IMG/VR virus record: IMGVR_UViG_3300033141_003979
Coordinates: 45,771 to 109,770 of that record
DNA length: 64,000 nt
Strand: one strand, 5' to 3'
Source of the DNA: a virus
Shown here: positions 1 to 64,000 of the stretch, piece after piece
How the letters are laid out: each line of letters opens with the position of its first letter
Numbering within the stretch: the first letter of the stretch is position 1
Position numbers and translations under genes: made by a program
The notes under the pieces: generated by a model
What the model was told of the DNA's origin: nothing
Database searches by the model: none
Seen by the model: only the letters and a program-made list of their open reading frames with translations

Positions 1-1651
1 CCATATTTTCCCCTGCATTCAATTCAAGCCGTTCAGCATCACCAGCATTCGCTATTACCCCAGTCCCTGTCCAATGCCAAGCAAATGTACGTACATTTGT
101 CTCAGTCACAGCTGTAACATGTCCCCAACAAGTATCCCCAGGTATTGCAGGTGAAGGAGATGGGGATATTGAAGGGCTAACTGAAGGCGATAAAGATGGA
201 CTCAATGACGGTGATATACTAGGTGAAATGCTCGGGCTGATTGAGGCTGAAGGACTATATGATGCAGAGATACTTAGTGAAATGCTCAAGCTTATTGATG
301 GGCTTATACTCGCACTTGGACTGATTGAAGGACTTAGGCTTGCACTCAGACTCGGCGATAAAGATGGTGAAATTGAAGCTGAAGGAGTAGATGGAGAATA
401 TGATGGGCTTATACTTGCCGATGGACTATATGATGCCGATGGAGACGAAGAAATCGAAGCCGAAATCGAAGCCGAAGGGGTATCTGGTGATGGACTTGGT
501 GATGGTGAAATCGATGGACTAATTGATGGTGAAATTGACAAACTAATTGATGGTGAAATGCTTGCAGATGGGCTTAATGATGGACTGATTGATGCCGACA
601 ATGACGGGCTTTCTTCCACAAACTCACTTGCCCCTACATCCCATCTAGCATCCGTACCAGCAGGCCTGGCATTTCCTTCTATACTAAAAGCATAAAGTGG
701 ATCAGGGGTAGTAAAGAAATTCATAGGGTTCCATGTGCCAGAAACATCATTAACTGGCGACATGCCGCAATTGCCCTCACCTAAATTATCGACACCATCC
801 CTAGTAGATAGACTGGCCGTAGCTAAGTAATCAGCATCTAGTGAGGCGTCCAAATCCAAACTGTTATCCCATGCAGTAGGAATTCCTCCAGCATCTAAGT
901 CCGCTGTATCATCGTCAGCAGCGTTCCAATCCGAAGGTACATCAATATCAACAGCAGGAAATACATCTCCCCCTATGTCCATTCCATAGCAACTAAAAAT
1001 AATACCTGTGCCATCTGTTAGAGAAGAATAAAATCCTGCACCACAATCTGCCCCAGTACAACAAATACAGCCCATTGTATATCCTGCGGCCGGAGAGAAT
1101 CTAAAAGCAAGATCCTCATGCCCATAGGAGATACAAGCATAGGCCATACTGTCTTCACCAAACATCCGAAACCCCTGCGGATTTCCACCAGAAGAAACTC
1201 CATCATAGGCAATACAATGTATAAAAAACACGAAGTCTGCGTCTTCACATCTGAAAATATGAGCACCTGTCGAACCAGTATAACTAGCACTTATTTTAAC
1301 AATTCTACTATAGAAATCCTTAACTTCAAAAACAAAAACATTTGCTCCTGTATAAACAAACGTAGCTCCAGTTGCTACAGTACCAGCAAAAGGAGTAGCA
1401 CAACTTGGTGAGGATTGAATCTTTCTATAGTGTGTTGCATCTACAATAGCATCTTGGAGTGCGACAGAATCATCATGTACTTGGCTATCATAGCAGTCGA
1501 GCACAAGAATACCAAGACCGGTGATATCTACATCTGTATCAGCTTCCCAAGTGCCTAAAACACTATAATCTGGATCTCCAGCGCCAGGCAACGAACCGTT
1601 GCCTCCAGAATCATAGGTTCAAAGATATGGTGCTTGATCCCAACAAGCCAT
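1..1651 (-). CDS. Putative virion/adhesin-like protein with long Ser-X repeat; in-frame TGA at codon 11; 3' end runs off the window (missing from ORF track)
   Basis: ATG at 1651 overlaps the upstream stop (TAATG). Manual translation gives MACWDQAPYL*TYDSGGNGSLPGAGDPDYSVLGTWEADTD, then the frame stays open to base 1, including WDVGASEFV followed by the S-x repeat. Confidence 0.8.
152..611 (-). repeat. Low-complexity coding repeat (S-x)n, x = P/I/A/L/Y, about 150 aa
   Basis: Minus-strand translation SPSLSASISPSLSPSASISPSISLSISPS...SPSVSPSISPSPSP. Confidence 0.9.
1564..1621 (-). promoter_or_regulatory. Candidate SECIS/readthrough RNA element downstream of in-frame UGA
   Basis: Perfect hairpin AGGCAACG-GTT-CGTTGCCT (1604-1586) starts 14 nt after the UGA; a lower stem CTATGA(T)TCTGG / CCAGATTATAG can also form. 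Confidence 0.55.
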
Positions 1652-2349
1652 TAGCTAATAAGCCCCTTTTTTGGTTCTAACATATTCAGCCCATCAAAAG
1701 CGCTAACAATGCGACCCTTAAGTTTATCCCAGAAATCAGTCTTACCAAGAGATCTGGACACCGCAGGAGTATAAACATCGTGCCTGTCAAACATCCTTAC
1801 GGTGTTGACCCCTAGTGTGTCTAAATCAGCAAGGGGCACACAGAACCTACGTTTTTTAATAATATCCGTTGGATTCGCACCAATATCCCACGATCCCGTT
1901 ATATCGTAGTAAGGCTCGCATAAGGCTTCTATCTTTGGACGATCTAAGTCGGTCACGGGGACAATTAAAAAATGCCTTCTTTCTAGATTGGTCCACCCAT
2001 GACCCTCTGCTTTATGAGCAATAATATCTCCGGGTCGTGGCCTTTTGTCGGTCTTCATATCTTCGTGAACAGAATATAGGTTAGGGTCAAATCCTGTTGG
2101 ATAATCAATACTTTTGCTAACAAGTTTATTTATAAGGACAGAACCAGCTTTAGCAATATCTGGCGTTAATTTGTTATAGGGGCCGTTCGCATAGCCTTTG
2201 CCATCAGCGCATGGAAAGTTCTTGTCGTAATAATATGGCTCGCCATTCCAGCCATGAGCGACAACAGGGAAATGATCTGTCAGGCTTTTCTCCTTCATAA
2301 GATAACGATTTTTATAGTAAGCAAATAAAGCTAATTCAAAGTTAGCCAT
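1651..2349 (-). CDS. Hypothetical protein (late module)
   Basis: 232-aa ORF with SD (GAGGA) upstream, co-oriented with neighbours. Confidence 0.8.
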   Translation of the reverse strand: MANFELALFAYYKNRYLMKEKSLTDHFPVVAHGWNGEPYYYDKNFPCADGKGYANGPYNKLTPDIAKAGSVLINKLVSKSIDYPTGFDPNLYSVHEDMKTDKRPRPGDIIAHKAEGHGWTNLERRHFLIVPVTDLDRPKIEALCEPYYDITGSWDIGANPTDIIKKRRFCVPLADLDTLGVNTVRMFDRHDVYTPAVSRSLGKTDFWDKLKGRIVSAFDGLNMLEPKKGLIS

Positions 2350-2368
2350 CAGTCCTCTCTTCTATAAA

Positions 2369-5300
2369 TTAAGGAGTCAAAATCATAACAACTGTATCTT
2401 CATAATCTGCCCCTAACAAAGCCGTCAAATTCTGAATATAAAACATGTCCTTGTAATCATAGTCTTCAAATTTCCAAGGAAGATAATTTACCATATCTTC
2501 AAACAATTCATCTTGAATGTAAATTTTGGCTTGAAACATATCGGCAGCTAAAGCAGGCGAACTACTATCTATTTCATTAGATCCAACAATTACAGCATGA
2601 CTAAAATCACCCATGTACCACCAAGGATTATACTTTTCGACTGAGGCCATAAAGTCACTGACGATATCAGACGCATTACTCTGTATAGTAGCCCCTAGTT
2701 CTGGGATTATTGGGTCAAACCCATGTAGCCTGAATGGGGCTTTGGCTACCCACGAAGAATAGGACTGTGTACTATCGATATCGTGTACTTGCCTAAAATC
2801 ATTAGTTGCTGTCAGATTACCCTCAGCAGGCATCGGAGAAAGCCCTTGACTATATCCCCAATCTTCCCAATCTGTATAGTTATCGTCTGTACCAGGATGC
2901 GCTGCTCTTGCAAAATTAACCCAACCAGTAGCCGCATCATTACAAGTTGTAAACCAAGCAGTAATCATATCATCATAGTAGCCCTGAACCTCTGCTTCCG
3001 TGGCCGCATCTCCCCGATAATTTGCCATTTCTATCATCGCATACATAGCAGCAACTTGCTTGACGGGGTGGAAATTACCAGACGTCCAAGTAACCCACTC
3101 AAAGAAGCCACTATCAGCTTCCCAGGTATGGTTTGCGTCATTGTCAAATAAAGCGTACATAGTATCGACTACAAAATCCCAGACATCTCCACCCCCTAAT
3201 GCCTCATCCAGCTTGGCCCAGTCATCGCTTCTTTGGCAGTATTTATAAAGCCCATAAATTCTATCAGCTATATCATTCCTATTTGACCAACGCCAGCGGC
3301 GATAAGGAGATGTATTGTTACAAGTAGTTTCAAGGGAATGAGTATCATAATCAAGACAACCCCAGACATAGGCATATAAGTTACTGTCTAAAATATAGGT
3401 ATCAACCAAATTACTCAAATATAATATTGTATTTGCCTTCAGGGGCTCTTCAAGATATGGGAGTGCATCTGAAAGTGTCCTTAAAACTTCTCCATCTTTC
3501 CAAAATACTTCCTCGGGTGCAGTTGAACTTTGAGCCCAAAACATTTGCGTAGCCGGATCTAAGTGTGCATCATCATCGACTATATCCTGTACCACTGCGT
3601 TAAGAAGTGTTTTCACATTATTTCTTGACAAACCTAAGTCTGGCGGTGCCACAAACAAATCTAGAGGATCATAGGTATTGCTTGCTTCTGGTGATTCATG
3701 AGTCAAGCAGAACAGATGCCCCCAGCTTACCCAAAAAACTTCATTTCCGGCAACCACTACAGGGCTAACAGAATCATTTGCTCCCCCGATACCGCCAGTT
3801 GTCGAACATCCGAAGCGAGTAAAGAATTTATGCATTCCATCTGGATAAATAGTGGTTGGTGTACTGTCTATCAAAAGAGGTTTTCTGTGAGTACCGAATC
3901 CATCCCCATAAACAGTTGTGTTAAGTGCCGGTGTCTCAATATCATAGTATCCTATATCTTCACTTAGAGTCTGATAAAACCTATCATTTACCAGCGTGTA
4001 ACGACCTATCTCATCTGGCCTCATTACAAACGTAGGACTATCATCTTCATCAGCAATTTGAATGCAACTTCCATCATCTAAATCTACCTTAACAAGCCTG
4101 TCATCATGATCTAGTGGATCTGTGTAAGCCCCACCATAGGGCACAAAATAGGCATATCCATCATTACTGATTACTGGCGTGTAAAGCCCCCAGTAACCAA
4201 GATAAAGCGGAGTATAGGCTGATCCGCTCCACAAATCTGTTCCGTCTGTAGCGTTGAAATAAAATAACGGTCTACGCTCTCCATAAGCTGTATAATATGT
4301 ATTGTACTCAGAAAGGACAGTTGCAATAGCCTTATACCCGACAGGCTCAGTATCGTATAGAAGTGCGTTTGGTGCATTTTCCCCCACAAAGGAGTAATCA
4401 TTTCCTGGCTTGCGTGTGACAAATATAACTACTTTAGTGCCTCCGTCACCTTTACCATAAACAGCCATTGTGCGTTTTGTGAATACCCCCTTCATTGTAG
4501 CTGTCCATAACTCCGTACCATTTTCCCTCAAGGCATAAGCGGTATTTGCCCCTGACTGAAAAAATATCGCTGATTCTATTGGAGTCGTTTCTACTTCACC
4601 AATAGCAGCCGTACACGATATAGGGCTATCGGCTGGGTAAGTCCATAAAAGAACCCCAGTAGAAAAGTCATAAGCTTTAAAGTTGCCACCAATATTCCCT
4701 ACAAAGACCTTGTTGTTATGCACCGCAGGAGTAACCCAAAGGGAGTCCCCCGTGTCAGCACTCCATATAAGATTACCAGCATCACTCAGACAATAGAGAT
4801 AACCATCTGTCGAGGCAGCTAGAATACGCAGATTATTATCTTTGTCACGATCTACTGTTAATGCACTAGGGAGAGCCCCTCCACAGGGGTAAGACCAATC
4901 AGTTGTCCCGTCGGATGTATCTAAAGCGTAAACTTTACCATTCATCAAACCAATATAAACTACATCACCAACAACTACTGGTTCTGCTTCAATCTCTATT
5001 CTCTCACCCAAGAATCTGCGCCACCTAAGATTTAAGACTCCACTATCTAATTCAAGATCATAAGGGACAAAATAATGCCTATCCATCGAACCACCACGAG
5101 TGGGCCACTCTGGTAGATAGATTTTGTAGGCTACATCATCTGATGTAGCGGCGATGGGAATAGTTATTAGCGCATCTCCATTACTTTCAATAACGTCTGT
5201 GGAATTAATGAGGCCCGTATCTGTGTCCCACTCCTCTAATATAAAATCAGTATCCGCCATACCTGTCATGGTAAAAGTAAGGTTATTAGGATTTGTTGGG

Positions 5301-7549
5301 GTTATTCCAGCAGAACAATCAACAGCCCCTTCCTGTGCCCCTTCATGTAAACACCAACCATAATCATCATTCTGAGCATGTATATATGCTTTACCTTTTG
5401 TTACATTTTTCTGACCTATGCTATCTATCCCAGCCGGATCATCAGCATCAATGGCCACATATCCTCCATGATGAACATCCAAATCTTCTACAAAATTATA
5501 GAAGGCGGCAAGAATAGGCAAATACCCACCAGATACCTTATCTAAATGCTCTCTCCACCAATATGCCCCCATGTAAAATGGCTGATGATGAAGTCCACCA
5601 CCCCATACTAGATTATGCAACCACACCCCATCATTTGCATTTCCGTCGAGCCAATCCCCACGATCATCGCCCGTAGCTGCCGGGTCAATTCCGCTTTCAC
5701 TCATTATAAAAGGTTTGCTTATTTGATCATCTAATATATCTAATGACCACGAAATACTCCAATCGTATAAATCACTCCCACAAATGCTATTGATGGTACA
5801 TTTATCATCAGCCTCGTCGGTATATTCATGAATGTTAACAACATCTAAATTGATACTAGCGACATTATTATCATAATCAGTTTGACGCCAATAGGTTACT
5901 TCCCATACTGAAGTTCCAAGAAGATGTACGTTGGCTGCGGAGTCGATTGATTTCATATAAACGGCGAAGTCATCAGCAGCAGAATACCAATCAGCATCGT
6001 TTGGATGATGCTCATTGCAAAATTCCCAAAGAAATACAGCAGTAGAGTATCCCCAACGAGCAACACAATAACGCCACCACATTTGAATATGCCATTTTGA
6101 CTTAGTAGTTAAAGCTTGGTTATAGCCATCACCTGTATCCGTCCAACTTCCATCATCCTCATCAAGATGTCTAGGAACCCAATCGTTTTTCTCAAAGATA
6201 ACATACTGGAGTTTGACCCCTGCTGCTTCCGCTGCTTCCACCTGTTTATCAAAAAAGAAAGATGGCTTTTGTTCTATAACTCTATGCCTATCTGCGCTTT
6301 CGTAACGCATAATTTCTTGATCATATACTCCATCATCATCTGTATCAGCCTTAATGCTTAACTTAGCTATCCAAACTTCACCATAAGAACAGTTATCAAG
6401 GTAGAAACTCAAATAGTCCCCATACGTGGTGCCATCAGCAACTTGGTGATCAAATGTCACTACTGTTGAGTCCCAATCGGTAGTAGCAATCTCATGCCCA
6501 AAACCACCCAAAGTATTGTTGCCCCGGATAGATTCGTAAAAGAAAGCCCCTGTATAATCACATTTATCATCTCCGGCCGGGAATCCATGAGTCTTTAATG
6601 TAAATCCGTGATCTTCTCCTATATCTACAGGGCCAACTAGACCGACAATTTTATAAATAACTGTCATCTGGTAATCAGGAAAGGTATCTTCTGGACCACC
6701 ATAATCAACAAAATCATGGGAATATCTCGTGTTCTCCCAAGGGCCTGTCCATATACCACAAGCACCATCCGTGACAGTAATATACCAAGACAACTCCATA
6801 TCTGTATATGCTTCTTCAAAGTCCAAGGGCATTTCAAACCCTTCGTTGCCTGAACTTTTATCTACCCGGATATAGTCTGCCCACTGATTACAATAAGCTG
6901 CTTCCGGTCCCATCCACTGGCGGTGAATATTTGCCCCTTTACCATCAAAAGAAGTATAACCAGTTGAAGTTTCCATATCTGCCCCACCTATGGGCCAAAA
7001 AATATCTCCACTCCCACTATACTCAAAATATCGAGTATCGGTTGCAACCTGGATAAAACCCTTTTTAGTTGGTGCTCGTGCTTCAAATGAGCCTGTGGCA
7101 GCAGAGGATGTGCCCCCTACATCTTCAGCAACTATTGAGTATTGCCATGTACCGACCTTATCCGGTTTAAACCGAATTTTGAATGAATCGTCATCTAGTT
7201 TTTCTGTAAGATGATAATTTGATTGAGGGAAGGTCCCAGATACCTCCATGTCACGATAATAAAATCCAGGTACGTCATAAGCGACGGAATCAGGGCCAGT
7301 CATTGTGCAAGTAACAGTTACTCCTTCCTCTGGAGTCACATTTTCTGGCTGGCTACCATCTTCAACATAAACCTCATAAGGATTATCAAATGTTCCTGTG
7401 AGATCAAAAGTAAGCTCATACTTCTCATAACAGTTAACTGGATCTGAGTTCTCCGTTACGTTTGAGATAACAGGCACAGCTCCCCAAGCTAATGTTGGAA
7501 ACAACATTAGAAATGCAAATATAAATATCTTTTTCATCAGTTTTTTCAA
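2369..7549 (-). CDS. Large acidic exported-type protein: signal peptide + DUF5060-like domain + GH-A (GH5-like) TIM barrel + PQQ/BamB-type beta-propeller + helical C-terminal domain
   Basis: MKKIFIFAFLMLFPTLAWG signal (likely start ATG 7537); YEKYELTF..DNPY..PGFY..FKIRFKPDKVGTW; WEFCNEH and FIMSESG as candidate catalytic Glu motifs; repeated VYIG..GKVYALD..DG...W propeller blades. Confidence 0.7.
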   Translation of the reverse strand: MKKLMKKIFIFAFLMLFPTLAWGAVPVISNVTENSDPVNCYEKYELTFDLTGTFDNPYEVYVEDGSQPENVTPEEGVTVTCTMTGPDSVAYDVPGFYYRDMEVSGTFPQSNYHLTEKLDDDSFKIRFKPDKVGTWQYSIVAEDVGGTSSAATGSFEARAPTKKGFIQVATDTRYFEYSGSGDIFWPIGGADMETSTGYTSFDGKGANIHRQWMGPEAAYCNQWADYIRVDKSSGNEGFEMPLDFEEAYTDMELSWYITVTDGACGIWTGPWENTRYSHDFVDYGGPEDTFPDYQMTVIYKIVGLVGPVDIGEDHGFTLKTHGFPAGDDKCDYTGAFFYESIRGNNTLGGFGHEIATTDWDSTVVTFDHQVADGTTYGDYLSFYLDNCSYGEVWIAKLSIKADTDDDGVYDQEIMRYESADRHRVIEQKPSFFFDKQVEAAEAAGVKLQYVIFEKNDWVPRHLDEDDGSWTDTGDGYNQALTTKSKWHIQMWWRYCVARWGYSTAVFLWEFCNEHHPNDADWYSAADDFAVYMKSIDSAANVHLLGTSVWEVTYWRQTDYDNNVASINLDVVNIHEYTDEADDKCTINSICGSDLYDWSISWSLDILDDQISKPFIMSESGIDPAATGDDRGDWLDGNANDGVWLHNLVWGGGLHHQPFYMGAYWWREHLDKVSGGYLPILAAFYNFVEDLDVHHGGYVAIDADDPAGIDSIGQKNVTKGKAYIHAQNDDYGWCLHEGAQEGAVDCSAGITPTNPNNLTFTMTGMADTDFILEEWDTDTGLINSTDVIESNGDALITIPIAATSDDVAYKIYLPEWPTRGGSMDRHYFVPYDLELDSGVLNLRWRRFLGERIEIEAEPVVVGDVVYIGLMNGKVYALDTSDGTTDWSYPCGGALPSALTVDRDKDNNLRILAASTDGYLYCLSDAGNLIWSADTGDSLWVTPAVHNNKVFVGNIGGNFKAYDFSTGVLLWTYPADSPISCTAAIGEVETTPIESAIFFQSGANTAYALRENGTELWTATMKGVFTKRTMAVYGKGDGGTKVVIFVTRKPGNDYSFVGENAPNALLYDTEPVGYKAIATVLSEYNTYYTAYGERRPLFYFNATDGTDLWSGSAYTPLYLGYWGLYTPVISNDGYAYFVPYGGAYTDPLDHDDRLVKVDLDDGSCIQIADEDDSPTFVMRPDEIGRYTLVNDRFYQTLSEDIGYYDIETPALNTTVYGDGFGTHRKPLLIDSTPTTIYPDGMHKFFTRFGCSTTGGIGGANDSVSPVVVAGNEVFWVSWGHLFCLTHESPEASNTYDPLDLFVAPPDLGLSRNNVKTLLNAVVQDIVDDDAHLDPATQMFWAQSSTAPEEVFWKDGEVLRTLSDALPYLEEPLKANTILYLSNLVDTYILDSNLYAYVWGCLDYDTHSLETTCNNTSPYRRWRWSNRNDIADRIYGLYKYCQRSDDWAKLDEALGGGDVWDFVVDTMYALFDNDANHTWEADSGFFEWVTWTSGNFHPVKQVAAMYAMIEMANYRGDAATEAEVQGYYDDMITAWFTTCNDAATGWVNFARAAHPGTDDNYTDWEDWGYSQGLSPMPAEGNLTATNDFRQVHDIDSTQSYSSWVAKAPFRLHGFDPIIPELGATIQSNASDIVSDFMASVEKYNPWWYMGDFSHAVIVGSNEIDSSSPALAADMFQAKIYIQDELFEDMVNYLPWKFEDYDYKDMFYIQNLTALLGADYEDTVVMILTP

Positions 7550-7553
7550 ATCT

Positions 7554-8249
7554 CTAATCCGTCAAATCAAGTGTACTTTCTTCTGCCCTATCTCCATCCG
7601 ATCCCACATTAAGTTGGATCAGCATATTTTTCCCGTCTCCAATATTCCTATAAGTAATATCCCAATCCTCTGCCCCATTCTTTACCACACTTGTCTTGCC
7701 TGCAATGAAGGCAGAAAAAAGCCTCATCAAATCACTGTGAGAATATGTACCTTCAATATCTTCATCCATAAATGCATCTACTACAGTTGCTGTAGTGTCA
7801 AGAAGGTCGGCATCCACAGCATCCCCTCCGAAAGTGCCATCCCCTGTATGAGAAGCACGATTAGCATCCCATATCAATGTCGATGGTGCAGTATTATAAT
7901 CAGGAGCAGTTGTCCATGTCGCACGGGGGCAACCATAACATTGAATGTTTCCTGTTGAACTTTCTGGCATCATTGCTACATAATCGCCATTAGTTTCATC
8001 TGCGTCTATATCAAAAGCATAATACCCATCTTCTAATTCTGTGGGATTTGCATCAGTCACAGCAACCCCTGCCACTCCATCAATACTAACTTCTGCTGTG
8101 ATCTGTGCCGCATCTCCTGCTTTTGCCGTATGGTCTGTTTCATCAAAGCAAAATACTACCCACTTTTGACTGGCTACATTCTTTTCAAGAGCGAAAGAAT
8201 GGGAGCAAAATGCAAAGATTAAAAACAATGCAAAAATTATTCTCTTCAT
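7554..8249 (-). CDS. Hypothetical phage structural-module protein with signal peptide
   Basis: MKRIIFALFLIFAFCSHSFA N-terminus; acidic mature region. Confidence 0.75.
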   Translation of the reverse strand: MKRIIFALFLIFAFCSHSFALEKNVASQKWVVFCFDETDHTAKAGDAAQITAEVSIDGVAGVAVTDANPTELEDGYYAFDIDADETNGDYVAMMPESSTGNIQCYGCPRATWTTAPDYNTAPSTLIWDANRASHTGDGTFGGDAVDADLLDTTATVVDAFMDEDIEGTYSHSDLMRLFSAFIAGKTSVVKNGAEDWDITYRNIGDGKNMLIQLNVGSDGDRAEESTLDLTD

Positions 8250-8253
8250 AGTA

Positions 8254-8919
8254 CTACCTCACCATTACATCTACCGTGCGAAATAAATCCAACAATGGCC
8301 GTGCCTCAGGTGGTGGGTTCTTGCTATCTAAAACCCTCGTCGCCTGAATCGTTGCCGCCCATAATTTTATAGCATCCCGAATTGGGGCGGGCACATCAGG
8401 AGGATCAGGCCCATAGCCTGCTACATACCGAATCAAGTACCCTCCATAATCCCGTACCGTATTGGAAGGAGCAGTTACAGACTTCTTCAATACCAGTTTG
8501 CCAGGCGTTCCCTCAGTGATGACATAATAATTGTCCGAATCATATTCTGTCTCAGTATCATCTTCATCTAATGTCGCCACCTTAGTCACAGAGATTAACG
8601 GAGGCTGAGGCAATTTGATCACCATACTTGGCCAATAATCCATCTTCATATCGATGGTCCGGGAGATCAAGGATCTACCAAGATATTCTTCGGTTGCGAC
8701 ACGTGCTGCCATAATGAAACCTTCCAGCAACGAGTCCTCATCAGTCACATCAGCCAATCTGCCAAATTCTTTTAACACACCCAATGTAACAGGTTCAACA
8801 ACAGGGATGGTTGAAACCGACCATACCCTATTGCCATGACCAGGAAGGGCTTTTGTAATCAGCCTTCCAGTCTTCCTATCCAGACCGCCATAGGCTAGTT
8901 GTGCTAAATCAGTTTCCAC
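8254..8919 (-). CDS. Head-tail connector protein (HK97 gp6 / phiE125 gp8-like)
   Basis: EPVTL..LK..R...DEDSLL..FI.AAR...E.YLGR.L...T and YVAGYG...DVPAPIRDAI motifs; position after capsid genes. Confidence 0.85.
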   Translation of the reverse strand: METDLAQLAYGGLDRKTGRLITKALPGHGNRVWSVSTIPVVEPVTLGVLKEFGRLADVTDEDSLLEGFIMAARVATEEYLGRSLISRTIDMKMDYWPSMVIKLPQPPLISVTKVATLDEDDTETEYDSDNYYVITEGTPGKLVLKKSVTAPSNTVRDYGGYLIRYVAGYGPDPPDVPAPIRDAIKLWAATIQATRVLDSKNPPPEARPLLDLFRTVDVMVR

Positions 8920-8930
8920 AGCCTCCTCCT

Positions 8931-9371
8931 CTACTTAGCAAGTCCAGCCCTGATCTTTTCCGCTTCCTCTTCTGTCAATCCACTTTGAGCCACTTTGATA
9001 GAAATCCCCAATGCCCTGGCCTTTTTTATGACTTTCTTAGAAGGTATCCCAAGCTCATCAGCCAACTGATAAACCCGCGTTACTGTGGAATTTTCCTCAA
9101 GGCTTTTACCACTTACAGCTTCTGCTTCTTCTTCCGTCTTAGCAGAAACGGTTCCAGCAACTTTATTTTCTGGTACATCCTTAACCATTTTATTCTCAGG
9201 AGCTTCTGGCTCTGCCTTTCTCACTCTGACAATCTCGGCAACCCCCATGTGTCCTATGAAAGCCTTAGCAAGGTCTTCGGTCACATCATATTCTAGATCC
9301 TTCAAAAAATACGTGACAGTAAACCCGTCAAGGCTCCCTTTGTCATCTCGGAGCATTCTAATTCTAGGCAT
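8931..9371 (-). CDS. Small head-associated protein with C-terminal IF2_N-like domain
   Basis: C-terminus RVYQLADELGIPSKKVIKKARALGISIKVAQSGLTEEEAEKIR resembles the translation initiation factor IF-2 N-terminal domain. Confidence 0.7.
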   Translation of the reverse strand: MPRIRMLRDDKGSLDGFTVTYFLKDLEYDVTEDLAKAFIGHMGVAEIVRVRKAEPEAPENKMVKDVPENKVAGTVSAKTEEEAEAVSGKSLEENSTVTRVYQLADELGIPSKKVIKKARALGISIKVAQSGLTEEEAEKIRAGLAK

Positions 9372-9396
9372 AACAAACCTCCTATCAAATTAAAAG

Positions 9397-10047
9397 TTAA
9401 ACCGCTGGCTCTTCAATCACACAAACCCCAACGTCACTTACTGAAAATCCATTATCTATGATCGCCCAAACTCCATCCTCAACCCCAACTAAGCGAAGAA
9501 ACGCTCGACTATCTGCGGAGGCGGTTAGGATAATGGCAGACAAGGCATCTTCACTATGCCCGATGAGGCCAACCCCACTAATATTGAGGGTACTAGTTTC
9601 ACCAGATGCAAAAATATGGATACTCCCAGCTTCACAATCACCCCGGATCATAAGAACTAACTCTTCTCCTTGATGAGCCGAAGGCAATCTTGCGGATGCC
9701 GCAGATTGATCATCATTAATAGAAAAAACAATATATCCCTGCATGGATGGAAGAACAGGGGGAGATGATCCTCCCATTGCTGAAAGTTTTTCACTTGCAA
9801 CATCAACAGGTCCAATGATTGACCATCGTCCCCTACCCGCCAGAAAATTAAACATTCGAGCAGCAGAAATAGTCTCATCATTCATAAAAAACTCAAAACC
9901 TTCTTCACAACTAAAATAGCCGACGCTATTTCCCATCAACTCGCCGCCAGACCAAAGAGTACAGGCACCATCACTTCCAATATGATGGGTATCTCCTGGC
10001 CTTTGGCGAAATACATCTGTCTGATATGTTATATCTTCGGTTGCCAT
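9397..10047 (-). CDS. Putative head decoration/structural protein, paralogue family B copy 3
   Basis: Shares TYxTxV, MxNxLxG..WS, PPxLPS..G, GEEL.I..RG, ASxxSxAFxRL, WAII motifs with the two upstream ORFs. Confidence 0.7.
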   Translation of the reverse strand: MATEDITYQTDVFRQRPGDTHHIGSDGACTLWSGGELMGNSVGYFSCEEGFEFFMNDETISAARMFNFLAGRGRWSIIGPVDVASEKLSAMGGSSPPVLPSMQGYIVFSINDDQSAASARLPSAHQGEELVLMIRGDCEAGSIHIFASGETSTLNISGVGLIGHSEDALSAIILTASADSRAFLRLVGVEDGVWAIIDNGFSVSDVGVCVIEEPAV

Positions 10048-10071
10048 AACACAAAGCCTCCTATCTAAAAA

Positions 10072-10725
10072 TTAAACTCCCTGAGTCACTATACTTCCTC
10101 CATCTCCCATTTCTCCGCCTTGATTTACAATTGCCCATGTGCCATCTTCAGGACAAACAAGTCGAAGAAAAGCCGCACTAGCAACAGATGCTGTCATAAG
10201 AAGGCTTGTCAATTGCCCCTCATCACTCATCCCTATTACTATTGGGCTAGCAAGAACGGAGTCAGAAAAATGCATAGTAAGCGCAGTAGAATCCCCTGTC
10301 CCCCTCATCTGGATGACTAATTCTTCTCCCTTATATCCACGAGCTAAACGGCAAGACAGCTGATGATTGTTCTCCGTCTGAACCATCGAAAGAAAAAAGT
10401 ATCCTATACGAGAAGGCAAAATTGGCGGTTGTGAATCAGCCGGGGCTCCAGCAGATAAAGTCGTGCCTGACAAAATCAATACAGACCACTGATTTCTGCC
10501 TGTCAGATAGTTCCTCATAACCTGAGCGGTGACAAAATCTTCTCGAACCCCAAAATTGAAATCTGATAAACAACTCATCGTTGTACTATCAGTGCAATTT
10601 ATCATCCCTCCAGATTCTACAACAAGGGCACCAGATGTCGCAACAGTATATCCACTTACCGTCCTTCCATCCCCATCAGATACCCGCTGATAAACTTTAG
10701 TTGTGTATGTATTGTCTTGTGCCAT
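10072..10725 (-). CDS. Putative head decoration/structural protein, paralogue family B copy 2 (start MAQDNTY)
   Basis: SD GGGAGG before ATG 10725; homology to flanking ORFs. Confidence 0.7.
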   Translation of the reverse strand: MAQDNTYTTKVYQRVSDGDGRTVSGYTVATSGALVVESGGMINCTDSTTMSCLSDFNFGVREDFVTAQVMRNYLTGRNQWSVLILSGTTLSAGAPADSQPPILPSRIGYFFLSMVQTENNHQLSCRLARGYKGEELVIQMRGTGDSTALTMHFSDSVLASPIVIGMSDEGQLTSLLMTASVASAAFLRLVCPEDGTWAIVNQGGEMGDGGSIVTQGV

Positions 10726-10739
10726 AAGTCCCTCCCTTT

Positions 10740-11405
10740 TTACACTAGTTTTCGTTCTACCACTTGATTGCCAGTTCCCGTTGCCTGAGTATTGCCTATA
10801 ATAGCCCAACAACCAGCATCGATCCCAAGCAAACGGACAAAGGCACGAGACGCAGCAGAAGCATATAGCAAAAGGCTGCTAAGTTGATCACCTGATGTTC
10901 CCATTATACTGACACCAGTGAAGTTTTTTGCACTGTCAAAAGATGAACAACGAAGTATCATACTAACCCCATCGCCTGCCTCTCCTCTAAGAATTATACA
11001 TAATTCTTCACCCGAATACGCTGAATGAAGATTTGCAGAATAGGCATCATCGTTTGCCAAAGAAAATACAATGAATCCTGTCCGAGATGGAGTAACCGGG
11101 GCTGCATTGACCCCATTAAAAGAAGTAATATTTGGCCCCATTGTTGCTGAAATTTCACCAGCCGCCGAATTAACAACAACTGACCATCTCCCTTTGCCCA
11201 TCAATGCGTTCCGCATCCGATCAGTAAAAAAAGTCTCCCCGGCAAGAAAGAAATCAAAAGCAGCAGAACAAGCCATTGACCCTCCGCTGAGGCCCGTTAT
11301 TGCCCCATCGGATTCAACAGTAAGATCTCCACTACTTCCAATTTCTAAATCATTTCCTCCGTGGGGCTGATACACATTTGTTTGATAAGTATCATCTTGA
11401 GGCAT
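10740..11405 (-). CDS. Putative head decoration/structural protein, paralogue family B copy 1
   Basis: MPQDDTYQTNVYQ start, SD GGAGGAGG; homology to downstream ORFs. Confidence 0.7.
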   Translation of the reverse strand: MPQDDTYQTNVYQPHGGNDLEIGSSGDLTVESDGAITGLSGGSMACSAAFDFFLAGETFFTDRMRNALMGKGRWSVVVNSAAGEISATMGPNITSFNGVNAAPVTPSRTGFIVFSLANDDAYSANLHSAYSGEELCIILRGEAGDGVSMILRCSSFDSAKNFTGVSIMGTSGDQLSSLLLYASAASRAFVRLLGIDAGCWAIIGNTQATGTGNQVVERKLV

Positions 11406-11432
11406 AACAATCCTCCTCCTTTATTCAGGTTA

Positions 11433-11454
11433 GGTTAGGGCCGAAGCCCTAACC
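11433..11454 (-). other. Stable cUUCGg tetraloop hairpin between paralogue blocks
   Basis: GGTTAGGGC-TTCG-GCCCTAACC, 9-bp perfect stem, no U-tract on the coding strand. Confidence 0.7.
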
Positions 11455-11471
11455 ATCCCATTATTTCGTTC

Positions 11472-12074
11472 CTAAACAACCCCTAATGTCGTATCATGTT
11501 TGACAAAGTTAATCGGCCAATCGGCCTCTAACCCCTGAATGGCATAACAGGCAACTGTAACCCCGTCAACATTTCCAGCATTACTCACTGAAAGTAAATT
11601 ACGGACCCATCGTTTCTTGCCTATATAACCCGCAGCATATACACGAGACATGGCATCAGAAATTGAAGCTACCTGAACTCCCCATGCTCCCCATGTCCCT
11701 GATGCTGGGCCACCACCCTCTGAACCAGTCTGCATCAATGCATAAGAAGCGCTTAAATAATCTGACCACTGCCCACTATGGGTTACATCAATAAGCATAT
11801 GTGAGGCTTGGCAATTTGCCCATATAACAGTCCCTGCATCATTGCTTTCCCCATGCTCCATCCGAATCCAAAAACCGGAATCGAAATCCATGCTTATATC
11901 GCCAGATGCTTCCCCGGATGCTTCATTCCAAGCAAAAAGAAAAGTTAATGTCTCATACCCCATCATATCAACTGTGGCCCCTGTAACAGTTGCCGCTGCC
12001 GCAGGTTCATAAACCTGTGGACTCATGTGTTCAAAAAATCTAAAGTTTGAATAACCATCTCGTACTCCACCCAT
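11472..12074 (-). CDS. Putative capsid cement/decoration protein, paralogue family A copy 2 (start MGGVRDG)
   Basis: Shares MGGVRDG.SNF.FFE, GYET.TF, WIRM.HG, AGTVIWANC, AAGYIG..RWVR, EADWP.NF with 12155-12754. Confidence 0.75.
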   Translation of the reverse strand: MGGVRDGYSNFRFFEHMSPQVYEPAAAATVTGATVDMMGYETLTFLFAWNEASGEASGDISMDFDSGFWIRMEHGESNDAGTVIWANCQASHMLIDVTHSGQWSDYLSASYALMQTGSEGGGPASGTWGAWGVQVASISDAMSRVYAAGYIGKKRWVRNLLSVSNAGNVDGVTVACYAIQGLEADWPINFVKHDTTLGVV

Positions 12075-12154
12075 AATATAGTCCTCCTTATCTTCTCTTT
12101 GAGACAGGCTGAAGACTTTTTCCAACCTGCCTCATTTCAATTAAAAATTGCCTG

Positions 12155-12754
12155 TTATCCAACATTGCGTTCAAAGTTAACAGGCCAATCAGCTTCTTTG
12201 CCAAGTATTGCAATTCCAGCAAGAGCGACCGTACTTGTATCACCAGCATTACTAACTGACACTACAAGCCGTACCCATCTCTCACTACCAATATAACCTG
12301 CCGCAAAAGCCTGAGATTCCCAATAACTCTGCAAATCTGCACTCACTCCACCAAGGCAGAAGAATGTACCAGCGGTCAATCCAGAACCAGCATTGCTCAC
12401 ATTCAGGACTCCCATACTTCCACTTATAAATCCTGAAGTATTCGCTCCAGCAGCAGCTCCACTTAATCGCAAATCAACGAGAATGTGTTCCGCAGAGCAA
12501 TTTGCCCATATAACAGTGCCGGCGACATTACTTGCTCCATGCTGCATCCGAATCCAAGCACAAGAAGTTACGGAAATCTGTGCAGAAGCTTCTCTTGATC
12601 CTTCCCCACCATGAACAACAAAGGTTACTGTTTCATATCCTTGCCTATCAACAGTTGCCCCAGTCAAGCTAGCAAAAGTTGTTCCATCATAAGTTGATGG
12701 TGCAAGGGCTTCAAAGAACTTGAAATTACTGAAACCGTCTCTTACTCCACCCAT
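12155..12754 (-). CDS. Putative capsid cement/decoration protein, paralogue family A copy 1
   Basis: Directly after MCP; GATVDRQGYETVTF and GYIGSERWVRLVV pattern typical of post-capsid genes. Confidence 0.75.
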   Translation of the reverse strand: MGGVRDGFSNFKFFEALAPSTYDGTTFASLTGATVDRQGYETVTFVVHGGEGSREASAQISVTSCAWIRMQHGASNVAGTVIWANCSAEHILVDLRLSGAAAGANTSGFISGSMGVLNVSNAGSGLTAGTFFCLGGVSADLQSYWESQAFAAGYIGSERWVRLVVSVSNAGDTSTVALAGIAILGKEADWPVNFERNVG

Positions 12755-12806
12755 AATATTGCCTCCTTATCTTGTATAATTGGTTGCATTATCTGCATAA
12801 CCAAAA

Positions 12807-14279
12807 CTATACGGCAATATTGCCAAGTTTAATTGCTTGATAGTTGACGACATCGCCACCAACTCGCTTCCGGGTATAGAACTCAACCATCGGTTTAACG
12901 GTAAATGGATCTCTTTGAATGGTGACTCCAAGACGATCAACGATCATATAAGCCTCTGTCCAATCGGCTAATGCCACAGCTCTAATACCAGCAGCAACAG
13001 CAGGCATCGTAGTACTCATTCGCACCGGCAGGCCCAAGATGGTACTTGTTGCATCGTCCTGAAAACCAGGCTTCCAAATATAGCGCCCTGCACCATCTTT
13101 AAGATACATTGCATCAGCCACAGTGCCCCTGTTCATTACCCAAGTGCCTCGATTCAAATACTGCTCAACCAGGCTATACTTGACTGCAATAAATCCATCG
13201 GCGGTAAGGGCCGCAGCGGCTCGCATATTGGTTCGTTCTATGGCACCCCACTGATCAACTCCAGCGGTGGTATAATTGTTGTAGGTATTAAAGCCTCTAG
13301 GCTTACCTACCCCATCGCCAGTAACAAATGCAACTCCCTCACCTCTGATAAAGCGGCTAGCTACCTTATCAGCCAACCAGTTTTCAATGTTAATCCCTGA
13401 GTCCTCAAGCAATGTCTGACTTGCCCTCGGCTTGGCATACATCACATGAACCGGAATGCGTTTCTTATAAAGCTGAGGAGTTGTAGTCTCTGCTCCTGCT
13501 TCAGTCTCGCCTTCCCATCCCCAACCGGCCTCATCGAAATCAACCATGAACTCGATGGCGCCTGTAGTAATAGATTCCACCGTAGCAAGCTGACGAATGG
13601 GATCAACCTCATACAGCCGCTTGGTAATACGAGAACTCATATAAGGAGTAACGGTATATCCACCATCAGGATCGATGGCGACCGTCAGGGCCTTAACATT
13701 TGTAGGATCAAGCAGCCTTTCATCCTTACGGAGAAAGGAAATAAGTGCTTTGCGATATGCTCGAAATGCCTCTACATCGGGTTTTATCGCATCTTCTTGA
13801 TCTGATGTAACCCCAACCCCATCCTTTTGAACCACTAAGGCATTAAACTGAAAATCCCTGGCATCCTTCTGTTCCTGAGCAATTGCATCTGCCGACTGTG
13901 CCCCGCCCAACGGGACTCGCTTCATGGCTGCCTCAACGGCATCAATCCGCTTGGTCGCCAACTCATCCAACTTCGCCATAATGTCAGTCTCGACCTTAGC
14001 ATTAGCATCTGCAATGTCCTTGGCATTCTTTACATCCAATGCATCCTGCCGGGTTGTAATGTCTTCGGTTAATTTTACGGCCTGTGCTTTGACAAGAACA
14101 TCCATTCCGTTGTCTTTCTCATCGACCAACTTCTTCAAATCTTCATGAGCCTTGCGAAGTTCATCATAATTGGCCTTGGTGTTTTCGCCCAGTTTTTCAA
14201 TCTCTGCTTTAACAAGCTTTACAACCTCAGGCTCTTTGGCTCCGCCTGCATCTTTCGTCAAATACTTATCCATAACCAA
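12807..14279 (-). CDS. Major capsid protein, HK97 family
   Basis: N-terminal coiled delta-domain; DGGYTV, ASQTLLEDS, GDGVGKPRG, RDPFT.KP.V.FY..KRVGG motifs. Confidence 0.95.
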   Translation of the reverse strand: MVMDKYLTKDAGGAKEPEVVKLVKAEIEKLGENTKANYDELRKAHEDLKKLVDEKDNGMDVLVKAQAVKLTEDITTRQDALDVKNAKDIADANAKVETDIMAKLDELATKRIDAVEAAMKRVPLGGAQSADAIAQEQKDARDFQFNALVVQKDGVGVTSDQEDAIKPDVEAFRAYRKALISFLRKDERLLDPTNVKALTVAIDPDGGYTVTPYMSSRITKRLYEVDPIRQLATVESITTGAIEFMVDFDEAGWGWEGETEAGAETTTPQLYKKRIPVHVMYAKPRASQTLLEDSGINIENWLADKVASRFIRGEGVAFVTGDGVGKPRGFNTYNNYTTAGVDQWGAIERTNMRAAAALTADGFIAVKYSLVEQYLNRGTWVMNRGTVADAMYLKDGAGRYIWKPGFQDDATSTILGLPVRMSTTMPAVAAGIRAVALADWTEAYMIVDRLGVTIQRDPFTVKPMVEFYTRKRVGGDVVNYQAIKLGNIAV

Positions 14280-14315
14280 ATCCTCCCTTTTCCAACTTAC
14301 TATTAATTGATATGC

Positions 14316-14993
14316 CTAAAATTCTGAGTTAGCTTTCTTCAGGCTCTCCAGTATCATCGAAAGCCCATCCATATCCACCGTCCCTGAATCCCTCAAGGCC
14401 GTCTTGTGCCGACTAAGGAAAATTTGAGCATCGGTCTTGGAATATCCTGATTCCCTCAAAAGCTTTTCCAGATCTCGCTCAGTCTCAGCCTGTTGTAATT
14501 GTTCCTTGAACTCCTGTTCCTTAACCGCAGTAACCTGTGCACGAAGATTGGCCCCGAATGTTACAGGACTAATTTCCCACAATTCTACTTCTTTCAAATA
14601 GTTCACCTTTTTCTTTTCGTCTACTTCACGTTGAACTGTGTCGTAGCCAATACTCAATCCCCTGAGAGCTCCTATTTTCATTAACTCAAACGTCGTATTA
14701 CCATCTTGAGTTTTCATGGCAAGCTGGCCAGTGACCTTGAGCCCTCGCTTATCTTCTTTCAGCTCAGTCCATACTCCGATGGGACGACGGGCATCATGTT
14801 GATACAGCATAGCAATGCCAGTACCATTGCGCCCGCCATTATTAAGGGTCTTTAAAAAGGCTCCTGACACGATGATATCTCCATGGCTGTCTGGCTTACC
14901 ACCGAACATGCTGCCATATCCTTTGAAGATTCCAGAATCTTCAACATCATCTGCTTTCAGTTCAAAAGGGACATTCAAAATTTTCTTTTCCAT
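14316..14993 (-). CDS. HK97-family prohead protease
   Basis: FKGYGS.F, MLYQHD..RPIG.W, GLSIGY, LWEISPVTFGAN. Confidence 0.95.
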   Translation of the reverse strand: MEKKILNVPFELKADDVEDSGIFKGYGSMFGGKPDSHGDIIVSGAFLKTLNNGGRNGTGIAMLYQHDARRPIGVWTELKEDKRGLKVTGQLAMKTQDGNTTFELMKIGALRGLSIGYDTVQREVDEKKKVNYLKEVELWEISPVTFGANLRAQVTAVKEQEFKEQLQQAETERDLEKLLRESGYSKTDAQIFLSRHKTALRDSGTVDMDGLSMILESLKKANSEF

Positions 14994-15040
14994 GATCTTA
15001 TCCTCCCATCTTGGAGTGGGATAGGGTGAATAGTTATTTT

Positions 15041-15150
15041 TCTAAAGCAGGGCAAAGAAAAAGGCAGCAAATATGAGAAGTATGGTCCCATACTGACCGC
15101 CTTGTATTCTTTCTTGCGTCTGCTTTAGATTCGTCAATCCTTAGCAGAAC
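15041..15150 (-). promoter_or_regulatory. Structured 5' leader of the protease-capsid operon with alternative pairings
   Basis: TCTAAAGCAG/CTGCTTTAGA inverted repeat enclosing further stems; competing TCTGCT/AGCAGA hairpin; possible TTGATG-N18-TATAAT promoter at 15194-15165. Confidence 0.55.
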
Positions 15151-15302
15151 CCTATTTATCAATTATTATATTATAGATCTATATTTCTCATCAAAATTTC
15201 TATCCCATTTTATCATTAAGCACCATAATAATCCTATACCGATTATTATCCCCACACAAACCCCCTGTATAAAAAACATTATTTACTCACTCCTTCCCAT
15301 AA

Positions 15303-15500
15303 TCAACGTTCAAAAACAATATCATTACCTTGGTTCTTTAATGGTTTTAAATGCCGATTATTGCCATAGGCAATCTCTACTGGAATCCCTTTCAAAAATG
15401 CCTTGCAATTATTAACTTCTGTCAATTCTGTTCCATCCGGCTGTATAACGCCTATATAATGTTTGCACTTTCTTGTAAAACATCTTGGTTCTGCAATCAT
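15303..15500 (-). CDS. Small Cys-rich protein, candidate immunity/partner of the MuF C-terminal domain
   Basis: C....CKH...CKAFLKGIP..I..G...H pattern; overlaps the MuF stop. Confidence 0.6.
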   Translation of the reverse strand: MIAEPRCFTRKCKHYIGVIQPDGTELTEVNNCKAFLKGIPVEIAYGNNRHLKPLKNQGNDIVFER

Positions 15501-16975
15501 TTAATTTTTCCTAATAATTTCTCAAATACCTCTTCTAATTCTTTTGGCAACATTCTTCTTTTATATAATGGAGATGTAATAGCCGTAAAACATTCAGCAA
15601 GAGCCTCATTTTTATTGGATGCACTATAAATACTTACATTATTTTCAAACCATTCTTTGGCTAAATGCTGATATTCTATTCCATCAAAAGTAGCTTTTTT
15701 ATTCCAAAATTTTGTAAATCGTTTTGATATATTAGGAATATTTTCTAAATGGTGACTAAGTTCATGGCGCAAAGTAGTTTTAAAATCTCTACTAACAAGA
15801 AATTTTCTTTTGCCGATAAATAAAGAAGGACTAAGTCTTTCAGTTAAATCGGGTATTGCCAATTTAATTCTATTAAATCTTGTATCATATTCACCAAGAA
15901 ATCCTCTTTTTATTGATTTTTTCAATCCTCTACCTTTAAAGAAATCAATTCCTTGAATTTTTTCCTTATTTAATTGCTTTGTTAAATATGGAAATTTAAT
16001 CTTTAGTCTTTCCAATTCTTCAAGAGTGGGATTTAGTGCATTGTCAATAAAACTTTTTTCAGTTTCCCATCCATATTTTCCACCTAATTGCCCAATATTA
16101 TTAATTCCTAAAGATTTAAATCTTTCTTCCGCCTCTTGAATAGTTGAAGTAGGCAGAAATCCTTCCTCCGGCTCATAAGGTTTCATCGGCTCAGACCGCC
16201 GGACAGTATGATACATTAAAACACATCGACACAACACAGTATTATCAGCCCCGCCGGCAGGATCGCCAGGATATTCCATCGGCATCCCGTCAACAATAAA
16301 GACAGCATCTTGGGCAATCCTATCACCATCAACATCAGCATGGGTATCTCGTGTACGTTTATCCATTGTAGCCAACCACTCTTTTTCCATCTCAACCCGA
16401 GTACTGGCCACCGCCACATCCACACTTTTAACAGCCCCTGTATGTGTCTCGGTCGCTGCAATCACCCTCGCCCTGTAAGGAGTCGCAATCCTGCCGGTCC
16501 TGACTATCCGCTTGGCAATCTCCCGATGGCTTTCTCCCTCAGCCATTCCGTGATAGATAACATTTGCTAAAACTTTCTTTGTCGTCTTCTGCACTTTCGT
16601 AATCTGCTGAGCTGCCGTTGTATTAGCCCAACGATTTAGCTCTGCCCAAAACTCATTTTCCGGCCCCTTGGTTTCGGGCACAACTAAACCTTTGATCTTA
16701 CTGTCCTCAAAGATGCGGAAAGTCTTCTTACTAAACACTGTTCCTGTCCTATGATATTGATTCCATAACTGTATTTCTAATCGTTCACGCTCTTTATTCA
16801 CCGCATGATCAACCCCATCCAATATCCCTTGCCTAACCAGTTTGGCAGTATTCAGGTATTGCCGGTTTAGGATAGGCTTTAATCTTTTAGCGTATATATT
16901 TTCTAGTCTTACCATTTGCCTTGTCATCTCAGCGTGATAACGCCTGCGAGCTATTTTATTGGTTATGTTGATCAT
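15497..16975 (-). CDS. MuF/SPP1 gp7-like head morphogenesis protein fused to a C-terminal zincin (HExxH) domain
   Basis: RARVIAATE, KEWLATMDKRTRDTH, YPGDP, LCRC in N-terminal half; RHELSHH...SIYS..NKNEALAECF in AT-rich C-terminal half. Confidence 0.85.
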   Translation of the reverse strand: MINITNKIARRRYHAEMTRQMVRLENIYAKRLKPILNRQYLNTAKLVRQGILDGVDHAVNKERERLEIQLWNQYHRTGTVFSKKTFRIFEDSKIKGLVVPETKGPENEFWAELNRWANTTAAQQITKVQKTTKKVLANVIYHGMAEGESHREIAKRIVRTGRIATPYRARVIAATETHTGAVKSVDVAVASTRVEMEKEWLATMDKRTRDTHADVDGDRIAQDAVFIVDGMPMEYPGDPAGGADNTVLCRCVLMYHTVRRSEPMKPYEPEEGFLPTSTIQEAEERFKSLGINNIGQLGGKYGWETEKSFIDNALNPTLEELERLKIKFPYLTKQLNKEKIQGIDFFKGRGLKKSIKRGFLGEYDTRFNRIKLAIPDLTERLSPSLFIGKRKFLVSRDFKTTLRHELSHHLENIPNISKRFTKFWNKKATFDGIEYQHLAKEWFENNVSIYSASNKNEALAECFTAITSPLYKRRMLPKELEEVFEKLLGKIK

Positions 16976-18381
16976 TCTTGATTAGCTTTATCCAACTCTT
17001 CCTGCACTAACCAAGCTGGAGTCGGCACCCCAAGCATATCCTCAATCTCTTCAACATTATACCCTTGATCCAATAATTGCCGGTATGTCTTTTTCTCCTC
17101 TTCCTCTTCCTCAATTTCTTCCTCCTCTTCCTCTTCAATCCCCGCCGCTTCAATAGGAATTTTCGATGCCTCGATAAATATCATCGACCCAGGATCATCC
17201 GAAGGCTCATACTTATCTTTACCCACCAGCTCTCTCTTTTCATCCAATGTCAAAAAGTCTGAAGTCCGTGCCCGATCCCATAACATATCCCGTTTGACTG
17301 CCAAGGCAGGTACATCGTCTAATATATAATCAAGAAACATCTCACTATCTTTTTCAAATAACCAATTATTCAATTCTCCTTTCAGATAATTGAGCCAGAA
17401 GAAAATGGTGTTTTCCCAGAAGGCCAACCTCGCCTCTTTGTAATTAGCAAATGTTGCCTCACCTGGAATACCTATTAGCATCGGTGGCACCCCATATCCC
17501 ATTGCAATCTTACGCATCAAGCGGTGGTCACCCTCATTGAAATCCAAATCCGCCGGAGTCCACCCATAAGGGGTTACCGTAGTTCCTTTATCCCCTGTAA
17601 TGATAATGTCCCTTCCAACATTCTCAGGCCCAGCCCTCTCCTCAAGAGTCCTCTCAAGGCTATCAAACTGATCTACCCCTAACTGCCCAACTAAGGTATA
17701 AACCATTCCTGGCCGACCCTGCTGATCGATCAAGGACTTATTCCATTGTGTCGCTGCATTGCTTGTATCAACCTCCCTTGCTGCGGCCTCAGTCGCCGCC
17801 GCTCCCCACCAATCATCTAATGGGTGAAATGTTTTCAGATGTAATATATCACTCTGTAAAGTTACAGGGTCAACTTCATACTCAACTTTCCTTCCCTGAA
17901 CCTTATATATGTACTTACCAACCTGCCCTGTCACAGAATTAGTTCCTATCTCAAACCTATCCGGCCTCAAGGTATACAATTCACGAAGTTGTCCACTATT
18001 CGGACCTGTCCCCAATTTAATCCGTTCCAAAAAACCATTGCCACTCATAACCAAAAAAGCCGCAGCCCTGAGAATCACATACTCCAAGCTCTCAGTCGGG
18101 TTTGGTCTCTTCAATACCTCCACTACATCTCCTTCTTGCTCTTCCTCCCGGCCACCACCAGAAAGCTTCCGAAACTGCTTCCAAGGGACTGACGCCACGC
18201 TTTGTGCCACTTCCCTTATAGCCGTAAAGGCCGTGACGTTCTTGAGATAGGTCTCCTTGGCAAAGTTATCATATCCCTTCGGGGTCCATATTGTTCCGCC
18301 AGAGCCGGGAGCCCTAATCAATGCAGCAGTGCGACTATCCTTCCTGCTAAATATACTTTTTGCTTTCTGCCATATATTCAT
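16972..18381 (-). CDS. Portal protein, HK97 family
   Basis: LKRPNP, LVMSGNGF, ILHLKTFHPLDDWWG, YGVPPMLIG, TFANYKEAR, LTLDEKR. Confidence 0.95.
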   Translation of the reverse strand: MNIWQKAKSIFSRKDSRTAALIRAPGSGGTIWTPKGYDNFAKETYLKNVTAFTAIREVAQSVASVPWKQFRKLSGGGREEEQEGDVVEVLKRPNPTESLEYVILRAAAFLVMSGNGFLERIKLGTGPNSGQLRELYTLRPDRFEIGTNSVTGQVGKYIYKVQGRKVEYEVDPVTLQSDILHLKTFHPLDDWWGAAATEAAAREVDTSNAATQWNKSLIDQQGRPGMVYTLVGQLGVDQFDSLERTLEERAGPENVGRDIIITGDKGTTVTPYGWTPADLDFNEGDHRLMRKIAMGYGVPPMLIGIPGEATFANYKEARLAFWENTIFFWLNYLKGELNNWLFEKDSEMFLDYILDDVPALAVKRDMLWDRARTSDFLTLDEKRELVGKDKYEPSDDPGSMIFIEASKIPIEAAGIEEEEEEEIEEEEEEKKTYRQLLDQGYNVEEIEDMLGVPTPAWLVQEELDKANQE

Positions 18382-18569
18382 TTCGCATCTTCTTCAGTCT
18401 TCTTAAAATAGAATACCAGTGCAGTACCTAATGACCCAATCAAGGCCCCGATTACTGTGGCCTGTACTTCTTCCTTAGTTGTAAATGCCATAACCCCAAC
18501 TATTCCAACTAGTGATAATGTAGTAACAGTCCTAGTTACTGCTTGTAGCATTTCTTTACTCATTGTCAT
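18378..18569 (-). CDS. Small two-TM membrane protein (holin-like)
   Basis: Two hydrophobic segments and a charged C-terminus, next to lysis-type genes. Confidence 0.55.
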   Translation of the reverse strand: MTMSKEMLQAVTRTVTTLSLVGIVGVMAFTTKEEVQATVIGALIGSLGTALVFYFKKTEEDAK

Positions 18570-18578
18570 TTTATTCTC

Positions 18579-19097
18579 CTATAATATCTTTACTTGAGGC
18601 AATGTCGCCCCAAGACTGTCCATTTCACCAGGCTGTTTGGCTTGCCTCTCAGACGGAATAACATCATTATCTTCCCAACATATCTGCCCAAATTCTGAAC
18701 AGAACAATTCCCTTGCATCTGTTGAAACCCTCATAACCGCCTGTTTAACCAAAGACCATTTATCATAACCAACCCCTACATAGGACAATGCTGACCCGCC
18801 AATCCCAAAACGTTTACTATTATGCTCAGGTTTAAGGGAATGCCAATAACAAGTTCCTCTATGGTTTCTAAGGCGTTCTGAAAGCGCGCGTAATACAATT
18901 CCCGGCCTTAGAGCTTCAAGTGTGAATATCCGGTTTTCATCATACTGCCTAAAGCGAATGACAAGCCCAAAATGATTAACCGGATAGCCAGTAACTATCT
19001 GAATGGTCTTGCCAAGAATAGTTTTACTGCCCCAAGTAAGCCCATCTCCAGTTTCTAAAAAATGGCGTCTTTCATAATATAGGTCGAGTTTACCCAC
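18579..19097 (-). CDS. Permuted papain-like NlpC/P60 (YiiX/YaeF-type) amidase
   Basis: TGD..., NHFGLV, GYD, FCSEF: His-before-Cys order. Confidence 0.75.
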   Translation of the reverse strand: MGKLDLYYERRHFLETGDGLTWGSKTILGKTIQIVTGYPVNHFGLVIRFRQYDENRIFTLEALRPGIVLRALSERLRNHRGTCYWHSLKPEHNSKRFGIGGSALSYVGVGYDKWSLVKQAVMRVSTDARELFCSEFGQICWEDNDVIPSERQAKQPGEMDSLGATLPQVKIL

Positions 19098-19099
19098 TT

Positions 19100-19534
19100 C
19101 TACCCTTCTACTACTGTGACTATAAAGTTTATCGTAGCCCCAGGGGGTTCGAAATCAATTGTTGTAGTGCACACATTCCCTTCTATATCTCCATAGCACC
19201 AATCAGAGCTATTAGCGCTTGTATCCATCGCCTTTATTCTGAACCAGTATTGAACTTCCTGATCATCAGGAGAAGAGAAAGTCTGTTCAGATATATATTC
19301 GGTTATCCCATTATTATAGGCTATCTCAAAGAAGGGTTGCCAATCTGTCGCCTCTTCACCACCGGTCACAGAAGATTCAAGGACAAACTTGTCCAGATCA
19401 TCCTCAAGTACTTCCTTCTGCCAAGACAATTCAATCTGTTTTTCCCCAGCGAATGATGCACTACCAACCACAAACCAAACCGACAAACAAAACGCCAGGC
19501 ACGACCCCCATACAAACAACTTCCCCCAATTCAT
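19100..19534 (-). CDS. Exported/membrane-anchored Fn3-like protein
   Basis: Hydrophobic N-terminus; LSW...YWFRIKAMDTSANSSDW Fn3 pattern. Confidence 0.6.
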   Translation of the reverse strand: MNWGKLFVWGSCLAFCLSVWFVVGSASFAGEKQIELSWQKEVLEDDLDKFVLESSVTGGEEATDWQPFFEIAYNNGITEYISEQTFSSPDDQEVQYWFRIKAMDTSANSSDWCYGDIEGNVCTTTIDFEPPGATINFIVTVVEG

Positions 19535-20151
19535 ACCTTAACCCTCCTTTTCGTTTCGTCCCTTGACTGCAAATGAAAATGTGGTCCGAAGTCTTTCAAA
19601 AACCCTCCACCAGCCCCACACTTAATACAAGTTGTCGAGCCGGTAATTCCAATGCCGGGGTCAATCTCAAATTTCCTCTCGCATTTCTCGCATCTAACCG
19701 TTCGATGGTACGTGCATACCTGATATGACTGATCCGTTTTTGGATTGATCTTCCCATAATCCCACTCTCGGTTAAAATCATTCTCGACAATCCGAGGATT
19801 AGAAAATTCAGTACTCCTCAAATCAGCGCCCCTCATCTTTGGAAGGGCCCCATGAATCCCTTTATCTCCTTTCCTATGCCCAGAAGTAAAGACAATCTGC
19901 TCTGGCCAACGCTTTAATCCCCAAAAAATAACCTCTTTTAACATCGGATGCCAAGAAATCACAATCAATTCTGCTAATACAACTTCATTCTTGGCACAAA
20001 TCAAAGAAGTACGATCAGGAAAACGATTCGCGACATCATCAATCCTGACAATAGCCTTCTCCATCTGACGTCTTGCTAATGATAAATCAGTTAAGGCATG
20101 TCTCAGCTCATGTTGCCCTTCATTTCGTGTCATTTTAGTTTCCGATGTCAT
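19531..20151 (-). CDS. Peptidase M15-like endolysin with inserted zinc ribbon
   Basis: FTSGHR...IH...RGADLR...HFHLQ; CEKC...CIKC insertion. Confidence 0.6.
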   Translation of the reverse strand: MTSETKMTRNEGQHELRHALTDLSLARRQMEKAIVRIDDVANRFPDRTSLICAKNEVVLAELIVISWHPMLKEVIFWGLKRWPEQIVFTSGHRKGDKGIHGALPKMRGADLRSTEFSNPRIVENDFNREWDYGKINPKTDQSYQVCTYHRTVRCEKCERKFEIDPGIGITGSTTCIKCGAGGGFLKDFGPHFHLQSRDETKRRVKV

Positions 20152-20160
20152 TTCGTGTCA

Positions 20161-20442
20161 TTATCCCAGCAAGACTTTCAATTCAGCGATCCATCTACGG
20201 TACTGGTCATACTGAAACTGAGGCATCAGCCCCTGACAACTTAAAGCATTGGGTCGTATGTCCGAACACCCATACTGATCTTCGATTTGCCATATCCACT
20301 TCTGGAGAACGTCTACTCTATATTCCTGTCTGAATCCAACAAACTCAGATCGAGGGGTAAACCACTGATATGCAGCAATTGGGGCTCCACCGAATACAAC
20401 TAAACTAGCAATTATTGCCATCACTATTTGAAATCTCTTCAT
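20161..20442 (-). CDS. Single-TM hypothetical protein
   Basis: N-terminal hydrophobic helix. Confidence 0.6.
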   Translation of the reverse strand: MKRFQIVMAIIASLVVFGGAPIAAYQWFTPRSEFVGFRQEYRVDVLQKWIWQIEDQYGCSDIRPNALSCQGLMPQFQYDQYRRWIAELKVLLG

Positions 20443-20455
20443 CCCACTATCCTCA

Positions 20456-20764
20456 TTAATTCTCTAGCACATCAGCCAGTTTAATCCCCAAAGCCTTCTC
20501 ATATTGAAGAATTTTTTCCTGCAATCCTTTCCCATTAGCAATATCTGACATAACCAAATTTCCAAGAGTCAATCTCTTAGAAATCTTTTCTAAAACCACA
20601 AAAATCCTTTCTTCAGATTCTTTCCGGGCTCTCATACAGGCCTCCGCAGCATCGTTAGTTCTGTATTTTCCTTCCATTTGATAAGTATCCCACAATTTAA
20701 CTACAAAAGCAGTAATACTCCCTGTAACAACTGTTGCAAGCATTACACATTGATAAGTCTCCAT
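20456..20764 (-). CDS. Single-TM coiled-coil hypothetical protein (lysis-cassette type)
   Basis: N-terminal TM, SD GGAGG. Confidence 0.6.
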   Translation of the reverse strand: METYQCVMLATVVTGSITAFVVKLWDTYQMEGKYRTNDAAEACMRARKESEERIFVVLEKISKRLTLGNLVMSDIANGKGLQEKILQYEKALGIKLADVLEN

Positions 20765-20822
20765 CTTCTAGCACCCTCCATTTCGCTCCATGTTTTCAAC
20801 TTTTAATAAGAAGATGTTTCAA

Positions 20823-22052
20823 TTATATCACCTGTAATTCCAACCAGACAACCGTACTGTTTCCACCGGATTCGCACTTGGCTTCGGCGACTATTTGTGT
20901 CCCTTTATTAAAAATGTGATCAGTGGCAGTTGGGGCAACCGATGCTGATCTTTTTTGTGCATTTACTTCTCCTTCAATAGAGATATCATCAAACCATGTT
21001 AGGCCACCATCAGCACTTAAATGTATTCTGAATTTTTCGGCGGCATTGGCTTCAACAATCGTGGCAACAATCTTAAATGGCTTGGTAGCTGTTAGTGCAG
21101 CCCTTATCTCAACGGGGGCGGCGGTCCATGCATCTCCAGCTCCACCAGTTGCAACAGTAACCCCTGTAAAATTATCAGGTTCCAAGGTTACATCAAGTTC
21201 ACCACCTATATTATTCCATGTGGAATCACCGATATCATCAAGAACATTATTGGTATTATGATGAAAAAGAATATGATCAAAAAGATGTTCATTTCCAGCA
21301 TCAATATCTATGCCTGTAGCACAATCACCGATATCAATAACTTCAAAATGATTATAATCAGAAAGGGCATCATCAATATGAATTCCAGTCAAGCACTTGT
21401 GAAGATGCATATGCCTAAACTCATTAACCCTAGATTTATCTATATGAAGCCCCTTGGTATGGGTAACATGACCAATTACCTGAATGTCATCTATAATTCC
21501 GCCCTGAGTCATGCCACCAGAACCATCAATGTGAATTGCGGTCACGGCCCCATTTACCCCTTCAGAGTTAAACCCACATTTTCTGATCCTAAAACCATGA
21601 TTTGTGAAGACAATACCATCACAATTATTAGTGCTGTCCTGAAATATCGCCAAGTTTGTAAGTGATATTTTACCCGTGAACTTCATTACGGATGTTGCGC
21701 CGCCATCTGAATTTTTAATTGGAGACCATAATCTATGCGGCCCAACAATTTCATAATTGCCTGCCCATGTCGGATCGCCAACCGCATCAATATCATAAAA
21801 TCCGGCGATAGGAGCAAGGAGAATCAAGGTCAAATCATTGGCATCTGTACTAGCCGCATCTAGGGCATCTTGAATTGTTGTAAAAGCCTTATCCCATGTC
21901 GACCCATCTGTACCATTTCCATCTGGTGAAACATGAAGTTTAGAGGTTATTGATCGACCAGTAACAGCCCCACCTGCTACAGATACCAACTCTTTAGTAT
22001 TGATCCATGTATCTGTTATCGGTTGGGCTTGTGCATCAACTATTAATGGCAT
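20823..22052 (-). CDS. Pectin-lyase-like right-handed beta-helix protein
   Basis: HVSPDGNGTDGSTWDKAFTTIQDALDAA entry motif; repeated GIHID/GIDID rungs. Confidence 0.75.
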   Translation of the reverse strand: MPLIVDAQAQPITDTWINTKELVSVAGGAVTGRSITSKLHVSPDGNGTDGSTWDKAFTTIQDALDAASTDANDLTLILLAPIAGFYDIDAVGDPTWAGNYEIVGPHRLWSPIKNSDGGATSVMKFTGKISLTNLAIFQDSTNNCDGIVFTNHGFRIRKCGFNSEGVNGAVTAIHIDGSGGMTQGGIIDDIQVIGHVTHTKGLHIDKSRVNEFRHMHLHKCLTGIHIDDALSDYNHFEVIDIGDCATGIDIDAGNEHLFDHILFHHNTNNVLDDIGDSTWNNIGGELDVTLEPDNFTGVTVATGGAGDAWTAAPVEIRAALTATKPFKIVATIVEANAAEKFRIHLSADGGLTWFDDISIEGEVNAQKRSASVAPTATDHIFNKGTQIVAEAKCESGGNSTVVWLELQVI

Positions 22053-22060
22053 AATTTATC

Positions 22061-22447
22061 TCAAATCCTCACAGCCACATACTTAGCCATAATTTCACCC
22101 ATCTTACCAGGAGCACGTCTTCCAAGAAAATTGTCAAACACTGCATGCCCTAACTCATGCGCTAACACTTTATTTTTCCCATCTCGAATGCATAGATGTA
22201 CCGTTTTATTATAGTGAGAGTAATAGCCTTTCGGGCGAAGCATGTGAACCCTACGATGTAGTCTTATTTTGAGGCCCTTCATAGATGGGCAATCCAGAAG
22301 AGTCTGCACCCGCACAAACAATTTATCAACTCTATCTTCAACTGGAAGCTTTCTGAAAAGTCGATTTCCATAGGTAATCCTCCTAGACCAAATAAGGAGT
22401 TCTTCCTCCTCGTAATGAATTTCAGTATATTTAGTCCTTAGTATCAT
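22061..22447 (-). CDS. Small zincin-like metallopeptidase
   Basis: KGYY...TVHL...VLAHELGHA...GE..A. Confidence 0.6.
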   Translation of the reverse strand: MILRTKYTEIHYEEEELLIWSRRITYGNRLFRKLPVEDRVDKLFVRVQTLLDCPSMKGLKIRLHRRVHMLRPKGYYSHYNKTVHLCIRDGKNKVLAHELGHAVFDNFLGRRAPGKMGEIMAKYVAVRI

Positions 22448-22453
22448 TATTCC

Positions 22454-22642
22454 TTACCATTCTTCATCTTCTTCAATTGACTTACTAGGACTAGCAGAAG
22501 GACTAACCCCCTCATTCTTAGCCAATAAAGGCTTATCTAGTTGCTTAGGTGACTGACTCAATGCCCCTTTTACCAATGTTGGCCCCAAGGCGACTGTCCC
22601 AACTAACAATGGAAACTTCTTTAAAAAATCTCTTCTTTTCAT
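22454..22642 (-). CDS. Small protein with twin-arginine (Tat)-like signal
   Basis: MKRRDFLKK followed by a hydrophobic stretch. Confidence 0.6.
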   Translation of the reverse strand: MKRRDFLKKFPLLVGTVALGPTLVKGALSQSPKQLDKPLLAKNEGVSPSASPSKSIEEDEEW

Positions 22643-22649
22643 TTCTTTC

Positions 22650-23399
22650 CTATACTCCAAACCAAGAACGTTCTCTTGCAAACATATTTTGCCATTCCAG
22701 CGGGGGCAAGGAACGATCCCAAATTCTCGGCCTATACATCAACCCCTTATACCAGTTGGCATCTTTAGTAAATCGGCATCCTATCACTAAATCACGATTA
22801 CATGTATCAGGATCAAGCATCCCAGAGGTCTCATAAGCTACTGTCAACTCAGCTCCATTCCGATAATGCTTAGGATAAATACTACCCCCCTTTCGAGAAA
22901 TGCCAAGGAGGCACCACTGACCAGGTGCCCAGCCAATGGAAAAACAATTGCTATTCAAATTCGGAGTTAGGCTTGCATGATGGTGTCTTTGAGAAAGGGT
23001 ATTCCTCCCTCCGCTAATATCAAAATAAATCTCCCATCCATCAAGATCAACTCCATATCGCCCTATCACTATCGAAGAATAGCCATTCCAAGTCCACTTT
23101 ACCCAACAACCAAGGCTGAAAGCCCCTGTAGTAAAATCGAGATCGGCGGTATCGGCAGCAGCGGCATCAAGATAAACCCCGGCAACTGCCCCACCACCTG
23201 TTGTGACAAATTCCAATGCCATGAGTCCTGTGCCTAAAGTAGTCCAAATAAATGAACCGGTGCCAGGGTCGTGCATTCCTATCGGACGATGATGAGGCTT
23301 CGCATGATCAAAGGTTTCCATCCCTGAACCTTCACGATAAGGCAGATCCAGTAAGATCGAATCATTCTCAGGAACTTTATCGTAGCTTCGTGCAATCAT
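22650..23399 (-). CDS. LamG/concanavalin-A-like jelly-roll protein
   Basis: LDFTTGAFSLGCWVK...W..L...YRNG...LVIG...YKG.M.RPRIWDRSL. Confidence 0.8.
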   Translation of the reverse strand: MIARSYDKVPENDSILLDLPYREGSGMETFDHAKPHHRPIGMHDPGTGSFIWTTLGTGLMALEFVTTGGGAVAGVYLDAAAADTADLDFTTGAFSLGCWVKWTWNGYSSIVIGRYGVDLDGWEIYFDISGGRNTLSQRHHHASLTPNLNSNCFSIGWAPGQWCLLGISRKGGSIYPKHYRNGAELTVAYETSGMLDPDTCNRDLVIGCRFTKDANWYKGLMYRPRIWDRSLPPLEWQNMFARERSWFGV

Positions 23400-23809
23400 A
23401 TCTTATATGTCATTTCCCACTCGTAGGCTCTGTTCGCCCCACCAGTCTTCTCAATCGTAATCTGAACCCCATACCGATTATCTTTAAGATCAATATTTAA
23501 TAACAAAGGATCTATCGCGCCCGCATGTGTGTCCTCAATCTCCATAACCATTGCCCCACCGGACTCAACACGATAATAAATCCGAACTACTATAGTTTCA
23601 CCCGCCGTATGATTGGTACAATCCAACTTCAACATTCTTGGAGAGTAAAGGGCAGAGGGGGCATTGTTGAGATAGATATCCTGCTCAGTGCCATCAGTGG
23701 TAACTGTCCCCCCAGTCTCCGTCAAAGTCAAAATCGATGATGCCAAACTAGTAAGGGAAGCAGCAAGATTTGCATAAGTTTGTTCTACGGTATCAATTTG
23801 TAATGTCAT
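23396..23809 (-). CDS. Hypothetical beta-rich structural-type protein
   Basis: 137-aa ORF coupled to neighbours. Confidence 0.65.
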   Translation of the reverse strand: MTLQIDTVEQTYANLAASLTSLASSILTLTETGGTVTTDGTEQDIYLNNAPSALYSPRMLKLDCTNHTAGETIVVRIYYRVESGGAMVMEIEDTHAGAIDPLLLNIDLKDNRYGVQITIEKTGGANRAYEWEMTYKI

Positions 23810-24123
23810 CCTCTACCCTCCCCAAAAAATATTTCCTGCCTCTTTTCCATAACCTTTTTTATAAATCCAGATCTTATTTTGAAATGCTCAGAACAACCAT
23901 CTACAAATTTCAGCCAGTTATATCCGATTAAAAAGCAAAACCCCTCTAATTCGTATTCATCCTCTACGAAATCAAGTGGACTCAAAGATACATCCCATGT
24001 CCCTTTATCGCATACGATTGACAAAATTCGCATTGCTGCATATTCCATCTCTGTTTTTCCAAATACAGAAGCTAAATTATCTGGAACATAAGTCGGAACA
24101 GGATGTATAGATTTTACATTCAC
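23806..24123 (-). CDS. Hypothetical protein
   Basis: 105-aa ORF coupled to neighbours. Confidence 0.6.
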   Translation of the reverse strand: MNVKSIHPVPTYVPDNLASVFGKTEMEYAAMRILSIVCDKGTWDVSLSPLDFVEDEYELEGFCFLIGYNWLKFVDGCSEHFKIRSGFIKKVMEKRQEIFFGEGRG

Positions 24124-24125
24124 TC

Positions 24126-24542
24126 CTATCCTCCAGTCGGCACTGTAATGGCCCAGCCACTGATCTCTAAACCATAGATATTAGCTGCACTATATTCCAT
24201 TGATAGATGAATTTCATCTCCTGGATGCAATTTTATAGTCGGGTCAGGTTGATACATCACATCCTTAACCGCCAGCATAGCCTGAGAGATAAGATTCTGG
24301 TTATAGTGGATTCCCAGATGATTGCTGACATATACCATAAAATCAACAATACTAGTATGCACAACAGAAAGCCGCAGTCGGATCTTCTCTAACTCAAAGC
24401 CCCCATTCCAGGCAAAATTCTCTGACAATGTGCTTTCCGTTGCGGCTCCTCCCGCAATGCTACCATCTGTAGCAAAATAAGTAATATACTTTTGCCTTGT
24501 GTATGGTAAGTATTTAGTCGTTGACGCTGCTGCATGTGCCAT
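24126..24542 (-). CDS. Hypothetical beta-rich structural-type protein
   Basis: SD AAGGAG; 138-aa ORF. Confidence 0.65.
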   Translation of the reverse strand: MAHAAASTTKYLPYTRQKYITYFATDGSIAGGAATESTLSENFAWNGGFELEKIRLRLSVVHTSIVDFMVYVSNHLGIHYNQNLISQAMLAVKDVMYQPDPTIKLHPGDEIHLSMEYSAANIYGLEISGWAITVPTGG

Positions 24543-24569
24543 TGTTTTTCTCCTTATTTAAATCAAAAA

Positions 24570-25112
24570 TCACAACCAACATGCTATCCTTTGCCCTTCC
24601 TTTATCCCTTCCTTCACCAACTGATTAATCCTACTGGCTGTAAGACTCAAAACTTCAGATATCTCCCTCTGCGACATATCACTCATGTAGTGTAATCTCA
24701 AGACAACTGCAAGTCTCTGTGGTAAGCGGGAAAGGATTTTATATGCCAAATCCTTTGTAGCCGTCCTATCTTCTGTCCCATTTGCACTCAGGGAATTTAA
24801 AGTCTTGAAGGAAAGATCCTCAATACTAACAAACCGTAGCTGTCTTTTCTTTGAGAATTCTGTGCGCCCTATATTTTTCCTGATACAATCTTTGACAAAT
24901 CCCCGCAAACGGTGCCTCAAATAGGTCTGAAAACTAGCCCTTTTATCTGGATTGTATGTCCTAGTGAATCGAACAAGACCCAATCTGGCTTCCCCAAGAA
25001 AATCATCAACCTCCCACTCCGGCACATTATGGGCTCTGCAAAGATTGACCATAATGCCATCAGTAAGTTTAACAAGCTCTGGGGTTATTTCAATGGGCAT
25101 ATCTTTATCCAA
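24570..25112 (-). CDS. RNA polymerase sigma factor, FliA/WhiG-like (regions 2 and 4)
   Basis: DDFLGEARLGLV...YNPDKRASFQTYLRHRLRG..D..R; LPQR..VL.LHY..DMSQREISEVLSLTASRINQL. Confidence 0.85.
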   Translation of the reverse strand: MDKDMPIEITPELVKLTDGIMVNLCRAHNVPEWEVDDFLGEARLGLVRFTRTYNPDKRASFQTYLRHRLRGFVKDCIRKNIGRTEFSKKRQLRFVSIEDLSFKTLNSLSANGTEDRTATKDLAYKILSRLPQRLAVVLRLHYMSDMSQREISEVLSLTASRINQLVKEGIKEGQRIACWL

Positions 25113-25181
25113 CCCACTTCTTCCCTATAAATATCACTAAAACAATAACTCCCAGTCCAATAATAATCGTTATTACTTCCA

Positions 25182-26600
25182 TCAATATCTCCCCAACCCA
25201 TGCTCAATTCCGGTAGGTCTTTTCCCACTTCCGAGCTTCTCCCATCCTACAATCACACCGCCTTCATCAATCGGAATCCATTCTTCACCAGGCTTTGTAT
25301 CAGGCTTTTCACTCACTTCAATATTCTTCCTGGGCTTTGTCCCCACAACACTTATGCGAGGCTTGACCCTCAGATCTGCCATATCGCTTTCCATGGCATA
25401 TCGGATATCATCAATATGATGGTTGAACTTATCTATTGGAATATTTATTGTTTCCCCGGATTTTGTTTTCTTCCATTGATAGACCTGAAATTCATTTATG
25501 GTTTCCTGACAATCCGGATCAATCAGAATTTGATGCTGCTTGAGCCATTGGATACCGAAATTAACTGAGTCCTTTCCTTTTACCGCTCCTACAGCACTAA
25601 TACCACAATCCTTCAATTCCTGAATAGACTTGGGCTCTGCACTATCACAAACCACCCGCTCCCTATCCACAATTGGCATGAGCAAATCTGCCAACTGGGG
25701 GTTAGTCAAGCCATATTCATGCAGTTCTCGGAAAATGTATATTAATTTCCGCTTCGGATCATAATGAACCCTGTTATAGGCAGAAGGATCATCAGCAAAG
25801 CCAAAATCAAGGCCATTCCTGATATTGTCAAAGAATGGGATTCTCTCTGACAGATCCAACACCCGCCAGTTAGTAAATATAACATCCCCTAAGACACCCC
25901 AATTCCCTAGGGTATAAACATTGTAGAAATATTCATCCGACTCATTCTCAAGTGCCCGGATATCATCAGCCTCTAAAAATCTCAAGTTATCCTTATATAT
26001 AGTCTTTAAAATTGACAGATCTTCATCCTTATAATGCCTGTCGCCATCATGAAATCGATTCTTAAAATAGGTTTCATGAATCCAGTGGCTGCGAAGTATA
26101 GGGTTAAAAACTAATGTCAACCGCTTCTGCCTCTTGATCTTAGACTTACCCCTAAGTCTTTTCTCCAACTGTTTGATGTCTGTTTCAGAGGTTTCTGTGG
26201 CTTCTTCAACCACTATATCTGTAATGATCCCTAGTTCCGGAGTAACACTCTTGAGTTTTTCAACATCATCTAGGCCAGCAAACAATATCTGATACCTATT
26301 GACACAAGTAATAACCATGTCAGACTTATTGACCTTGAAATACTCACCGACTTTCCAGTTAGATATTGTTTTGCGGATTTCATTAAAGGTTGACTGGCGG
26401 GAAGTACGAGCAACATTACGAACTATCAAATAATTCCTGCCACCCTTGAGAATATCCCATACCGGTCTCTGACCAATAGCGAAAAAACTCTTTCCAGAAG
26501 AAGCCCCGCCAAAAAATATCTGCGTGCGGGTATCGTCATCCAAGAATGGTAGATATACTTTATTAAAAATTTTGCGGCTTATAGTTAGGTTGATTTCCAT
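25182..26600 (-). CDS. terL: Terminase large subunit, PBSX family
   Basis: GGASSGKS Walker A, GLDDVEKLKS, IVVEEATE, FNP, GLDFGFADDP, CDSAEPKSI, NHHIDDIRYA. Confidence 0.95.
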   Translation of the reverse strand: MEINLTISRKIFNKVYLPFLDDDTRTQIFFGGASSGKSFFAIGQRPVWDILKGGRNYLIVRNVARTSRQSTFNEIRKTISNWKVGEYFKVNKSDMVITCVNRYQILFAGLDDVEKLKSVTPELGIITDIVVEEATETSETDIKQLEKRLRGKSKIKRQKRLTLVFNPILRSHWIHETYFKNRFHDGDRHYKDEDLSILKTIYKDNLRFLEADDIRALENESDEYFYNVYTLGNWGVLGDVIFTNWRVLDLSERIPFFDNIRNGLDFGFADDPSAYNRVHYDPKRKLIYIFRELHEYGLTNPQLADLLMPIVDRERVVCDSAEPKSIQELKDCGISAVGAVKGKDSVNFGIQWLKQHQILIDPDCQETINEFQVYQWKKTKSGETINIPIDKFNHHIDDIRYAMESDMADLRVKPRISVVGTKPRKNIEVSEKPDTKPGEEWIPIDEGGVIVGWEKLGSGKRPTGIEHGLGRY

Positions 26601-26601
26601 A

Positions 26602-27240
26602 TCAATCCGTCAAGCCTACATTTATCTGGACAGGAATCAAAGGGCGCCTCTGTTCATTGTCTTCTTTGAACATACCGAGGTATTTGCCGATAGAGTCAAG
26701 GACCCCTTTCTTTTCTGGTAGTTTAAATTCCTTGATCCTATCTACAATACGAACTTCATCTGCTAAAGTTATTATCTTTCTACTATGCTTAAATCCACCA
26801 ATAGCATATAATTTTTCTTTAGGAATTTCACTTAAAGGCTTCATTGCTCCATCATCATTATAAAAATCATCTATACTATAATCAGACAACATCTTGTATC
26901 TCTGCAGTACCCATTCCGTGTCTATCTCAGCATCAGCACTTAGTTTATCAAGTTTTTTACTTATATACTCAGCTACTTTAGGTAATCTAAGGAGTTCAAA
27001 AGCACACACACCTGCAGTCTCATCCTTCTTCACATTAGGATAAGACACCTTATAGGCACGAGTTCCGTTTCGATCAACAAGCCACTGATCTGCAAATATC
27101 TTCTGATTTGCAGTCAACCTACCATTACCATTACTCTTCTTCTTTTTTACTATTGGATTTGATTCTTTAGGAACAGGAGATCTTTGTCGTCTATGGAAGC
27201 AGGAAGGAATTGGAAAGGCCTTTCTTTTGAATCTAGCCAT
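26602..27240 (-). CDS. terS: Terminase small subunit
   Basis: LTANQKIFADQWLVDRNGTRAY...LL..PKV..YI; LDSIGKYLGMF; adjacent to terL. Confidence 0.9.
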   Translation of the reverse strand: MARFKRKAFPIPSCFHRRQRSPVPKESNPIVKKKKSNGNGRLTANQKIFADQWLVDRNGTRAYKVSYPNVKKDETAGVCAFELLRLPKVAEYISKKLDKLSADAEIDTEWVLQRYKMLSDYSIDDFYNDDGAMKPLSEIPKEKLYAIGGFKHSRKIITLADEVRIVDRIKEFKLPEKKGVLDSIGKYLGMFKEDNEQRRPLIPVQINVGLTD

Positions 27241-27515
27241 TGTTTAGGCCTCTTTCTTATTGGTTAAAAGGATTAAAAATAATGGCATTTTTCTCCCTTT
27301 TTTCTTTGAAACTTATAACATACTAAATTTATTGACATAACATAAGGGTCATTTCTACAAGTATGACCATCATTATACCTATATTCTAGGGTTATTTGGT
27401 AGTTTTTGACAAGGAAAAAATTATTTATTTTACAACTATTTTTATCTGTCTGATTTTATCTAATGATAACAACATATTGTAGAGATCATTTTTTTTCCTT
27501 TTTTTCCTTTTTTCC

Positions 27516-27543
27516 TTGATTTCTTTATTTTAATAATTATAAT
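27516..27543 (+). promoter_or_regulatory. Sigma70-like early promoter
   Basis: TTGATT-N16-TATAAT ahead of the first plus-strand gene, preceded by T-tract repeats. Confidence 0.6.
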
Positions 27544-27574
27544 ATAGATGAACAATTAATAAAGGAGGCACACA

Positions 27575-27790
27575 ATGGGAAAAGGATTTTACAGCAACAA
27601 AGACTTAAAAGATTGGAGAGAAACAGAAAGAACCATGAGGAAAGACCCGAATTCATTATCTGATATGGCCTGGAAGCGCAGAGAATTAATGTTTGCAACA
27701 GATCCAGAAGCGTATGAAGATAAGGATATTCCTGAAGATAACGGGCATGGGATAGTAGAAGTGGAAGAAGAAGTGGATTGTCCATTTTAA
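27575..27790 (+). CDS. Small early protein with acidic C-terminus ending in DCPF
   Basis: SD AAGGAGG; 71 aa. Confidence 0.75.
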   Translation: MGKGFYSNKDLKDWRETERTMRKDPNSLSDMAWKRRELMFATDPEAYEDKDIPEDNGHGIVEVEEEVDCPF

Positions 27791-27812
27791 GATTATCTTA
27801 ACCCACTAAAAC

Positions 27813-27934
27813 AAAAGCCAAGTGGATGGACCAAACAATAAATAAATCAAACAAAATAACGGGGCAGAGTTTCAGGCTTTTGGTTTCCTCAACCAAAACA
27901 TCCACACTGGACTTTGCCCCCCTTCATCTTTCTT
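27813..27934 (+). ncRNA. Candidate CI/c4-like structured RNA with upstream complementary sites
   Basis: Outer stem GGGGCAGAGTTTCAG/CTGGACTTTGCCCC, inner TTTTGGTT/AACCAAAA; bulge CATCCAC is complementary to GTGGATG (27822). Confidence 0.45.
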
Positions 27935-27961
27935 TACCCTATTAACAGAAAGGAGAACAAC

Positions 27962-28168
27962 ATGACAAAGAATGAAGCAGCACTTTGGATGACCGTAGAT
28001 GCCATTGATGATGCAATCAAAGAATCCGGAACCCAAGGAATTCCTGCCGGACATCTCTATGCAGCAATAATGGGGCAAATGAATCTGGAAACCTTTAATG
28101 CAATCATCAGCCTCCTGAAAAAAGGAAAGAAAATAAAAGAAACTAACCACCTTTTAACGGCTATCTAA
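27962..28168 (+). CDS. Small early hypothetical protein
   Basis: SD AAGGAG before ATG 27962. Confidence 0.7.
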   Translation: MTKNEAALWMTVDAIDDAIKESGTQGIPAGHLYAAIMGQMNLETFNAIISLLKKGKKIKETNHLLTAI

Positions 28169-28241
28169 GCCATCAAACCAAAAGGAGAAACACGAACTAT
28201 GTTGTTACCAATTCATTCTATGATAAAGGAGGTGAAAGTAG

Positions 28242-28415
28242 GTGAAAAAAATCAGAATCATAATCACAAAAGCCTCAATGATTGTAAATGTTATTGAACC
28301 CGTTGGAATAGTACTTACGCCCAACGGGAATGTTTCTAGAAGTGGAAAGACTGTCTTAAAGTATATCCAAGAGGCGATTGACAATGGCCTTGATGTGGAA
28401 ATAATTGGTAGGTAA
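28242..28415 (+). CDS. Small hypothetical protein (57 aa, below ORF-track cutoff)
   Basis: SD GGAGGTG, GTG start, VKKIRIIITKAS...EIIGR. Confidence 0.55.
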   Translation: MKKIRIIITKASMIVNVIEPVGIVLTPNGNVSRSGKTVLKYIQEAIDNGLDVEIIGR

Positions 28416-28443
28416 ATAAAAAATACCCGAGGAGGCAAACAAA

Positions 28444-28992
28444 ATGAAGAAAGTACAAACTGAGTATGGAGAAGCTGATTTAATTTTTAATAAGTATGCC
28501 AATGGACGGTTGGCAATATCTCTTGTATCATCAGATATTGGGGAACCTATTGCTGGTCTTACCGTCAATCTTCCTGAAGAGGCGCTTGAAGATGGAGAAT
28601 TTTTTGTCAAGACCTGGAGTGAAAATGCGGAGATTGCAAAAGACTGTCTTGCAAGTGGCCATTTCGTAGATACCAGAAAGCGAGTAACTACAGGATTTGT
28701 TCAAGCACAGGTTTGGAAATTCAATGAAAGGGGAGTAAATAAGATGCCAAAAGAAAATTTCGATTGGACAAAGTGCCCCAAAAAAAAGCCCGTACAAATG
28801 CTCAACCCGCTTACATGGGAAAAGAAAACCCTCTTTGGTAGTACTAAGGAATCAACTTTTGAATACCACGGATGCATCCTTCATTGCAGCGGCCCTCCAA
28901 TGGGGGCCTGCACCTATCCAATGATCATGACCCATCACCAAGGAGATCCGTGCCTGAGACTGACTCCTAAATTCTTTGAAGGGGGTGAATAA
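28444..28992 (+). CDS. Hypothetical protein, DUF4313-like N-terminus, possible internal second start at 28744
   Basis: YANGRLAI.L..GEP...LTVNL...KTWSEN...GFV; internal GGGAG + ATG. Confidence 0.6.
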   Translation: MKKVQTEYGEADLIFNKYANGRLAISLVSSDIGEPIAGLTVNLPEEALEDGEFFVKTWSENAEIAKDCLASGHFVDTRKRVTTGFVQAQVWKFNERGVNKMPKENFDWTKCPKKKPVQMLNPLTWEKKTLFGSTKESTFEYHGCILHCSGPPMGACTYPMIMTHHQGDPCLRLTPKFFEGGE

Positions 28993-29206
28993 ATTGAACT
29001 GTCCATATTGTAATGCTAAAGAAGATAATTGTGTTCCAGATGTTGTTTATCGCCACGCTGAAAATTATGGTGGAGGAATGAGTAATTTTAGATGTTTAAC
29101 TTGCAAGAAAGTTATAAGAGCCTCAGTGAATGTTTGCATTTCTATTAAATTCCCTGAAAAAACCAATGAAAAAAGCGATTGGTAAAAAGATTCAAAGGAG
29201 AACACT

Positions 29207-29416
29207 ATGGTAACACAAGCAGAAAGAGCAGCACTAATGAAGTTCGCCCGCCCCTTGAAACCACAGGGGCCAGATCTAATCGTTACAATCAGAACGGACC
29301 TGTTTGAAGAAAGAATGCTTAAACAATATGACAAAGGCAAGCTGCGGCCCTTATGGTGGCAGAAAGAGGACAAAGCAAATAACCGAATTCAGTTAGCCTT
29401 CGGGCCGGGGAGGTAA
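29207..29416 (+). CDS. Hypothetical protein
   Basis: SD AAGGAG. Confidence 0.6.
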   Translation: MVTQAERAALMKFARPLKPQGPDLIVTIRTDLFEERMLKQYDKGKLRPLWWQKEDKANNRIQLAFGPGR

Positions 29417-29619
29417 GAAAAAGTGACAAATTTACAATTCTCTAAGGAAAAGGAATTGCTTGGAAAACAACTTTCCCAAAGAAAGCACAAAAAAAGGAGA
29501 ATAACCACAATGAAAAGGATCAAAGAAAAGACTGCCCGCAGATGGCTGAACCGAAACGAATGGAAAATCATTACATATAGTAAATACGGACACAAGAAAT
29601 TCTGGCGGCAATATGCCGT

Positions 29620-29988
29620 ATGTATGCGGACACTAACTATATTCAAAAAGTTTTAATAGGAGGTGAAAGAAAAGTGATAAGCTGCCAATACTGTAAATCA
29701 TTTCAGAAAGGAAGGTCCTGCCAAGAATATAAAATTCCAATGAGGCTATGCACCATCAAAAATAAGCCCGTACAATACAGAGATAAGGCCTGCGATGAGT
29801 TCCAATTAGCCAAGCGATTCTGGTGTGAACGGCATAAAATGTGGCTAGATCCTGAATTATGCAAAATGAACCAGAAAAAGAGGAGGAATGGTTGTGTGAC
29901 TTGTCGGCAAGGGGAGATCATCAATAAACTTCTATCCCCGGCGGTAGTCAAATCAAGATTCCAGAGGAGGGAGAAGAACAGTGAATAA
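29620..29988 (+). CDS. Cys-rich hypothetical protein
   Basis: Multiple CxxC; likely GTG start at 29674 after GGAGGTG. Confidence 0.6.
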   Translation: MYADTNYIQKVLIGGERKVISCQYCKSFQKGRSCQEYKIPMRLCTIKNKPVQYRDKACDEFQLAKRFWCERHKMWLDPELCKMNQKKRRNGCVTCRQGEIINKLLSPAVVKSRFQRREKNSE

Positions 29989-30181
29989 TCCAAACAGACC
30001 AACTGTTAAACTCATCGGAGAAGATGGAAATGTCTTTTACATTCTTGGAAAGGTCCGGGCAGCATTGAAAAGTGCAGAGTATTCCAAGGATGCTATATCG
30101 GAGTTCACCAAACAGGCAACCTCTGGCAGCGATTATGATACAGTACTGCAAACTTGCATGATATGGGTTGATGTCGAGTAA
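29981..30181 (+). CDS. Small conserved phage protein
   Basis: P.VKLIGEDGNVF.ILG.V..ALK...DYD..L motif. Confidence 0.7.
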   Translation: MNNPNRPTVKLIGEDGNVFYILGKVRAALKSAEYSKDAISEFTKQATSGSDYDTVLQTCMIWVDVE

Positions 30182-30404
30182 AGGAATTGTCATGACCACT
30201 AAACTACTCTACTACACTGAATTCAACTGGTATGGAGAAGTCCATGACTTCTGGACCCATGCCAGAAACCCGGAAGCAGCCAAGCGGCAGTCTGTCTCCA
30301 AGTTGGCAAAACGACTAGGCACTTCCAGATACCGGGTAAGATGCTACTTTTCAGGATATAAAGACAATTTCAAAATCACAGAAAAAGAAAAGGAGCCTAA
30401 CTAA

Positions 30405-30938
30405 ATGCAAAAATATGAAGACCACCAAAAACTTATCCATTGCTTAGCCTATCGATTCCATCATACCACAGGCATCGAAGCCAATGAACTTATTTCATGC
30501 GGAAATCTTGAGTTCATGGAATGCCAAAAAAACTACAATCCTGCAAAAGGGACAAAATTCAGCACATATCTCTATACAAAACTACAAGGACTTTTCCTAG
30601 AAATGGGAAGAAAAAAGGAAACTGCCCCAAAAATCATCAGCATAGAAAATGATTATTGGGGTAAACCTTTATCAGAAACCTCTCCGTTCATGAACGAGAT
30701 CACTCCTGAAGACAACTGCCTATTCAAAGAAATAGTCCTTGGCTTACCAGAAGATGCCAAAGAAGTCGTGAAGATTGTTTTTAATACCCCAATAGATCTC
30801 ATGAAAATGCTTCCAAAAAAGCAGCCCCGTGGGATCAACAAAACTCAAACCCAAAAATACCTGAGGCAACAGTATGGCTGGTCCTTTTCCAGAATACAAA
30901 AAGCATTTACTGCAATCAAAAAAGGATTATCATTTTAA
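30405..30938 (+). CDS. Sigma-70 region-2-like phage sigma factor
   Basis: LIHCLAYRF..ELIS.G.L.F...YNPAKGTKFSTYLY. Confidence 0.7.
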   Translation: MQKYEDHQKLIHCLAYRFHHTTGIEANELISCGNLEFMECQKNYNPAKGTKFSTYLYTKLQGLFLEMGRKKETAPKIISIENDYWGKPLSETSPFMNEITPEDNCLFKEIVLGLPEDAKEVVKIVFNTPIDLMKMLPKKQPRGINKTQTQKYLRQQYGWSFSRIQKAFTAIKKGLSF

Positions 30939-31125
30939 TCTTTGAAATTTTCTTATAATATAACATATGGAGAAAAAATGAATAATGACTATGAAATCGA
31001 ATGTGAAAATTGTGGGTGGTCAGGACGTTCCGACGAACTGGTAGCATTAACAGAAGATCTTAAAGACTGTGATTTTTCATATCGTCCTGATTGCAGTAGT
31101 CAAGACATTATAGATATAGATCAAG

Positions 31126-32453
31126 ATGAATAGTTCAGGCCTTGCCATTACGATCACAATTAGAAATCTTGCGGAGATTTCATTTATCAATGATGAGCTT
31201 AATACTGAAATCCTTAGCCTGCTTACTATTAGAAATCCCAAATGGGCAGAAAACCGCAAGATGAAAAGATGGCAAGGCGATACTCCAAAACTACTGACAT
31301 TTTATGAGCAAGATGATAACAACCAACTCTTCGTGCCACGTGGGGCAATTGAGCCCATAATCGAAATCTGCAATAAAAGAAATATTGATGTAGATCTCAT
31401 TGACGAAACAAACCAATTAACCCCAATCAATCTTTGTTTTAAAGGAACCCTGAAAGATTTCCAAAAACCAGTAATCTGTACCATATTAGAACATGAAGAA
31501 GGAACTCTTTGTTCCCCAACTGGCTCCGGCAAAACCATCATGGCCTTATATCTAATTGCACAAAGACAACAACCTGCCTTGATCATAGTTCATACCAAAG
31601 AATTACTTGATCAATGGAAAGATAGGATTGAAACCTTTCTTGGAATCCAAAAAGATAATATAGGTCAATTCGGGGATGGACAAAAGTGGGTCGGTGAAAA
31701 AATAACAGTAGCTCTAATCCAGACACTACGCAAGATCAAGAAATTGCCAGAAATAGGGCATTTAATAACCGATGAATGTCACCGAATTCCAGGTACTACT
31801 TTCCATGAAACCATCAAAAGATTCAACTGCAAATATCTTCTAGGGCTATCGGCCACCCCATATAGAAGAGATGGTTTATCAAAACTAATCTCTTGGTATG
31901 CCGGCCCCATCAGATACAAAATAGATCCTCGCGAATTAATGAAACAAGGACACATTACTAAAATCCAATCAATAATCAAAAAAACAAATTTTATCTGCCA
32001 ACTTCGAGATAAAAAAGGAAACAAAATTAATCCAGCAGATTTGCGGAAGCAAAGCAAGGAGAAACCTGTCTTGTACTAACTGACAGGAAAGAACATTGTA
32101 CTGCATTGACAAACTTAACCAGTCATAACGGATTAAGAGTTGAAGAATTAACTGGAAGTCATTCAGAAGGGCATAGAAAAAGGGTAATCCAAGATATTAA
32201 TGATGGCAAAATCAATGTCCTAATAGCAACCGGACAACTAATTGGTGAAGGATTTGATTGCGAAAATCTTTCTACAATATTCCTAACTACCCCAATAAGA
32301 TTTTCCGGCAGAATAATTCAATACATCGGACGAGGACTAAGGCCAATGCCAGGAAAAGAGGTGGCAAAGATTTATTATTATCATGATCAAACGATAAAAT
32401 GTTTATATGGCTCATATAAAGCAATACTGAAAGTTTGTAAGGATCTAGAATAA
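31126..32453 (+). pseudogene. Superfamily 2 (DEAD/DEAH-like) helicase split by a frameshift near 32040
   Basis: SPTGSGKT, DECH, SATP in the first ORF; the second frame from 32043 reads AEAKQGETCLVLTDRKEH...GEGFD...QYIGRGLR. Confidence 0.8.
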
Positions 32454-32459
32454 TCCTCA

Positions 32460-32870
32460 ATGGCACCCTTACTACCTACATCTGATGAACTTAGCCTTGA
32501 AATTGATAGATTTGAAATTGACAATCTTGATCCAGAAATTTTAGAAGGAAACGAAACAACAAAAGGATATTCCACCATGTCACCAGAACAAGCAATGTGG
32601 GCAGCAGTCATTGAACAAGCAGCTAGAGATCTTTTCTATATGCCAAATGCACAATTTATAACAGGCCAAATAATAACAATCAGGAATTCTTCCTATGCCT
32701 TTTTCTTTTCAAAAAGTTCTCATTATATACAATACAGGGATTTTGTCCTCACAACTATTGACCTTGATTTAGATGTAATTCTATCTGCTTTACAAAAACG
32801 AATTAAAAAATTCAAACAAAATCAACAAAAGTCTTCAAAATGCAAAGCCCATGTTTTGAATGTGAATTAA
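32460..32870 (+). CDS. Hypothetical protein
   Basis: PEQAMWAAVIEQAARD motif. Confidence 0.65.
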   Translation: MAPLLPTSDELSLEIDRFEIDNLDPEILEGNETTKGYSTMSPEQAMWAAVIEQAARDLFYMPNAQFITGQIITIRNSSYAFFFSKSSHYIQYRDFVLTTIDLDLDVILSALQKRIKKFKQNQQKSSKCKAHVLNVN

Positions 32871-33098
32871 AAAAATCAGACAAAAATAATCTCGTCTGTG
32901 CAAAATGCAGGGAAAGGATTAATTATGCTCTTTATCTTGAATATCCTAATAAATTGTCTGCTATCCCTCCACAAAAATGCAAAACCAAAGGATGCAAAAA
33001 TCCTAACCGTGTTAATGATTTATGTTTGAGATGCGCTATTATCAACTGGAAATTAACACATCCAAAAGAAAGAATATGGATAAAAAGAGGAATCTACA

Positions 33099-33995
33099 AT
33101 GTTTTCCGCTGAATCATTCTGTGAAGACTATCAAATCCCTTGGTTCCCTCCAGGCACTAAAAATGTAGGCCGTGGGTATATAGGAATATGCTGCCCCTTC
33201 TGTGATGATACAAGCTCACATGGTGGATTCAATATCTCTAAGTCCTTTTACAATTGCCATCGATGCGGAGGACATTGGATATTAAAAATAATTGCGGCCT
33301 TAACAAAAACCAACATCCATAATGCAAAAAAAATCTTTGAAAAATATTCATCAGACGAATCGATTGCCGAAAAATTCAAACCCAATAAATATGTTTCAGA
33401 AGTTACTTTTCCTCCAGATACAGGTCCACTAAATGAAAAGGCAAAACAATATCTCATTAATCGAAACTTTGATCCAAACAAACTAGTCTCTGAATGGGGG
33501 CTCCTATCAACCGGTCACGCCGGAGAATACAAATTCTCTATCCTAGCTCCTATCTACCTACATGGACTTCTCATATCATACCAATGCAGGGATATTACGG
33601 GTAAAAATCCCACTCCATACAAAGGGTGCTCGATTGATGAATCTGTCTACAATCATAAGCATTCACTATACGGAATTGATAAGGCAATGCCACAAAAGAA
33701 ATGTGTAGTTGTTGAAGGAATCACTGATACCTGGAGACTTGGGCCGGGAGCGGTAAGCACATTCTCAATGAATTTTACCATACCACAAATCAGATTATTA
33801 GTTCAATCATTTGATTACTCCTTCATTCTATATGATCCAGAACCTCAAGCACAAGCACAAGCAGAAAAACTTTTTCATTACATAACCGGATGTGGCAAAG
33901 AAGCAGAAATTCTTAACCTACCAGACTGGATAAAAGACCCAGGCGACTTATCAGATAACTCGGCTAAAGAAATTATGAAGGAATTAGGACTATGA
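33099..33995 (+). CDS. DNA primase (zinc finger + TOPRIM)
   Basis: CPFC..H...CHRC; LYGID; VVVEGITD; YDPE; KDPGDL. Confidence 0.9.
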   Translation: MFSAESFCEDYQIPWFPPGTKNVGRGYIGICCPFCDDTSSHGGFNISKSFYNCHRCGGHWILKIIAALTKTNIHNAKKIFEKYSSDESIAEKFKPNKYVSEVTFPPDTGPLNEKAKQYLINRNFDPNKLVSEWGLLSTGHAGEYKFSILAPIYLHGLLISYQCRDITGKNPTPYKGCSIDESVYNHKHSLYGIDKAMPQKKCVVVEGITDTWRLGPGAVSTFSMNFTIPQIRLLVQSFDYSFILYDPEPQAQAQAEKLFHYITGCGKEAEILNLPDWIKDPGDLSDNSAKEIMKELGL

Positions 33996-34226
33996 AAGTA
34001 AAATATGTTGTAATAAATTATCACGGCGATGACACCATGATTATCTTTCCTGGATATATTCAACATGCCACTATGGCAAAAATAGGATGTGTTATAATAT
34101 CTGCCGGTTTTGTCAATATGAAAACAAAAGCCTGCTATGGAGAATCTGTAAGCTTAAAGGTAAAATCAGATCCAGAGCTTGATAACATTTTATTAGAAGA
34201 ATTTTTTAATCAGGAATAAAAAAAGC

Positions 34227-34255
34227 TTGATTTTTATAAAAAGATATTTTATAAT
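34227..34255 (+). promoter_or_regulatory. Sigma70-like promoter
   Basis: TTGATT-N17-TATAAT. Confidence 0.7.
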
Positions 34256-34265
34256 ACATTTTAGT

Positions 34266-34382
34266 AGAAATTCTTGGCGGGATTTCTACCTCCAAATTGG
34301 CCAGCTGTGATAGCGCACACAGTTATGGGAGGGGCTATCGTCCCCTCCCGGCTTCTTTTCTTTCGACCTTACGATAGGAGGT
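34266..34382 (+). ncRNA. Structured leader RNA with complementary loops and anti-SD pairing
   Basis: Hairpins TAGAAATTC/GGATTTCTA, AGCTGTG/CACAGTT and GGGAGGGG/CCCCTCCC; GATAGC complements GCTATC; CTATCGT complements ACGATAG at the RBS. Confidence 0.55.
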
Positions 34383-34435
34383 TGTCTTGAGCAAAATAAA
34401 TCAATTTTTATTAAAATCAAAACAAGGAGATAATT

Positions 34436-35176
34436 ATGTCTAATACCGAATACAGATACGGCTGCCAAGTAATTTGTAACGAAAACGATATCTATCCTGC
34501 CATGAAAGACCTTGTTGAAAACAAGGGAATGTCTGTAAATGCTGCCGCTAAGTTCGTTCACAAGGACAGCAGTGGTGAGGTAACTAAGGGAAGGGCAGAA
34601 CAAGTATATCTAAGACGAACTCCTTCTATGCACATAGAACCTGATAAACCTTTGAAAAAACAGACAAAAGAAAACACAAAATTACAGTTAAGCGATATAA
34701 GGAAAGAAATCAAAGCAGGAAATGTGTCTGATGACGATACGAAAAAGTTAGTAGATACTATTGCAGATGAAGTGTCAAAAGAAACAGTTCACCCAAGAAT
34801 TGGGTCAAGGCTAAATACCGCTATAAAAAAGTATCATACAAAAAGAAGATTGACTCCAAAAACAGATGAAAAAAGTAAAATCGAAATGCTAAACAAGAAA
34901 TTGGGGGAATGCTCTACCGAGCTTAAATTATTGGTGGATGGTCAAATAAAAACGGCCTCCGGTGACCAGAAATATTTAGATGCCATAAAAGGCCACGCCC
35001 CTATGATCATATGGAGTTTTCATGATCTTGGGATAGACATACAAAAGGTATGCAGGTTGATAAATGGCAGAAAGGAGATTTCAAATGATGGTACAACCCA
35101 AGTTCAACCTCACGACATTATCGACATTATCCCCAAAACCATTATCTCTACGACAATTAATCAAAAGGAAAATTGA
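34436..35176 (+). CDS. Hypothetical protein
   Basis: SD AAGGAG; 246 aa. Confidence 0.75.
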   Translation: MSNTEYRYGCQVICNENDIYPAMKDLVENKGMSVNAAAKFVHKDSSGEVTKGRAEQVYLRRTPSMHIEPDKPLKKQTKENTKLQLSDIRKEIKAGNVSDDDTKKLVDTIADEVSKETVHPRIGSRLNTAIKKYHTKRRLTPKTDEKSKIEMLNKKLGECSTELKLLVDGQIKTASGDQKYLDAIKGHAPMIIWSFHDLGIDIQKVCRLINGRKEISNDGTTQVQPHDIIDIIPKTIISTTINQKEN

Positions 35177-35804
35177 TTATATAATAGAGACAGAAGTTCG
35201 CGTATCCCCATTTATAACTTGGATTAGCAAGGGGCAAATTCTTTGGGGAAACGGAATGCACTGGAAAAATGCAAAAGACAAATGGCTTAAAGAAGGAATA
35301 ACCAAACATGCAGGAATAACAAGACCAACAAACGATGAGCTTAAATATCAAATCGGAGAATATGGATATTGTATGCCATGGCCTCCCCCGACATTTCCAC
35401 CTATGTTAGGCCAAGTAATGCGTCCTGATTTTGTTAACCAATGGATTGACGGAAAACAATATACAGATCTTCGTTTTTTTTGGGGGTTAGGGTATGTCAA
35501 TGAACAAGGCAAGCTAATTCCTGAATATGGAAATGGAGTAGCTGGATATTTCATGTTTATGGCAGATTCGCCTTTCCGTGAATTCCAACAACAATGGTTA
35601 GATAAACAGCCAAAATGGAAGAGGATACAATGGGCTAGATGTAATGATACTTACATTTCTGCAGTTGACTATCAAATAAAAGCTAGCCGCAGAAAAATGA
35701 TAGTAAGCCAACGACTTCTTGGAGTTCAAGAATATAAAGAGCTTGATGCCGCTAAAAATTTAGAATTAGAAGATACTCCATGGAGAAAAGAAAGTAAAGA
35801 ATAG
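35064..35804 (+). CDS. Hypothetical Trp-rich protein (probable start ~35085)
   Basis: Long ORF with AAGGAG before MMVQP; overlaps the previous gene. Confidence 0.7.
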   Translation: MAERRFQMMVQPKFNLTTLSTLSPKPLSLRQLIKRKIDYIIETEVRVSPFITWISKGQILWGNGMHWKNAKDKWLKEGITKHAGITRPTNDELKYQIGEYGYCMPWPPPTFPPMLGQVMRPDFVNQWIDGKQYTDLRFFWGLGYVNEQGKLIPEYGNGVAGYFMFMADSPFREFQQQWLDKQPKWKRIQWARCNDTYISAVDYQIKASRRKMIVSQRLLGVQEYKELDAAKNLELEDTPWRKESKE

Positions 35805-35864
35805 ATAATAAAAAAGAGCATTCCCCCTCTTTTTATTTTTAATAAAAAAGGAATATAAACTACT

Positions 35865-37139
35865 TTGACTAAAAATAATAAAGAAGAACAAAAAAAAGGA
35901 ATCAAAGGCGTTTTTATTCCTGGCGAAGTTGCTTTTAATAAAACCCTCACAAAAACAGATATGTTTATTTGGTGGCAGATCGATTCACTTGACTGCACAG
36001 AAAAGCATTGTTTTGCAAGCAATGAATTCATTTCTGATCAACTTGACTTAAACCCCCAGACAGTTTCAAATTCCATATCTAAACTAAAAGATCTTGGATA
36101 TTTCAAGCAGGTAAGTTTCAATGGCCGCAAGAGAGTTTTAGCAAGAGATGATAGTTACCTTGAAAAATACAGGCATCTCGTTGATAAATATAACAGTGAT
36201 AATAAAAACAGACTAAATCGATCCTTATATGCAGACTATAATGACTCTTATAAGCAGACTAAGTCAACTCTTATAGGAGATATAAATAAGAATAGTAATA
36301 ATAGTTTAGAAATTAATTCTAAAGAATTAATAAATGATTCTGACGAATCACAAAAAATCTTTCCTGACAAAAATCCTATCAAACCTTCATACTCATCCAA
36401 ATATGAAATATTCTCCTTGAGATTAATTCAATTCTGGAATTCATTTCCTCATACCTCTATTCATAAAATTATTACTCCTCCAACAAAAACCTATCAATCC
36501 TTAATTAAAAATCTCTGTTCCTTGCAAACAGGAACCTTCCATAAGAACGGGAAACAATTTGATCCTGAATGGATCAAAAAGGACAAAATCCCTGAGAAAT
36601 GGTTTTCTCTTGCTTGGACATATCAAGAGTTACGTGATGGAATTCAAGAAGCATCTAAATATAGTATGGAAGGATATTGGCCTTATAAAAAAAGAGAATT
36701 TTTCAAATCCTTAGCAAATCTCATATATGATGCACACAGTCGAAAGAGTTGGTTGTTGGCCGCTATAAAAAACCCACCTAAGCTTCTCAAAGAATCTTCA
36801 AATGAACAATGGCAAAATCCTTTTCCGGAAACAACTAAGATCTTTTTGGATGCAGGAATTTGGCCAAATGGATATGAAGTAGATTGTAAGATGCTTGCCA
36901 GAGGCATTGCCTCCTTGAAGATCTTCTCTGATAATCTAGTCCCAGATTCCTACAATAAAATCAATCATTGGTTTGGTACCTTATATAAGCTTTCCACTGA
37001 ATATATTACTTGGTTACAAGATCAAGACTGGTTGACCGATATCAAGGAAAATGTCATCGGGACAGAAAACGGAGTGTTTAAAAAATTCATTGAAGATCAG
37101 GAAAGGGAAATTGGGGTGAAGATAAGGGTGCAAGAATGA
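35865..37139 (+). CDS. Putative replication initiation protein (N-terminal winged HTH)
   Basis: CFASNEFISDQL.L..QTVSNSISKLK.LGY...FNGRKR; located before DnaB. Confidence 0.7.
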   Translation: MTKNNKEEQKKGIKGVFIPGEVAFNKTLTKTDMFIWWQIDSLDCTEKHCFASNEFISDQLDLNPQTVSNSISKLKDLGYFKQVSFNGRKRVLARDDSYLEKYRHLVDKYNSDNKNRLNRSLYADYNDSYKQTKSTLIGDINKNSNNSLEINSKELINDSDESQKIFPDKNPIKPSYSSKYEIFSLRLIQFWNSFPHTSIHKIITPPTKTYQSLIKNLCSLQTGTFHKNGKQFDPEWIKKDKIPEKWFSLAWTYQELRDGIQEASKYSMEGYWPYKKREFFKSLANLIYDAHSRKSWLLAAIKNPPKLLKESSNEQWQNPFPETTKIFLDAGIWPNGYEVDCKMLARGIASLKIFSDNLVPDSYNKINHWFGTLYKLSTEYITWLQDQDWLTDIKENVIGTENGVFKKFIEDQEREIGVKIRVQE

Positions 37140-37366
37140 TTGATACAATGGCTCAATATGCCATCATGGTGTTAGGGCCTACAGCAACTTGGGTTGTGGG
37201 TTGGAAAGGAGAAAAAAGACGATGGGGCTATATCATCGGGATTGCCTGTCAACCTTTTTGGTTCGTTACTTTATATGAAAACAAACAATGGCCAATCTTT
37301 ATTGTTGCTTCTTTATATACCTTTTCCTGGATACAAGGGTTTTGGAATCATTGGGTGAAGAGATGA
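37136..37366 (+). CDS. Small membrane protein
   Basis: RRWGYIIGIACQPFW..QW pattern, three hydrophobic segments. Confidence 0.65.
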   Translation: MIDTMAQYAIMVLGPTATWVVGWKGEKRRWGYIIGIACQPFWFVTLYENKQWPIFIVASLYTFSWIQGFWNHWVKR

Positions 37367-37567
37367 AAAATCAACCCATCGGCATTTGCCGGATCTGCCA
37401 TAAAGAATTTTGTATAACCCGGTTAGGCAAAATGTATCGGCATGGGTATAGGTATCACAGGATTAAAAGAGATGGCGGATTCTTTTCATTTATTCGTTAT
37501 CAGACAATTAGAACACAGCCTCCTTGTACAGGTAGCGGAATAAAGCCGTTGAGGGTAAAATAATATA

Positions 37568-39085
37568 ATGTTACAAAGATCTAAGCCCCCAGATTCGCGC
37601 ATAGAACGCCAGATTTGCACCGGGCTTATAGTATCGGAGCAATTTATCAGAGAGATTAAACCAATCCTTCAACCAAATTCCCTTCAGCTTCCATTCACTC
37701 AGATAGTAGCAAACTGGTGTCTCGAATACTTTGATCAGTTTCAAACAGCTCCTGGCAGAAACATCCAAGACATATTCATCGAACACCGAAAAAGTAGTCT
37801 TGATCCTGATACAGCAGAATTGATTGAGGATTTCTTGACTGGAATTTCTGATGAATATGAACGACAAGATGTATTCAATATTGGTTATATTCTAAAGAAA
37901 GCAGAAGATCATTTAAGGAATGTTTCTCTGCAAAACCTTTCCAAGGAGATTGCAAAAGCAGCTAGCGGAGGTAGGATTGAGGAAGGGGAAGCATTAGTAA
38001 AAGGTTATGAACGCATAGCAAGGCCACAAGCCAGAGGGGTAGACCCTATCAATGATTCTTCTGTCATTGTCAATGCCTTCACAGAAGATTCCGGAGACAA
38101 GTTATTTTCCCTGCCCGGAGCAGTAGGGAAAATGATGGGGCCGATGGAAAGAGGATGGTTATTCTCATTTGTTGCACCTGCAAAGGGAGGGAAAACTTGG
38201 TGGTTAATGCTAACTGCTTTGAAGGCATTGTTTTCTGGATATAATGTAATTTTTGTCAGTATGGAAATGTCAGAAAAGGCCATGACCAGGAGAATTCATC
38301 ACTACATAAATGGTTTACCGACAAGGCGGTGGGCGGGGGAAATGTTGATCCCTGTCTTTGATTGTGAATGGAATCAGAAAGATACCTGTAAGAAATCAGT
38401 ACGAAAGAATAAAATCAAATTATTATCTGATGAAGGAAACCAGATTTCAGATTTTGATGACGCTTTAAAAGATTATACCCCTTGTACAGAATGCATGGGG
38501 ACAAAGAAGTTTGCCTGTGAAAGTTGGTTTAAGAAAGTTACCAAAAAAGAACTGACAATCGAGCAAGCACTTAGAAAAAAACAGGCAATAAAGAGATCTG
38601 CCCTGGTCCGTGGTAGCCGGTTTCATCTTGTGGAATTCCCTTCAGGCACTTTAACTATGTCAGAATTGAAAGCATATTTGTATAATCGGGAACAATATCG
38701 TGGAGAGATCTATGATGTTATCTGCACAGATTATGCAGATAAAATGAAGGCAGAATCCAGCTGGGAATATCGCCATGGGATAAATGAGATTTGGGAAGGA
38801 CATAAAGGATTAGCACAGGAGAAAAACGCCCTAGTTGCCACTGCCAGCCAATCTAATACTGCCAGGTCAGGGAAAGACATTAAGCAAGGAGATTGGGCCG
38901 AGGATATTAGGAAATTGAACCTGATTGATGCTGGAATGGCACTCAACATGTCACCAGAAGAAAAGAAAAGAGGAGTTATGCGAGCAGGGCTCATGGCACA
39001 GAGACATGAATTTTTCGATGTTTTAGGAATTGTTCATGTTTTACATCAGTTGAAGATAGGTCGTCCGTATTTGCAAAGTTATTGA
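37568..39085 (+). CDS. DnaB-like replicative helicase with Cys-rich insertion
   Basis: APAKGGKT Walker A, SMEMS, ICTDYAD, TASQ. Confidence 0.85.
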   Translation: MLQRSKPPDSRIERQICTGLIVSEQFIREIKPILQPNSLQLPFTQIVANWCLEYFDQFQTAPGRNIQDIFIEHRKSSLDPDTAELIEDFLTGISDEYERQDVFNIGYILKKAEDHLRNVSLQNLSKEIAKAASGGRIEEGEALVKGYERIARPQARGVDPINDSSVIVNAFTEDSGDKLFSLPGAVGKMMGPMERGWLFSFVAPAKGGKTWWLMLTALKALFSGYNVIFVSMEMSEKAMTRRIHHYINGLPTRRWAGEMLIPVFDCEWNQKDTCKKSVRKNKIKLLSDEGNQISDFDDALKDYTPCTECMGTKKFACESWFKKVTKKELTIEQALRKKQAIKRSALVRGSRFHLVEFPSGTLTMSELKAYLYNREQYRGEIYDVICTDYADKMKAESSWEYRHGINEIWEGHKGLAQEKNALVATASQSNTARSGKDIKQGDWAEDIRKLNLIDAGMALNMSPEEKKRGVMRAGLMAQRHEFFDVLGIVHVLHQLKIGRPYLQSY

Positions 39086-39096
39086 TATTTTTTTTG

Positions 39097-39126
39097 TTTT
39101 GAAACTTTGATATTTTCTTATAATAA
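39097..39126 (+). promoter_or_regulatory. Repeated 30-bp phage promoter-like motif, copy 1
   Basis: TTTTGAAACTTTGATATTTTCTTATAATAA; also at 43382, 54034, 55121 and partially at 30941. Confidence 0.75.
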
Positions 39127-39223
39127 AATATAAGGAAATAATAAGGTGTTTAAAAAGAAATATAATGTAGAAGAGATTAGAGGAAATAATATCTAAAACC
39201 AAGAGGTTGAAAACAAGAATATT

Positions 39224-39970
39224 ATGAGAGACAAAAACAATTTAAAAAGCCGGTTTAAAAGAAAAAATATAAATACAAATTCTTTAGAAAAAGAAATTTT
39301 AGAACAGGCTAATAAATTATTTAAAGGATTAGACAAATTAAAGTCTGAAACAAAAATTAACACTATAAATGAAATAAAGAAAAAACTCCATAATTATAGC
39401 CCGTTTAAAAACGAACCGGTTGATTGTGTTTTGTGGGCAAGAGGCAAAGATATATATGCCAATGATTATAATCCAAATGCTGTCGCTCCTCCAGAAATGG
39501 AATTGTTAAAACAATCCATTTTAGAGGATGGATTTACCCAACCAATTGTATCATGGAAAACTGAAAATGGAATTGAGGTTGTTGATGGTTTCCATAGAAA
39601 TAGAGTTGGAAAAGAAGTGCCAGAAATACAGGATCGCCTTTTTGGATATTTACCTGTTGTAAATATTAATCAAAACAGAGAACAAAAAGGAGATAGAATA
39701 GCATCTACTATTCGGCATAACAGAGCAAGAGGGACCCACAATATAGAATTAATGAGCACTATTGTCACCGAATTAGTAGAAATGGGAAAAGGAGATCCTT
39801 GGATTTGTAAGCATGTAGGGATGAGTATAGATGAATTATTAAGATTAAAACAAATAACAGGAGTTGCTGCGTTATTTAAAAATAGAGACTTTTCTGAAAG
39901 CTGGGAAGTAGACATTAGTGTGGATTATTATGAAAACAACCAAAATGATTTTATAGAACAAAAAGAATGA
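39224..39970 (+). CDS. IbrB/YbdM-like ParB/Srx-domain protein
   Basis: SPFKNEPVDCVLW, ANDYNPNAVAPPEMELL..SI.EDGFTQPIV, VVDGFHR, ASTIRHNRARG. Confidence 0.9.
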   Translation: MRDKNNLKSRFKRKNINTNSLEKEILEQANKLFKGLDKLKSETKINTINEIKKKLHNYSPFKNEPVDCVLWARGKDIYANDYNPNAVAPPEMELLKQSILEDGFTQPIVSWKTENGIEVVDGFHRNRVGKEVPEIQDRLFGYLPVVNINQNREQKGDRIASTIRHNRARGTHNIELMSTIVTELVEMGKGDPWICKHVGMSIDELLRLKQITGVAALFKNRDFSESWEVDISVDYYENNQNDFIEQKE

Positions 39971-40350
39971 AAAAGATTTGGCATCCTTGGTATTTATGGG
40001 AATGTTATAAGGCAGGCTTTTATTCTTCATTTTTAGATATAAAAATAGACATTGAAGATGCTCAAGAACAATACAAAGTGTTTTTATCAGATTTAAAATT
40101 GTTCGAAAGAGTATTAAAGTGCGTAATTATAGAATGGAAATATTCATGCGAACACTTTTTGACCGATAAAGGCAGGAATAGAATTGCGTGGTTGGGGCAA
40201 GCATGTATGGCGTATTATGCCGGAATACCATCCGAGGCCCGTGCTGGATTTAAGTTATTAACAGAACAGCAACAAATTAATGCCAATGCAATGGCGTTGA
40301 AATATTTAAAAATTTGGGAAAATAAAAATTCGGATAAAGTCCTTGAATGA
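39967..40350 (+). CDS. Hypothetical protein coupled to the IbrAB-like genes
   Basis: HPWYLWECYKAGFY...EWKYSCEHFLT..NRIAWLGQA; ATGA overlaps on both sides. Confidence 0.75.
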   Translation: MKKIWHPWYLWECYKAGFYSSFLDIKIDIEDAQEQYKVFLSDLKLFERVLKCVIIEWKYSCEHFLTDKGRNRIAWLGQACMAYYAGIPSEARAGFKLLTEQQQINANAMALKYLKIWENKNSDKVLE

Positions 40351-41915
40351 AAACTAAGATAAAAAAATATATTCAAATGTGGAATAATCGCGGATACACA
40401 GAAGATATTCCTGATGAAGTTCCTGAAAAATTAATGCAATTAAAATTAGCTCCGTCATATAAAGCCATAAGCATAGCAATTTTAAAAAATGACCACTCTA
40501 TGAAAAATCTCGGATTTACTCCTAAAAAATCCAAGTGGTATAATGAATTTAAACGCATAGAAATAGAAAATAGAAACAAGGAAACTTCTATGGAACAATA
40601 CAATAATCCGAGGCTACTACGAAAATACAATAAAAATAAAAACGTACATGATGCTACCAACGAACGATTTAAATTTATTTTTGATAATTTCCCAAGAATC
40701 TATTTGTCATTTTCAGGGGGAAAGGATAGTGGCATTATGCTTAATTTGGCACTAGAGTATATGAGAAAAAATAAAATAACTAAAAAAATAGGGTTGATGA
40801 TTTTAGACAATGAAGCAAATTATGAGTATTCTCTTGAGTTCATGCACAAGATAATTAGAAAAAATCTTAATTTGCTTGATGTTTATTGGTGCTGTTTACC
40901 AATTACATTACCTTGCACGGTAAGCTCATATGCTGTTGAATGGCAATGTTGGGGTGAAAGGGACAAAAAAAGATGGATAAGACCAATGCCACCTGATAGC
41001 TACATTACAAATTTTAAAAACCACAAGTTTGATTTTTTTTGGGAGGATATGAATTATGACGAATTTTGGGATAAATTTGGAGATTGGTATGGCCAAGGGC
41101 AAAGAACTGCATGTTTAATAGGTATTAGAACTGTTGAAAGCTTGAATAGATATAGAGCCATAATGAACCCAAAAAAGAAAACTCTTAGGGGGCAAATGTG
41201 GACAAAAAAGAATACTAAATATGTATATAATTGTTACCCAATATATGATTGGAGAACAGAAGATATTTGGACAGCTAATGCTAAATTTGGATGGGAGCAT
41301 AACAAATTATATGATATTTTTTATAAAGCAGGAGTACCAGTTCATAGCATGAGAGTAGCATCTCCATTTATGTCTGAATCTAAATCAAGTCTTGGGCTAT
41401 ATAGGGTAATTGATCCTCATGTTTGGGCGAAGCTTTGTGCAAGGGTTCAGGGGGCTAATTTTATTGCAACGTATGGAAAACAATTAAATTATAGATCATT
41501 TAAACTACCAAAAGGACATACATGGAAATCCTTCACAAAATTTTTATTAGATACTTTGCCAAAAGAAGTAGCTGAAAATTTTAAAATGCGCTTCATTCAA
41601 TCGTTTAAATATTGGGGAAGAGTGGGGCGCGGATTACCCAATAAAACTATAGAAGAACTAAAACAATATGATATTTCATTTAAATTAAATGGCCTTACTC
41701 ATCATGGCAGAAAAGACTTATCTAGAGTAAGAATTCAGTCACTCCCTGATCATCTTGATATGTTAAGTTGTAATAATAGTCAAGTTACTTCATGGAAGCG
41801 ATTTGCATTAACTATTTTGAAAAATGATCATACCTGTAAATATATGGGACTTGCTCCTACAAAAGAACAAGCACTTAGACAAAGACAAATAATGGAAAAG
41901 TATAAAAATATTTAG
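40347..41915 (+). CDS. IbrA/YbdN-like PAPS-reductase (PP-loop) + DUF3440-type protein
   Basis: SFSGGKDS, GIRTVESLNR, YPIYDW.TEDIW, MRVASPF, RVQGANF, ILKNDH. Confidence 0.9.
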   Translation: MKTKIKKYIQMWNNRGYTEDIPDEVPEKLMQLKLAPSYKAISIAILKNDHSMKNLGFTPKKSKWYNEFKRIEIENRNKETSMEQYNNPRLLRKYNKNKNVHDATNERFKFIFDNFPRIYLSFSGGKDSGIMLNLALEYMRKNKITKKIGLMILDNEANYEYSLEFMHKIIRKNLNLLDVYWCCLPITLPCTVSSYAVEWQCWGERDKKRWIRPMPPDSYITNFKNHKFDFFWEDMNYDEFWDKFGDWYGQGQRTACLIGIRTVESLNRYRAIMNPKKKTLRGQMWTKKNTKYVYNCYPIYDWRTEDIWTANAKFGWEHNKLYDIFYKAGVPVHSMRVASPFMSESKSSLGLYRVIDPHVWAKLCARVQGANFIATYGKQLNYRSFKLPKGHTWKSFTKFLLDTLPKEVAENFKMRFIQSFKYWGRVGRGLPNKTIEELKQYDISFKLNGLTHHGRKDLSRVRIQSLPDHLDMLSCNNSQVTSWKRFALTILKNDHTCKYMGLAPTKEQALRQRQIMEKYKNI

Positions 41916-41931
41916 AAAGGTGAGTTAAAAT

Positions 41932-42267
41932 ATGGCGGGGGCAAAAGAAAAAACTTATATAGATTGCAATGGTAAAAAAATTATTGCGATAGGACAAATT
42001 TATAAAATAATTTACCCAAATGGCAAAATATATATTGGGCAAGACAGAACAGATGATATAAATTATTTTGGAAGTGCAAATAGCCATATAATAGCAGCAA
42101 GCTTTACAAAAAAACAAAGGAGGTTATTTACTGTTACTAAAGAAATACTGTTTGAAAAAGCGCATTTAACAATTCAAGAACTAAACAGAATAGAGCGCAA
42201 ATACATTGCATTATATAATTCTGATGATCCTGTAATTGGGTACAATAGAACAAAAAGGAAGGAATAA
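41932..42267 (+). CDS. Minimal GIY-YIG domain protein
   Basis: GQIYKI..PNGKIYIGQ..YFGS...E..YI...GYN. Confidence 0.75.
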   Translation: MAGAKEKTYIDCNGKKIIAIGQIYKIIYPNGKIYIGQDRTDDINYFGSANSHIIAASFTKKQRRLFTVTKEILFEKAHLTIQELNRIERKYIALYNSDDPVIGYNRTKRKE

Positions 42268-42423
42268 AATGAGGTATTTTGGAGAATATGGTCTGTACCC
42301 TTTAAAACCACTAGATTATATTATAAATGATATAAAGAATACCAACGAAAATGATTTAATTATTAAAGAAATATTAATATTTCTTTGTAAAAAAATAGCT
42401 GTTCTTGAAAAAGAGATAAAACA

Positions 42424-42804
42424 ATGAAAGTTATACAGATTGATGAATTAAAAGATACCAAAAGAGAAGTGAAGTTTCCATGCGGAATGATTAGCAATCG
42501 AATATTGCTAAAAAAAGACGCTATGGGGTATACTTTAACAAGAACAGATATTCCAAAAGGGAACTGGCGTCATTGGCATTATAAAAATCATTTGGAAACT
42601 TGCTATTGTATATCGGGCAAGGCATTATTACACGATATCAAAACTGGTATAATATATAATATTAATCCTGGATATATATATGTTTTAAATCAAAATGATA
42701 ATCATAAATTTAAGGCATTAGAAAATACTGTTTTAATTTGTATATTTACTCCTCCATTAACTGGAGAAGAAATACATAATAGTAATGGTTCATACAGTAT
42801 CTAA
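42424..42804 (+). CDS. ectC: Ectoine synthase-like cupin (solitary EctC)
   Basis: SNRILL..D.MG, HYKNHLETCYCISG, PG.IY.L...D.H, CIFTPPLTGEEIH..NGSY. Confidence 0.8.
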   Translation: MKVIQIDELKDTKREVKFPCGMISNRILLKKDAMGYTLTRTDIPKGNWRHWHYKNHLETCYCISGKALLHDIKTGIIYNINPGYIYVLNQNDNHKFKALENTVLICIFTPPLTGEEIHNSNGSYSI

Positions 42805-42830
42805 AATTTAGACACTAGCAGTAAAAAGAA

Positions 42831-43370
42831 ATGATAGCCAAAAACCTAAAGAATAGCTGGATTCAGACCTATACAGGCAAACAATTTTTTCCATTAGCTC
42901 CAAAGATTGACCAGATCTGCATTGAGGACATTGCACAATCTCTTGGAAAGATATGCAGATTCAATGGGCATACTTTAAAATTCTATTCGGTAGCAGAACA
43001 CAGTATCTATGTCAGTCATTATGCTTCTGAGAAGAACTCCTTATGGGGCTTATTGCATGATGCTGCAGAGGCATATCTAGGGGATATAGTTAGGCCATTA
43101 AAGCCATTTCTGAATGGATACAAAGAAATAGAAAAGAATCTAAGTAAATGCATAGCCAAAAAATTCAATCTTGAATGGCCGATGCCAGAGGAAATCAAAC
43201 AAATTGATATAGCAATACTACATGACGAATCGATTCAAGTTATGGGTAAAAAGCCACAAGCATGGTCTCAGCTTAGCCTGTCTCCGCTTGGGGTTAGAAT
43301 AATAGGTTTTGATTATAGTGATGCAACCCGAATATTTCTAGAAAGATATCAAGAATTGGTTAAATGCTAA
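42831..43370 (+). CDS. HD-domain phosphohydrolase (YfbR/YfdR-like)
   Basis: IEDIA..L..ICRFNGH..FYSVAEHS, LLHDAAEAYLGDI..PLK. Confidence 0.9.
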   Translation: MIAKNLKNSWIQTYTGKQFFPLAPKIDQICIEDIAQSLGKICRFNGHTLKFYSVAEHSIYVSHYASEKNSLWGLLHDAAEAYLGDIVRPLKPFLNGYKEIEKNLSKCIAKKFNLEWPMPEEIKQIDIAILHDESIQVMGKKPQAWSQLSLSPLGVRIIGFDYSDATRIFLERYQELVKC

Positions 43371-43381
43371 TAAAAATAATC

Positions 43382-43411
43382 TTTTGAAACTTTGATATTT
43401 TCTTATAATAA
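43382..43411 (+). promoter_or_regulatory. Repeated phage promoter-like motif, copy 2
   Basis: Identical 30-mer. Confidence 0.75.
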
Positions 43412-43451
43412 AACATATGAAACATAACCCAAAAGTAAAAGGAGAAAGAAG

Positions 43452-44081
43452 ATGGCAGAAGAAAACGGAATAGCAAAAGCAGAATTGGTAGTAGCAGCCG
43501 AAGAATTGAATGAAAAGATTCTAACTAAAGAAACGGCAATCAAAATTACCGGAAGAAAGGCAACATCAGACCAGCTTGAGAAAGATATCAAAGATGCGGC
43601 TGCACTGATCAACCCTGAAGACCAATTTTCCGAAGAAACCTGGAAAGTCCTGAGAGAAATGGCGATAGAGGGGCTTCCGCAGATTCCTGTTAATGATAGC
43701 CCTCAGACAAGTGAAGTTGTTGAAGAATCGATGGTAGAGACAGAAAAAACAGAATTGGCTACAGGCAAGACTGATAATACTCCCGAGAAGCAAGCAGATA
43801 GCTTACAGGACAAGCCGGAAGCTACAGGTGAAGGGCAAACTAAGGGGAAAGCAGGAAAAGCCGTTAAAAAGGCTGAGGCGAAGCCGAAGGGAAAGAAAAA
43901 AAGAAACAAGGGAATTGGTGAATTTGTACGTTCCGGCCTGATTGACGGATCTTTTAAGGGGATGAAAAACGCAGAAATTGCAAAATTGGCCGTAGAAAAA
44001 TTTCACGGAAACACAAAACCTTCTTGTATTGGTTGGTATAAGAACAAATTGCAAAAAAGCAATATTGAAATAAATATTTAA
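43452..44081 (+). CDS. Hypothetical protein with acidic linker and basic HTH-like C-terminus
   Basis: SD AAGGAG; follows the repeated promoter motif. Confidence 0.7.
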   Translation: MAEENGIAKAELVVAAEELNEKILTKETAIKITGRKATSDQLEKDIKDAAALINPEDQFSEETWKVLREMAIEGLPQIPVNDSPQTSEVVEESMVETEKTELATGKTDNTPEKQADSLQDKPEATGEGQTKGKAGKAVKKAEAKPKGKKKRNKGIGEFVRSGLIDGSFKGMKNAEIAKLAVEKFHGNTKPSCIGWYKNKLQKSNIEINI

Positions 44082-44093
44082 AAAAAACAAAAC

Positions 44094-45173
44094 ATGCAGT
44101 ATTTTGATTTTTCATATAAATGGCAACTAAAGACTGGATATCCAAAAAAGAAAAATGGCTATTTTGTTTTTAGTTGTTTTGCCTGTGGTGGCGGTTCAAC
44201 AATGGGATATAAATTAGCCGGATATGATGTTTTAGGGTTTAATGAAATAGACCCTAAAATGGCAGAATGTTATATTGAAAATCATAATCCCAAATATCAA
44301 TTTATAGAACCTATACAAGAATTTAAAAATAGAAATGATTTGCCAAAAGAATTATTTAATCTTGATATTCTTGATGGTTCACCCCCATGTTCAAATTTTT
44401 CAATGGCAGGCAATAGAGAAAAAGACTGGGGCAAAAAGAAAAAATTTAGAGAAGGGCAACAAGAACAAGTTCTTGATATCTTATTTTTTGATTTTATTGA
44501 CCTTACTAAAAAATTACAGCCTAAAATTGTAATTTCAGAAAATGTTCCAGGAATTTTAATGGGAACGGCATTTCAATATGTTCAAAAAATATATAAGGAT
44601 TTTAAAAATGCGGGATATTATACAATTCATAGACTTTTAGATGCATCAAAAATGGGAGTCCCTCAAAAAAGAAAACGGGTATTTTTCTTTTCAATTAGGA
44701 AAGATTTAATAAAACATATTGATACATATGATTTTTTTGATGAAAATCCTAAAATTGATTTAATGTTTAATGAGAAGGGAATTTTATTTAAAGAAATAAA
44801 AACAAATTCAAAAAGAAAAACTATTCAAAAAACAATTCAAGATGCTTATCATTATTGCACAATTAATAAAAATTCTGATTTTGCGCAATATTTTGAAAAA
44901 ATAAGTGGCAAAAGAAAATATTTTAACACACGATTGATTTTTAATAATGAAATTTGCAGCACAATAAAAAGTGACTGCACTCATATTATTGAAGGGGAGA
45001 AAGCATATATAAATAATGAGGAAATAAAAAAGGCAAGCACATTTCCTAATGATTATAATTTTAAAAAAAACAAAGTTGATTATTTATGTGGAATGTCAGT
45101 TCCACCAGTAATGATGGCGCAAATATCAAAACAAATTGAAATTCAATGGCTTGATAAAATTTATCAAAAATAA
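44094..45173 (+). CDS. dcm: DNA (cytosine-5)-methyltransferase
   Basis: FACGGG motif I, GSPPC motif IV, ENV, QKRKR. Confidence 0.93.
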   Translation: MQYFDFSYKWQLKTGYPKKKNGYFVFSCFACGGGSTMGYKLAGYDVLGFNEIDPKMAECYIENHNPKYQFIEPIQEFKNRNDLPKELFNLDILDGSPPCSNFSMAGNREKDWGKKKKFREGQQEQVLDILFFDFIDLTKKLQPKIVISENVPGILMGTAFQYVQKIYKDFKNAGYYTIHRLLDASKMGVPQKRKRVFFFSIRKDLIKHIDTYDFFDENPKIDLMFNEKGILFKEIKTNSKRKTIQKTIQDAYHYCTINKNSDFAQYFEKISGKRKYFNTRLIFNNEICSTIKSDCTHIIEGEKAYINNEEIKKASTFPNDYNFKKNKVDYLCGMSVPPVMMAQISKQIEIQWLDKIYQK

Positions 45174-45175
45174 AA

Positions 45176-45589
45176 ATGAAAACAGAACCAATAAAAATAT
45201 TATTTAATAGGTATATTTATGCTGAAGTAGATAAAATTAGTCATGTTTTCGGGACAATCTTTATGGCTAATTGGGATTTTTACTACATCATGAGTGTTGA
45301 TGCTATTAAACAGCACATGACTTCTGCCATTAAATTGGTTGAGGAAATACAGCCAAAACCACCAGCAGCTATAAACAAAACTATCAAAGCTATGAGAAGA
45401 ATGATTGATAAAGTAGAAGAAAAAGAGCACTTTCTTCAGTTTATTAGTGATCTTGTTTTAGCAAAAGAAGGCCTTGGATTATTGCCAGGATTTGGTTGTG
45501 CCTTTACTGAAACCAATGAAGGCAAGGTAAAAGTTAAAGCAAAGATATGGCTTAATCCTGAAAAGCAATCTATTCGGGCAATTAAATAA
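45176..45589 (+). CDS. Hypothetical protein
   Basis: 137-aa ORF in operon. Confidence 0.65.
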   Translation: MKTEPIKILFNRYIYAEVDKISHVFGTIFMANWDFYYIMSVDAIKQHMTSAIKLVEEIQPKPPAAINKTIKAMRRMIDKVEEKEHFLQFISDLVLAKEGLGLLPGFGCAFTETNEGKVKVKAKIWLNPEKQSIRAIK

Positions 45590-45627
45590 TACTAGGAAAT
45601 AATAAACCAAAATAAGGAGGAAAGTCA

Positions 45628-46689
45628 ATGGCAAGACGAACAAGGCAAACAGTAGAGGCAGAACCACAAACACAAGCAAATGAAGTTAATCGACAAGATC
45701 TCATTGATGCCCTGACTAAAGTCAACCCCGGTTTGGCAAAAAAAGAATTGATTGAGCAGTCAACCCATTTCATTTTTGACGACGACAAGATTTGGACTTA
45801 CAATGATCAGATCACTATTATGCATAAATTCAACACCGGATTAACAGGGGCTGTCAAGGCAGAGAAATTCTTCAAGCTTCTTGATAAAATCCCCGATGAA
45901 ACAATCCAGATCTCAGGTACCGAAAAGGGGAAAATAAAACTCTCCGGCAAAAAGATCAAGGCCACTATCAATATTGATCCAGATATCAAACTTCAGCCCA
46001 TCCAGGTTCCCGGCATCAATTCTAAGCAGTGGGAGGAGTTGCCTAAAAACTTCTCAGATGCCATCGCTTTTGCCGCCTTTTCGGCAAGTCGAAACATGGC
46101 CCGACCAGAACTTACTTGCATTTGGATTACGGACGGGCAGGCCGTATCATGCGATTCCTACCGGGGCACCAAATATCAGTTGGATTCCAAGATGGAGCAG
46201 GACTTTCTTCTCCCCGCAACAGCCGCAGTAGAGCTGGCAAAGTATACCCCCTACAAAATCATTATTGACGGGGGATGGCTGCATTTCATCAATAATGAGA
46301 AAACCTCATTTTCCTGCCGGACATATTATGATGAAGAATATCCCGCAATGATCTGGAAGTTCTTTGAAATAGAAGGGCAAAAGATAGTGCTCCCAGACGA
46401 CTTTCTTGATGCAATCGGAAGGGCAGAGATCATGCTGACTGCGGACTTTGATCTTGATCGATTTGTATTACTAACTATGGAGGCCAATACATTAACCTGT
46501 AAAGGGGAGGGGATATATGGAGAGTTTGAAGAAACTACAGATATTGATTACAGCGGGGAAAAGATTGAAATCAAGGTCCATCCTGTTCTGCTCTCGCAAA
46601 TCCTAAAGCACATCCAGGTTATGGTTGTTGGAGAAAGGCTCCTATTTCATGGGGATAAATTTCAGCATGGAGTTTGTTTGAGCTGCTAA
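45628..46689 (+). CDS. DNA polymerase III beta (sliding clamp)-like protein
   Basis: About 350 aa; ASRNMARPELTCIWI...SCDSYRG, EEYP; context with DnaE/DnaX. Confidence 0.75.
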   Translation: MARRTRQTVEAEPQTQANEVNRQDLIDALTKVNPGLAKKELIEQSTHFIFDDDKIWTYNDQITIMHKFNTGLTGAVKAEKFFKLLDKIPDETIQISGTEKGKIKLSGKKIKATINIDPDIKLQPIQVPGINSKQWEELPKNFSDAIAFAAFSASRNMARPELTCIWITDGQAVSCDSYRGTKYQLDSKMEQDFLLPATAAVELAKYTPYKIIIDGGWLHFINNEKTSFSCRTYYDEEYPAMIWKFFEIEGQKIVLPDDFLDAIGRAEIMLTADFDLDRFVLLTMEANTLTCKGEGIYGEFEETTDIDYSGEKIEIKVHPVLLSQILKHIQVMVVGERLLFHGDKFQHGVCLSC

Positions 46690-46701
46690 AAGAGGTGCAA
46701 A

Positions 46702-47250
46702 ATGAAAAAGATACCAACTATATTTAAACGTAATCCCAAAAATATGCGAGAACTCTTAGATGAAGTTCATCCAGATTGTTTATGGGTATTCGCTGGCGAG
46801 GGGATAGCGACCAGAAAGTATGACGGCACATGCGTAAAAATAGAAGACGGAAAATATTTTAAACGGAGAGAAGTTAAGAGAGGTAAAAACGCACCCACTG
46901 ACTTTATTGAAGAACAACTTGACGAAAATACAGGCAAACGAGTTGGATGGGTGCTTGTTGACCCAAACTCTAAAGAGGATCAATGGCACATGGAAGCTTT
47001 CAACACATCCTTCATTGACGGTACATATGAACTTGTCGGGCCTAAAATCCAAGGGAATCCTGAAGGGCATGGGCGCCATGCTCTTATAAAGCATAGCGAG
47101 GCGGGTATTTTTGGCAATGCACCACGAACACTGGATGGTATCGCAGAGTTTTTAAAGGACAAAAATATAGAAGGGCTTGTATTTCATCACCCCGATGGTC
47201 GGATGGGTAAAATCAAAAAGAAGGATTTTCAACAAAAGAGGATTCCATGA
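46702..47250 (+). CDS. RNA ligase-like nucleotidyltransferase (DUF5565-type)
   Basis: ATRKYDGTC (KxDG), YELVGPKIQGNP, IEGLVFH..G.M.KIK. Confidence 0.75.
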   Translation: MKKIPTIFKRNPKNMRELLDEVHPDCLWVFAGEGIATRKYDGTCVKIEDGKYFKRREVKRGKNAPTDFIEEQLDENTGKRVGWVLVDPNSKEDQWHMEAFNTSFIDGTYELVGPKIQGNPEGHGRHALIKHSEAGIFGNAPRTLDGIAEFLKDKNIEGLVFHHPDGRMGKIKKKDFQQKRIP

Positions 47251-50200
47251 CAGGTTTCTGCCACATCCATACCCATAATGAGTTCAGTTATCTTGATGGG
47301 TTCGGCTCTGCAAAACACTACATTGCCAAAGCAAAAGAACTAGGCATGCTGGCAATTGCCATAACAGATCATGGCGTGGTCGATGGTTGTATCGAGTGGC
47401 AAAAGGAATGTGACAAACAGGAAATGGGGTGTATTTTAGGGGTAGAAGCTTATATCGTTCCAGACGCCAATATCAAAAAGAAGGAAGATAAGCCTGCCCA
47501 TATTACAATTCTTGTTCGTAATACTGCTGGCTGGATTGAGTTATGCAAACTTCTAACAAGGGCAAACCTAACAGGGTTTTATCGCAAACCCCGCCTAGAT
47601 TTCAATACTTTACTCAATGCAGATTTATCCGGCCTTATCATTCTCACTGGATGCTCAAATTCATTCTTGAATTTGCCTGGCGGAATTGAAACTCTAAAAG
47701 AAATGCAGGATAGAATGAAGGGAAGAATCTATCTTGAAATTATGCCGCATGATTTTCCTGTCCAATATGAACATAATAATCTAATCCAGAAACTACATGA
47801 AAAACATGATATCCCATTAGTAGCAACAAATGACTGCCACTACATTGAAGAGGAAGACTGGGAGGCCCAGGAAATCTTGCTAGCCATTCAGACCAAAGCC
47901 AAGTGGGATGATCCGAAGCGGTGGCGCTTCGGGATTAAAGGATTACATCTTAGGACAGAAAGAGAGATGCTATTTGCATTCAGGAAACACTCTTTTTCTT
48001 CTAAGCAGATTGAACAGGCAATAGGCAATACAGTTAAGATCGCAAAACTATGCTGTGAGTTCAGAATTCCAAAACAGGAGATCAGTTTGCCTTCCCCTTA
48101 TGACAAAATCAATGATAATAAATTTCTGGATAAACTATGTTGGCAACAGATCGATAAAGAAAAGTTAGATGATGATTATCAAAATCGATATCTCCATGAG
48201 TACCGTCTCATCAAGAAGAAAAAGTTTGCAAGATATTTTCTCATCGTCTATGACATCATCCAGCATTGCCATAGAGAAGGTATTGCGGTTGGCCCCGGAA
48301 GAGGAAGTATCGGAGGGTCACTGATCGCCTATTTGTTGGGCATTACACAAGTTGATCCCATCAAATTCCATCTATCTTTTGCTAGATTCATTAGTGAAAA
48401 TCGTATCGACTGGCCGGACATAGACCTCGATTTCGAGACACGTCATAGAGAAAAGGTCCGCGAGTATCTATGTGATAAATACGGGAACAATAATATCTGC
48501 GGCATCTCTACAGAAATGAAGATGAAAAGCAAGGCTGCCCTGAGAGATGTAGGGAGAGTATTTGACATTCCTGCGGCAGATGTAGATGAAGTCACCAAAG
48601 CCATCAGGCAAAAGGAACACGAGCACGGAAGTGGCATTCAATCCGTAATTGATAAAACCAAAGAAGGAGAGAGATTCGCAAGGAAATATCCAAAAATAGT
48701 CAAGTTTGCCAAAAAGATGGAAGGCCATGTCCGGGGCAGTGGACAACATGCGGCGGCAGTCATCATATCAGACGAAGACTTGTCTGAGGGGAAGAAATGT
48801 GTCCTTGTCAGGCGTAAAGATAGAATTGTTTGCAATTGGAATATGAAAGACTGTGAATATGTTGGGTTGATGAAACTAGATGTTTTAGGATTGTCCACAT
48901 TATCTGTATTGGCAGAAAGTGAAAGATTGATTCAAGATATTCCTCTTGAAAGATTTAATCTTAACGACACCCCATTAGATGACAAAAAAGTATTTGACCT
49001 CATCAACAAAGGGGGGACTGCCGGAATGTTCCAAATTTCTGCAACTCCAACTACAATACTTTGCAAGGAAATGGGAGTTAACAATTTTGAAGATATTGTT
49101 GCCGCAATTGCCCTAGTCCGGCCCGGACCAGCAGATTCGGGGATGACAGAAAAATATCTCAAAAGAAAACACGGAGAGGCTTGGGAAAAGAAACATCAAA
49201 TATATGAAGAGATTACTAAACATACTTATGGCATCCCGGTTTATCAAGAACAAATCATGCAGATAATCAGTCGTGTAGCAGGATTATCTGAAAGTACCGC
49301 AGATGAAATTCGCAAAGTAATTGGAAAGAAAAGAGATCCAAAAGAATTTGAACTATATCGAAAACAGTTTAAGAAGGGTTGTAAAAAAGCAAAAACCCTA
49401 TCAGAAAAGGAAGCAGATGATTTTTGGAAAGGATTGTTAAAGTGGGCTAGTTATGGATTTAATCGTGCCCATTCTGTTTCCTATGCCTTGATTGGCTACT
49501 GGACAGGATGGTTAAAGGCAAATTACCCAGCAGAGTTTATTTGTGCTTCACTTTCCTATGGGGATTTCGACGACAAGTCATCGGATCTTGCCAAACAAAA
49601 GAAACCGCTCCTTGAGGAAATAATAAAACTTGGCATCACAATTATGCCTCCGAAAAAAGATTTATCAGATCCTACAAGATGGACGGTTAAGAATAATAGA
49701 TTATACGTTCCATTTATAGAGATAATTGGAGTAGGGGAAACTCAAGCACAAAAATGTGCACAGAGCAAAAATACACAAACACGGCTAAAAAGCTTTTTTG
49801 GAAAAGAGTATCTTCCTGAAAAGAAAAACAAGATTGACACAATCCTTGACGAACTTAAAGTGTTCGACCCAGAAGTAATTCCATCATCGAAAGTCTTGTC
49901 AAGATATCTCCCTTTCAGCATTGAAAAAGAAGAGTCGTATTGTGGGTTAAAAGAAGTTCTTGGTTTTAGTTTCCCTAGAAAAGAAATCCCTAAATGGAAA
50001 ACCCTTTATATTCCAAAATATCGTCTTCCTCCTGGATTAATCAGGCAAGCCCGCTTTCGCAATAGCAATTTAACAAAGTGTAGAAACTGTGAACTCGTAA
50101 ATGAATGTAGAGCCCCTGTCATGCCTTCCTGTGGAATGTTTAATGTAATGATAATTGGCGAAGCTGCTGGCCCACAGGAGGACGAATATGGTAGGGGATT

Positions 50201-50669
50201 CTATGAAGAGGCCCCTGCAGGAGAATTGTTATGGGAAGAACTTGCATTATACGATCTAACAAGACGTATGTTCCATGTCACAAATATTGTTAAGTGTTAT
50301 CCAGGAAAGCAGATCAAGACCCCAACCGCTAAACATATCGTTGCCTGTAGTTCATGGCTAAAAGAAGAGTTCACCAAACTCCAACCAAGATTGGTATTAG
50401 CCATTGGAAATACATGTGTCAAGGCATTCACCGGGCAAGATGGTGGCATTCAAAAATTAAACGGCACAACTCAGTGGATAGAATCATTAGAGGCCTGGGT
50501 TTGCTGGTGCCTCCATCCAGCGGCAGTCAAGAGGGCAGGCAGTAATAGGGAATATTTTGAGAGAGGGATCAGGAATTTTTCAGCAAAGTTTGCTATATTG
50601 AAGCCTATAAAAACCAAAGGAGGATCTATTGATGATCCTTATAATATAGGAGATGATATCCCGTTTTAG
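47247..50669 (+). CDS. dnaE: DNA polymerase III alpha subunit fused to a C-terminal family-4 uracil-DNA glycosylase-like domain
   Basis: PHP (HTHNEFSYLDG, ITDHG, TNDCHY), GPGRGS, PDIDLDF, KLDVLGL, YGFNRAH; then CRNCEL, IGEAAG..ED..G..F, TNIVKC, LHPAA. Confidence 0.93.
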   Translation: MTGFCHIHTHNEFSYLDGFGSAKHYIAKAKELGMLAIAITDHGVVDGCIEWQKECDKQEMGCILGVEAYIVPDANIKKKEDKPAHITILVRNTAGWIELCKLLTRANLTGFYRKPRLDFNTLLNADLSGLIILTGCSNSFLNLPGGIETLKEMQDRMKGRIYLEIMPHDFPVQYEHNNLIQKLHEKHDIPLVATNDCHYIEEEDWEAQEILLAIQTKAKWDDPKRWRFGIKGLHLRTEREMLFAFRKHSFSSKQIEQAIGNTVKIAKLCCEFRIPKQEISLPSPYDKINDNKFLDKLCWQQIDKEKLDDDYQNRYLHEYRLIKKKKFARYFLIVYDIIQHCHREGIAVGPGRGSIGGSLIAYLLGITQVDPIKFHLSFARFISENRIDWPDIDLDFETRHREKVREYLCDKYGNNNICGISTEMKMKSKAALRDVGRVFDIPAADVDEVTKAIRQKEHEHGSGIQSVIDKTKEGERFARKYPKIVKFAKKMEGHVRGSGQHAAAVIISDEDLSEGKKCVLVRRKDRIVCNWNMKDCEYVGLMKLDVLGLSTLSVLAESERLIQDIPLERFNLNDTPLDDKKVFDLINKGGTAGMFQISATPTTILCKEMGVNNFEDIVAAIALVRPGPADSGMTEKYLKRKHGEAWEKKHQIYEEITKHTYGIPVYQEQIMQIISRVAGLSESTADEIRKVIGKKRDPKEFELYRKQFKKGCKKAKTLSEKEADDFWKGLLKWASYGFNRAHSVSYALIGYWTGWLKANYPAEFICASLSYGDFDDKSSDLAKQKKPLLEEIIKLGITIMPPKKDLSDPTRWTVKNNRLYVPFIEIIGVGETQAQKCAQSKNTQTRLKSFFGKEYLPEKKNKIDTILDELKVFDPEVIPSSKVLSRYLPFSIEKEESYCGLKEVLGFSFPRKEIPKWKTLYIPKYRLPPGLIRQARFRNSNLTKCRNCELVNECRAPVMPSCGMFNVMIIGEAAGPQEDEYGRGFYEEAPAGELLWEELALYDLTRRMFHVTNIVKCYPGKQIKTPTAKHIVACSSWLKEEFTKLQPRLVLAIGNTCVKAFTGQDGGIQKLNGTTQWIESLEAWVCWCLHPAAVKRAGSNREYFERGIRNFSAKFAILKPIKTKGGSIDDPYNIGDDIPF

Positions 50670-50680
50670 GGGACAGGAAT

Positions 50681-50953
50681 ATGACTCGACTAAGAAAAAT
50701 AATTGAAGATCTCAGAAGAGAGACCAAAAAGATTGAAAGATTCAAAGATGAAATAGAAGAATTAAAAGACGAGATTGAAAGGCAAGAAAGTGAGATTGCA
50801 GATTTTGAAGAAGAGGAAGAAGAAGAAATTACATATGAAGAAGAAATACTAGAATCAATCCTTGATTTTTGTTTTAATTGTCCTTTGAAAGATATCTTCC
50901 CAAAATGCAACCTCTGTTATCTGAACAAATGGAAAATAGAAAATGAAAGTTAA
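50681..50953 (+). CDS. Coiled-coil/Cys hypothetical protein
   Basis: 90-aa ORF. Confidence 0.6.
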   Translation: MTRLRKIIEDLRRETKKIERFKDEIEELKDEIERQESEIADFEEEEEEEITYEEEILESILDFCFNCPLKDIFPKCNLCYLNKWKIENES

Positions 50954-51052
50954 AATCTGTCCAAAATGTTTTTCACGCATGGTTAAGCTAGAATTAATCT
51001 GGATTTGCTCACAGTGCCAACATGTTATCATAAAGACAAAAGAAGAAATAGT

Positions 51053-51970
51053 ATGCGAATAATAATTGATGCAAACAACATCGGATATGCAATGTTCCAT
51101 GCCATGGGACCGGACAAGATTGCCTTCGGATTCCTCAAGCAAATTGTAGCTCTGTCAAAGACTTTTGAAACAAACAGATTCATTTTCTGCTGGGATTCAA
51201 AACATTCTTATCGCAAAACCTTATACCCTGCCTATAAAAGCAACAGGAGAAAGGACCTAGACCCATTTCAACAAAGTCAGTTAAAACTTGCCTTCCAGCA
51301 ATTTAATAAACTGAGGGAAGAAATCCTCCCGGCCTTGGGATTCCAAAATGTCTTCATGCAAGATGGCTACGAGGCAGACGATCTCATCGCCTGGATAACA
51401 TATCGATGCCCAGATCAGACTACCATAGTCAGTTCAGATCATGACCTCTGGCAATTGCTCACAGACGACAAATTCAATCCTGTTCAAATCTATACAGTTG
51501 CTAAAAAGAAAACATTTACTGTTGCCGGCTTCAGATTGGGTTGTGAAGGATTAGAACCTACGGAATGGGCAACTGTCAAGGCTATGGCTGGATGCTCCGG
51601 CGATAATGTTGCCGGGATAGTGGGGGTAGGGGAATTGACCGCTATACGATATCTTACTGGATTATTGCCAGACGGGAAAATAAAAAAGAAGATTGATACA
51701 CCTGAATCAAAAGAACTGATAACAAGGAATCTTCCTTTGGTCTTTTTGCCATTTGGAGGAGAGGCCCCGATTCAAATCTCACTTGATGAGAAAGAGGTCT
51801 TTTCCAAAGAGGGCTTAAAGAGGGTGTTTAGAGAACTAGGATTCATGTCATTTCTGAAAGGGGACGTTGAACAGTGGGGCCAGTTTCATGGCAAGGGAGG
51901 AAAGAAGCAAAAACAAGAAATTGACAAACCTGAATCAATCAGTGGAACAATCAAAGCATTTACATTATAA
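51053..51970 (+). CDS. 5'-3' exonuclease / flap endonuclease
   Basis: IIDAN, WDSK.SYRK.LYPAYK.NR, YEADDLIA, SSDHDLWQL, DNVAGIVGVGE.TA. Confidence 0.92.
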   Translation: MRIIIDANNIGYAMFHAMGPDKIAFGFLKQIVALSKTFETNRFIFCWDSKHSYRKTLYPAYKSNRRKDLDPFQQSQLKLAFQQFNKLREEILPALGFQNVFMQDGYEADDLIAWITYRCPDQTTIVSSDHDLWQLLTDDKFNPVQIYTVAKKKTFTVAGFRLGCEGLEPTEWATVKAMAGCSGDNVAGIVGVGELTAIRYLTGLLPDGKIKKKIDTPESKELITRNLPLVFLPFGGEAPIQISLDEKEVFSKEGLKRVFRELGFMSFLKGDVEQWGQFHGKGGKKQKQEIDKPESISGTIKAFTL

Positions 51971-51991
51971 GGAGGATAATTAAAATAATCC

Positions 51992-52020
51992 TTGATTTAA
52001 TTATAAAAATACTATATATT
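51992..52020 (+). promoter_or_regulatory. Sigma70-like promoter of endonuclease cassette 1
   Basis: TTGATT-N17-TATATT. Confidence 0.6.
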
Positions 52021-52025
52021 TATGT

Positions 52026-52128
52026 TAGATAATAAAGTAACAAATCATTCAAATTTCAGGCTTGAGAATCTTCATATTGCGAAGTATGAAGGCGTTGTTA
52101 CTAACGTTATCTGTTCTCAGGCCTTTTT
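52026..52128 (+). ncRNA. c4 antisense-like three-way-junction RNA, copy 1
   Basis: P1 AGGCTTGAGAA/TTCTCAGGCCT, P2 with GCGA tetraloop, P3 GCGTT/AACGT, U-tract; upstream complementary sites TAGATAA and AGTAACAA. Confidence 0.7.
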
Positions 52129-52144
52129 ATTTGGAGAGTCTAAT

Positions 52145-53074
52145 ATGGGTGAAAATAAAAGAATTTTAGGTGTTTGTTTTTATTGTGGAAAGAATGCATT
52201 TTATAGATTTAAAAATGGGAAATTATGTTGTAGCAATAATGTTTCTAAATGCCCAACCGTAAGAAAAATCAATAGTGAAAAAAATAAATTTAAATTTTGT
52301 AAAATTGAACATGCTAAAAGAAAAGCAGAAGGAGGACCGATATGTGCATGTGATTGTGGCAACAGAACAAAATGGAATAAAGACAAAGGAGAATATAATA
52401 AATATATAAATGGACATTGGGTTCGACATAACAATCCTAGTCGTGGTAAAGATAAATATGCTAAAAAAAAGAGAAGAAGGAGCCCATTATGTAAATGTAT
52501 CCCTCAATGCGGACAAAGAACAAAATGGAATCCTTGCACAGGAAAATATGATGATTATATCAAATATCACCATTTAAAAGGAGCCAAAAGAGACAAAAAG
52601 TTTTGTGAAAATCAATCTAAAAGAATGATTAAAAATAACCCTATGCAAAAACCAGAAATTGCTAAAAAGCAATCAGAAAGTTTAAAGGCGTTAGGTGACG
52701 ATCATCCATCAAGAAGACTAGAGCACCGCAAAAGAACATCTGAATATGCATTAAATGGGCATGCAACCTATATGTGTTCTTGCAATTCAAATCCATCTAA
52801 GCCACAAGCAGTATTATTTGAATTGATTAAATCTTTATACTCAACTGCTATACTCAATCATCCATCCTTAAATTTTTCTATTGATATAGCCATTCCTGAT
52901 CTAAATATTGCTATTGAATATGATGAGCCGTATTGGCATGATTTTGAAAAGGATAAAATAAGACAAAGAAAATTAGAGACAATAGGATGGAGATTTTTAA
53001 GATATATAAGTTATGTACCCACCATCAATGAATTAAAAAATAATATTTTAAATATAATTAACAAGGAGGGATAA
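52145..53074 (+). CDS. Free-standing endonuclease (Cys motifs + DUF559/Vsr-like PD-(D/E)xK domain)
   Basis: CACDCG..TKWN; C-terminal IDIAIP..NIAIEYDEPYWH...D..RQ..L...GWRFLR. Confidence 0.8.
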   Translation: MGENKRILGVCFYCGKNAFYRFKNGKLCCSNNVSKCPTVRKINSEKNKFKFCKIEHAKRKAEGGPICACDCGNRTKWNKDKGEYNKYINGHWVRHNNPSRGKDKYAKKKRRRSPLCKCIPQCGQRTKWNPCTGKYDDYIKYHHLKGAKRDKKFCENQSKRMIKNNPMQKPEIAKKQSESLKALGDDHPSRRLEHRKRTSEYALNGHATYMCSCNSNPSKPQAVLFELIKSLYSTAILNHPSLNFSIDIAIPDLNIAIEYDEPYWHDFEKDKIRQRKLETIGWRFLRYISYVPTINELKNNILNIINKEG

Positions 53075-53076
53075 AA

Positions 53077-54024
53077 ATGTCTCTGTATCAGGATTATCGG
53101 CCAAAAAATTTCGGTGAGATTGTTGGAAATAAAACAACCATCAATACAATAAAAAATAAAATTTATGGGGAAGACCCACCGCATGCAATTATTTTACACG
53201 GTCCAAGAGGATGTGGAAAAACTACTATCGCCAGAATTATATCAGAAGAATTAGGATGTAAAATTAAAAGTAACGATTTTGTTGAACTTGATGCTGTTCA
53301 AACGGGAGGAATTGATACAGCTAGAGAAGTTAGGCAAAATATGAATTTTTTACCAATGGAATCAAAATGTAGGGTTTGGCTTATTGATGAGGCTCAAGAT
53401 GCTTCAGGCAAATTCCAAGCTGGTCTTTTAAAAGCATTAGAAAGCGGCCCAGCCCATTGTTATTTTATTTGGTGTACTACAGATTTAAGTAAAATTATTA
53501 CAACTGTTAAATCAAGATGTACTCAATGGAAGGTTAATTTATTAAAAGACTCACAAATAGAAAAATTGATTGCATGGGTTCTAAAAGGGGAAGAGTTTAC
53601 AATCGACCAGAAGATAATTGATGAAATTATTGCCGCCTCCGAAGGTTGCCCAAGAGAGGCTCTAGTGACTCTAGATCAAATCATTGACCTAGAGCCTGAT
53701 AAAATGATTAATGCCATCCAGCAGACCAAAGCCGACAGGGAAAGCAAGGAATTATGTCAGGCTCTACTCAAGAAAGAATCATGGCCGAGGCTAGCAACAA
53801 TTATCAAAGGCCTTGATCCCTCTAATCCTGAAAGTATCCGGCGAGCTGTGATTGGGTATATGGCAAATGTGGCTCTGGATAAGCAGGGGTATAACAAAGG
53901 GAACAAGGAAAGATGGGAAGGAGTGGCTGTACGAGCAGCTCTTGTGTTTGATTGTTTTGAAAAACCTGTCTTTTATACCGGTATGGGAGGGATTACATTT
54001 GCGGCCTATAACACAACTTTATAG
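53077..54024 (+). CDS. dnaX: Clamp loader, DnaX (gamma/tau)-like AAA+ ATPase
   Basis: LYQDYRP..F.EIVG, GPRGCGKTT, IDEAQ, SRC, EGCPREA. Confidence 0.9.
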   Translation: MSLYQDYRPKNFGEIVGNKTTINTIKNKIYGEDPPHAIILHGPRGCGKTTIARIISEELGCKIKSNDFVELDAVQTGGIDTAREVRQNMNFLPMESKCRVWLIDEAQDASGKFQAGLLKALESGPAHCYFIWCTTDLSKIITTVKSRCTQWKVNLLKDSQIEKLIAWVLKGEEFTIDQKIIDEIIAASEGCPREALVTLDQIIDLEPDKMINAIQQTKADRESKELCQALLKKESWPRLATIIKGLDPSNPESIRRAVIGYMANVALDKQGYNKGNKERWEGVAVRAALVFDCFEKPVFYTGMGGITFAAYNTTL

Positions 54025-54033
54025 AAAATAAAC

Positions 54034-54063
54034 TTTTGAAACTTTGATATTTTCTTATAATAA
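54034..54063 (+). promoter_or_regulatory. Repeated phage promoter-like motif, copy 3
   Basis: Identical 30-mer. Confidence 0.75.
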
Positions 54064-54091
54064 GACATAAGAAGGAGAAAGAAAAGAGGCA

Positions 54092-54577
54092 ATGGTAACC
54101 GCACGTAAACAGATTGGATGTAAACTCAATGCTGAATTGTGGATGCAAATTAAGATATTAGCACTGAAGAAAGGTATCACAAGTGGAGAGATGCTTGAGA
54201 TGGCGATGAAGGAATATCTTGAATTGAAAGATTGGACAGCTCGCATGACAATCTCCACAAAAAAAATAATAAATATAGAACTTCATGAAGAACCACCACT
54301 ATGTGAATGTGGATGCAGAGAGAAAGTGATATTAGGTACAAATGGAAGGTGGAATAGATTTATCCCCGGACATCATGCTCATGGTAAAAGAGGCCCAAAT
54401 TCTCCTAATTGGAAAGGAGGAATAGCAGATTATGAAAAGATGAAAAGTCTTGCTAAAAAACGAGATATTCCAATAGGAAAATTAAAAGAAAGACTCAGAC
54501 AAATGGCATTAAGTACTATAACTCAAACAACTAAGGAGGTTGAACAATGCCGACAATTACAGAACATATTAAGTTAG
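54092..54577 (+). CDS. Ribbon-helix-helix-like protein fused to a CxCGC domain
   Basis: RKQIGCKLNAELW..IK.LA...G.....LE.A..YL; PLCECGC...WNRFIPGH; NWKGG. Confidence 0.6.
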   Translation: MVTARKQIGCKLNAELWMQIKILALKKGITSGEMLEMAMKEYLELKDWTARMTISTKKIINIELHEEPPLCECGCREKVILGTNGRWNRFIPGHHAHGKRGPNSPNWKGGIADYEKMKSLAKKRDIPIGKLKERLRQMALSTITQTTKEVEQCRQLQNILS

Positions 54578-55116
54578 TAAAAAATTTCAAAGTACAATCA
54601 AATGAAAGTACTCTGAAAATTCATAATATTCTATTAGATATTAAGGACGGGCAATTCTGGAAGAGTAAAAACTATTACAAAGATCAAGCTGCTTATACCT
54701 ACAAAGAACATAGCAAGATGGATTTTAACTTGTTTATTGAGGCCGTTTTTGGCAAGAGCGGAATGTGGTTCAAATCTATAGAAAGAATTTTATCGCTTGA
54801 TAATGGAGAAGAACTTTTACTGAAGCATGGACGCAGCAATATGGTTACATATTATGATAGTACAAATGAGGAAAGAGTAGCTATCCTGACAGCAATAGAG
54901 AGTGGGCGAAAACTTGCTCGTTTTAATGCAGTGAAAAGAGAACTATATCCAGCTATCAAATCCTCTTCTATTACTAATATCTGGGAACGGAAATATAAGG
55001 AAATAAAAAAGAAGTATAAAATAATGGAAAAAGAATATAAGGCACTAAAACAGGAATTTAACAATTACAAAAAGAAGGTTGAATTTCTCATGGATGGAAT
55101 AAGAAAAGTAGCCTAA
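54547..55116 (+). CDS. Hypothetical protein with C-terminal coiled coil
   Basis: SD AAGGAGG. Confidence 0.7.
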   Translation: MPTITEHIKLVKNFKVQSNESTLKIHNILLDIKDGQFWKSKNYYKDQAAYTYKEHSKMDFNLFIEAVFGKSGMWFKSIERILSLDNGEELLLKHGRSNMVTYYDSTNEERVAILTAIESGRKLARFNAVKRELYPAIKSSSITNIWERKYKEIKKKYKIMEKEYKALKQEFNNYKKKVEFLMDGIRKVA

Positions 55117-55120
55117 TATC

Positions 55121-55150
55121 TTTTGAAACTTCGATATTTTCTTATAATAA
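55121..55150 (+). promoter_or_regulatory. Repeated phage promoter-like motif, copy 4
   Basis: One mismatch to the 30-mer; shares AAACATAACCCAAAA downstream with copy 2. Confidence 0.75.
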
Positions 55151-55196
55151 GACATAAGAAACATAACCCAAAAATAGAAGGAGAAGGAGTAATCAT

Positions 55197-55688
55197 ATGC
55201 CAGAATTCAACTTTGAGGAAGATGTGGCAATTGACCTAGATGATCTGCATGAAGAATGGAGAAGCCATGCTCAACTACGGCATAAATATGCCTCAGAAGT
55301 TTCGCATCTAGAAACTGTGGCTAAAAAAGCACATGAGAAAGTTAAGATCACTCGGTCAAGGCTGATTCGAGAAGCCAAAGAATTAAAATTATCAAGTGCT
55401 GATTTGCGAGAAGCATATTACCGGGAACATAAAGATCACATCACCGCTAAGAATAATCAAACAGATGCAGAATATAATCTAAGCATGGCATGGAATGCCG
55501 TGAAATCTATGGATGATCGGAAAGTTGCCCTTGAAAAAGAAGTTTCTCTTTGGAAAGGAAACTACTTCGCTACCCCAAGAGAACATAGGGATGTTGAGCC
55601 AGGTAAACGGGTCATAGATACAGGCAGGGCTGAAGCAGAAGCCAAACAACGGGAAGGCCTTAACAAGAGAGTTCGAAAAGATGCCTGA
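55197..55688 (+). CDS. UvsY-like recombination mediator
   Basis: D.AID.DDL.EEW...helical protein ending W..NYF.TP; upstream of SSB/RecA. Confidence 0.6.
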   Translation: MPEFNFEEDVAIDLDDLHEEWRSHAQLRHKYASEVSHLETVAKKAHEKVKITRSRLIREAKELKLSSADLREAYYREHKDHITAKNNQTDAEYNLSMAWNAVKSMDDRKVALEKEVSLWKGNYFATPREHRDVEPGKRVIDTGRAEAEAKQREGLNKRVRKDA

Positions 55689-55789
55689 TCTTTCTGATCT
55701 TCTAACAAATGTAGGTTTATTTATCGGAGGGATCATTCTTATAGGAATATTATCAAGAATAGTATCAAAAGTAGTTTTCAAAACCTTTT

Positions 55790-56926
55790 ATGAGGAGAAG
55801 AAAAAAAATGAGCAAGACAAAAGCAGAAGAGAGAAGAGAAAAATTACGGAACAGAAGTAGACAGGCCGTCAAGACTAGAGATCAGAAAGGTTTGGGGAAG
55901 AAGTCGGCACTCGATTGGGCAAGGCTTGTAGGAAAGAAACCTCCAAATTTCATCCCTACGACTGGAAAGGATAATCTAAATCTGATTGACATCTTGCCAT
56001 TTGTTATTACACAATCCTGGTATAAAGATCTGCGAACATTCTCAGGCCTAACAACCAATCTAGAAGTTGGTGACTGGGATTATAAATTGGAGATCCCAGT
56101 GCATAAAAATGTAGGGGAAGACAACGATACCTTCCTTTGCCTCCGTCTAGCCTTTGGAAAGAAATGCCCTCTCTGTGAGGAAATGTTTAAAGAATATGAA
56201 AAAGACAATCCTGATGAAAAAAAGATCAAACCATTGAAGCCATCCTGGCGGGATTATTTCAATATCTATGATTACAACGATGAAGACAAAGATCTCCAGG
56301 TTTGGGAAGATGTCAGTTATCATCTTTTTGAGAAGTACTTTCTTGCAGAGGCAGACGAGGGGGAGAATACTATCCTATATAGCGACATTGAGGAAGGAAA
56401 AACTATTGAGATCAAGGCTCAGGATAAAACTATAGGTTCAGGGAAACCATTTCCTGAAGCCCAAAATATTGAATTCAAAAATAGGGATAAATACGAAGAA
56501 GAAATTGTCAATGATACTGTTTCTTTTGATTCCTTAGTCAAGATTCCTACATTTGAAGATGTCTCACGAATCCATCGTGGACTAGAAGATGAAGGAACCC
56601 CTGACCAAGAAAAAGTACCAGCAGGGGAAGAACCTCCTGCTCCATCAGGAAGAAGGCGACAAACCAGGCAACAACCAGCAAAAGAGGAAAACCCTCCGTC
56701 TGAAACACAGGATCAAGACCAGGCCTCCGGCCCTGCCTGCCCATACAAAAAAGTATTTGGGGCAGATTGTGATCCGACCGCAGATGAATGCAAAAAATGT
56801 CCGGAGGAAACTTTCAGTACCTGTGCCGATAAGTTGGATGAGATAGAAAAAGGTGAGAAGGAAACCCCTCCGCCGCCTGCAACTACCACGCGTCGTAGAA
56901 GGCAACAGCCAGGCAATAGAAGGTAA
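55790..56926 (+). CDS. gp32-like single-stranded DNA-binding protein with extended C-terminus
   Basis: IDILPF, VH..VG....FLC...GKKCPLCE, LKP..R..FN; context. Confidence 0.6.
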   Translation: MRRRKKMSKTKAEERREKLRNRSRQAVKTRDQKGLGKKSALDWARLVGKKPPNFIPTTGKDNLNLIDILPFVITQSWYKDLRTFSGLTTNLEVGDWDYKLEIPVHKNVGEDNDTFLCLRLAFGKKCPLCEEMFKEYEKDNPDEKKIKPLKPSWRDYFNIYDYNDEDKDLQVWEDVSYHLFEKYFLAEADEGENTILYSDIEEGKTIEIKAQDKTIGSGKPFPEAQNIEFKNRDKYEEEIVNDTVSFDSLVKIPTFEDVSRIHRGLEDEGTPDQEKVPAGEEPPAPSGRRRQTRQQPAKEENPPSETQDQDQASGPACPYKKVFGADCDPTADECKKCPEETFSTCADKLDEIEKGEKETPPPPATTTRRRRQQPGNRR

Positions 56927-56931
56927 TCCTG

Positions 56932-57138
56932 ATGTCTAAAATTGAATATATCACATCTACTGAGGCCCTAGAAATCATCAAGAGGAGTTGGTTAGCTGAG
57001 TCAGGGGGATATAAACCTAATCTTACTACTCTAATTGGATGGGTCAAAAAATATAATCTTGGATTCAAGTTTGCAGGCAAATACAGGATTGATAAGGTAA
57101 AGCTCATTGGGTTCTTGAAACAAGGGGAATCAAAGTGA
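56932..57138 (+). CDS. Small MerR/excisionase-type HTH protein
   Basis: ITSTEA...TLIGWVK...G.K.AGKYRID. Confidence 0.6.
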   Translation: MSKIEYITSTEALEIIKRSWLAESGGYKPNLTTLIGWVKKYNLGFKFAGKYRIDKVKLIGFLKQGESK

Positions 57139-57148
57139 TACCCAACCC

Positions 57149-57379
57149 CGTTATATATCTAGAGTACGACCTGCATATCGTCAGACAGCCTTTGGTTTTA
57201 AAAACGTTGAAACCGGGAACCTCCGGCCTAACTAGGTATATAACGGTTTTATATAATTGGATTGGGCATGCGGGGAACGATGAATAAACCGTCGGGGTAG
57301 GGAAGCCTACTCAATTTGATACGGTCTCGTTGTGATAAACCCTGTCCCAAGTGCTACATCGTCGCTAGGATCATGCCCA
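57149..57379 (+). ncRNA. Candidate two-domain structured RNA upstream of recA
   Basis: Closing stems CCGTTATATATCTAG/CTAGGTATATAACGG and TGGGCATG/CATGCCCA with nested hairpins; no ORF in the gap. Confidence 0.5.
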
Positions 57380-57404
57380 TTCAAAAAAGAAGAAAGAAAA
57401 TCCT

Positions 57405-58565
57405 ATGATGAAAAGACGTAGACAATCACCTAGCCTAACACAACAGGTAGAGGAATCAGCAGAAAAGAAGGTTGAGAGAATAGGAGATGGGATTGGACCA
57501 GATCCTAAAACCATCACCCCGGACAGACTTATTCCAAGCGGGGTTACATTGCTGAATTGTGCCTGTAGTGATAATCCCAGAGGGGCATTCGCTAAAGGAA
57601 CAATCAATACTATACCTGGAAAATCTGCCAGCGGAAAAACCATTTTAATGCTCAATACATTGGCCGCTTGTGCCTCAACACCAGATTTTGACAGTTATGA
57701 ATTAATTTTAGATGATGCTGAAGAAGCACAAGAATTTGATCTTGATTATCTATTCCCTATATTGGCTGGCAGATTAAAGGCCCCAAGATATGATATCAAA
57801 GGTTTGCCAATCCATAGTAACACTATTGAAGATTTTGAAGGCAATATGCTGTTGAAATGCAAATCTGGCAAGCCTTTTATTTATGTACTGGATAGTTTGG
57901 ATACATTATCGTCAACGGCAGAATTAGAACGAGAATATGCCAATGCCAAAAAGAATGCCAAAACATCCGAAGAAAAGGAAAAAGCCAAACAATCATATGG
58001 CACTGAAAAGGCACGAATTATTAGCCAGACATTAAGAATGGTCAACGGCAAGATAAAAAATAGTGATAGTGCTTTATTTCTTGTCCAACAAACAAAACAA
58101 AATATGAATAGAATTTCTAAATTTCAACCAGACTGGGTAACATCCGGCGGGGAAGCCCCATTCTTTTATTCTTTTCATAGAATATATACCAATTCCTTTA
58201 AAAGCCATACAGGGGAATCAAAAGGAATAAAACATAAAATAGGAGGGCGAACCCAAGCACAAGTTGTCAAAAATAAATTAAATGGTAAAAAACGAACCGT
58301 TGAATTTGATATATATGAAGATCTGGGAATTGATGATCTTGCTAGCAATATTGATTTTTTGAAGAGAACAGGCAAGATCAAAATCAGTGGGGCTTTCATG
58401 TTATTCCCTGAAATACTAGGAACTGAAAGAATGTATCGGGTGGACTTAATTAAACATATTGAAAAAGAAAATCTTGAAACTGTAATACAAGATATCGTTG
58501 GAGAAGAATGGAATCAAATTGAACGTGATATCCGGTTATCAGATCGGAAAAGACGATTTTGTTGA
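57405..58565 (+). CDS. RecA/UvsX-like recombinase
   Basis: IPSG..LLN, GKSASGKT, DAEEA, VLDSLD, TSGG.A..FY, VVKNK. Confidence 0.88.
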   Translation: MMKRRRQSPSLTQQVEESAEKKVERIGDGIGPDPKTITPDRLIPSGVTLLNCACSDNPRGAFAKGTINTIPGKSASGKTILMLNTLAACASTPDFDSYELILDDAEEAQEFDLDYLFPILAGRLKAPRYDIKGLPIHSNTIEDFEGNMLLKCKSGKPFIYVLDSLDTLSSTAELEREYANAKKNAKTSEEKEKAKQSYGTEKARIISQTLRMVNGKIKNSDSALFLVQQTKQNMNRISKFQPDWVTSGGEAPFFYSFHRIYTNSFKSHTGESKGIKHKIGGRTQAQVVKNKLNGKKRTVEFDIYEDLGIDDLASNIDFLKRTGKIKISGAFMLFPEILGTERMYRVDLIKHIEKENLETVIQDIVGEEWNQIERDIRLSDRKRRFC

Positions 58566-58584
58566 TAATAAAAAAGGGGGAGTT

Positions 58585-58770
58585 ATGAAAAATCGCAGAA
58601 TTGAAGTGAGAATGGGAAAGACTGTCAATCTGGGCAATTTTGAATCATTTAGACTTGATATAGGTATGGCAGCAGACATATCCGATGAAGAAGATATTGA
58701 CCTAAAATATGATAAAATGGTTAAGATTGTTGAAAACAAATTGGATGAAGAGATAAAACCCAGTGAATAA
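58585..58770 (+). CDS. Small conserved phage protein
   Basis: KTVNLGNFES.R.D motif; SD GGGGGAG. Confidence 0.65.
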   Translation: MKNRRIEVRMGKTVNLGNFESFRLDIGMAADISDEEDIDLKYDKMVKIVENKLDEEIKPSE

Positions 58771-59278
58771 ACTCAAAGAGATAACACATGTACAATTAAC
58801 AAAACTTCGCCAAAAACAATTGGCAAAACAAAGTTATGTTTGTCCTATTCTAAACCAGATAATTGATTTTGAATCCTCGGCCTTTGACCACAAACACCGA
58901 ACAAAGGCAGAAAAGATTGGGGAAGATGGGAAGGGGCTATTAAGAGGTGTCATTCACAATCAAGCAAATGTGATTGAAGGCAAAATTGCCAAATTGTATA
59001 AGCGATATGGGTTGCATAAATTCTTACCACTACCAGAGCTGCTCAGAAATATTGCTGATTACATTGAAAATCCACCAATGAACCCTGAATATATACACCC
59101 TAATGAAAGGGAATTCAAAATGCTTGGGAAACGAGACTTCAACAGGATCGTTAAATACTACTTTCAAATGTATCCGAGATGCAAAGTATTACCTGAGTAT
59201 CCTCGCAGTGGCAAGTTAAGCAAGAAATTTGAAGAATTGCTTAAAAAGGCAAACAAATTACATTTTTTAGGTAAATAG
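58763..59278 (+). CDS. Endonuclease VII-like resolvase
   Basis: Q..VCPIL...DHKH...G.LRGV....AN..EGK. Confidence 0.8.
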   Translation: MNKLKEITHVQLTKLRQKQLAKQSYVCPILNQIIDFESSAFDHKHRTKAEKIGEDGKGLLRGVIHNQANVIEGKIAKLYKRYGLHKFLPLPELLRNIADYIENPPMNPEYIHPNEREFKMLGKRDFNRIVKYYFQMYPRCKVLPEYPRSGKLSKKFEELLKKANKLHFLGK

Positions 59279-59670
59279 TGAATACCAGAAATGCTGCTAA
59301 AATATTTAGAGAAAGAACAGGTTATCAATGTCCTTTCCCATGTGAAATAAAAGGAGACAAAAAAATGGATGACAAAACACGAACAGAAATAATGAAAATG
59401 GCTGTTGAATTATATGATAGAAAACACAATACTCCAGAAATTCAAGAAGCAATAAAACAGTTATTTACTAATAAATCTACCAGTCAAATAAATTTTATAG
59501 TTACAAGTGCTATTGATATGGTAAAATCATTTGACAAGGCCGTTGATGATGCAGGGGGATCTGGATGGCAAATAGAGGAATTATTAAAAATGACTTTTAT
59601 GGATTTACTTTCTTCTTTAGCCACAAATCATGTGAGGTTTGTTTTTGAAAGGCCTGAAGAAAATGCTTGA
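59278..59670 (+). CDS. Hypothetical protein
   Basis: ORF in operon; likely start at the internal ATG after AAGGAG. Confidence 0.6.
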   Translation: MNTRNAAKIFRERTGYQCPFPCEIKGDKKMDDKTRTEIMKMAVELYDRKHNTPEIQEAIKQLFTNKSTSQINFIVTSAIDMVKSFDKAVDDAGGSGWQIEELLKMTFMDLLSSLATNHVRFVFERPEENA

Positions 59671-60913
59671 TTCAATTCACCTCATTAACTTTCGTAGCCA
59701 TAAGAATACCTTCATAGAACTCCATCCTGGTATCAATATTTTCACAGGTCCAAATGACAGTGGAAAAACTAATGTACTCCGGGGCATTGATCTCGTTGTC
59801 AATAATCACCCAGCCGGAGACGATTATATTTCAAAATGGGGTGGGAATCTAGATGTCAAGCTTGGCATTGATGGCAAGCAAGTTGGCAGATTCAGAGATG
59901 CTCATTGGGACGAAGAGCTTAAAAGATTCAAGGCAGGAACAAAAAACTACTATACCCTGACTCATGAGGATGGAGAGGTTGAGCCCCCATTCAAATCATT
60001 TGGCAGGGGAAAGGTTCCAGAAATCATTGCCAATCTTTTGAATATTTCTTCAACCAACATTCATTTCCAACTTGATGGACCTTTTCTACTCAACAAATCT
60101 CCAGCAGACGTGGCAAGGCATTATAACGAGATAGTAAATCTTGACATCATAGACAGGACCATCTCCAACATTGCCGGCACACTGCGTAAGGAAAGGGCTG
60201 AACTAAAAGTTGAAAAGGCCAAGATCGAAGAGAAAACAGAAAAGTTAGAAGAATACGATTGGCTGCCAAAGGCAGAGTGTGAGCTTGCCCGATTAGAGAA
60301 GATGCAGAGGGCTATCAGTGGTCTAAAATCTGACTGGACAGAACTGCATGGCCTGATCAGGGATCATGAAAGGCTAACTGCTGTAAGCATAGAATTAGAT
60401 AAAATCGTCAAGCATGATGAAGGAGTAGAAAAATTATTATGGTTAGACAAAGAAATCAAGGCCGGGGATGTAGAATATCTGGCCCTGAAAAGCCTGATTG
60501 ATAAACTTGAGGCACTGACAGAAACATCCCAACAGATGGACAGGATCGTCAAATATGAAAATACAGTGATCCAATTGTTGCAGCAGGCAGAGAAAGTCAA
60601 GTTACTGAGGGGAGACGTAGAGGCACTAAAGGCAATCGTTGAAGAGGCAGCAAGACTAAAGAAAGAGGAAAGTAAATGCCAGGAAATTATCAAACATGAA
60701 GATGAAGTTTCCAGATTGGTTGAATTGGATACTAAGATTGCCGAGAACACAGACGAATACAATGCCTTGTTTGATCTTGTTGAAAAATGGGAAGGACTGG
60801 ATGGACAGCTTGTAACAGCGGACAATAATCTGGCAAATCTTGAGTTAGAATTCAAGGAGGCGATGCCAGAAATTTGTCCGTTGTGTGAGCAAGAGATTAA
60901 AAATACTCCTTGA
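59663..60913 (+). CDS. SbcC/Rad50-like ATPase, N-terminal half ending at the zinc hook
   Basis: NFRSH, GPNDSGKT, Q-loop FQLD, coiled coil, terminal CPLC; no Walker B or signature motif. Confidence 0.85.
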   Translation: MLDSIHLINFRSHKNTFIELHPGINIFTGPNDSGKTNVLRGIDLVVNNHPAGDDYISKWGGNLDVKLGIDGKQVGRFRDAHWDEELKRFKAGTKNYYTLTHEDGEVEPPFKSFGRGKVPEIIANLLNISSTNIHFQLDGPFLLNKSPADVARHYNEIVNLDIIDRTISNIAGTLRKERAELKVEKAKIEEKTEKLEEYDWLPKAECELARLEKMQRAISGLKSDWTELHGLIRDHERLTAVSIELDKIVKHDEGVEKLLWLDKEIKAGDVEYLALKSLIDKLEALTETSQQMDRIVKYENTVIQLLQQAEKVKLLRGDVEALKAIVEEAARLKKEESKCQEIIKHEDEVSRLVELDTKIAENTDEYNALFDLVEKWEGLDGQLVTADNNLANLELEFKEAMPEICPLCEQEIKNTP

Positions 60914-60938
60914 TTTTCTCTAAAAGAAAGACTATACT
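60910..60938 (+). promoter_or_regulatory. Sigma70-like promoter of endonuclease cassette 2
   Basis: TTGATT-N17-TATACT. Confidence 0.65.
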
Positions 60939-60944
60939 TATGTT

Positions 60945-61047
60945 GAACAGTATGATAACGATCCAGAATTCAGAGCTTGAGAGTTTTCATGTCGTGAGGC
61001 ATGGAAGTGTTGTTATCGACACTGTTCCCTCTCAGGCTTTTTCTTTT
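60945..61047 (+). ncRNA. c4 antisense-like three-way-junction RNA, copy 2
   Basis: P1 AGAGCTTGAGAG/CTCTCAGGCTTT, P2 with GTGA tetraloop, P3 GTGTTG/CGACAC, U-tract; upstream complementary sites GAACAGT and GATAACGA. Confidence 0.7.
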
Positions 61048-61059
61048 GGGGAAATTGAC

Positions 61060-62024
61060 ATGAGTAGATTTAGAAGGAAAGATGCAGCTCCATTGTGTGC
61101 ATGTGGCTGTGGAGTATATGTTAAATGGAATATAAATTACAAAGGATGGAATAGATTTATTCAAGGGCATAATTCTAAGGGCGAAAACAATCCTATGTAT
61201 GGTAAAGAATCTTGGAGTAAAGATAAAACTAATATCTTCTCAGAAGAAATATTGAAAATAATATCTAATGCCAAAAAAGGTGAAAATAATCCTATGTATG
61301 GCAAAGTGCCTTGGAATAAAGGTAAGACTGATGTTTATTCAGAAAAAGCCTTGAGGATGATGTCCAATATCAAAATAGGCAAGAAACGCTCTACTAAGAC
61401 AAAACAGAAAATGTCTATTGCGAGGATGGGCGAAAAGAATCCAAATTATGGTAAAAGGCACACCATTGAGACAAAACAAAAAATTTCACAGACCCGGATT
61501 GAAAATAATCATATACCTTGGAATAAAGGCAAAAAACTCCTTGAATTTTCTAAAAGAATGATGGGAGAAAAAATCCTATGTATGGGAAAATAGGAAAAGA
61601 CAACCCTAATTATGGCACAAAACGGACTCCCGAACAGCGAGAAAAATTGAAAGGTAGATGTGGTCCATTATCGGCTGCCTGGAAAGGAGGCATAGCCGCA
61701 GACCCATATTGTGATGTTTGGTTGGATTGGGAGTATAAACAATCTATCAAAGATCGTGACAATAACAAATGCCAGAATCCTGATTGCTGGGGGAAGTGTA
61801 ATCATTTACCTCTACATTTACATCATATAAATAATGATAAAAAAGATTGCCGCCCCAAAAATATCATAACACTATGCAATAGTTGCAACGGGAGAGCACG
61901 GGGGAGCAAAGAATTTTCAAGAGAATGGTGGGTAAAATTCTATCAAAATATCATGACTAAAAAATATGAATACGAATTTGTTCAGAAGGCAAGAGGTTTT
62001 TTGAGGGAAATAAGCAGCCTATGA
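61060..62024 (+). pseudogene. NUMOD3-repeat HNH homing endonuclease with a 1-nt frameshift at ~61570
   Basis: CACGCG, repeated GENNPMYGK; one extra A in the A6 run restores GEKNPMYGK and joins the C-terminal LHHIN..K.DCRPKN.ITLCNSCN HNH domain. Confidence 0.8.
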
Positions 62025-62284
62025 TTCTCATTGAAAAAGATTCACCTATGGCGATATTCTTAGGAGAGGTAATCCCAAAACTGACTTCTCCTGAAACTGA
62101 GTTAGCCGCTTGCCCACATTGTAAAGAACGAATTTTCTTTCCCATTGTTGCAAAGGAACAAGATATAAGAGCATTTCAACAGTTAATCGGGATCACAATG
62201 GAATATCTGCATGAGAAGGGCATAGTCCAGCAAGTGTTTGATGATCTGAGGAAAAAGGTTAATGAAAGGATAAAATTGCAGTGA
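62021..62284 (+). CDS. Hypothetical protein
   Basis: 87-aa ORF coupled to neighbours. Confidence 0.55.
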   Translation: MILIEKDSPMAIFLGEVIPKLTSPETELAACPHCKERIFFPIVAKEQDIRAFQQLIGITMEYLHEKGIVQQVFDDLRKKVNERIKLQ

Positions 62285-63222
62285 CCCGATTCAAACGACA
62301 AACCAAACAATCTAAAGCCACTGCCATCCTAGCAGCAGACCTTCACATTCGACCAGATACGCCTGTTTGCCGTACCGATGACTACTGGGCTGCGCAGGAA
62401 AGGAAGATCGACTTTATACTTGACTTGAGGAAACAGCATGATTGTCCCTTGCTCGTGGCCGGCGACTTAGGCAATTTCCCACTCAACAACGGCTGGCCGA
62501 CATGGCTATTAGAGTGGACAATTAATAAGTTTGAAGGCCATGAAATCATAGCGATACCTGGGCAACATGATTTACCAAACCATAAGATTGAATTATTTGA
62601 AAAATCAGGCATGGGTGTTTTGGATGCGGCTGGAGCAATTAAAACAATATTTGAACCATATATAATTAATCTTCTTTGTAGCAACACATTTACTTTATAT
62701 CCATTTTCTTATAGTCAAGAAATTGATTCTCGATATTGTATAGATGGCCCGATAAATATCGCCATGACCCACCAAATGGTCATAGAAAACAAACCACTTT
62801 GGCCAGGCCAGGAAGCACCAAGAGGGCATCAATTGCTAAAGAAATTCCCTTCTTATAACCTCATCCTTTCAGGCGATAACCACCATCCTTTCATAGCTGA
62901 ATACGAAGGCCGTCTTCTCGTAAATCCTGGCTCACTCATGCGCATGACAGCAGACCAGGAAGATCACAAGCCCCGTGTATATCTTTGGTATGCAGAGACA
63001 AATGAAATCGAAGCCGTATATTTACCGATTGAACAGGGAGTAATCAGCCGGGAACATATTGAGGCAGCAGAAGATAGAACCAACCGTTTTGCAACTCTGA
63101 TTGAACGAGTCCGGGAAGATGTAGAAATTCAACTCTCATATACGGATAACCTAGAAAGGTACTTTGGAAGATTTAGGACACAGAAACAAGTTAAGGAAAA
63201 AATATGGGGGGTGGCAGTATGA
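62281..63222 (+). CDS. SbcD/Mre11-like metallophosphoesterase nuclease
   Basis: ADLH, AGDL, GQHD, THQ, GDNH, NPGSL.R. Confidence 0.9.
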   Translation: MTRFKRQTKQSKATAILAADLHIRPDTPVCRTDDYWAAQERKIDFILDLRKQHDCPLLVAGDLGNFPLNNGWPTWLLEWTINKFEGHEIIAIPGQHDLPNHKIELFEKSGMGVLDAAGAIKTIFEPYIINLLCSNTFTLYPFSYSQEIDSRYCIDGPINIAMTHQMVIENKPLWPGQEAPRGHQLLKKFPSYNLILSGDNHHPFIAEYEGRLLVNPGSLMRMTADQEDHKPRVYLWYAETNEIEAVYLPIEQGVISREHIEAAEDRTNRFATLIERVREDVEIQLSYTDNLERYFGRFRTQKQVKEKIWGVAV

Positions 63223-63388
63223 AATTAGAAAAATTTGGAATTGCGATATCTATAATAGTATTATACTGCACTTCTGCACTTGATAGAAATGTATCGATTT
63301 CTATGAGTACTTATGGATTTATACTTGTAATAATTGGATTGTTAATATTTATATTTGCAGATTCCTTTAGAGAGAAAGGAAAATAACC

Positions 63389-63625
63389 ATGGGAACTGAA
63401 CGACTTTTACAAATTAAAGATCAGATCAACAAAGCAAAAACCACACAGTCAGAAGTCAAGGGACAGATTGCCGGCGTTTGGGACAATGCCAAGACAAGAT
63501 TCAAGATCAGTGAGTTGCCTGAGGCCTCAAAAAAACTGAGTGAGATGGGGGCAAAACTGGATCAGGAAGAAGTGGAATTAAAGTCCGGGGAAGAAAAGCT
63601 GGAAGCAGCCTATCCGTGGGAGTAA
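63389..63625 (+). CDS. Coiled-coil protein, possibly a segment of the split SbcC
   Basis: Heptad-rich; between SbcD and the next coiled-coil ORF. Confidence 0.55.
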   Translation: MGTERLLQIKDQINKAKTTQSEVKGQIAGVWDNAKTRFKISELPEASKKLSEMGAKLDQEEVELKSGEEKLEAAYPWE

Positions 63626-63831
63626 TATAAAATGTGCAGTGATGGAGAACAATTATCAACCTACAAACTTGGGTATCAAGATGGCGAGCAAAAATGCAAG
63701 GATAAGACCATTAAATTGCTTAAAAAATGTCATGATGTGAGTACAAAAGCTGGAGCAACTATATTTCTTTCCCAATTCTGTAAAGATTGTATAAATCGTC
63801 TTATAAACATGATAGAAGAGAATATTTAAAA

Positions 63832-64000
63832 ATGAATCTCCAAACTATTCGCAAACAACTAGAACGCAAGAAGGGGCAAGCCCAACAGATTGAACTGGAT
63901 CTGAAGCAAGCCACTGATTCTCACGAATCTATTGAAAAGGAAATCGGCATCACTGAAAAAGCCCAGGCTATAATTGTCGCTGTAGCAGAGAGCACGCAGA
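63832..64000 (+). CDS. Partial coiled-coil ORF, probable C-terminal half of split SbcC
   Basis: MNLQTIRKQLERKKGQAQQIE...KAQAIIVAVAESTQ, open to the window end. Confidence 0.55.
   Translation, partial: MNLQTIRKQLERKKGQAQQIELDLKQATDSHESIEKEIGITEKAQAIIVAVAESTQ

Follow-up and report, generated by a model that had tools for sequence, protein, structure and literature searches.

Does the UGA that follows the first ten codons of a late gene in an uncultured 110-kb phage end translation, or is it read as an amino acid, and if so, as which one? Recoding of UGA with the help of a SECIS element located inside the open reading frame is textbook bacterial biology. The gene in question is encoded on the minus strand, in the block of genes for building the particle (the virion operon), at the left edge of the window, which is the whole stretch of 64,000 nucleotides that was analyzed here. 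It continues for 197 nt beyond that edge, to genome position 45574. The initial annotation had described an ATG coupled to the upstream stop codon, a leader MACWDQAPYL, a TGA directly after the leader, and more than 530 open codons downstream. ATG (1651-1649), leader and TGA (1621-1619) are located exactly as described, and we counted 604 open codons after the TGA. The ATG overlaps the TAA of an upstream gene for a protein of 232 amino acids, and the TAATG overlap is kept in most relatives, both those with Cys and those with TGA at codon 11 (Cys forms and TGA forms below). We conclude that the phage probably encodes a bacterial-type selenoprotein at this locus. The conclusion is based on comparative analysis, without experimental evidence for incorporation of selenium, and the identity of the inserted residue as Sec is inferred. 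The features of the locus are summarized in Table 1.

Table 1. Coordinates, in the window, of the candidate gene, its proposed recoding signals and the adjacent features.
Feature	Position	Strand	Remarks
Candidate selenoprotein gene	1..1651	(-)	615 codons from the ATG; UGA is codon 11
TAATG overlap (stop of the upstream gene, ATG of the candidate gene)	1649..1653	(-)	Putative translational coupling
Leader codons 2-10, ACWDQAPYL, with Cys3	1622..1648	(-)	In-frame conservation in TGA forms
In-frame UGA, codon 11, proposed Sec codon	1619..1621	(-)	Aligns with a conserved Cys (TGT/TGC) of homologues
Conserved N-terminal domain, residues 12 to ~345, predicted right-handed parallel beta-helix	617..1618	(-)	
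SECIS-like upper hairpin, 8-bp stem 1604-1597/1593-1586, GUU loop 1596-1594	1586..1604	(-)	
Outer (lower) stem 1616-1605/1573-1563	1563..1616	(-)	Window sequence only, -10.6 kcal/mol
TTG (Leu21), start according to ORF callers	1589..1591	(-)	Inside the 3' arm of the hairpin; rejected as true start
Ser/Pro-rich low-complexity tract (S-P-S-x)n, ~155 residues, followed by a short C-terminal domain	149..613	(-)	
Upstream gene, 232 aa, no known family	1651..2349	(-)	Syntenic with the beta-helix gene

We compared 22 distinct homologous loci, located on viral or metagenome contigs; codon 11 is TGA in 10 of them (the window, L010, L014, L015, L016, L021, L032, L034, L035 and L036) and TGT or TGC in 11. 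Wherever the N-terminal motif exists, no other codon occupies the position. The majority of the 32 protein homologues start with MAC[YF]D..[PD]Y.C-TYDSGG, and one of them, P0016, was matched to the TGA form L010 by sequence and by the length of its contig (6003 bp); in some members of the family the Cys motif is naturally missing, and the protein begins immediately ahead of TYDSGG. The family includes 446 representatives at E of 1e-10 or lower. Roughly one in three of its best representatives start inside the conserved domain, and ~18 homologues have truncated N-termini. A pattern search of viral contigs that was specific for the TGA form added nothing to the four contigs known before. Viral contigs scanned with a single protein and deposited phage genomes searched with tblastn gave no match, and a scan of the collection of genome contigs did not find the family in any cellular genome or prophage.

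The aligned codons show that both sides of the TGA are under coding constraint. In the TGA forms, variation in leader codons 2-10 is dominated by the third position (entropy 4.5, 5.8 and 8.9 at positions 1, 2 and 3); Cys3 and Asp5 are fixed, Pro8 is present in 9 of the 10 sequences, and residue 9 is always aromatic, as in the Cys forms. Downstream, the frames are open for at least 340 codons where the contig permits, with no other stop. Two criteria for a bacterial-type selenoprotein gene are fulfilled: an in-frame UGA that aligns with a Cys of homologues, and conserved coding sequence before and after the UGA. In the family tree, in which branches measure ~1 substitution per site, the TGA forms do not group together, and the tree requires approximately 4 changes of state between TGA and Cys (3-5 in bootstrap trees).

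The hairpin downstream of the UGA fits the bacterial SECIS (bSECIS) model. The perfect 8-bp hairpin with a GUU loop reported in the initial annotation is present at the described location; it begins 14 nt after the UGA, and the spacing between UGA and loop is 22 nt. The lower stem proposed along with it does form in the window sequence, but is not conserved in relatives: the other TGA forms have only a weak one or none. Taken as a whole, the 62-nt element has a folding energy of -21.2 kcal/mol (z = -2.35), and 3 of 200 shuffled sequences fold equally well. The published bSECIS model comprises a loop of 3-9 nt on an upper stem of 4-16 bp, with G at loop position 1 or 2, located 16-37 nt from the UGA, and a minimum free energy (MFE) of -7.5 kcal/mol or lower (PMC13188914). 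All 10 TGA forms satisfy the model, compared to 4 of 12 non-TGA forms (Fisher p = 0.0015), and so do 15 of 220 random in-frame sites in genes of the window's phage. The loop is found 19-22 nt after the UGA in all 10 TGA forms, and the pattern that they have in common, a loop at this distance on an upper stem of at least 6 bp, occurred at none of the 220 random sites. The local hairpin has a mean energy of -12.2 kcal/mol in TGA forms versus -8.7 kcal/mol in those Cys forms in which the encoded peptide is identical (one-sided Mann-Whitney p = 0.018). Local-hairpin energy and the bSECIS criteria were used in place of whole-window MFE, which did not discriminate the natural sequences from synonymous recodings, since a coding sequence rich in Gly and Pro codons can adopt many folds.

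Compensatory changes in the stem were found as well, and this criterion is met, in the GUU-triloop subclass only. In the six sequences of the subclass, some of which are closely related, 97.9% of the cells are paired, and 4 of the 8 pairs change on both sides, through synonymous changes. None of 500 shuffles reached the observed covariation score, and sliding of the partners abolishes the signal. The register differs among the ten hairpins, and a consensus in a single register holds only 5 pairs. Of the 8 stem pairs, 5 are already dictated by the GGxGSLP peptide, and the hairpin site also folds in two or three Cys forms (in particular L009), so that the hairpin is partly a by-product of coding. 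The element did not match any Rfam SECIS family at gathering or permissive thresholds (E up to 10, 221 nt). Bacterial SECIS elements are diverse, and the lack of an Rfam match is therefore weak evidence. The test suggested in the initial annotation, namely that codon 11 of homologues should be Cys/Sec or keep the TGA and be accompanied by a covarying hairpin, was positive. The candidate family also satisfies the rule used to define new selenoprotein families, which asks for at least two sequences with a conserved TGA, at least two Cys homologues and a bSECIS-like structure (PMC1088965).

Several explanations in which the UGA would not be decoded within the gene, or not by a dedicated signal, conflict with these data. 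One is that phage or host uses a code with TGA as a sense codon (table 4 or 25, or stop-codon recoding in late genes of the phage); recoded phages exist, and the nearest named relatives of the capsid protein include a bin from the candidate phyla radiation (WWE3). However, the genome uses the standard genetic code. In agreement with the initial annotation, which had noted that other genes end in TGA, this codon terminates 21 of the 60 long ORFs in the window (TAA 22, TAG 17), in some cases via ATGA overlaps between compactly spaced genes, and it serves as a stop in the other TGA-form contigs too. The candidate is the sole TGA-interrupted gene of the genome, no suppressor tRNA is present in the phage, and no genes for tRNAs, including tRNA-Sec, were found in the window's phage or in three related records. 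Genome-wide reassignment, for which many in-frame TGAs, absence of TGA as a stop and a suppressor tRNA would be expected, is contradicted by the stop-codon usage and by the single interrupted gene, and we give it practically no weight. A nonsense mutation in a pseudogene, or an assembly error, would require only a single third-position change in TGT or TGC, and read data to exclude an error directly are not available. Yet ten distinct sequences, from independent assemblies and several deep lineages, share the TGA at codon 11 without any other stop, and the frames downstream are open and conserved; the comparative data contradict this explanation, which is highly improbable. Slightly less remote is a true start after the TGA, at TTG 1591, which would make the ten codons a mini-ORF or a remnant. 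The GGAGG-N10-TTG sequence to which the initial annotation had pointed is present (TTG 1591-1589), the ORF callers choose a start after the TGA here and for several homologues that begin with MPGGG or LPGGG, and the family members without the Cys motif start nearby, just before TYDSGG. On the other hand, the TTG is buried in the 3' arm of a stable hairpin, the protein conservation of the leader follows exactly the pattern of the Cys forms, and among the TGA forms only the window and L034 have TTG as the Leu codon (CTC, CTA, TTA or CTT in the others). A start at this position would also drop the invariant T12-Y13-D14-S15 of TYDSGG. Given the unconserved start codon and the loss of these residues, we reject the restart, for which we see very little chance.

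More difficult to dismiss is decoding of the UGA as a sense codon for a residue other than Sec, because the comparative evidence shows that the UGA is read through, but not which residue enters. Cys could be inserted via a route with a SelB-like factor or a tRNA(UCA), or Trp by near-cognate readthrough by tRNA-Trp, in which case the hairpin would be a stimulator and the site would set a low yield of full-length protein. Mukai et al. reportedly described, in 2016, natural SelB-dependent insertion of Cys at UGA, and phage Qbeta reads through UGA as Trp to produce its A1 protein. Like the A1 gene, and like genes of stop-codon-recoded phages, the candidate is a late gene that continues past a UGA. 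In contrast to these systems, its short product would be a peptide of only 10 residues, for which known readthrough systems with two products offer no parallel, homologues have strictly Cys at the position, and the site is unique in a standard-code genome without suppressor tRNA. The alternative codon is never one for Trp, Arg, Gly, Leu or Ser, all of them residues with codons that likewise differ from TGA by a single base. As codon 11 alternates with Cys only, the inserted residue has to be Cys-like, and readthrough as Trp is a misfit. The position of the hairpin and the G in its loop match the SelB-type model, and insertion of Cys by a Sec-like route is rare and would still require the same machinery. 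We consider decoding as a residue other than Sec unlikely.

For a selenoprotein gene of the bacterial type, we propose the following mechanism. Ribosomes that terminate on the upstream gene would initiate at ATG 1651 by coupling, and the UGA at codon 11 would be read as Sec by a host SelB-GTP-Sec-tRNA(Sec) complex, recruited by the in-ORF hairpin 14-33 nt downstream of the UGA. Which SECIS elements SelB recognizes varies from one bacterium to another. The phage would contribute the cis signals only, and no Sec-pathway gene is visible in it. In the absence of such a gene and of tRNA-Sec, synthesis of the full-length protein would require selenium and a host that is able to incorporate Sec. The reading of the UGA by host SelAB and tRNA-Sec, as suggested in the initial annotation, is supported by the alternation of TGA and Cys codons, the fit to the bSECIS model and the covariation, with Sec insertion itself being inferred. 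It is possible that the site acts as a readthrough switch, or that selenium gates production of the protein; there are no test data. A host with selABCD is likewise an inference, as the host has not been identified. The named relatives of the capsid protein are found on short MAG contigs of Desulfobacterales and WWE3, with prophages of Alphaproteobacteria being more distant, and the relatives of PseB are scattered taxonomically. The MAG bins among these hints (Desulfobacterales, WWE3, Smithella and Desulforudis) are weak and inconsistent, the cluster names contain one Smithella MAG only, and no host flank was seen on the 'provirus' contig G001.

The protein is predicted to be a right-handed beta-helix. 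The AF2 model (pLDDT 84.8, pTM 0.90) displays strand rungs, and at the top of the Foldseek list are exclusively enzymes with a beta-helix and depolymerases of phages, the highest probability being 1.0; the matches are weak (best E = 8e-4, TM 0.35-0.41). PF13229 (Beta_helix) is among the precomputed annotations of the homologues P0002 and P0026. The fold criterion is thereby met by AF2 and Foldseek, with weak E-values, and the criterion of a sequence profile or catalytic residues for the beta-helix family is not, as the window protein did not match any Pfam or PHROG family and no catalytic residues were identified. Synteny of the upstream gene with the beta-helix gene holds for almost all of the related loci, so that the two form a conserved module. 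The candidate gene is located in the virion operon, and we infer that its protein is part of the virion. Phage tailspikes and depolymerases (PDB 9k4a, 8iqe, 7chu; PF13229) resemble the candidate in predicted fold, in their location among virion genes, and in a conserved N-terminal domain followed by C-terminal parts that vary, as they do across the homologues analyzed here, but none of the known ones has a Cys-x7-Cys/Sec motif at the N-terminus.

Residue 11 is located 8 residues after Cys3, with which it co-occurs, and we infer that the two residues probably act as a pair, in a selenenylsulfide or a shared ligand site. We know of no functional precedent for Sec at residue 11 of a beta-helix protein that is not an oxidoreductase. 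We tentatively speculate, without much confidence, that the Sec11-Cys3 selenenylsulfide or ligand site is located on a virion-exposed beta-helix, that the particles contain selenium, and that production of infectious or fully equipped particles depends on a Sec-decoding host and on selenium, with the UGA and SECIS element providing both a chemical upgrade and a host and nutrient gate.

The candidate shares the main features of bacterial selenoprotein genes, of which E. coli fdhF is the prototype (bSECIS model as in PMC13188914): an in-frame UGA that aligns with Cys; a hairpin directly 3' of the UGA within the coding sequence; a small apical loop starting with G followed by U or G, 19-22 nt away (16-37 allowed); a folding energy below -7.5 kcal/mol; and Sec and Cys forms mixed in one family. 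In contrast to these genes, it is encoded by a phage without trans-acting machinery, its product is a virion-operon beta-helix and not a recognizable oxidoreductase, its Sec codon is only 11 codons from the start, and the register of the hairpin shifts between subclasses. The viral selenoproteins described in the literature that we searched are those of two poxviruses only, the glutathione peroxidase homologues of molluscum contagiosum and fowlpox viruses (PMC8310308). [quoted passage not shown] However, they are captured cellular glutathione peroxidase genes of eukaryotic viruses, with SECIS elements of the eukaryotic type, whereas the candidate belongs to a bacteriophage, has an element of the bacterial type, and lacks a cellular homologue in the genome collection that was searched. 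We found no description of a phage selenoprotein of this kind in the same literature, and neither phages nor viruses are mentioned anywhere in a review of the prokaryotic selenoproteome from 2026.

If the proposed reading is correct, phages exploit the Sec machinery of their hosts for a protein of the virion operon, and the selenoproteome would extend past cellular redox enzymes to a beta-helix family of about a thousand representative clusters. The gene callers would then be truncating the family's genes, a systematic annotation error. The Sec codon would be a marker, readable from sequence, that limits the candidate hosts to Sec-decoding bacteria, and the question would arise what role selenium has at the N-terminus of an extracellular phage protein.

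The reading frame proposed in the initial annotation is present in the complete phage genome, which comprises 109,770 bp with direct terminal repeats and has the window as its right-hand 64 kb. The ATG is coupled to the preceding 232-aa gene, as claimed, and the frame reads MACWDQAPYL, then TGA, then TYDSGGNGSLPG, without a later stop; 604 open codons follow the TGA in the full genome, 615 in total. Capsid, portal and head-tail adaptor genes lie upstream of this gene, and its synteny with the 232-aa gene holds in nearly all related loci. The annotation was also right that TGA is an ordinary stop elsewhere: 60 long ORFs in the window end with TAA (22), TGA (21) or TAG (17), and ATGA-type overlaps occur at several gene junctions. 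Neither a tRNA gene (tRNA-Sec included), nor a paralogue, nor a second credible TGA-interrupted gene was found in the whole phage genome. Because TGA stops are common and no tRNA or other interrupted gene is present, a genome-wide reading of TGA as sense was rejected.

Coordinates of the TGA-containing gene and of other features in this phage and in a related one (unprefixed positions are those of the window)
Feature	Position	Strand	Remarks
Start codon	1651-1649	-	ATG; TAATG overlap with TAA of the 232-aa gene
In-frame TGA (codon 11)	1621-1619	-	
GGxGSLPGG insert	1586-1618	-	stretch holding the insert, which comes directly after TYDS
Hairpin stem	1604-1597/1593-1586	-	8 bp; GUU loop; 22-nt spacer before loop
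TTG	1591		GGAGG at 10-nt spacing; inside 3' arm of hairpin
Ser/Pro-rich (S-P-S-x)n tract	149-613	-	~155 residues; C-terminal half of the protein; 3' of beta-helix domain
ORFs opposite the tract	3-695; 228-695	+	mirror artefacts of the (S-P-S-x)n repeat
1726-aa protein gene	2369-7549	-	between head-tail adaptor region and putative selenoprotein module
Hint/intein-domain ORF with terminase ORF	L082:7687-9574 (contig of TGA form L014)	+	just before, and overlapping, terminase RNaseH-like-domain ORF
Sugar-pathway genes	L083:1240-14271 (genome 1240-14271, left of window)	+	

No Pfam or PHROG family matches the window protein, and Pfam Beta_helix is present on two homologues. An AlphaFold2 model of residues 1-354 (22-sequence alignment, Cys in place of Sec) shows beta-strand rungs with pLDDT 84.8 and pTM 0.90 (about 65 pLDDT for the first 30 residues). 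Its best Foldseek matches, with weak scores, are all right-handed parallel beta-helix enzymes and phage depolymerases or tailspikes. A short domain after the Ser/Pro-rich tract ends the protein, and C-terminal parts are highly variable among homologues. The family comprises 998 representative clusters at E <= 1e-3 (102 at E <= 1e-30); no members were found in the cellular genome collection.

A search of 5.8 billion proteins returned 32 homologues with 33-47% identity. Most begin with MAC[YF]D..[PD]Y.C-TYDSGG, which aligns the window TGA with a conserved Cys. We read codon 11 directly in the DNA of relatives from viral and metagenome contigs. Among 22 distinct loci, window included, 10 have TGA (the window, L010, L014, L015, L016, L021, L032, L034, L035 and L036), 11 have TGT or TGC, and one lacks the N-terminal motif altogether, in line with the homologue pattern anticipated for a selenoprotein. 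No other codon occurs at this position in the 21 loci with the motif, an absence that is informative since Trp, Arg, Gly, Leu and Ser codons are each also one base from TGA. Every TGA form keeps the ten-codon leader in frame (x-[AS]-C-[YWF]-D-x-x-[PS]-[YF]-[LT]), varying mostly at third codon positions as in Cys forms, and start coupling to the upstream gene is retained. In a maximum-likelihood tree built on the N-terminal domain, about four changes between Sec and Cys are required (3-5 across bootstraps), and terminal branches measure about 1 substitution per site. No TGA-form frame meets another stop within 340 codons unless its contig ends first. These results rule out sequencing error, a recent nonsense mutation and pseudogenisation. 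As far as sequence comparison can tell, the UGA is retained and translated across long evolutionary distances.

Cys3 and Cys/Sec11 always co-occur, and homologues without the N-terminal motif lack both while retaining other conserved cysteines. This co-occurrence suggests that the two residues act as a pair; that they form a selenenylsulfide staple or share a ligand site is inferred, not shown. One homologue, P0002 (698 aa), carries two tandem beta-helix N-domains, neither with Cys-x7-Cys, which shows this N-terminal motif to be an optional addition.

The hairpin following the TGA is exactly as first described; the outer stem forms in the window as well, and comparison with relatives shows it to be specific to this genome. 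For the 62-nt element the folding energy is -21.2 kcal/mol (z = -2.35), and no Rfam model matches the hairpin. The consensus bacterial SECIS (bSECIS) has an apical loop of 3-9 nt with G in position 1 or 2, usually followed by G/U, an upper stem of 4-16 bp, a UGA-to-loop distance of 16-37 nt and MFE <= -7.5 kcal/mol (PMC13188914, a 2026 review). In a script applying these constraints all 10 TGA forms pass, with loops GUU, GGA, AGGUUC, AGGCUC and CGGGUU, spacings of 19-22 nt and stems of 6-8 bp, versus only 4 of 12 non-TGA forms (Fisher p = 0.0015). Among those four only L009, a Cys form, passes at the same site; it retains the hairpin, two pairs of which are G-U, as though its switch were recent. 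Random in-frame positions in the phage's own genes pass in 15 of 220 cases, and none of the 220 matches the tighter pattern common to the TGA forms.

Part of this hairpin comes free with coding, as the peptide GGxGSLP itself fixes 5 of the 8 stem pairs. Nevertheless, local hairpins average -12.2 kcal/mol in TGA forms versus -8.7 in Cys forms with the same peptide (p = 0.018, one-sided, phylogeny not corrected for). The predicted covariation is borne out in the GUU-triloop subclass: pairing holds in 97.9% of cells, both partners vary in 4 of the 8 pairs, none of 500 shuffles scores as high, and the signal is lost when partners are slid. Between L032 and L034 there are two double compensatory changes, all four synonymous. 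Subclasses defined by the variable residue (N/S, A or V) have slightly shifted registers, so a single consensus spans the stem base only. The GGxGSLPGG insert is found in every TGA form (counterparts in L009-L036), and no TGA form occurs among the family members whose sequence is of the shorter GGGKDY type. The proposed SECIS thus lies within a specific peptide insert, which it may have shaped.

The alternative start suggested earlier, the TTG, exists with its GGAGG, but this Leu codon is TTG only in the window and L034, being CTC, CTA, TTA or CTT in other TGA forms. Restart there would also drop the invariant T12-Y13-D14-S15, and was rejected. Gene callers still place the start at this Leu codon. 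Of the 51 best family representatives, about 18 have a called start that falls within the conserved domain (P0009, P0280, P0284, P0302, P0017, P0012, P0018, P0294, P0295 and others); several share the Leu start of the window ORF call, and three start MPGGGNPDYS. From its sequence and the length of its contig (6003 bp), P0016 seems to be the product of TGA form L010. That about a third are short-called fits the idea that TGA forms are systematically mis-annotated when genes are called for public databases.

Other genes were noted. With its signal-peptide-like N-terminus, DUF5060 and PQQ/BamB-like beta-propeller, the 1726-aa protein is an unusual one to find in a virion operon. The Hint/intein ORF suggests that the large terminase of the L014 contig contains an intein; no host flank is evident on this contig (G001), a provirus per IMG/VR. 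Left of the window, PseB (362 bits), a PseC-like aminotransferase, a cytidylyltransferase and a PseD-like flagellin-modification protein amount to a nonulosonic-acid (pseudaminic-type) sugar pathway, whose named relatives are only ~50% identical and taxonomically scattered.

We consider it probable that Sec is inserted at the UGA via host SelB. The host is unidentified, host-inference routes having given only weak, inconsistent hints, and its selABCD and Sec incorporation are unshown. Decoding of the UGA as another residue, or regulatory readthrough, remains possible and is judged unlikely; all remaining explanations together are given very little weight. By the field's computational standard for a new selenoprotein family, which calls for a conserved TGA in two or more distinct sequences, two or more Cys homologues and a structure resembling bSECIS (PMC1088965), this is a new putative family. 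The searchable literature, PMC13188914 included, contains no phage selenoproteins, and its viral ones are from two poxviruses only (PMC8310308). The mechanism would be the known bacterial one. Three points are new here: a bacteriophage carries the gene, the protein is not an oxidoreductase but a beta-helix encoded in the virion operon, and the putative Sec sits at codon 11.

What the first reader, a model, noticed from the sequence alone, without database searches (positions are those of the whole stretch)
47247..50669. Family-C polymerase fused to a family-4 UDG domain and ending in an SSB-like DDIPF tail
Seen: after the DnaE core, the usual OB/C-terminal region appears shortened and is followed by a UDG4-like domain with four Cys, GEA.G, TN.VKC and HPAA. 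The protein ends ...YNIGDDIPF. Established: UDG-like domains are known fused to family-A phage polymerases (SPO1 type), and DDIPF is the bacterial SSB C-terminal docking tip. The gp32-like SSB here ends in Arg-rich sequence instead. Inference: a replicase that scans for uracil or modified bases and itself recruits host SSB-interacting repair proteins.
Basis: partly seen in the sequence, partly recalled or inferred. Interest (0 to 1): 0.7.

Follow-up and report, generated by a model that had tools for sequence, protein, structure and literature searches.

The report
Phage DnaE polymerase with UDG and SSB-like tail

Summary
ORF 47247-50669 (+) encodes 1140 aa: PHP, Pol III alpha palm, fingers, an HhH region, then a family-4 UDG domain instead of the OB and tau-binding domains, then a disordered 22-residue tail ending GDDIPF.

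The fusion is not an artefact. Over 100 protein clusters and at least 545 IMG/VR contigs carry it. It is not new either: Timinskas et al. 2014 described DnaE with OB and CTD replaced by an archaeal-type UDG. An A-family polymerase-UDG fusion was shown in 2026 to excise dU ahead of the fork.

In this clade the four Fe-S cysteines and the catalytic motifs are kept in 94-100% of 117 sequences. Cultured relatives (A. baumannii 107-kb plasmids, Rhizobium phages) have degenerate motifs.

The tail is not conserved family-wide. D[IV]PF arose at least four times on the polymerase and is retained in one sister pair. Seven ORFs in 80 related loci end [DE][DE][IVLM]PF, against 0.03 expected. Six are replication proteins (polymerase, three gp32-like SSBs, a clamp loader, a DnaQ-like exonuclease) and one is unassigned; there is one per locus.

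Best reading: co-replicative uracil excision plus a portable SSB-tip mimic that docks host SSB-interacting proteins. Neither the tail's partner nor glycosylase activity has been tested. An earlier first-reader note of this scan flagged the same stretch.

The parts
47247..50669 (+). Whole gene: DnaE-type (C-family) polymerase fused to UDG4, with an SSB-tip tail; 1140 aa plus stop
47262..47750 (+). PHP domain (aa 6-168). Possible intrinsic proofreader: no DnaQ-like exonuclease was found in the genome
   Evidence: Pfam PF02811 1e-29; no PF00929 match in the complete genome
48123..49391 (+). Pol III alpha palm/NTPase (aa 293-548) and fingers (aa 551-715). Catalytic Asp391, Asp393 and Asp545 are invariant in relatives
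   Evidence: Pfam PF07733 8e-78 and PF17657 3e-44; invariant columns
49392..49799 (+). HhH / beta-binding region (aa 716-851), ending in the conserved G/S-F-F motif (SFF 849-851, nt 49791-49799). This is a candidate internal clamp-binding motif at the position of E. coli alpha QADMF
   Evidence: NCBIfam DnaE alignments end at residue 851. F850 and F851 are each present in 107 of 117. Pfam HHH_6 is found in cultured homologues
49902..49916 (+). Second conserved aromatic motif (RYLPF 886-890; family consensus K-Y-F-x-F). In UDG-less relatives this motif is the very C-terminus
50064..50600 (+). Family-4-type Fe-S uracil-DNA glycosylase domain (aa 940-1118): Cys945, Cys948, Cys1017, Cys1034; GEAAG 971-975; Asn1013; His1090
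   Evidence: Pfam 1e-20. NCBIfam UdgX / Arch_udg / UDG_fam4 hits, all below cut-off. PDB sequence hits. AF2 pLDDT 90.9. Foldseek 1l9g / 1ui0 TM 0.83-0.84. Conservation
50601..50666 (+). Disordered 22-residue C-terminal tail ending in the SSB-Ct-type tip DDIPF (nt 50652-50666)
   Evidence: Block-mean pLDDT falls to 48 and 42 over the last 15 residues, with two segments below 50. Tail statistics and phylogeny
45628..46689 (+). Phage beta-type sliding clamp, the probable processivity partner of the polymerase
   Evidence: phrog_947 2e-34; family profile against PDB beta clamps, 3e-22
53077..54024 (+). Clamp-loader ATPase
   Evidence: phrog_5846 2e-51; Pfam DNA_pol3_delta2
55790..56926 (+). gp32-like SSB with an Arg-rich C-terminus and no DDIPF tip

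Best explanation
This is the replicative polymerase of a complete, roughly 110-kb tailed phage that carries its own replisome. The replisome comprises an initiator, a DnaB-like helicase, a primase, a beta clamp, a clamp loader, a gp32-like SSB and a FEN.

The polymerase core is DnaE-type. The OB fold and tau-binding domain of cellular DnaE are replaced by a complete Fe-S family-4 UDG domain.

Most likely mechanism, all inferred:
1. The enzyme rides on the phage beta clamp through the conserved aromatic motifs in the linker (SFF 849-851, RYLPF 886-890).
2. The UDG domain occupies the place of the template-side OB domain. It removes uracil from DNA as it is replicated, as shown experimentally for A-family polymerase-UDG fusions.
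3. The disordered tail ending DDIPF mimics the C-terminal tip of bacterial SSB. It docks one or more host SSB-interacting proteins onto the phage replisome.

The phage itself has no recognisable DNA ligase, AP endonuclease, dUTPase or DnaQ-type exonuclease. It must therefore borrow downstream repair and sealing functions from the host.

Shown: architecture, fold, motif conservation, non-random distribution of the tail. Inferred: glycosylase activity, position of the domain relative to the template, identity of the tail's partner.
For: **Architecture.**

**The fusion recurs.** More than 100 clusters, nearly all annotated PF03167 plus DnaE domains, on contigs up to 137 kb. At least 545 IMG/VR contigs encode a relative.

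**UDG fold.** AF2 pLDDT 90.9. Foldseek gives TM 0.83-0.84 and rmsd 2.1-2.2 A to T. maritima and T. thermophilus family-4 UDGs.

**Catalytic and Fe-S residues, out of 117 sequences.**
- Cys945 114, Cys948 114, Cys1017 117, Cys1034 117
- Glu972 110, Asn1013 112, His1090 111, Pro1091 117

**No UdgX covalent-trap loop**.

**Tail.**
- Disordered.
- The D[IV]PF end needs at least 4 independent gains on a tree built from core columns only. It is kept in the L085/L091 sister pair at 64% identity.
- 7 ORFs end [DE][DE][IVLM]PF in 80 related loci against 0.034 expected. Internal occurrences are 4 against 5.3 expected.
- The carriers are the polymerase, three gp32-like SSBs, a clamp loader, a DnaQ-like exonuclease and one unknown protein, one per locus.
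- The exonuclease ends FDDDIPF, identical over 7 residues to the E. coli SSB tip (established knowledge).

**Genes not found in the complete genome.** Ligase, Xth/Nfo, dUTPase, ThyA/ThyX and DnaQ.
Against: - No activity or binding has been measured.
- The window's protein alone has Ala in place of the Pro of GEAPG, which is Pro in 110 of 117. This could weaken catalysis.
- The UDG domain was lost at least 6 times. 6 of the 8 other members of the window's closest supported clade lack it. It is therefore dispensable.
- Cultured relatives have degenerate UDG motifs, so a non-catalytic role exists in the wider family.
- NCBIfam family-4 models score below their cut-offs.
- Most family members have no tail.
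- The host is unknown, so its SSB tip and SSB-interacting proteins cannot be checked.
- The host enzymes the phage most obviously lacks (ligase, AP endonuclease) are not among the classical SSB-tip binders known from E. coli (my knowledge, not tested).
Confidence: 0.5

Rival explanations
1. The UDG domain is a non-catalytic DNA-binding or processivity module that replaces the OB fold. This is the role proposed for the UDG-like domains of SPO1 and T5 polymerases and shown for poxvirus D4. Uracil excision is not its selected function.
For: - Kazlauskas and Venclovas 2011 proposed this role for SPO1 and T5.
- Cultured DnaE-UDG proteins (A. baumannii plasmids, Rhizobium phage) have lost the GEAPG, VKC and HP motifs.
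- The domain was lost repeatedly.
- The window protein has GEAAG.
Against: - In this clade the catalytic Glu, Asn and His and all four Fe-S cysteines are kept in 94-100% of 117 diverged sequences at 43-65% identity. That is hard to explain without selection on the active site.
- The phage already has a beta clamp for processivity.
- The A-family fused UDGs are active.
Confidence: 0.25
2. The DDIPF tail is a phage-internal docking peptide rather than a mimic aimed at host proteins. Candidate partners are the phage beta clamp, clamp loader, helicase/primase or gp32-like SSB. The analogy is to the C-terminal clamp-binding tail of T4/RB69 polymerase or the acidic Phe-ending tails of T7 gp2.5 and gp4.
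For: - The non-SSB carriers (polymerase, DnaQ-like exonuclease, clamp loader) are the classical clamp clients.
- The location at the C-terminus is typical of clamp-binding peptides.
- A sister clade ends DEILF or DEILY, which loosely resembles QL[SD]LF.
Against: - The tip matches the bacterial SSB-Ct consensus exactly, up to FDDDIPF, and also occurs on SSBs.
- There is only one carrier per locus, and only one in the complete genome. All clamp clients would need a clamp motif.
- Two conserved aromatic motifs in the linker are available in every family member for clamp binding.
- The tail is absent from most members, which have the same clamp.
Confidence: 0.25
3. The tail is a neutral C-terminal extension that resembles the SSB tip by chance. 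The fusion could also be an assembly or frameshift artefact.
For: Only 5 of about 120 family members carry it, and the immediate relatives of the window protein lack it.
Against: - C-terminal occurrences are about 200-fold above expectation, while internal occurrences are at expectation.
- At least 4 independent gains, with retention in a diverged pair.
- Six of the seven carriers are replication proteins.
- The fusion is seen in hundreds of independent assemblies.
Confidence: 0.04

Closest known systems
DnaE variant with a C-terminal archaeal-type UDG ('DnaEX' architecture; Timinskas, Balvociute, Timinskiene, Venclovas 2014, NAR 42:1393, PMC3919608). I also found it in A. baumannii ~107-kb plasmids and Rhizobium phage RHph_N1_10
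   Same: Same domain order: PHP, Pol3, fingers, HhH, UDG (PF03167), with the OB and CTD domains replaced. The elements are of similar size (105-117 kb) and share a polymerase, gp32-like SSB, FEN and recombinase neighbourhood.
   Different: - Only about 29% identical.
- Their UDG domains have degenerate motif A, no VKC cysteine and no HP histidine. The window's clade keeps them all.
- No DDIPF tail.
- No function has been reported for the C-family fusion in the papers I could search.
SP15-like A-family phage polymerases fused to an active UDG (YerA41, phiLo; Missoury et al. 2026, PMC13697223; PDB 9qhs)
   Same: A replicative phage polymerase covalently linked to a UDG. The experimentally shown mechanism (dU excision in the template ahead of the active site, then AP-site bypass) is the best model for how this protein works. 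There is a weak fold and sequence match of the UDG domains.
   Different: - A-family not C-family polymerase.
- The UDG is N-terminal not C-terminal.
- Those phages have hypermodified thymidine and encode PolX and a ligase. This genome shows no ligase or thymidylate-synthase homologue.
- Processivity there comes from insertions; here a beta clamp is encoded.
Free-standing family-4 UDGs (T. thermophilus UDGA 1ui0, T. maritima 1l9g/1vk2, S. tokodaii 4zbx) and M. smegmatis UdgX
   Same: Same fold (TM 0.81-0.84), four Cys Fe-S ligands, motif A Glu, Asn of TNxxKC and His of HPA/S.
   Different: - Scores fall below the NCBIfam cut-offs for UDG_fam4, Arch_udg and UdgX.
- Lacks the UdgX KRRIH insertion and its covalent-trap His.
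- Has a 2-residue insertion after the GxGF segment, present in about a sixth of the family, and GEAAG for GEAPG.
- Fused to a polymerase.
Bacterial SSB C-terminal tip (SSB-Ct, DDDIPF), the hub for SSB-interacting proteins such as chi, PriA, RecQ, ExoI, DnaG, Ung and RNase HI
   Same: Identical terminal residues (D-D-I-P-F-COOH) at the end of a disordered, acidic linker. In sister phages the same tip sits on gp32-like SSBs.
   Different: The carrier is a polymerase, not an OB-fold SSB tetramer. It is present once per monomer. Binding partners are untested.
Poxvirus D4/E4 UDG with A20/A22 and the E9/F8 polymerase; acidic Phe-ending tails of T7 gp2.5 and gp4; T4 gp43 C-terminal clamp-binding tail
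   Same: These are precedents for a UDG as a built-in replisome part, and for short C-terminal tails that wire phage replisome components together.
   Different: - Non-covalent assemblies.
- Different polymerase families.
- Different tail sequences.
- These tails bind viral partners.

Membership tests
C-family DNA polymerase, DnaE type | N-terminal PHP domain | tested here: met
   PF02811 1.1e-29, aa 6-168
C-family DNA polymerase, DnaE type | Pol III alpha palm with catalytic aspartates, plus the fingers domain | tested here: met
   PF07733 7.6e-78 and PF17657 2.9e-44. TIGR00594 726.6 bits, above the 434 cut-off. D391, D393 and D545 are invariant among relatives
C-family DNA polymerase, DnaE type | (HhH)2 / beta-binding domain after the fingers | tested here: inconclusive
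   There is no Pfam HHH_6 hit in this protein. However, DnaE equivalog alignments run to residue 851, a GVGETQ hairpin-like motif lies at 828-833, and HHH_6 is detected in cultured homologues
DnaE1 (cellular replicase subgroup) | C-terminal OB fold and tau-binding CTD | tested here: not met
   No match beyond residue 851 to any DnaE model. All equivalog scores are below their cut-offs. The UDG domain is found in that place
Family-4 uracil-DNA glycosylase | UDG alpha/beta fold closest to family-4 structures | tested here: met
   AF2 pLDDT 90.9. Foldseek 1l9g TMt 0.83 and 1ui0 TMt 0.84, E about 1e-12
Family-4 uracil-DNA glycosylase | Four cysteines ligating a 4Fe-4S cluster | tested here: met
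   C945, C948, C1017 and C1034 are present and kept in 114-117 of 117 relatives. Cluster binding itself was not measured
Family-4 uracil-DNA glycosylase | Motif A GE[AG]PG, Asn of TNxxKC, motif B HP[AS] | tested here: inconclusive
   E972, N1013 and H1090 are present. Motif A reads GEAAG, and the Pro is Ala only in this protein
Family-4 uracil-DNA glycosylase | Curated model score (TIGR00758 or NF040953) | tested here: not met
   81.6 bits against a cut-off of 125.3, and 86.4 against 250. It is a divergent member of the superfamily, not an equivalog
Family-4 uracil-DNA glycosylase | Uracil excision activity | not testable with these tools
   Needs a glycosylase assay
UdgX (covalent uracil-DNA binding protein) | KRRIH loop insertion with the cross-linking histidine | tested here: not met
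   The alignment to UdgX shows gaps of 6 and 2 residues where the loop lies, and VKC in place of VKH
SSB-Ct-type docking tip | Extreme C-terminal acidic residues followed by [IVL]-P-F-COOH, on a disordered linker | tested here: met
   The sequence ends GDDIPF. Block-mean pLDDT of the last 15 residues is 42-48
SSB-Ct-type docking tip | Binds the SSB-Ct pockets of SSB-interacting proteins | not testable with these tools
   The host is unknown. Needs peptide-binding assays
Beta-clamp-binding motif (QL[SD]LF / QLxLxL) | Consensus sequence in the C-terminal tail | tested here: not met
   DDIPF has no Gln or Leu at the consensus positions. The conserved linker motifs SFF and RYLPF are better candidates

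The most novel reading that the evidence does not exclude
The SSB C-terminal tip is a portable module in this phage group. Each replisome appears to carry it on one component, which may be the polymerase, gp32-like SSB, clamp loader or proofreading exonuclease. Through it the phage replisome plugs directly into the host's SSB-interaction network, for example for restart, primer removal or completion of the base-excision repair that the fused UDG starts, without using a bacterial-type SSB.
Probability: 0.35. Interest if true: 0.7.

Novelty: new variant of a known kind. Interest (0 to 1): 0.5.

Why it matters
**Replication-coupled uracil repair.** The C-family polymerase-UDG fusion is abundant in uncultured phages but functionally unstudied. 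With its catalytic residues intact, this clade is the natural place to test whether the coupled uracil repair just shown for A-family phage polymerases also evolved on the DnaE scaffold.

**SSB tip on other proteins.** The SSB-type tip on a polymerase, and on a clamp loader and an exonuclease in sister phages, suggests that the SSB interaction hub can be exploited by proteins other than SSB. This would be a simple and testable way for phage replisomes to borrow host enzymes. It is also a caution for anyone who identifies SSBs by their tails.

Tried and rejected
- **Complex prediction.** The phage beta clamp (two copies, 40-row alignment) was folded with tail residues 1106-1140. The tool gave no answer: ipSAE 0.02 and 0.01, and controls were not run. 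I count this neither for nor against clamp binding.
- **The look-up of encoding contigs was closed.** Because of this, the contexts of P0002 and P0083 could not be fetched by identity. The P0083 context was recovered as L014 through IMG/VR.
- **No close relatives found.**
  - Megablast of the gene against GenBank phages gave no match.
  - Exact-pattern search of JGI metagenomes with the C-terminal 265 aa found no close relative.
  - As a result, persistence of the tail within the window's own species-level lineage could not be checked.
- **Alignment A2 was too diverse** for a metagenome scan.
- **The second metagenome scan** with A1 returned mostly cellular dnaE loci. It did add two tail-bearing polymerases, L085 and L091.
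- **The SSB family profile against the PDB** gave only a marginal RB69 gp32 hit, E 0.76. The gp32 assignment therefore rests on Pfam and PHROG hits of homologues and on the zinc-site spacing.
- **UdgX identity was considered.** UdgX is the best PDB and NCBIfam hit. I rejected it because the covalent-trap loop is absent.
- **T-hypermodification was considered,** as in SP15-like phages. No thymidylate-synthase-like gene was found.
- **Literature searches** for DnaE-UDG function and for an SSB-Ct tip on polymerases found nothing beyond PMC3919608. The library is limited to open-access papers and preprints.


Full report
**What is there**

The window is the right-hand 64 kb of a 109,770-bp IMG/VR virus record. 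The record has direct terminal repeats and CheckV rates it 100% complete.

ORF 47247-50669 (+) is uninterrupted and encodes 1140 residues. Pfam finds four domains:
- PHP, aa 6-168
- DNA_pol3_alpha, aa 293-548
- fingers, aa 551-715
- UDG (PF03167), aa 966-1105, E 1e-20

Alignments to cellular DnaE models run from residue 3 to residue 851 and stop there. No OB fold or tau-binding domain follows.

- CxxC at 945-948
- GEAAG at 971-975
- TNIVKC at 1012-1017
- Cys1034
- HPAA at 1090-1093
- DDIPF at 1136-1140, as the last residues

**The fusion is real, common and already described**

A search restricted to the C-terminal 261 residues, among proteins of polymerase length, returned 17 DnaE-plus-UDG clusters.

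The full-length search listed 120 relatives at 43-65% identity. Nearly all are annotated with PF03167 together with the three DnaE domains. They lie on contigs of up to 137 kb, and several carry inteins. IMG/VR holds at least 545 contigs that encode a relative.

The architecture is in the literature. Timinskas et al. [quoted passage not shown]

I also found it in Acinetobacter baumannii ~107-kb plasmids and in Rhizobium phage RHph_N1_10, annotated simply as dnaE.

**The UDG domain**

The AlphaFold2 model of residues 876-1140, built with 52 aligned relatives, has a mean pLDDT of 90.9.

Foldseek places it with family-4 UDGs and UdgX. Against T. maritima 1l9g and T. thermophilus 1ui0 it gives TM 0.83-0.84 and rmsd 2.1-2.2 A.

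By sequence the best solved relatives are M. smegmatis UdgX and then 1ui0. The UdgX-specific loop with the cross-linking histidine is absent, and the family-4 VKC cysteine is present. NCBIfam family-4 models match but fall below their cut-offs, so this is a divergent lineage.

Across 117 fused relatives the functional residues are kept:

| Residue | Kept in (of 117) |
|---|---|
| Cys945, Cys948 | 114 each |
| Cys1017, Cys1034 | 117 each |
| Motif-A Glu972 | 110 |
| Asn1013 | 112 |
| His1090 | 111 |

This pattern argues for selection on the active site.

Three caveats apply:
- The window protein alone has Ala where 110 of 117 have the Pro of GEAPG.
- The domain has been lost at least six times. 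6 of the 8 other members of the window's closest supported clade lack it.
- The cultured A. baumannii and Rhizobium proteins have degenerate motifs (TDCPN or TDAPN, no VKC cysteine, SP or NP for HP).

The wider family therefore contains both catalytic-looking and clearly non-catalytic versions.

**How it probably works**

The phage encodes a nearly complete replisome in the same module:

| Component | Coordinates | Evidence |
|---|---|---|
| Primase | 33099-33995 | phrog_47, 1e-30 |
| Initiator | 35865-37139 | |
| DnaB-like helicase | 37568-39085 | |
| Beta-type clamp | 45628-46689 | family profile against PDB beta clamps, 3e-22 |
| FEN | 51005-51970 | |
| Clamp loader | 53077-54024 | |
| gp32-like SSB | 55790-56926 | |
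| UvsX-like recombinase | 57405-58565 | |

Two aromatic motifs in the linker are conserved in almost every family member: G/S-F-F at 849-851 and K-Y-F-x-F at 886-890. The first sits where E. coli alpha has its internal clamp-binding motif. The second is the extreme C-terminus in UDG-less relatives. These are the likely clamp contacts.

For the UDG domain the best functional model is the 2026 study of SP15-like A-family polymerases. There the fused, active UDG excises dU from the template ahead of the polymerase site and the AP site is bypassed (PMC13697223).

In cellular DnaE the OB domain that this UDG replaces lies near the incoming single-stranded template. That point is from my knowledge of published Pol III alpha structures and was not tested here. 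It makes a template-side position plausible.

The polymerase-fused UDG is the only UDG in the genome. I found none of the following:
- dUTPase, ThyA or ThyX
- Xth or Nfo
- ATP- or NAD-dependent ligase
- DnaQ-type exonuclease

Any repair that starts with uracil excision must therefore be finished by host enzymes.

**The tail**

Block-mean pLDDT falls to 78 over residues 1116-1125 and to 48 and 42 over the last 15 residues, so the tail beyond about residue 1119 is modelled as disordered.

The tail is not a family feature. Most relatives end about 20 residues earlier, at a '...KFELLK' or '...LLGGLK' type of end. The tail is nevertheless clearly non-random.

- **On the polymerase.**
  - A D[IV]PF end occurs in five polymerases: the window, P0002, P0083/L014, L085 and L091.
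  - On a tree built only from core columns 1-851, this needs at least four independent gains.
  - L085 and L091 are sisters at 64% identity. Both keep DIPF while the preceding residues differ.
  - A separate clade of seven ends DEILF or DEILY.
- **On other proteins (80 IMG/VR loci).**
  - Seven ORFs of 4335 end [DE][DE][IVLM]PF against 0.034 expected.
  - The same pentapeptide occurs internally 4 times against 5.3 expected.
  - The carriers are the L014 polymerase, three gp32-like SSBs (L028, L037, L072), a clamp-loader ATPase (L073), a DnaQ-like exonuclease ending FDDDIPF (L049) and one 170-aa unknown (L070).
  - There is one carrier per locus.
- **In the complete genome of the window** only the polymerase has it.
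- **In about 70 cellular dnaE loci** fetched as a by-product, no ORF carries it; the only one in that set is the L085 phage-type polymerase.

The Arg-rich end of the gp32-like SSB is the norm in this group: 25 of 55 are basic. It occurs whether or not the polymerase has the tail. SSBs that carry the tip keep a basic stretch before it. The polymerase tail is therefore an addition, not a simple swap with the SSB.

**Interpretation of the tail**

The tip is identical to the bacterial SSB-Ct consensus. It also sits on SSBs in sister phages, and there is a single carrier per replisome. Together these favour a mimic that docks proteins evolved to bind the host SSB tip.

The main rival is that it binds a phage partner, above all the beta clamp. 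Polymerase, proofreading exonuclease and clamp loader are the classical clamp clients. That rival is weakened by three points: the conserved linker motifs, the presence of the tip on SSBs, and its absence from most members, which have the same clamp.

The one complex prediction I ran (clamp dimer plus tail) gave no answer and counts neither way. The partner remains unknown.

**Novelty and verdict**

The DnaE-UDG fusion is a known, widespread architecture, and a functional precedent for a polymerase-tethered UDG now exists. On that count this is a new member of a known kind. It is notable for an intact active site, unlike the cultured examples.

I did not find two observations in the searchable literature: the SSB-type tip on a polymerase, and the tip moving among replisome proteins of one phage group. 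Both are directly testable. I therefore rate the whole as a new variant of a known kind, with interest 0.5.

An earlier first-reader note of this scan (e1-6019139) flagged the same stretch as a DnaE-UDG fusion. It adds nothing independent.

Noticed in passing
window 55790-56926 (+) and alignment A4: The gp32-like SSB family of this phage group has a gp32-type zinc site (H105, C117, C126, C129). It also has a second conserved Cys4 cluster (C317, C334, C337, C345) and usually an Arg-rich C-terminal end. A minority end acidic or with a DDIPF-type tip. I do not know the role of the Arg-rich end.
   Followed up: partly
L001, L028, L034, L042, L046, L063-L067, L070-L073, L076, L078: UDG-less polymerases of the same family (about 890-935 aa) often end in aromatic tails such as ...YFIF, ...LFSF or ...IFTF. 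These align with residues 886-890 of the window protein and probably form a C-terminal clamp-binding motif.
   Followed up: partly
P0005, P0010, P0034, P0044, P0054, P0061, P0085, P0093, P0100, P0103, P0107, P0114; L041, L049, L058, L079: Many homologues are 1350-1540 aa and carry intein domains (PF14890) inside the polymerase. L062 has the gene in two ORFs separated by about 580 nt.
   Followed up: no
window 46702-47250 (+): A 182-aa gene matching phrog_14301 ('RNA ligase', 4e-57) overlaps the polymerase start codon by 4 nt (ATGA), which suggests translational coupling. I did not examine its role.
   Followed up: no
window 39224-45173 (+): A cluster of four genes: a ParB-like protein (phrog_2159), a PAPS-reductase-like protein (phrog_2302, 4e-106), a dNMP phosphatase (phrog_318, 42831-43370) and a DNA methyltransferase (phrog_116). 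This may be a DNA-modification or nucleotide-pool module.
   Followed up: no
window 52022-53074 (+): A homing-endonuclease-like ORF (phrog_3339; Pfam MTES_1575 nuclease, weak) sits between the FEN and clamp-loader genes. Further HNH endonuclease-like ORFs lie at 60910-62024.
   Followed up: no
whole genome G000 (109,770 bp): The complete phage genome has no detectable DNA ligase, dUTPase, thymidylate synthase, AP endonuclease or DnaQ-type exonuclease, despite an otherwise full replisome. The PHP domain may be the proofreader.
   Followed up: partly
L082:10780-11667 (A. baumannii plasmid NZ_CP035046.1): A hypothetical protein two genes downstream of the plasmid's dnaE-UDG ends ...LDLDIPV, an SSB-tip-like acidic end. 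The Rhizobium phage gp32-like SSB ends in an acidic amphipathic stretch.
   Followed up: no
P0046 and P0107: Two relatives are filed in NCBI under Patescibacteria / candidate division WWE3 genome bins. These may be mis-binned phage contigs, or a hint at the hosts of part of this phage group.
   Followed up: no
window about 27000-28500: GC skew and gene orientation switch here. Long minus-strand genes lie to the left (not annotated here). The plus-strand replication module lies to the right.
   Followed up: no

What the first reader, a model, noticed from the sequence alone, without database searches (positions are those of the whole stretch)
51992..61062. Two homologous c4-like three-way-junction RNAs with compensatory changes, each gating a different free-standing endonuclease
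Seen: at 52058-52124 and 60972-61040 the same architecture recurs: TTGATT-N17 promoter, P1 closing stem plus U-tract, P2 with a GNRA loop (GCGA vs GTGA), short P3, then SD and an endonuclease gene (PD-(D/E)xK type vs HNH). Each copy has its own matching upstream targets. P3 TTGTTACT pairs with AGTAACAA and junction TTATCTG with TAGATAA in copy 1; TTGTTATC pairs with GATAACGA and ACTGTTC with GAACAGT in copy 2, so RNA and targets co-vary. Both RNAs also lie in an open frame continuous with the nuclease. Established: this matches the P1/P7 c4 antisense architecture, known for antirepressor control. Inference: a portable promoter-RNA-nuclease cassette with orthogonal RNA specificities that silences toxic nucleases, or an RNA-antitoxin/exclusion system.
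Basis: partly seen in the sequence, partly recalled or inferred. Interest (0 to 1): 0.8.

Follow-up and report, generated by a model that had tools for sequence, protein, structure and literature searches.

The report
c4-like switch RNA before homing endonucleases
Each of two selfish DNA-cutting-enzyme genes in this uncultured phage is preceded by its own promoter and a small three-armed RNA that can fold in two exclusive ways; this uncatalogued RNA family (63 distinct copies found) most likely decides whether the nuclease gene is transcribed and translated.

Summary
From 5' to 3' they carry a sigma70-type promoter, two 5' boxes, a three-way junction (P1, P2 with a GNRA loop, P3), a U tract, the SD and the nuclease ATG. 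The phage (109.8 kb) has four copies. A covariance model found 80 copies (63 distinct) in viral and metagenome contigs. They precede HNH, PD-(D/E)xK and GIY-YIG homing endonuclease genes.

Covariation supports two mutually exclusive folds:
- OFF: the junction plus a helix (P0) that pairs the SD. This is terminator-like and masks the SD.
- ON: the 5' boxes pair with the P3 loop and junction strand J3/1.

The boxes are private to each copy. Cognate duplexes average -16.6 kcal/mol against -7.0 for non-cognate ones.

The topology matches P1 c4 point for point, including upstream a1/b1-type sites. However, the Rfam C4, c4-a1b1 and int-alpA models do not match, and there is no downstream a2/b2 site. 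It is c4-like but not a C4 family member.

My best reading is a co-transcriptional attenuator and translational switch, possibly with c4-style feedback in trans. No expression data exist.

In 43 of 63 copies the nuclease frame stays open through the whole RNA. This is unexplained.

This scan has noted other three-armed endonuclease leaders on other genomes. None resembles this one in sequence.

The parts
51982..52020 (+). Copy 1 promoter: A-rich upstream stretch, -35 TTGATT (51992-51997), 17-nt spacer, -10 TATATT (52015-52020)
   Evidence: The motif is kept in 13 of 13 first copies and in 50 of 62 family members. The transcription start is inferred at about 52026-52028.
52026..52043 (+). Copy 1 leader boxes. 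TAGATAA (52026-52032) pairs with J3/1; AGTAACAA (52036-52043) pairs with the P3 loop.
   Evidence: It is the only full match on the + strand of the genome.
52048..52135 (+). Copy 1 structured core: P0 (52048-52054 with 52129-52135, covers the SD), P1 (52058-52069 with 52113-52124), P2 (52070-52091, GCGA loop), P3 (52092-52107), J3/1 (52108-52112), U tract (52124-52132)
   Evidence: Fold; model hit of 146 bits; covariation.
52145..53074 (+). Homing endonuclease 1: Cys-rich N-terminal modules and a PD-(D/E)xK (MTES_1575 / DUF559-like) C-terminal domain. SD GGAG at 52133-52136.
60900..60938 (+). Copy 2 promoter: -35 TTGATT (60910-60915; its TGA is the stop of the Rad50-like gene), -10 TATACT (60933-60938)
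60945..60961 (+). Copy 2 leader boxes. GAACAGT (60945-60951) pairs with J3/1; GATAACGA (60954-60961) pairs with the P3 loop, with one G-U pair.
60963..61050 (+). Copy 2 structured core: P0 (60963-60969 with 61044-61050), P1 (60973-60984 with 61028-61039), P2 (60985-61006, GUGA loop), P3 (61007-61022), J3/1 (61023-61027), U tract (61038-61047)
   Evidence: Fold; model hit of 142.9 bits; covariation.
61060..62024 (+). Homing endonuclease 2: NUMOD3 repeats (61060-61593) and the HNH domain (61578-62024), separated by a -1 frameshift in an A run
52022..52144 (+). Copy 1: upstream open frame in phase with the nuclease ATG. It starts at an ATG 2 nt after the -10 box. The copy 2 equivalent is 60940-61059.
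   Evidence: The frame is open in 43 of 63 copies, element lengths differ by multiples of 3, and the peptide is not conserved.

Best explanation
Each locus is a self-contained regulatory leader of a mobile homing-endonuclease cassette.

A sigma70-type promoter starts an RNA whose first ~20 nt carry two short boxes. About 60 nt later come their complements: the P3 loop region and the J3/1 strand.

As the RNA is made, the boxes pair with these complements. This long-range helix is the ON fold. In it P3 and P1 cannot form, no terminator forms, and the SD is free.

Once the 3' strand of P1 is out, the more stable three-way junction plus P0 can form. This is the OFF fold. P1 followed by the U tract acts as an intrinsic terminator, and P0 pairs the SD.

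The balance between the folds sets how many transcripts reach the nuclease gene and are translated.

The boxes are private to each cassette, so several cassettes in one genome are controlled independently.

Shown: both folds, their covariation, the private specificities, and the association with nuclease genes.

Inferred: the transcription start, termination at the U tract, the direction of the effect (ON versus OFF), and whatever tips the balance.
For: - Three-way junction and P0: 95.2% of cells paired against 35-53% in slid controls, and 23 of 34 pairs changed on both sides, on 63 distinct copies (on the first 13).
- P0 pairs the SD region, with 6 of 7 pairs changed on both sides.
- Long-range helix: 76.1% of cells paired against 25-39% when slid, 235 double-change cells against 97 +/- 10, and all 15 pairs co-vary.
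- Cognate box/complement duplexes average -16.6 kcal/mol against -7.0 for non-cognate ones. The cognate is best in 47 of 63 rows. None of 10,000 permuted pairings gave a mean below -8.6.
- A transcript cut just before the P1 3' strand folds into the long-range helix in 60 of 63 copies. The full leader folds into P1 in 63 of 63. The mean difference is -9.9 kcal/mol.
- The promoter is kept in 50 of 62 copies, and the first box begins about 6 nt after the -10 box.
- A U tract follows P1 directly in every copy printed.
- Of 54 downstream ORFs, 41 carry an HNH, PD-(D/E)xK or GIY-YIG domain.
- Precedent: T-even phages restrain homing endonuclease genes with RBS-masking hairpins and 5' terminators (PMC2988022).
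Against: - There are no expression data. No sequencing run could be listed, so the start site, the 3' end at the U tract and the read-through fraction are untested.
- The two folds share few nucleotides with P1. Exclusion of P1 by the long-range helix rests on nested-structure folding and a topological argument (zero-length linker), not on a 3D or kinetic model.
- Covariation cannot tell pairing in cis from pairing in trans.
- The full-length RNA strongly favours the OFF fold, so the ON fold would have to act kinetically.
- Most family members were retrieved with a pattern that fixes the P1 sequence. P1's invariance is therefore partly an ascertainment effect.
- The A3 and A4 alignments were fitted to the junction structure.
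- The conserved open frame through the element (43 of 63) is not explained by this model alone.
Confidence: 0.6

Rival explanations
1. Trans-acting c4-type antisense RNA. The terminated ~105-nt RNA, or a processed junction, is the functional product. Its P3 loop and J3/1 strand bind the boxes of other, nascent or read-through, transcripts of the same cassette. Binding stops those boxes from pairing in cis and so enforces termination and SD masking. On long transcripts it would also cover the initiation region of the upstream in-frame AUG. The result is private negative feedback, or 'immunity', for each nuclease cassette. This may act on top of the cis switch.
For: - The topology is the same as P1 c4, including a1/b1-type upstream boxes in the same order.
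- A promoter placed directly before a terminator would make a small RNA.
- Between sister copies in one genome the specificity regions diverge faster than the rest: 0.67 vs 0.93, 0.72 vs 0.90 and 0.45 vs 0.84 identity.
- No within-genome pair is cross-reactive: 0 of 34, against 243 of 3872 between genomes.
- Some members carry the box complement in a large c4-like P3 loop, for example L020.
- The boxes lie 1-4 nt after the upstream in-frame ATG.
Against: - In most copies P3 has a 4-nt loop, so half of the recognition segment is buried in the stem.
- There is no downstream a2/b2-type site, and no other full + strand site in the genome.
- The within-genome orthogonality count is not significant on its own (about 2 expected, 0 seen).
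- Pairing in cis has a large kinetic advantage.
- No RNA data exist.
Confidence: 0.25
2. Translation through the element is the key event. On transcripts that come from upstream genes, ribosomes start at the ATG in or next to the -10 box. They read through the RNA in phase with the nuclease. This melts the terminator and P0 and yields an N-terminally extended nuclease. The RNA fold matters only for untranslated transcripts from the cassette's own promoter.
For: - In 43 of 63 copies the nuclease frame has 0 stops across the element, against 188 and 145 stops in the other two frames.
- 41 of these 43 have lengths of 130, 133, 136 or 139 nt, whereas the other 20 copies have lengths in all three classes mod 3.
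- 36 of the 43 have an in-frame ATG at or in the -10 box.
- All three by-eye-aligned copies of this phage differ by 3-nt indels.
Against: - 20 of 63 copies have in-frame stops yet keep both RNA folds.
- The encoded peptide is not conserved; for example, Leu/Pro changes track stem compensation.
- The upstream ATG has no SD and lies upstream of the expected start site of the cassette promoter.
- The downstream ATG has a conserved SD and a conserved N-terminus.
Confidence: 0.1
3. The element is only a promoter and an unusually branched intrinsic terminator that insulate the cassette. The box complementarity has no function.
For: A P1 stem plus U tract is present in all copies. Terminators at the 5' ends of T4 mobE and segF are known.
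Against: A terminator needs neither P2, P3 nor P0. It also does not need a co-varying long-range helix kept across 63 copies.
Confidence: 0.03
4. It is an RNA antitoxin or exclusion system in which the RNA neutralises the nuclease protein or targets a competitor.
For: The idea rests on analogy only. Nucleases can be toxic, and the RNA is abundant by design.
Against: - There is no repeat array or processing signature of type III antitoxins.
- The only cognate targets on the + strand are in the same leader.
- Three unrelated nuclease folds share the RNA, which argues against a specific protein-RNA fit.
Confidence: 0.02

Closest known systems
c4 antisense RNA of phages P1/P7 (Rfam RF01695, with c4-a1b1 RF03163, clan CL00128)
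   Same: - A three-way junction with a closing stem.
- A second arm capped by a stable tetraloop.
- The third arm's loop and the J3/1 strand act as two recognition segments.
- Matching a1/b1-type boxes lie upstream in the same transcript and in the same 5'-3' order.
- It has its own sigma70 promoter.
- Specificity is set by co-varying short segments (compared).
   Different: - The Rfam models do not match: E > 10, whereas P1 scores 68.8 bits.
- P1 is 12 bp rather than 17 bp.
- The RNA ends in a U-tract terminator rather than being cut out. RNase P processing of c4 is my recollection, supported by paper titles.
- There is no downstream a2/b2 site over an RBS.
- The SD is masked instead by helix P0.
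- The boxes sit at the extreme 5' end, 20-30 nt before the junction.
- The regulated genes are homing endonucleases, not icd/ant.
RBS-masking hairpins and 5' terminators of T-even homing endonuclease genes (I-TevI, I-TevII, I-TevIII, segB, mobE, segF)
   Same: RNA structure around the SD, and terminators at the 5' end, hold down a free-standing or intron-borne endonuclease gene (PMC2988022).
   Different: - Those elements are single hairpins that are relieved by a late promoter inside the hairpin.
- This element is a conserved three-way junction with a second, co-varying alternative fold and private specificity boxes.
- Here the promoter lies upstream of everything.
Antisense-RNA-driven transcription attenuation of plasmid rep genes (pT181, pIP501, pAMbeta1) - from my own knowledge
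   Same: The leader has two exclusive folds, one of them a terminator. Pairing of a short RNA with the 5' part of the nascent leader would select the terminator fold.
   Different: There the antisense RNA is made from the opposite strand. Here the complementary segment lies on the same strand within the same transcript, and action in trans is unproven.
int-alpA RNA motif (Rfam RF02996) and other three-armed endonuclease leaders noted by this scan on other genomes
   Same: They are small three-armed RNAs in front of phage homing endonuclease genes, with loops that match nearby sites (earlier notes; not checked here).
   Different: - RF02996 finds nothing in this genome at E <= 10.
- No sequence look-alike is on record in the scan.
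- Those notes describe targets downstream at the RBS. Here the targets are upstream at the 5' end, and the SD is paired by a separate helix.

Membership tests
Rfam C4 (RF01695) | The covariance model scores at or above the gathering score (45 bits) | tested here: not met
   No C4 hit at E <= 10 on either locus or in the whole genome. No gathering-level Rfam hit in the window. The same model scores 68.8 bits on P1.
Rfam C4 (RF01695) | Three-way junction with recognition segments in the P3 loop and the J3/1 strand | tested here: met
   P1 c4 fold and Rfam consensus compared.
Rfam C4 (RF01695) | Upstream a1/b1 sites in the same transcript, complementary to the two segments | tested here: met
   The P1 annotation places a1 and b1 upstream of c4. 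Here the boxes lie at 52026-52043 and 60945-60961 and co-vary. The c4-a1b1 model itself (RF03163) does not match.
Rfam C4 (RF01695) | Downstream a2/b2 target overlapping the RBS of the regulated gene | tested here: not met
   For each of the four copies, the only full two-box match on the + strand of the genome is its own leader.
Rfam C4 (RF01695) | Mature ~77-nt RNA released by processing that acts in trans | not testable with these tools
   No RNA run could be listed.
Rfam int-alpA (RF02996) | The covariance model matches | tested here: not met
   0 matches at E <= 10 in the genome, and none.
Intrinsic (Rho-independent) terminator | A G+C-containing stem followed directly by a U run | tested here: met
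   P1 (10-12 bp) is followed by 4-6 U in all copies. The simple scan did not list it because the stem is branched. Termination itself is untested.
Attenuator / two-state leader | Two mutually exclusive folds, both conserved | tested here: met
   Exclusivity rests on nested folding and topology, not on experiment.
RBS-sequestering leader of homing endonuclease genes | The SD is paired in a conserved helix | tested here: met
   P0: 87% of cells paired, 6 of 7 pairs changed on both sides.
Free-standing homing endonuclease gene | A nuclease catalytic domain plus DNA-binding modules, intergenic between phage core genes | tested here: met
   MTES_1575 and NUMOD3 plus HNH in the window. The flanks are a 5'-3' exonuclease and clamp loader, and Rad50-like and Mre11-like genes. 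Family-wide tally. Cleavage and homing are untested.

The most novel reading that the evidence does not exclude
The element is a programmable, same-strand antisense device. Each homing-endonuclease cassette carries a private c4-like RNA. Through two short re-writable segments, this RNA recognises only the 5' boxes of its own cassette's transcripts, in cis and in trans. That would give an early pulse of nuclease followed by self-imposed silencing, which amounts to cassette-specific 'immunity'. The conserved in-phase open frame would mean that ribosomes arriving from the upstream phage gene can read through the terminator. The mobile element would then not block the host operon it sits in. Together these would make a new class of orthogonal riboregulators that co-mobilise with three unrelated nuclease families.
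Probability: 0.25. Interest if true: 0.88.

Novelty: new variant of a known kind. Interest (0 to 1): 0.76.

Why it matters
How free-standing homing endonucleases are kept harmless to their own phage, and how a mobile cassette avoids disturbing the operon it lands in, is known only for a few T-even genes with simple hairpins.

This work finds a conserved, portable RNA device shared by HNH, PD-(D/E)xK and GIY-YIG cassettes in many uncultured phages. It has two covariation-supported folds and short, fast-evolving specificity boxes.

The finding matters in three ways:
- It extends the c4 design, previously tied to antirepressor control in P1-like phages, to a different task.
- It offers dozens of natural, apparently orthogonal variants of one riboregulator.
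- It gives a directly testable system: box swaps, compensatory mutations and supply of the RNA in trans.

Tried and rejected
- Rfam: nothing at gathering level on the window. At E <= 10 on both loci only snoRNA and IRES noise appeared. C4 and int-alpA models on the whole genome found nothing.
- tRNA or tmRNA: none.
- Ribozyme cores (for example the hammerhead CUGANGA/GAAA) were considered by eye. The junction strands (1, 0-1 and 5 nt) are too short, so I rejected them.
- Megablast of 11 kb against deposited phages: no match.
- Public sequencing runs: none was listed, so no reads could be laid.
- An unconstrained duplex scan of the complement segments against the whole genome was not discriminating. 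G-U-rich chance duplexes of -20 to -28 kcal/mol outrank the real leader sites. I replaced it with an ungapped two-box match.
- I tried to define the cassette borders from relatives that lack the insert. Six loci with a 64-67% identical clamp loader have a different upstream gene and no RNA element, so the borders stay undefined.
- The pattern scan of bacterial and archaeal genomes gave 25 stretches, none of which is a real member.
- A purely protein-coding reading of the element is rejected. The peptide is not conserved, and 20 of 63 copies carry in-frame stops while keeping the RNA pairs.
Full report
**What is there**

The window is the last 64 kb of a complete 109,770-bp viral record.

Copy 1 runs as follows:
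- -35 TTGATT (51992-51997), a 17-nt spacer and -10 TATATT (52015-52020)
- two boxes, TAGATAA (52026-52032) and AGTAACAA (52036-52043)
- a three-way junction: P1 (52058-52069 with 52113-52124), P2 with a GCGA loop (52070-52091), P3 (52092-52107) and a 5-nt J3/1 strand
- a U tract, SD GGAG (52133-52136) and ATG 52145

Copy 2 has the same plan at 60910-61062.

The cores fold into the same junction with z-scores of -6.7 and -5.5; none of 200 shuffles folds as well. P0 pairs a leader segment (52048-52054; 60963-60969) with the SD region (52129-52135; 61044-61050).

Gene 1 (52145-53074) has a PD-(D/E)xK-type C-terminus. The evidence is Pfam MTES_1575 at E 1e-6, below Pfam's own cut-off, and DUF559 hits in homologues.

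Gene 2 has NUMOD3 repeats (61060-61593) and an HNH domain (61578-62024). A -1 frameshift in an A run splits them.

The cassettes sit between replication and recombination genes. Copy 1 lies between a 5'-3' exonuclease and a clamp loader. Copy 2 lies after a Rad50-like N-terminal half.

**A family, not a pair**

A covariance model built from three copies finds four copies in this genome, at 132-148 bits. The two outside the window precede another HNH gene and another PD-(D/E)xK gene.

Pattern scans followed by the model gave 9 more copies in IMG/VR contigs and 67 in metagenome contigs. That makes 80 matches, of which 63 are distinct. None of 25 pattern matches in bacterial or archaeal genomes is real.

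Of 54 downstream ORFs of at least 60 aa:
- 31 are HNH-type
- 8 are PD-(D/E)xK
- 2 are GIY-YIG
- 2 carry a treble-clef DUF4379 domain
- 3 have only the shared Cys-rich N-terminal module
- 8 are unassigned

The leader is therefore a portable partner of three unrelated nuclease folds. The promoter is kept in 13 of the first 13 copies and in 50 of 62 overall.

**Two conserved folds**

*The junction plus P0.* On the 63 distinct copies 95.2% of pair cells are standard pairs, against 35-53% when partners are slid. There are 389 double-change cells against 105 +/- 12 in shuffles. P2, P3 and P0 vary on both sides at nearly every pair (for the first 13).

There are two caveats. The alignment was fitted to this structure. 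Most members were also retrieved with a pattern that fixes the P1 sequence, so P1's invariance is not evidence.

*The long-range helix between the 5' boxes and the P3 loop/J3/1.* Here 76.1% of cells pair against 25-39% when slid. There are 235 double-change cells against 97 +/- 10, and all 15 pairs change on both sides. The leader-box columns carried no pairs in the model; the P3-side columns were placed by the model's P3 states.

Cognate duplexes average -16.6 kcal/mol against -7.0 for non-cognate ones. The cognate is best in 47 of 63 rows. None of 10,000 permuted pairings gave a mean below -8.6 (for the first 13). G-U pairs occur in these helices, which points to RNA rather than DNA pairing.

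*The two folds exclude each other in nested folding.* A transcript ending just before the P1 3' strand adopts the long-range helix in 60 of 63 copies. The full leader adopts P1 in 63 of 63 and is on average 9.9 kcal/mol more stable.

The box complement abuts the P1 3' strand with no linker. From topology I infer that a complete long-range helix and a complete P1 cannot coexist. I did not model this in three dimensions.

**Comparison with c4**

I fetched the annotated P1 immI region and folded c4. c4 has:
- a 17-bp closing stem
- a UUCG hairpin
- a third hairpin whose loop is b'
- a 7-nt J3/1 strand that is a'
- a1 and b1 upstream in the same transcript
- a2 and b2 downstream before icd

The element here shares most of this: the junction topology, the tetraloop arm, the two recognition positions, and the upstream boxes in the same order. 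In both, the J3/1 partner lies 5' of the loop partner.

It differs in several ways:
- The C4 and c4-a1b1 models do not match at E <= 10, although C4 scores 68.8 bits on P1.
- There is no second target. Each copy's only full two-box match on the + strand is its own leader.
- P1 is followed directly by a U tract.
- The SD is masked by P0 rather than by the antisense segments.

The element works like c4 in design but fails the membership tests for that family. Int-alpA, which earlier notes of this scan linked to other endonuclease leaders, also does not match.

**Mechanism**

The best-supported reading is a co-transcriptional switch.
- ON: the boxes are paired, no terminator forms, and the SD is free.
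- OFF: the junction forms, with terminator-like P1 plus U tract and the SD in P0.

This fits what is known for T-even endonuclease genes, which use RBS-masking hairpins and 5' terminators (PMC2988022). The present device is far more elaborate.

Whether the junction RNA also acts in trans, as c4 does, is open.

In favour of trans action:
- A promoter feeding straight into a terminator would make a small RNA.
- In sister copies within a genome the specificity regions have diverged much more than the rest: 0.67 vs 0.93, 0.72 vs 0.90 and 0.45 vs 0.84 identity. P2 is identical between copy 2 and the copy at genome position 11196.
- No within-genome pair is cross-reactive: 0 of 34, against 243 of 3872 between genomes. 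That count alone is not significant.

Against trans action:
- The P3 loop is only 4 nt in most copies.
- Pairing in cis has a kinetic head start.

**An unexplained feature**

In 43 of 63 copies the nuclease frame has no stop anywhere in the element. The other two frames have 188 and 145 stops in the same sequences.

41 of these 43 copies have lengths of 130, 133, 136 or 139 nt. The remaining 20 copies have lengths in all three classes mod 3. 36 of the 43 have an in-phase ATG at or inside the -10 box.

The peptide itself is not conserved. Its changes follow stem compensation, for example Leu to Pro.

The ATG lies upstream of the expected start site of the cassette promoter. It could therefore be used only on transcripts coming from upstream genes.

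My guess is that ribosomes reading through the element let host-operon transcripts pass the terminator. This is a low-confidence inference.

**Earlier notes and novelty**

Two first-reader notes describe the other two copies in this genome, and I confirmed both. The scan has also recorded three-armed leaders before endonuclease genes on other genomes. Those mostly have downstream RBS targets, and some resemble int-alpA. None resembles this element in sequence.

Full-text searches found no paper linking c4-like RNAs to homing endonucleases.

I rate the element as a new variant of a known kind.

**Limits**

There are no RNA data. The start site, termination, the direction of regulation and cis-versus-trans action are all inferred.

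Noticed in passing
window 61565-61595: The HNH endonuclease gene after copy 2 is split by a -1 frameshift in an A run inside a NUMOD3 repeat. The frames are 61060-61593 and 61578-62024. It could be a homopolymer assembly error, a pseudogene or slippage.
   Followed up: partly
window 59639-60913 and 63832-64000, continuing at G000:C1:34-480 (L213): The Rad50/SbcC-like ATPase is encoded in two separate genes. The N-terminal half ends at a CxxC hook, directly before the copy 2 cassette. A C-terminal piece with a Walker B-like LGLDEP motif (sub-threshold SMC_N match to profile positions 151-213) starts at 63832 and runs across the record's 34-bp end overlap. The Mre11-like gene (62281-63222) lies between the two.
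   Followed up: partly
G000:C1:481-1253 (L213), outside the window: A fifth endonuclease cassette (Cys-rich N-module in 508-801, PD-(D/E)xK part in 864-1253; frameshifted) lacks the RNA. A stretch resembling the promoter spacer of copy 2 is joined almost directly to the SD-ATG region, as if the leader had been deleted. The -35 box is also mutated.
   Followed up: partly
L210:2954-4855, L211, L212 (relatives of the clamp loader gene 53077-54024): In three related viral contigs the clamp-loader ORF carries an in-frame insertion of roughly 280-300 aa near residues 39-51. This looks like an intein. The window's copy has none.
   Followed up: no
window 54092-54577: A 161-aa ORF right after the clamp loader matches the Cys-rich N-terminal DNA-binding module of the endonucleases (local jackhmmer E 8.5e-15). 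It shows no catalytic domain and has no RNA leader.
   Followed up: no
window 41934-42267: A small GIY-YIG-domain ORF (local jackhmmer E 3.7e-27) has an ordinary SD and no leader RNA. Not every nuclease-like gene of this phage carries the element.
   Followed up: partly
window 63967-64000 = G000:C1:1-34: The record's 'direct terminal repeat' is a 34-bp overlap that lies inside a gene. The contig is therefore best read as a circularly closed assembly, not as a genome with physical terminal repeats.
   Followed up: partly
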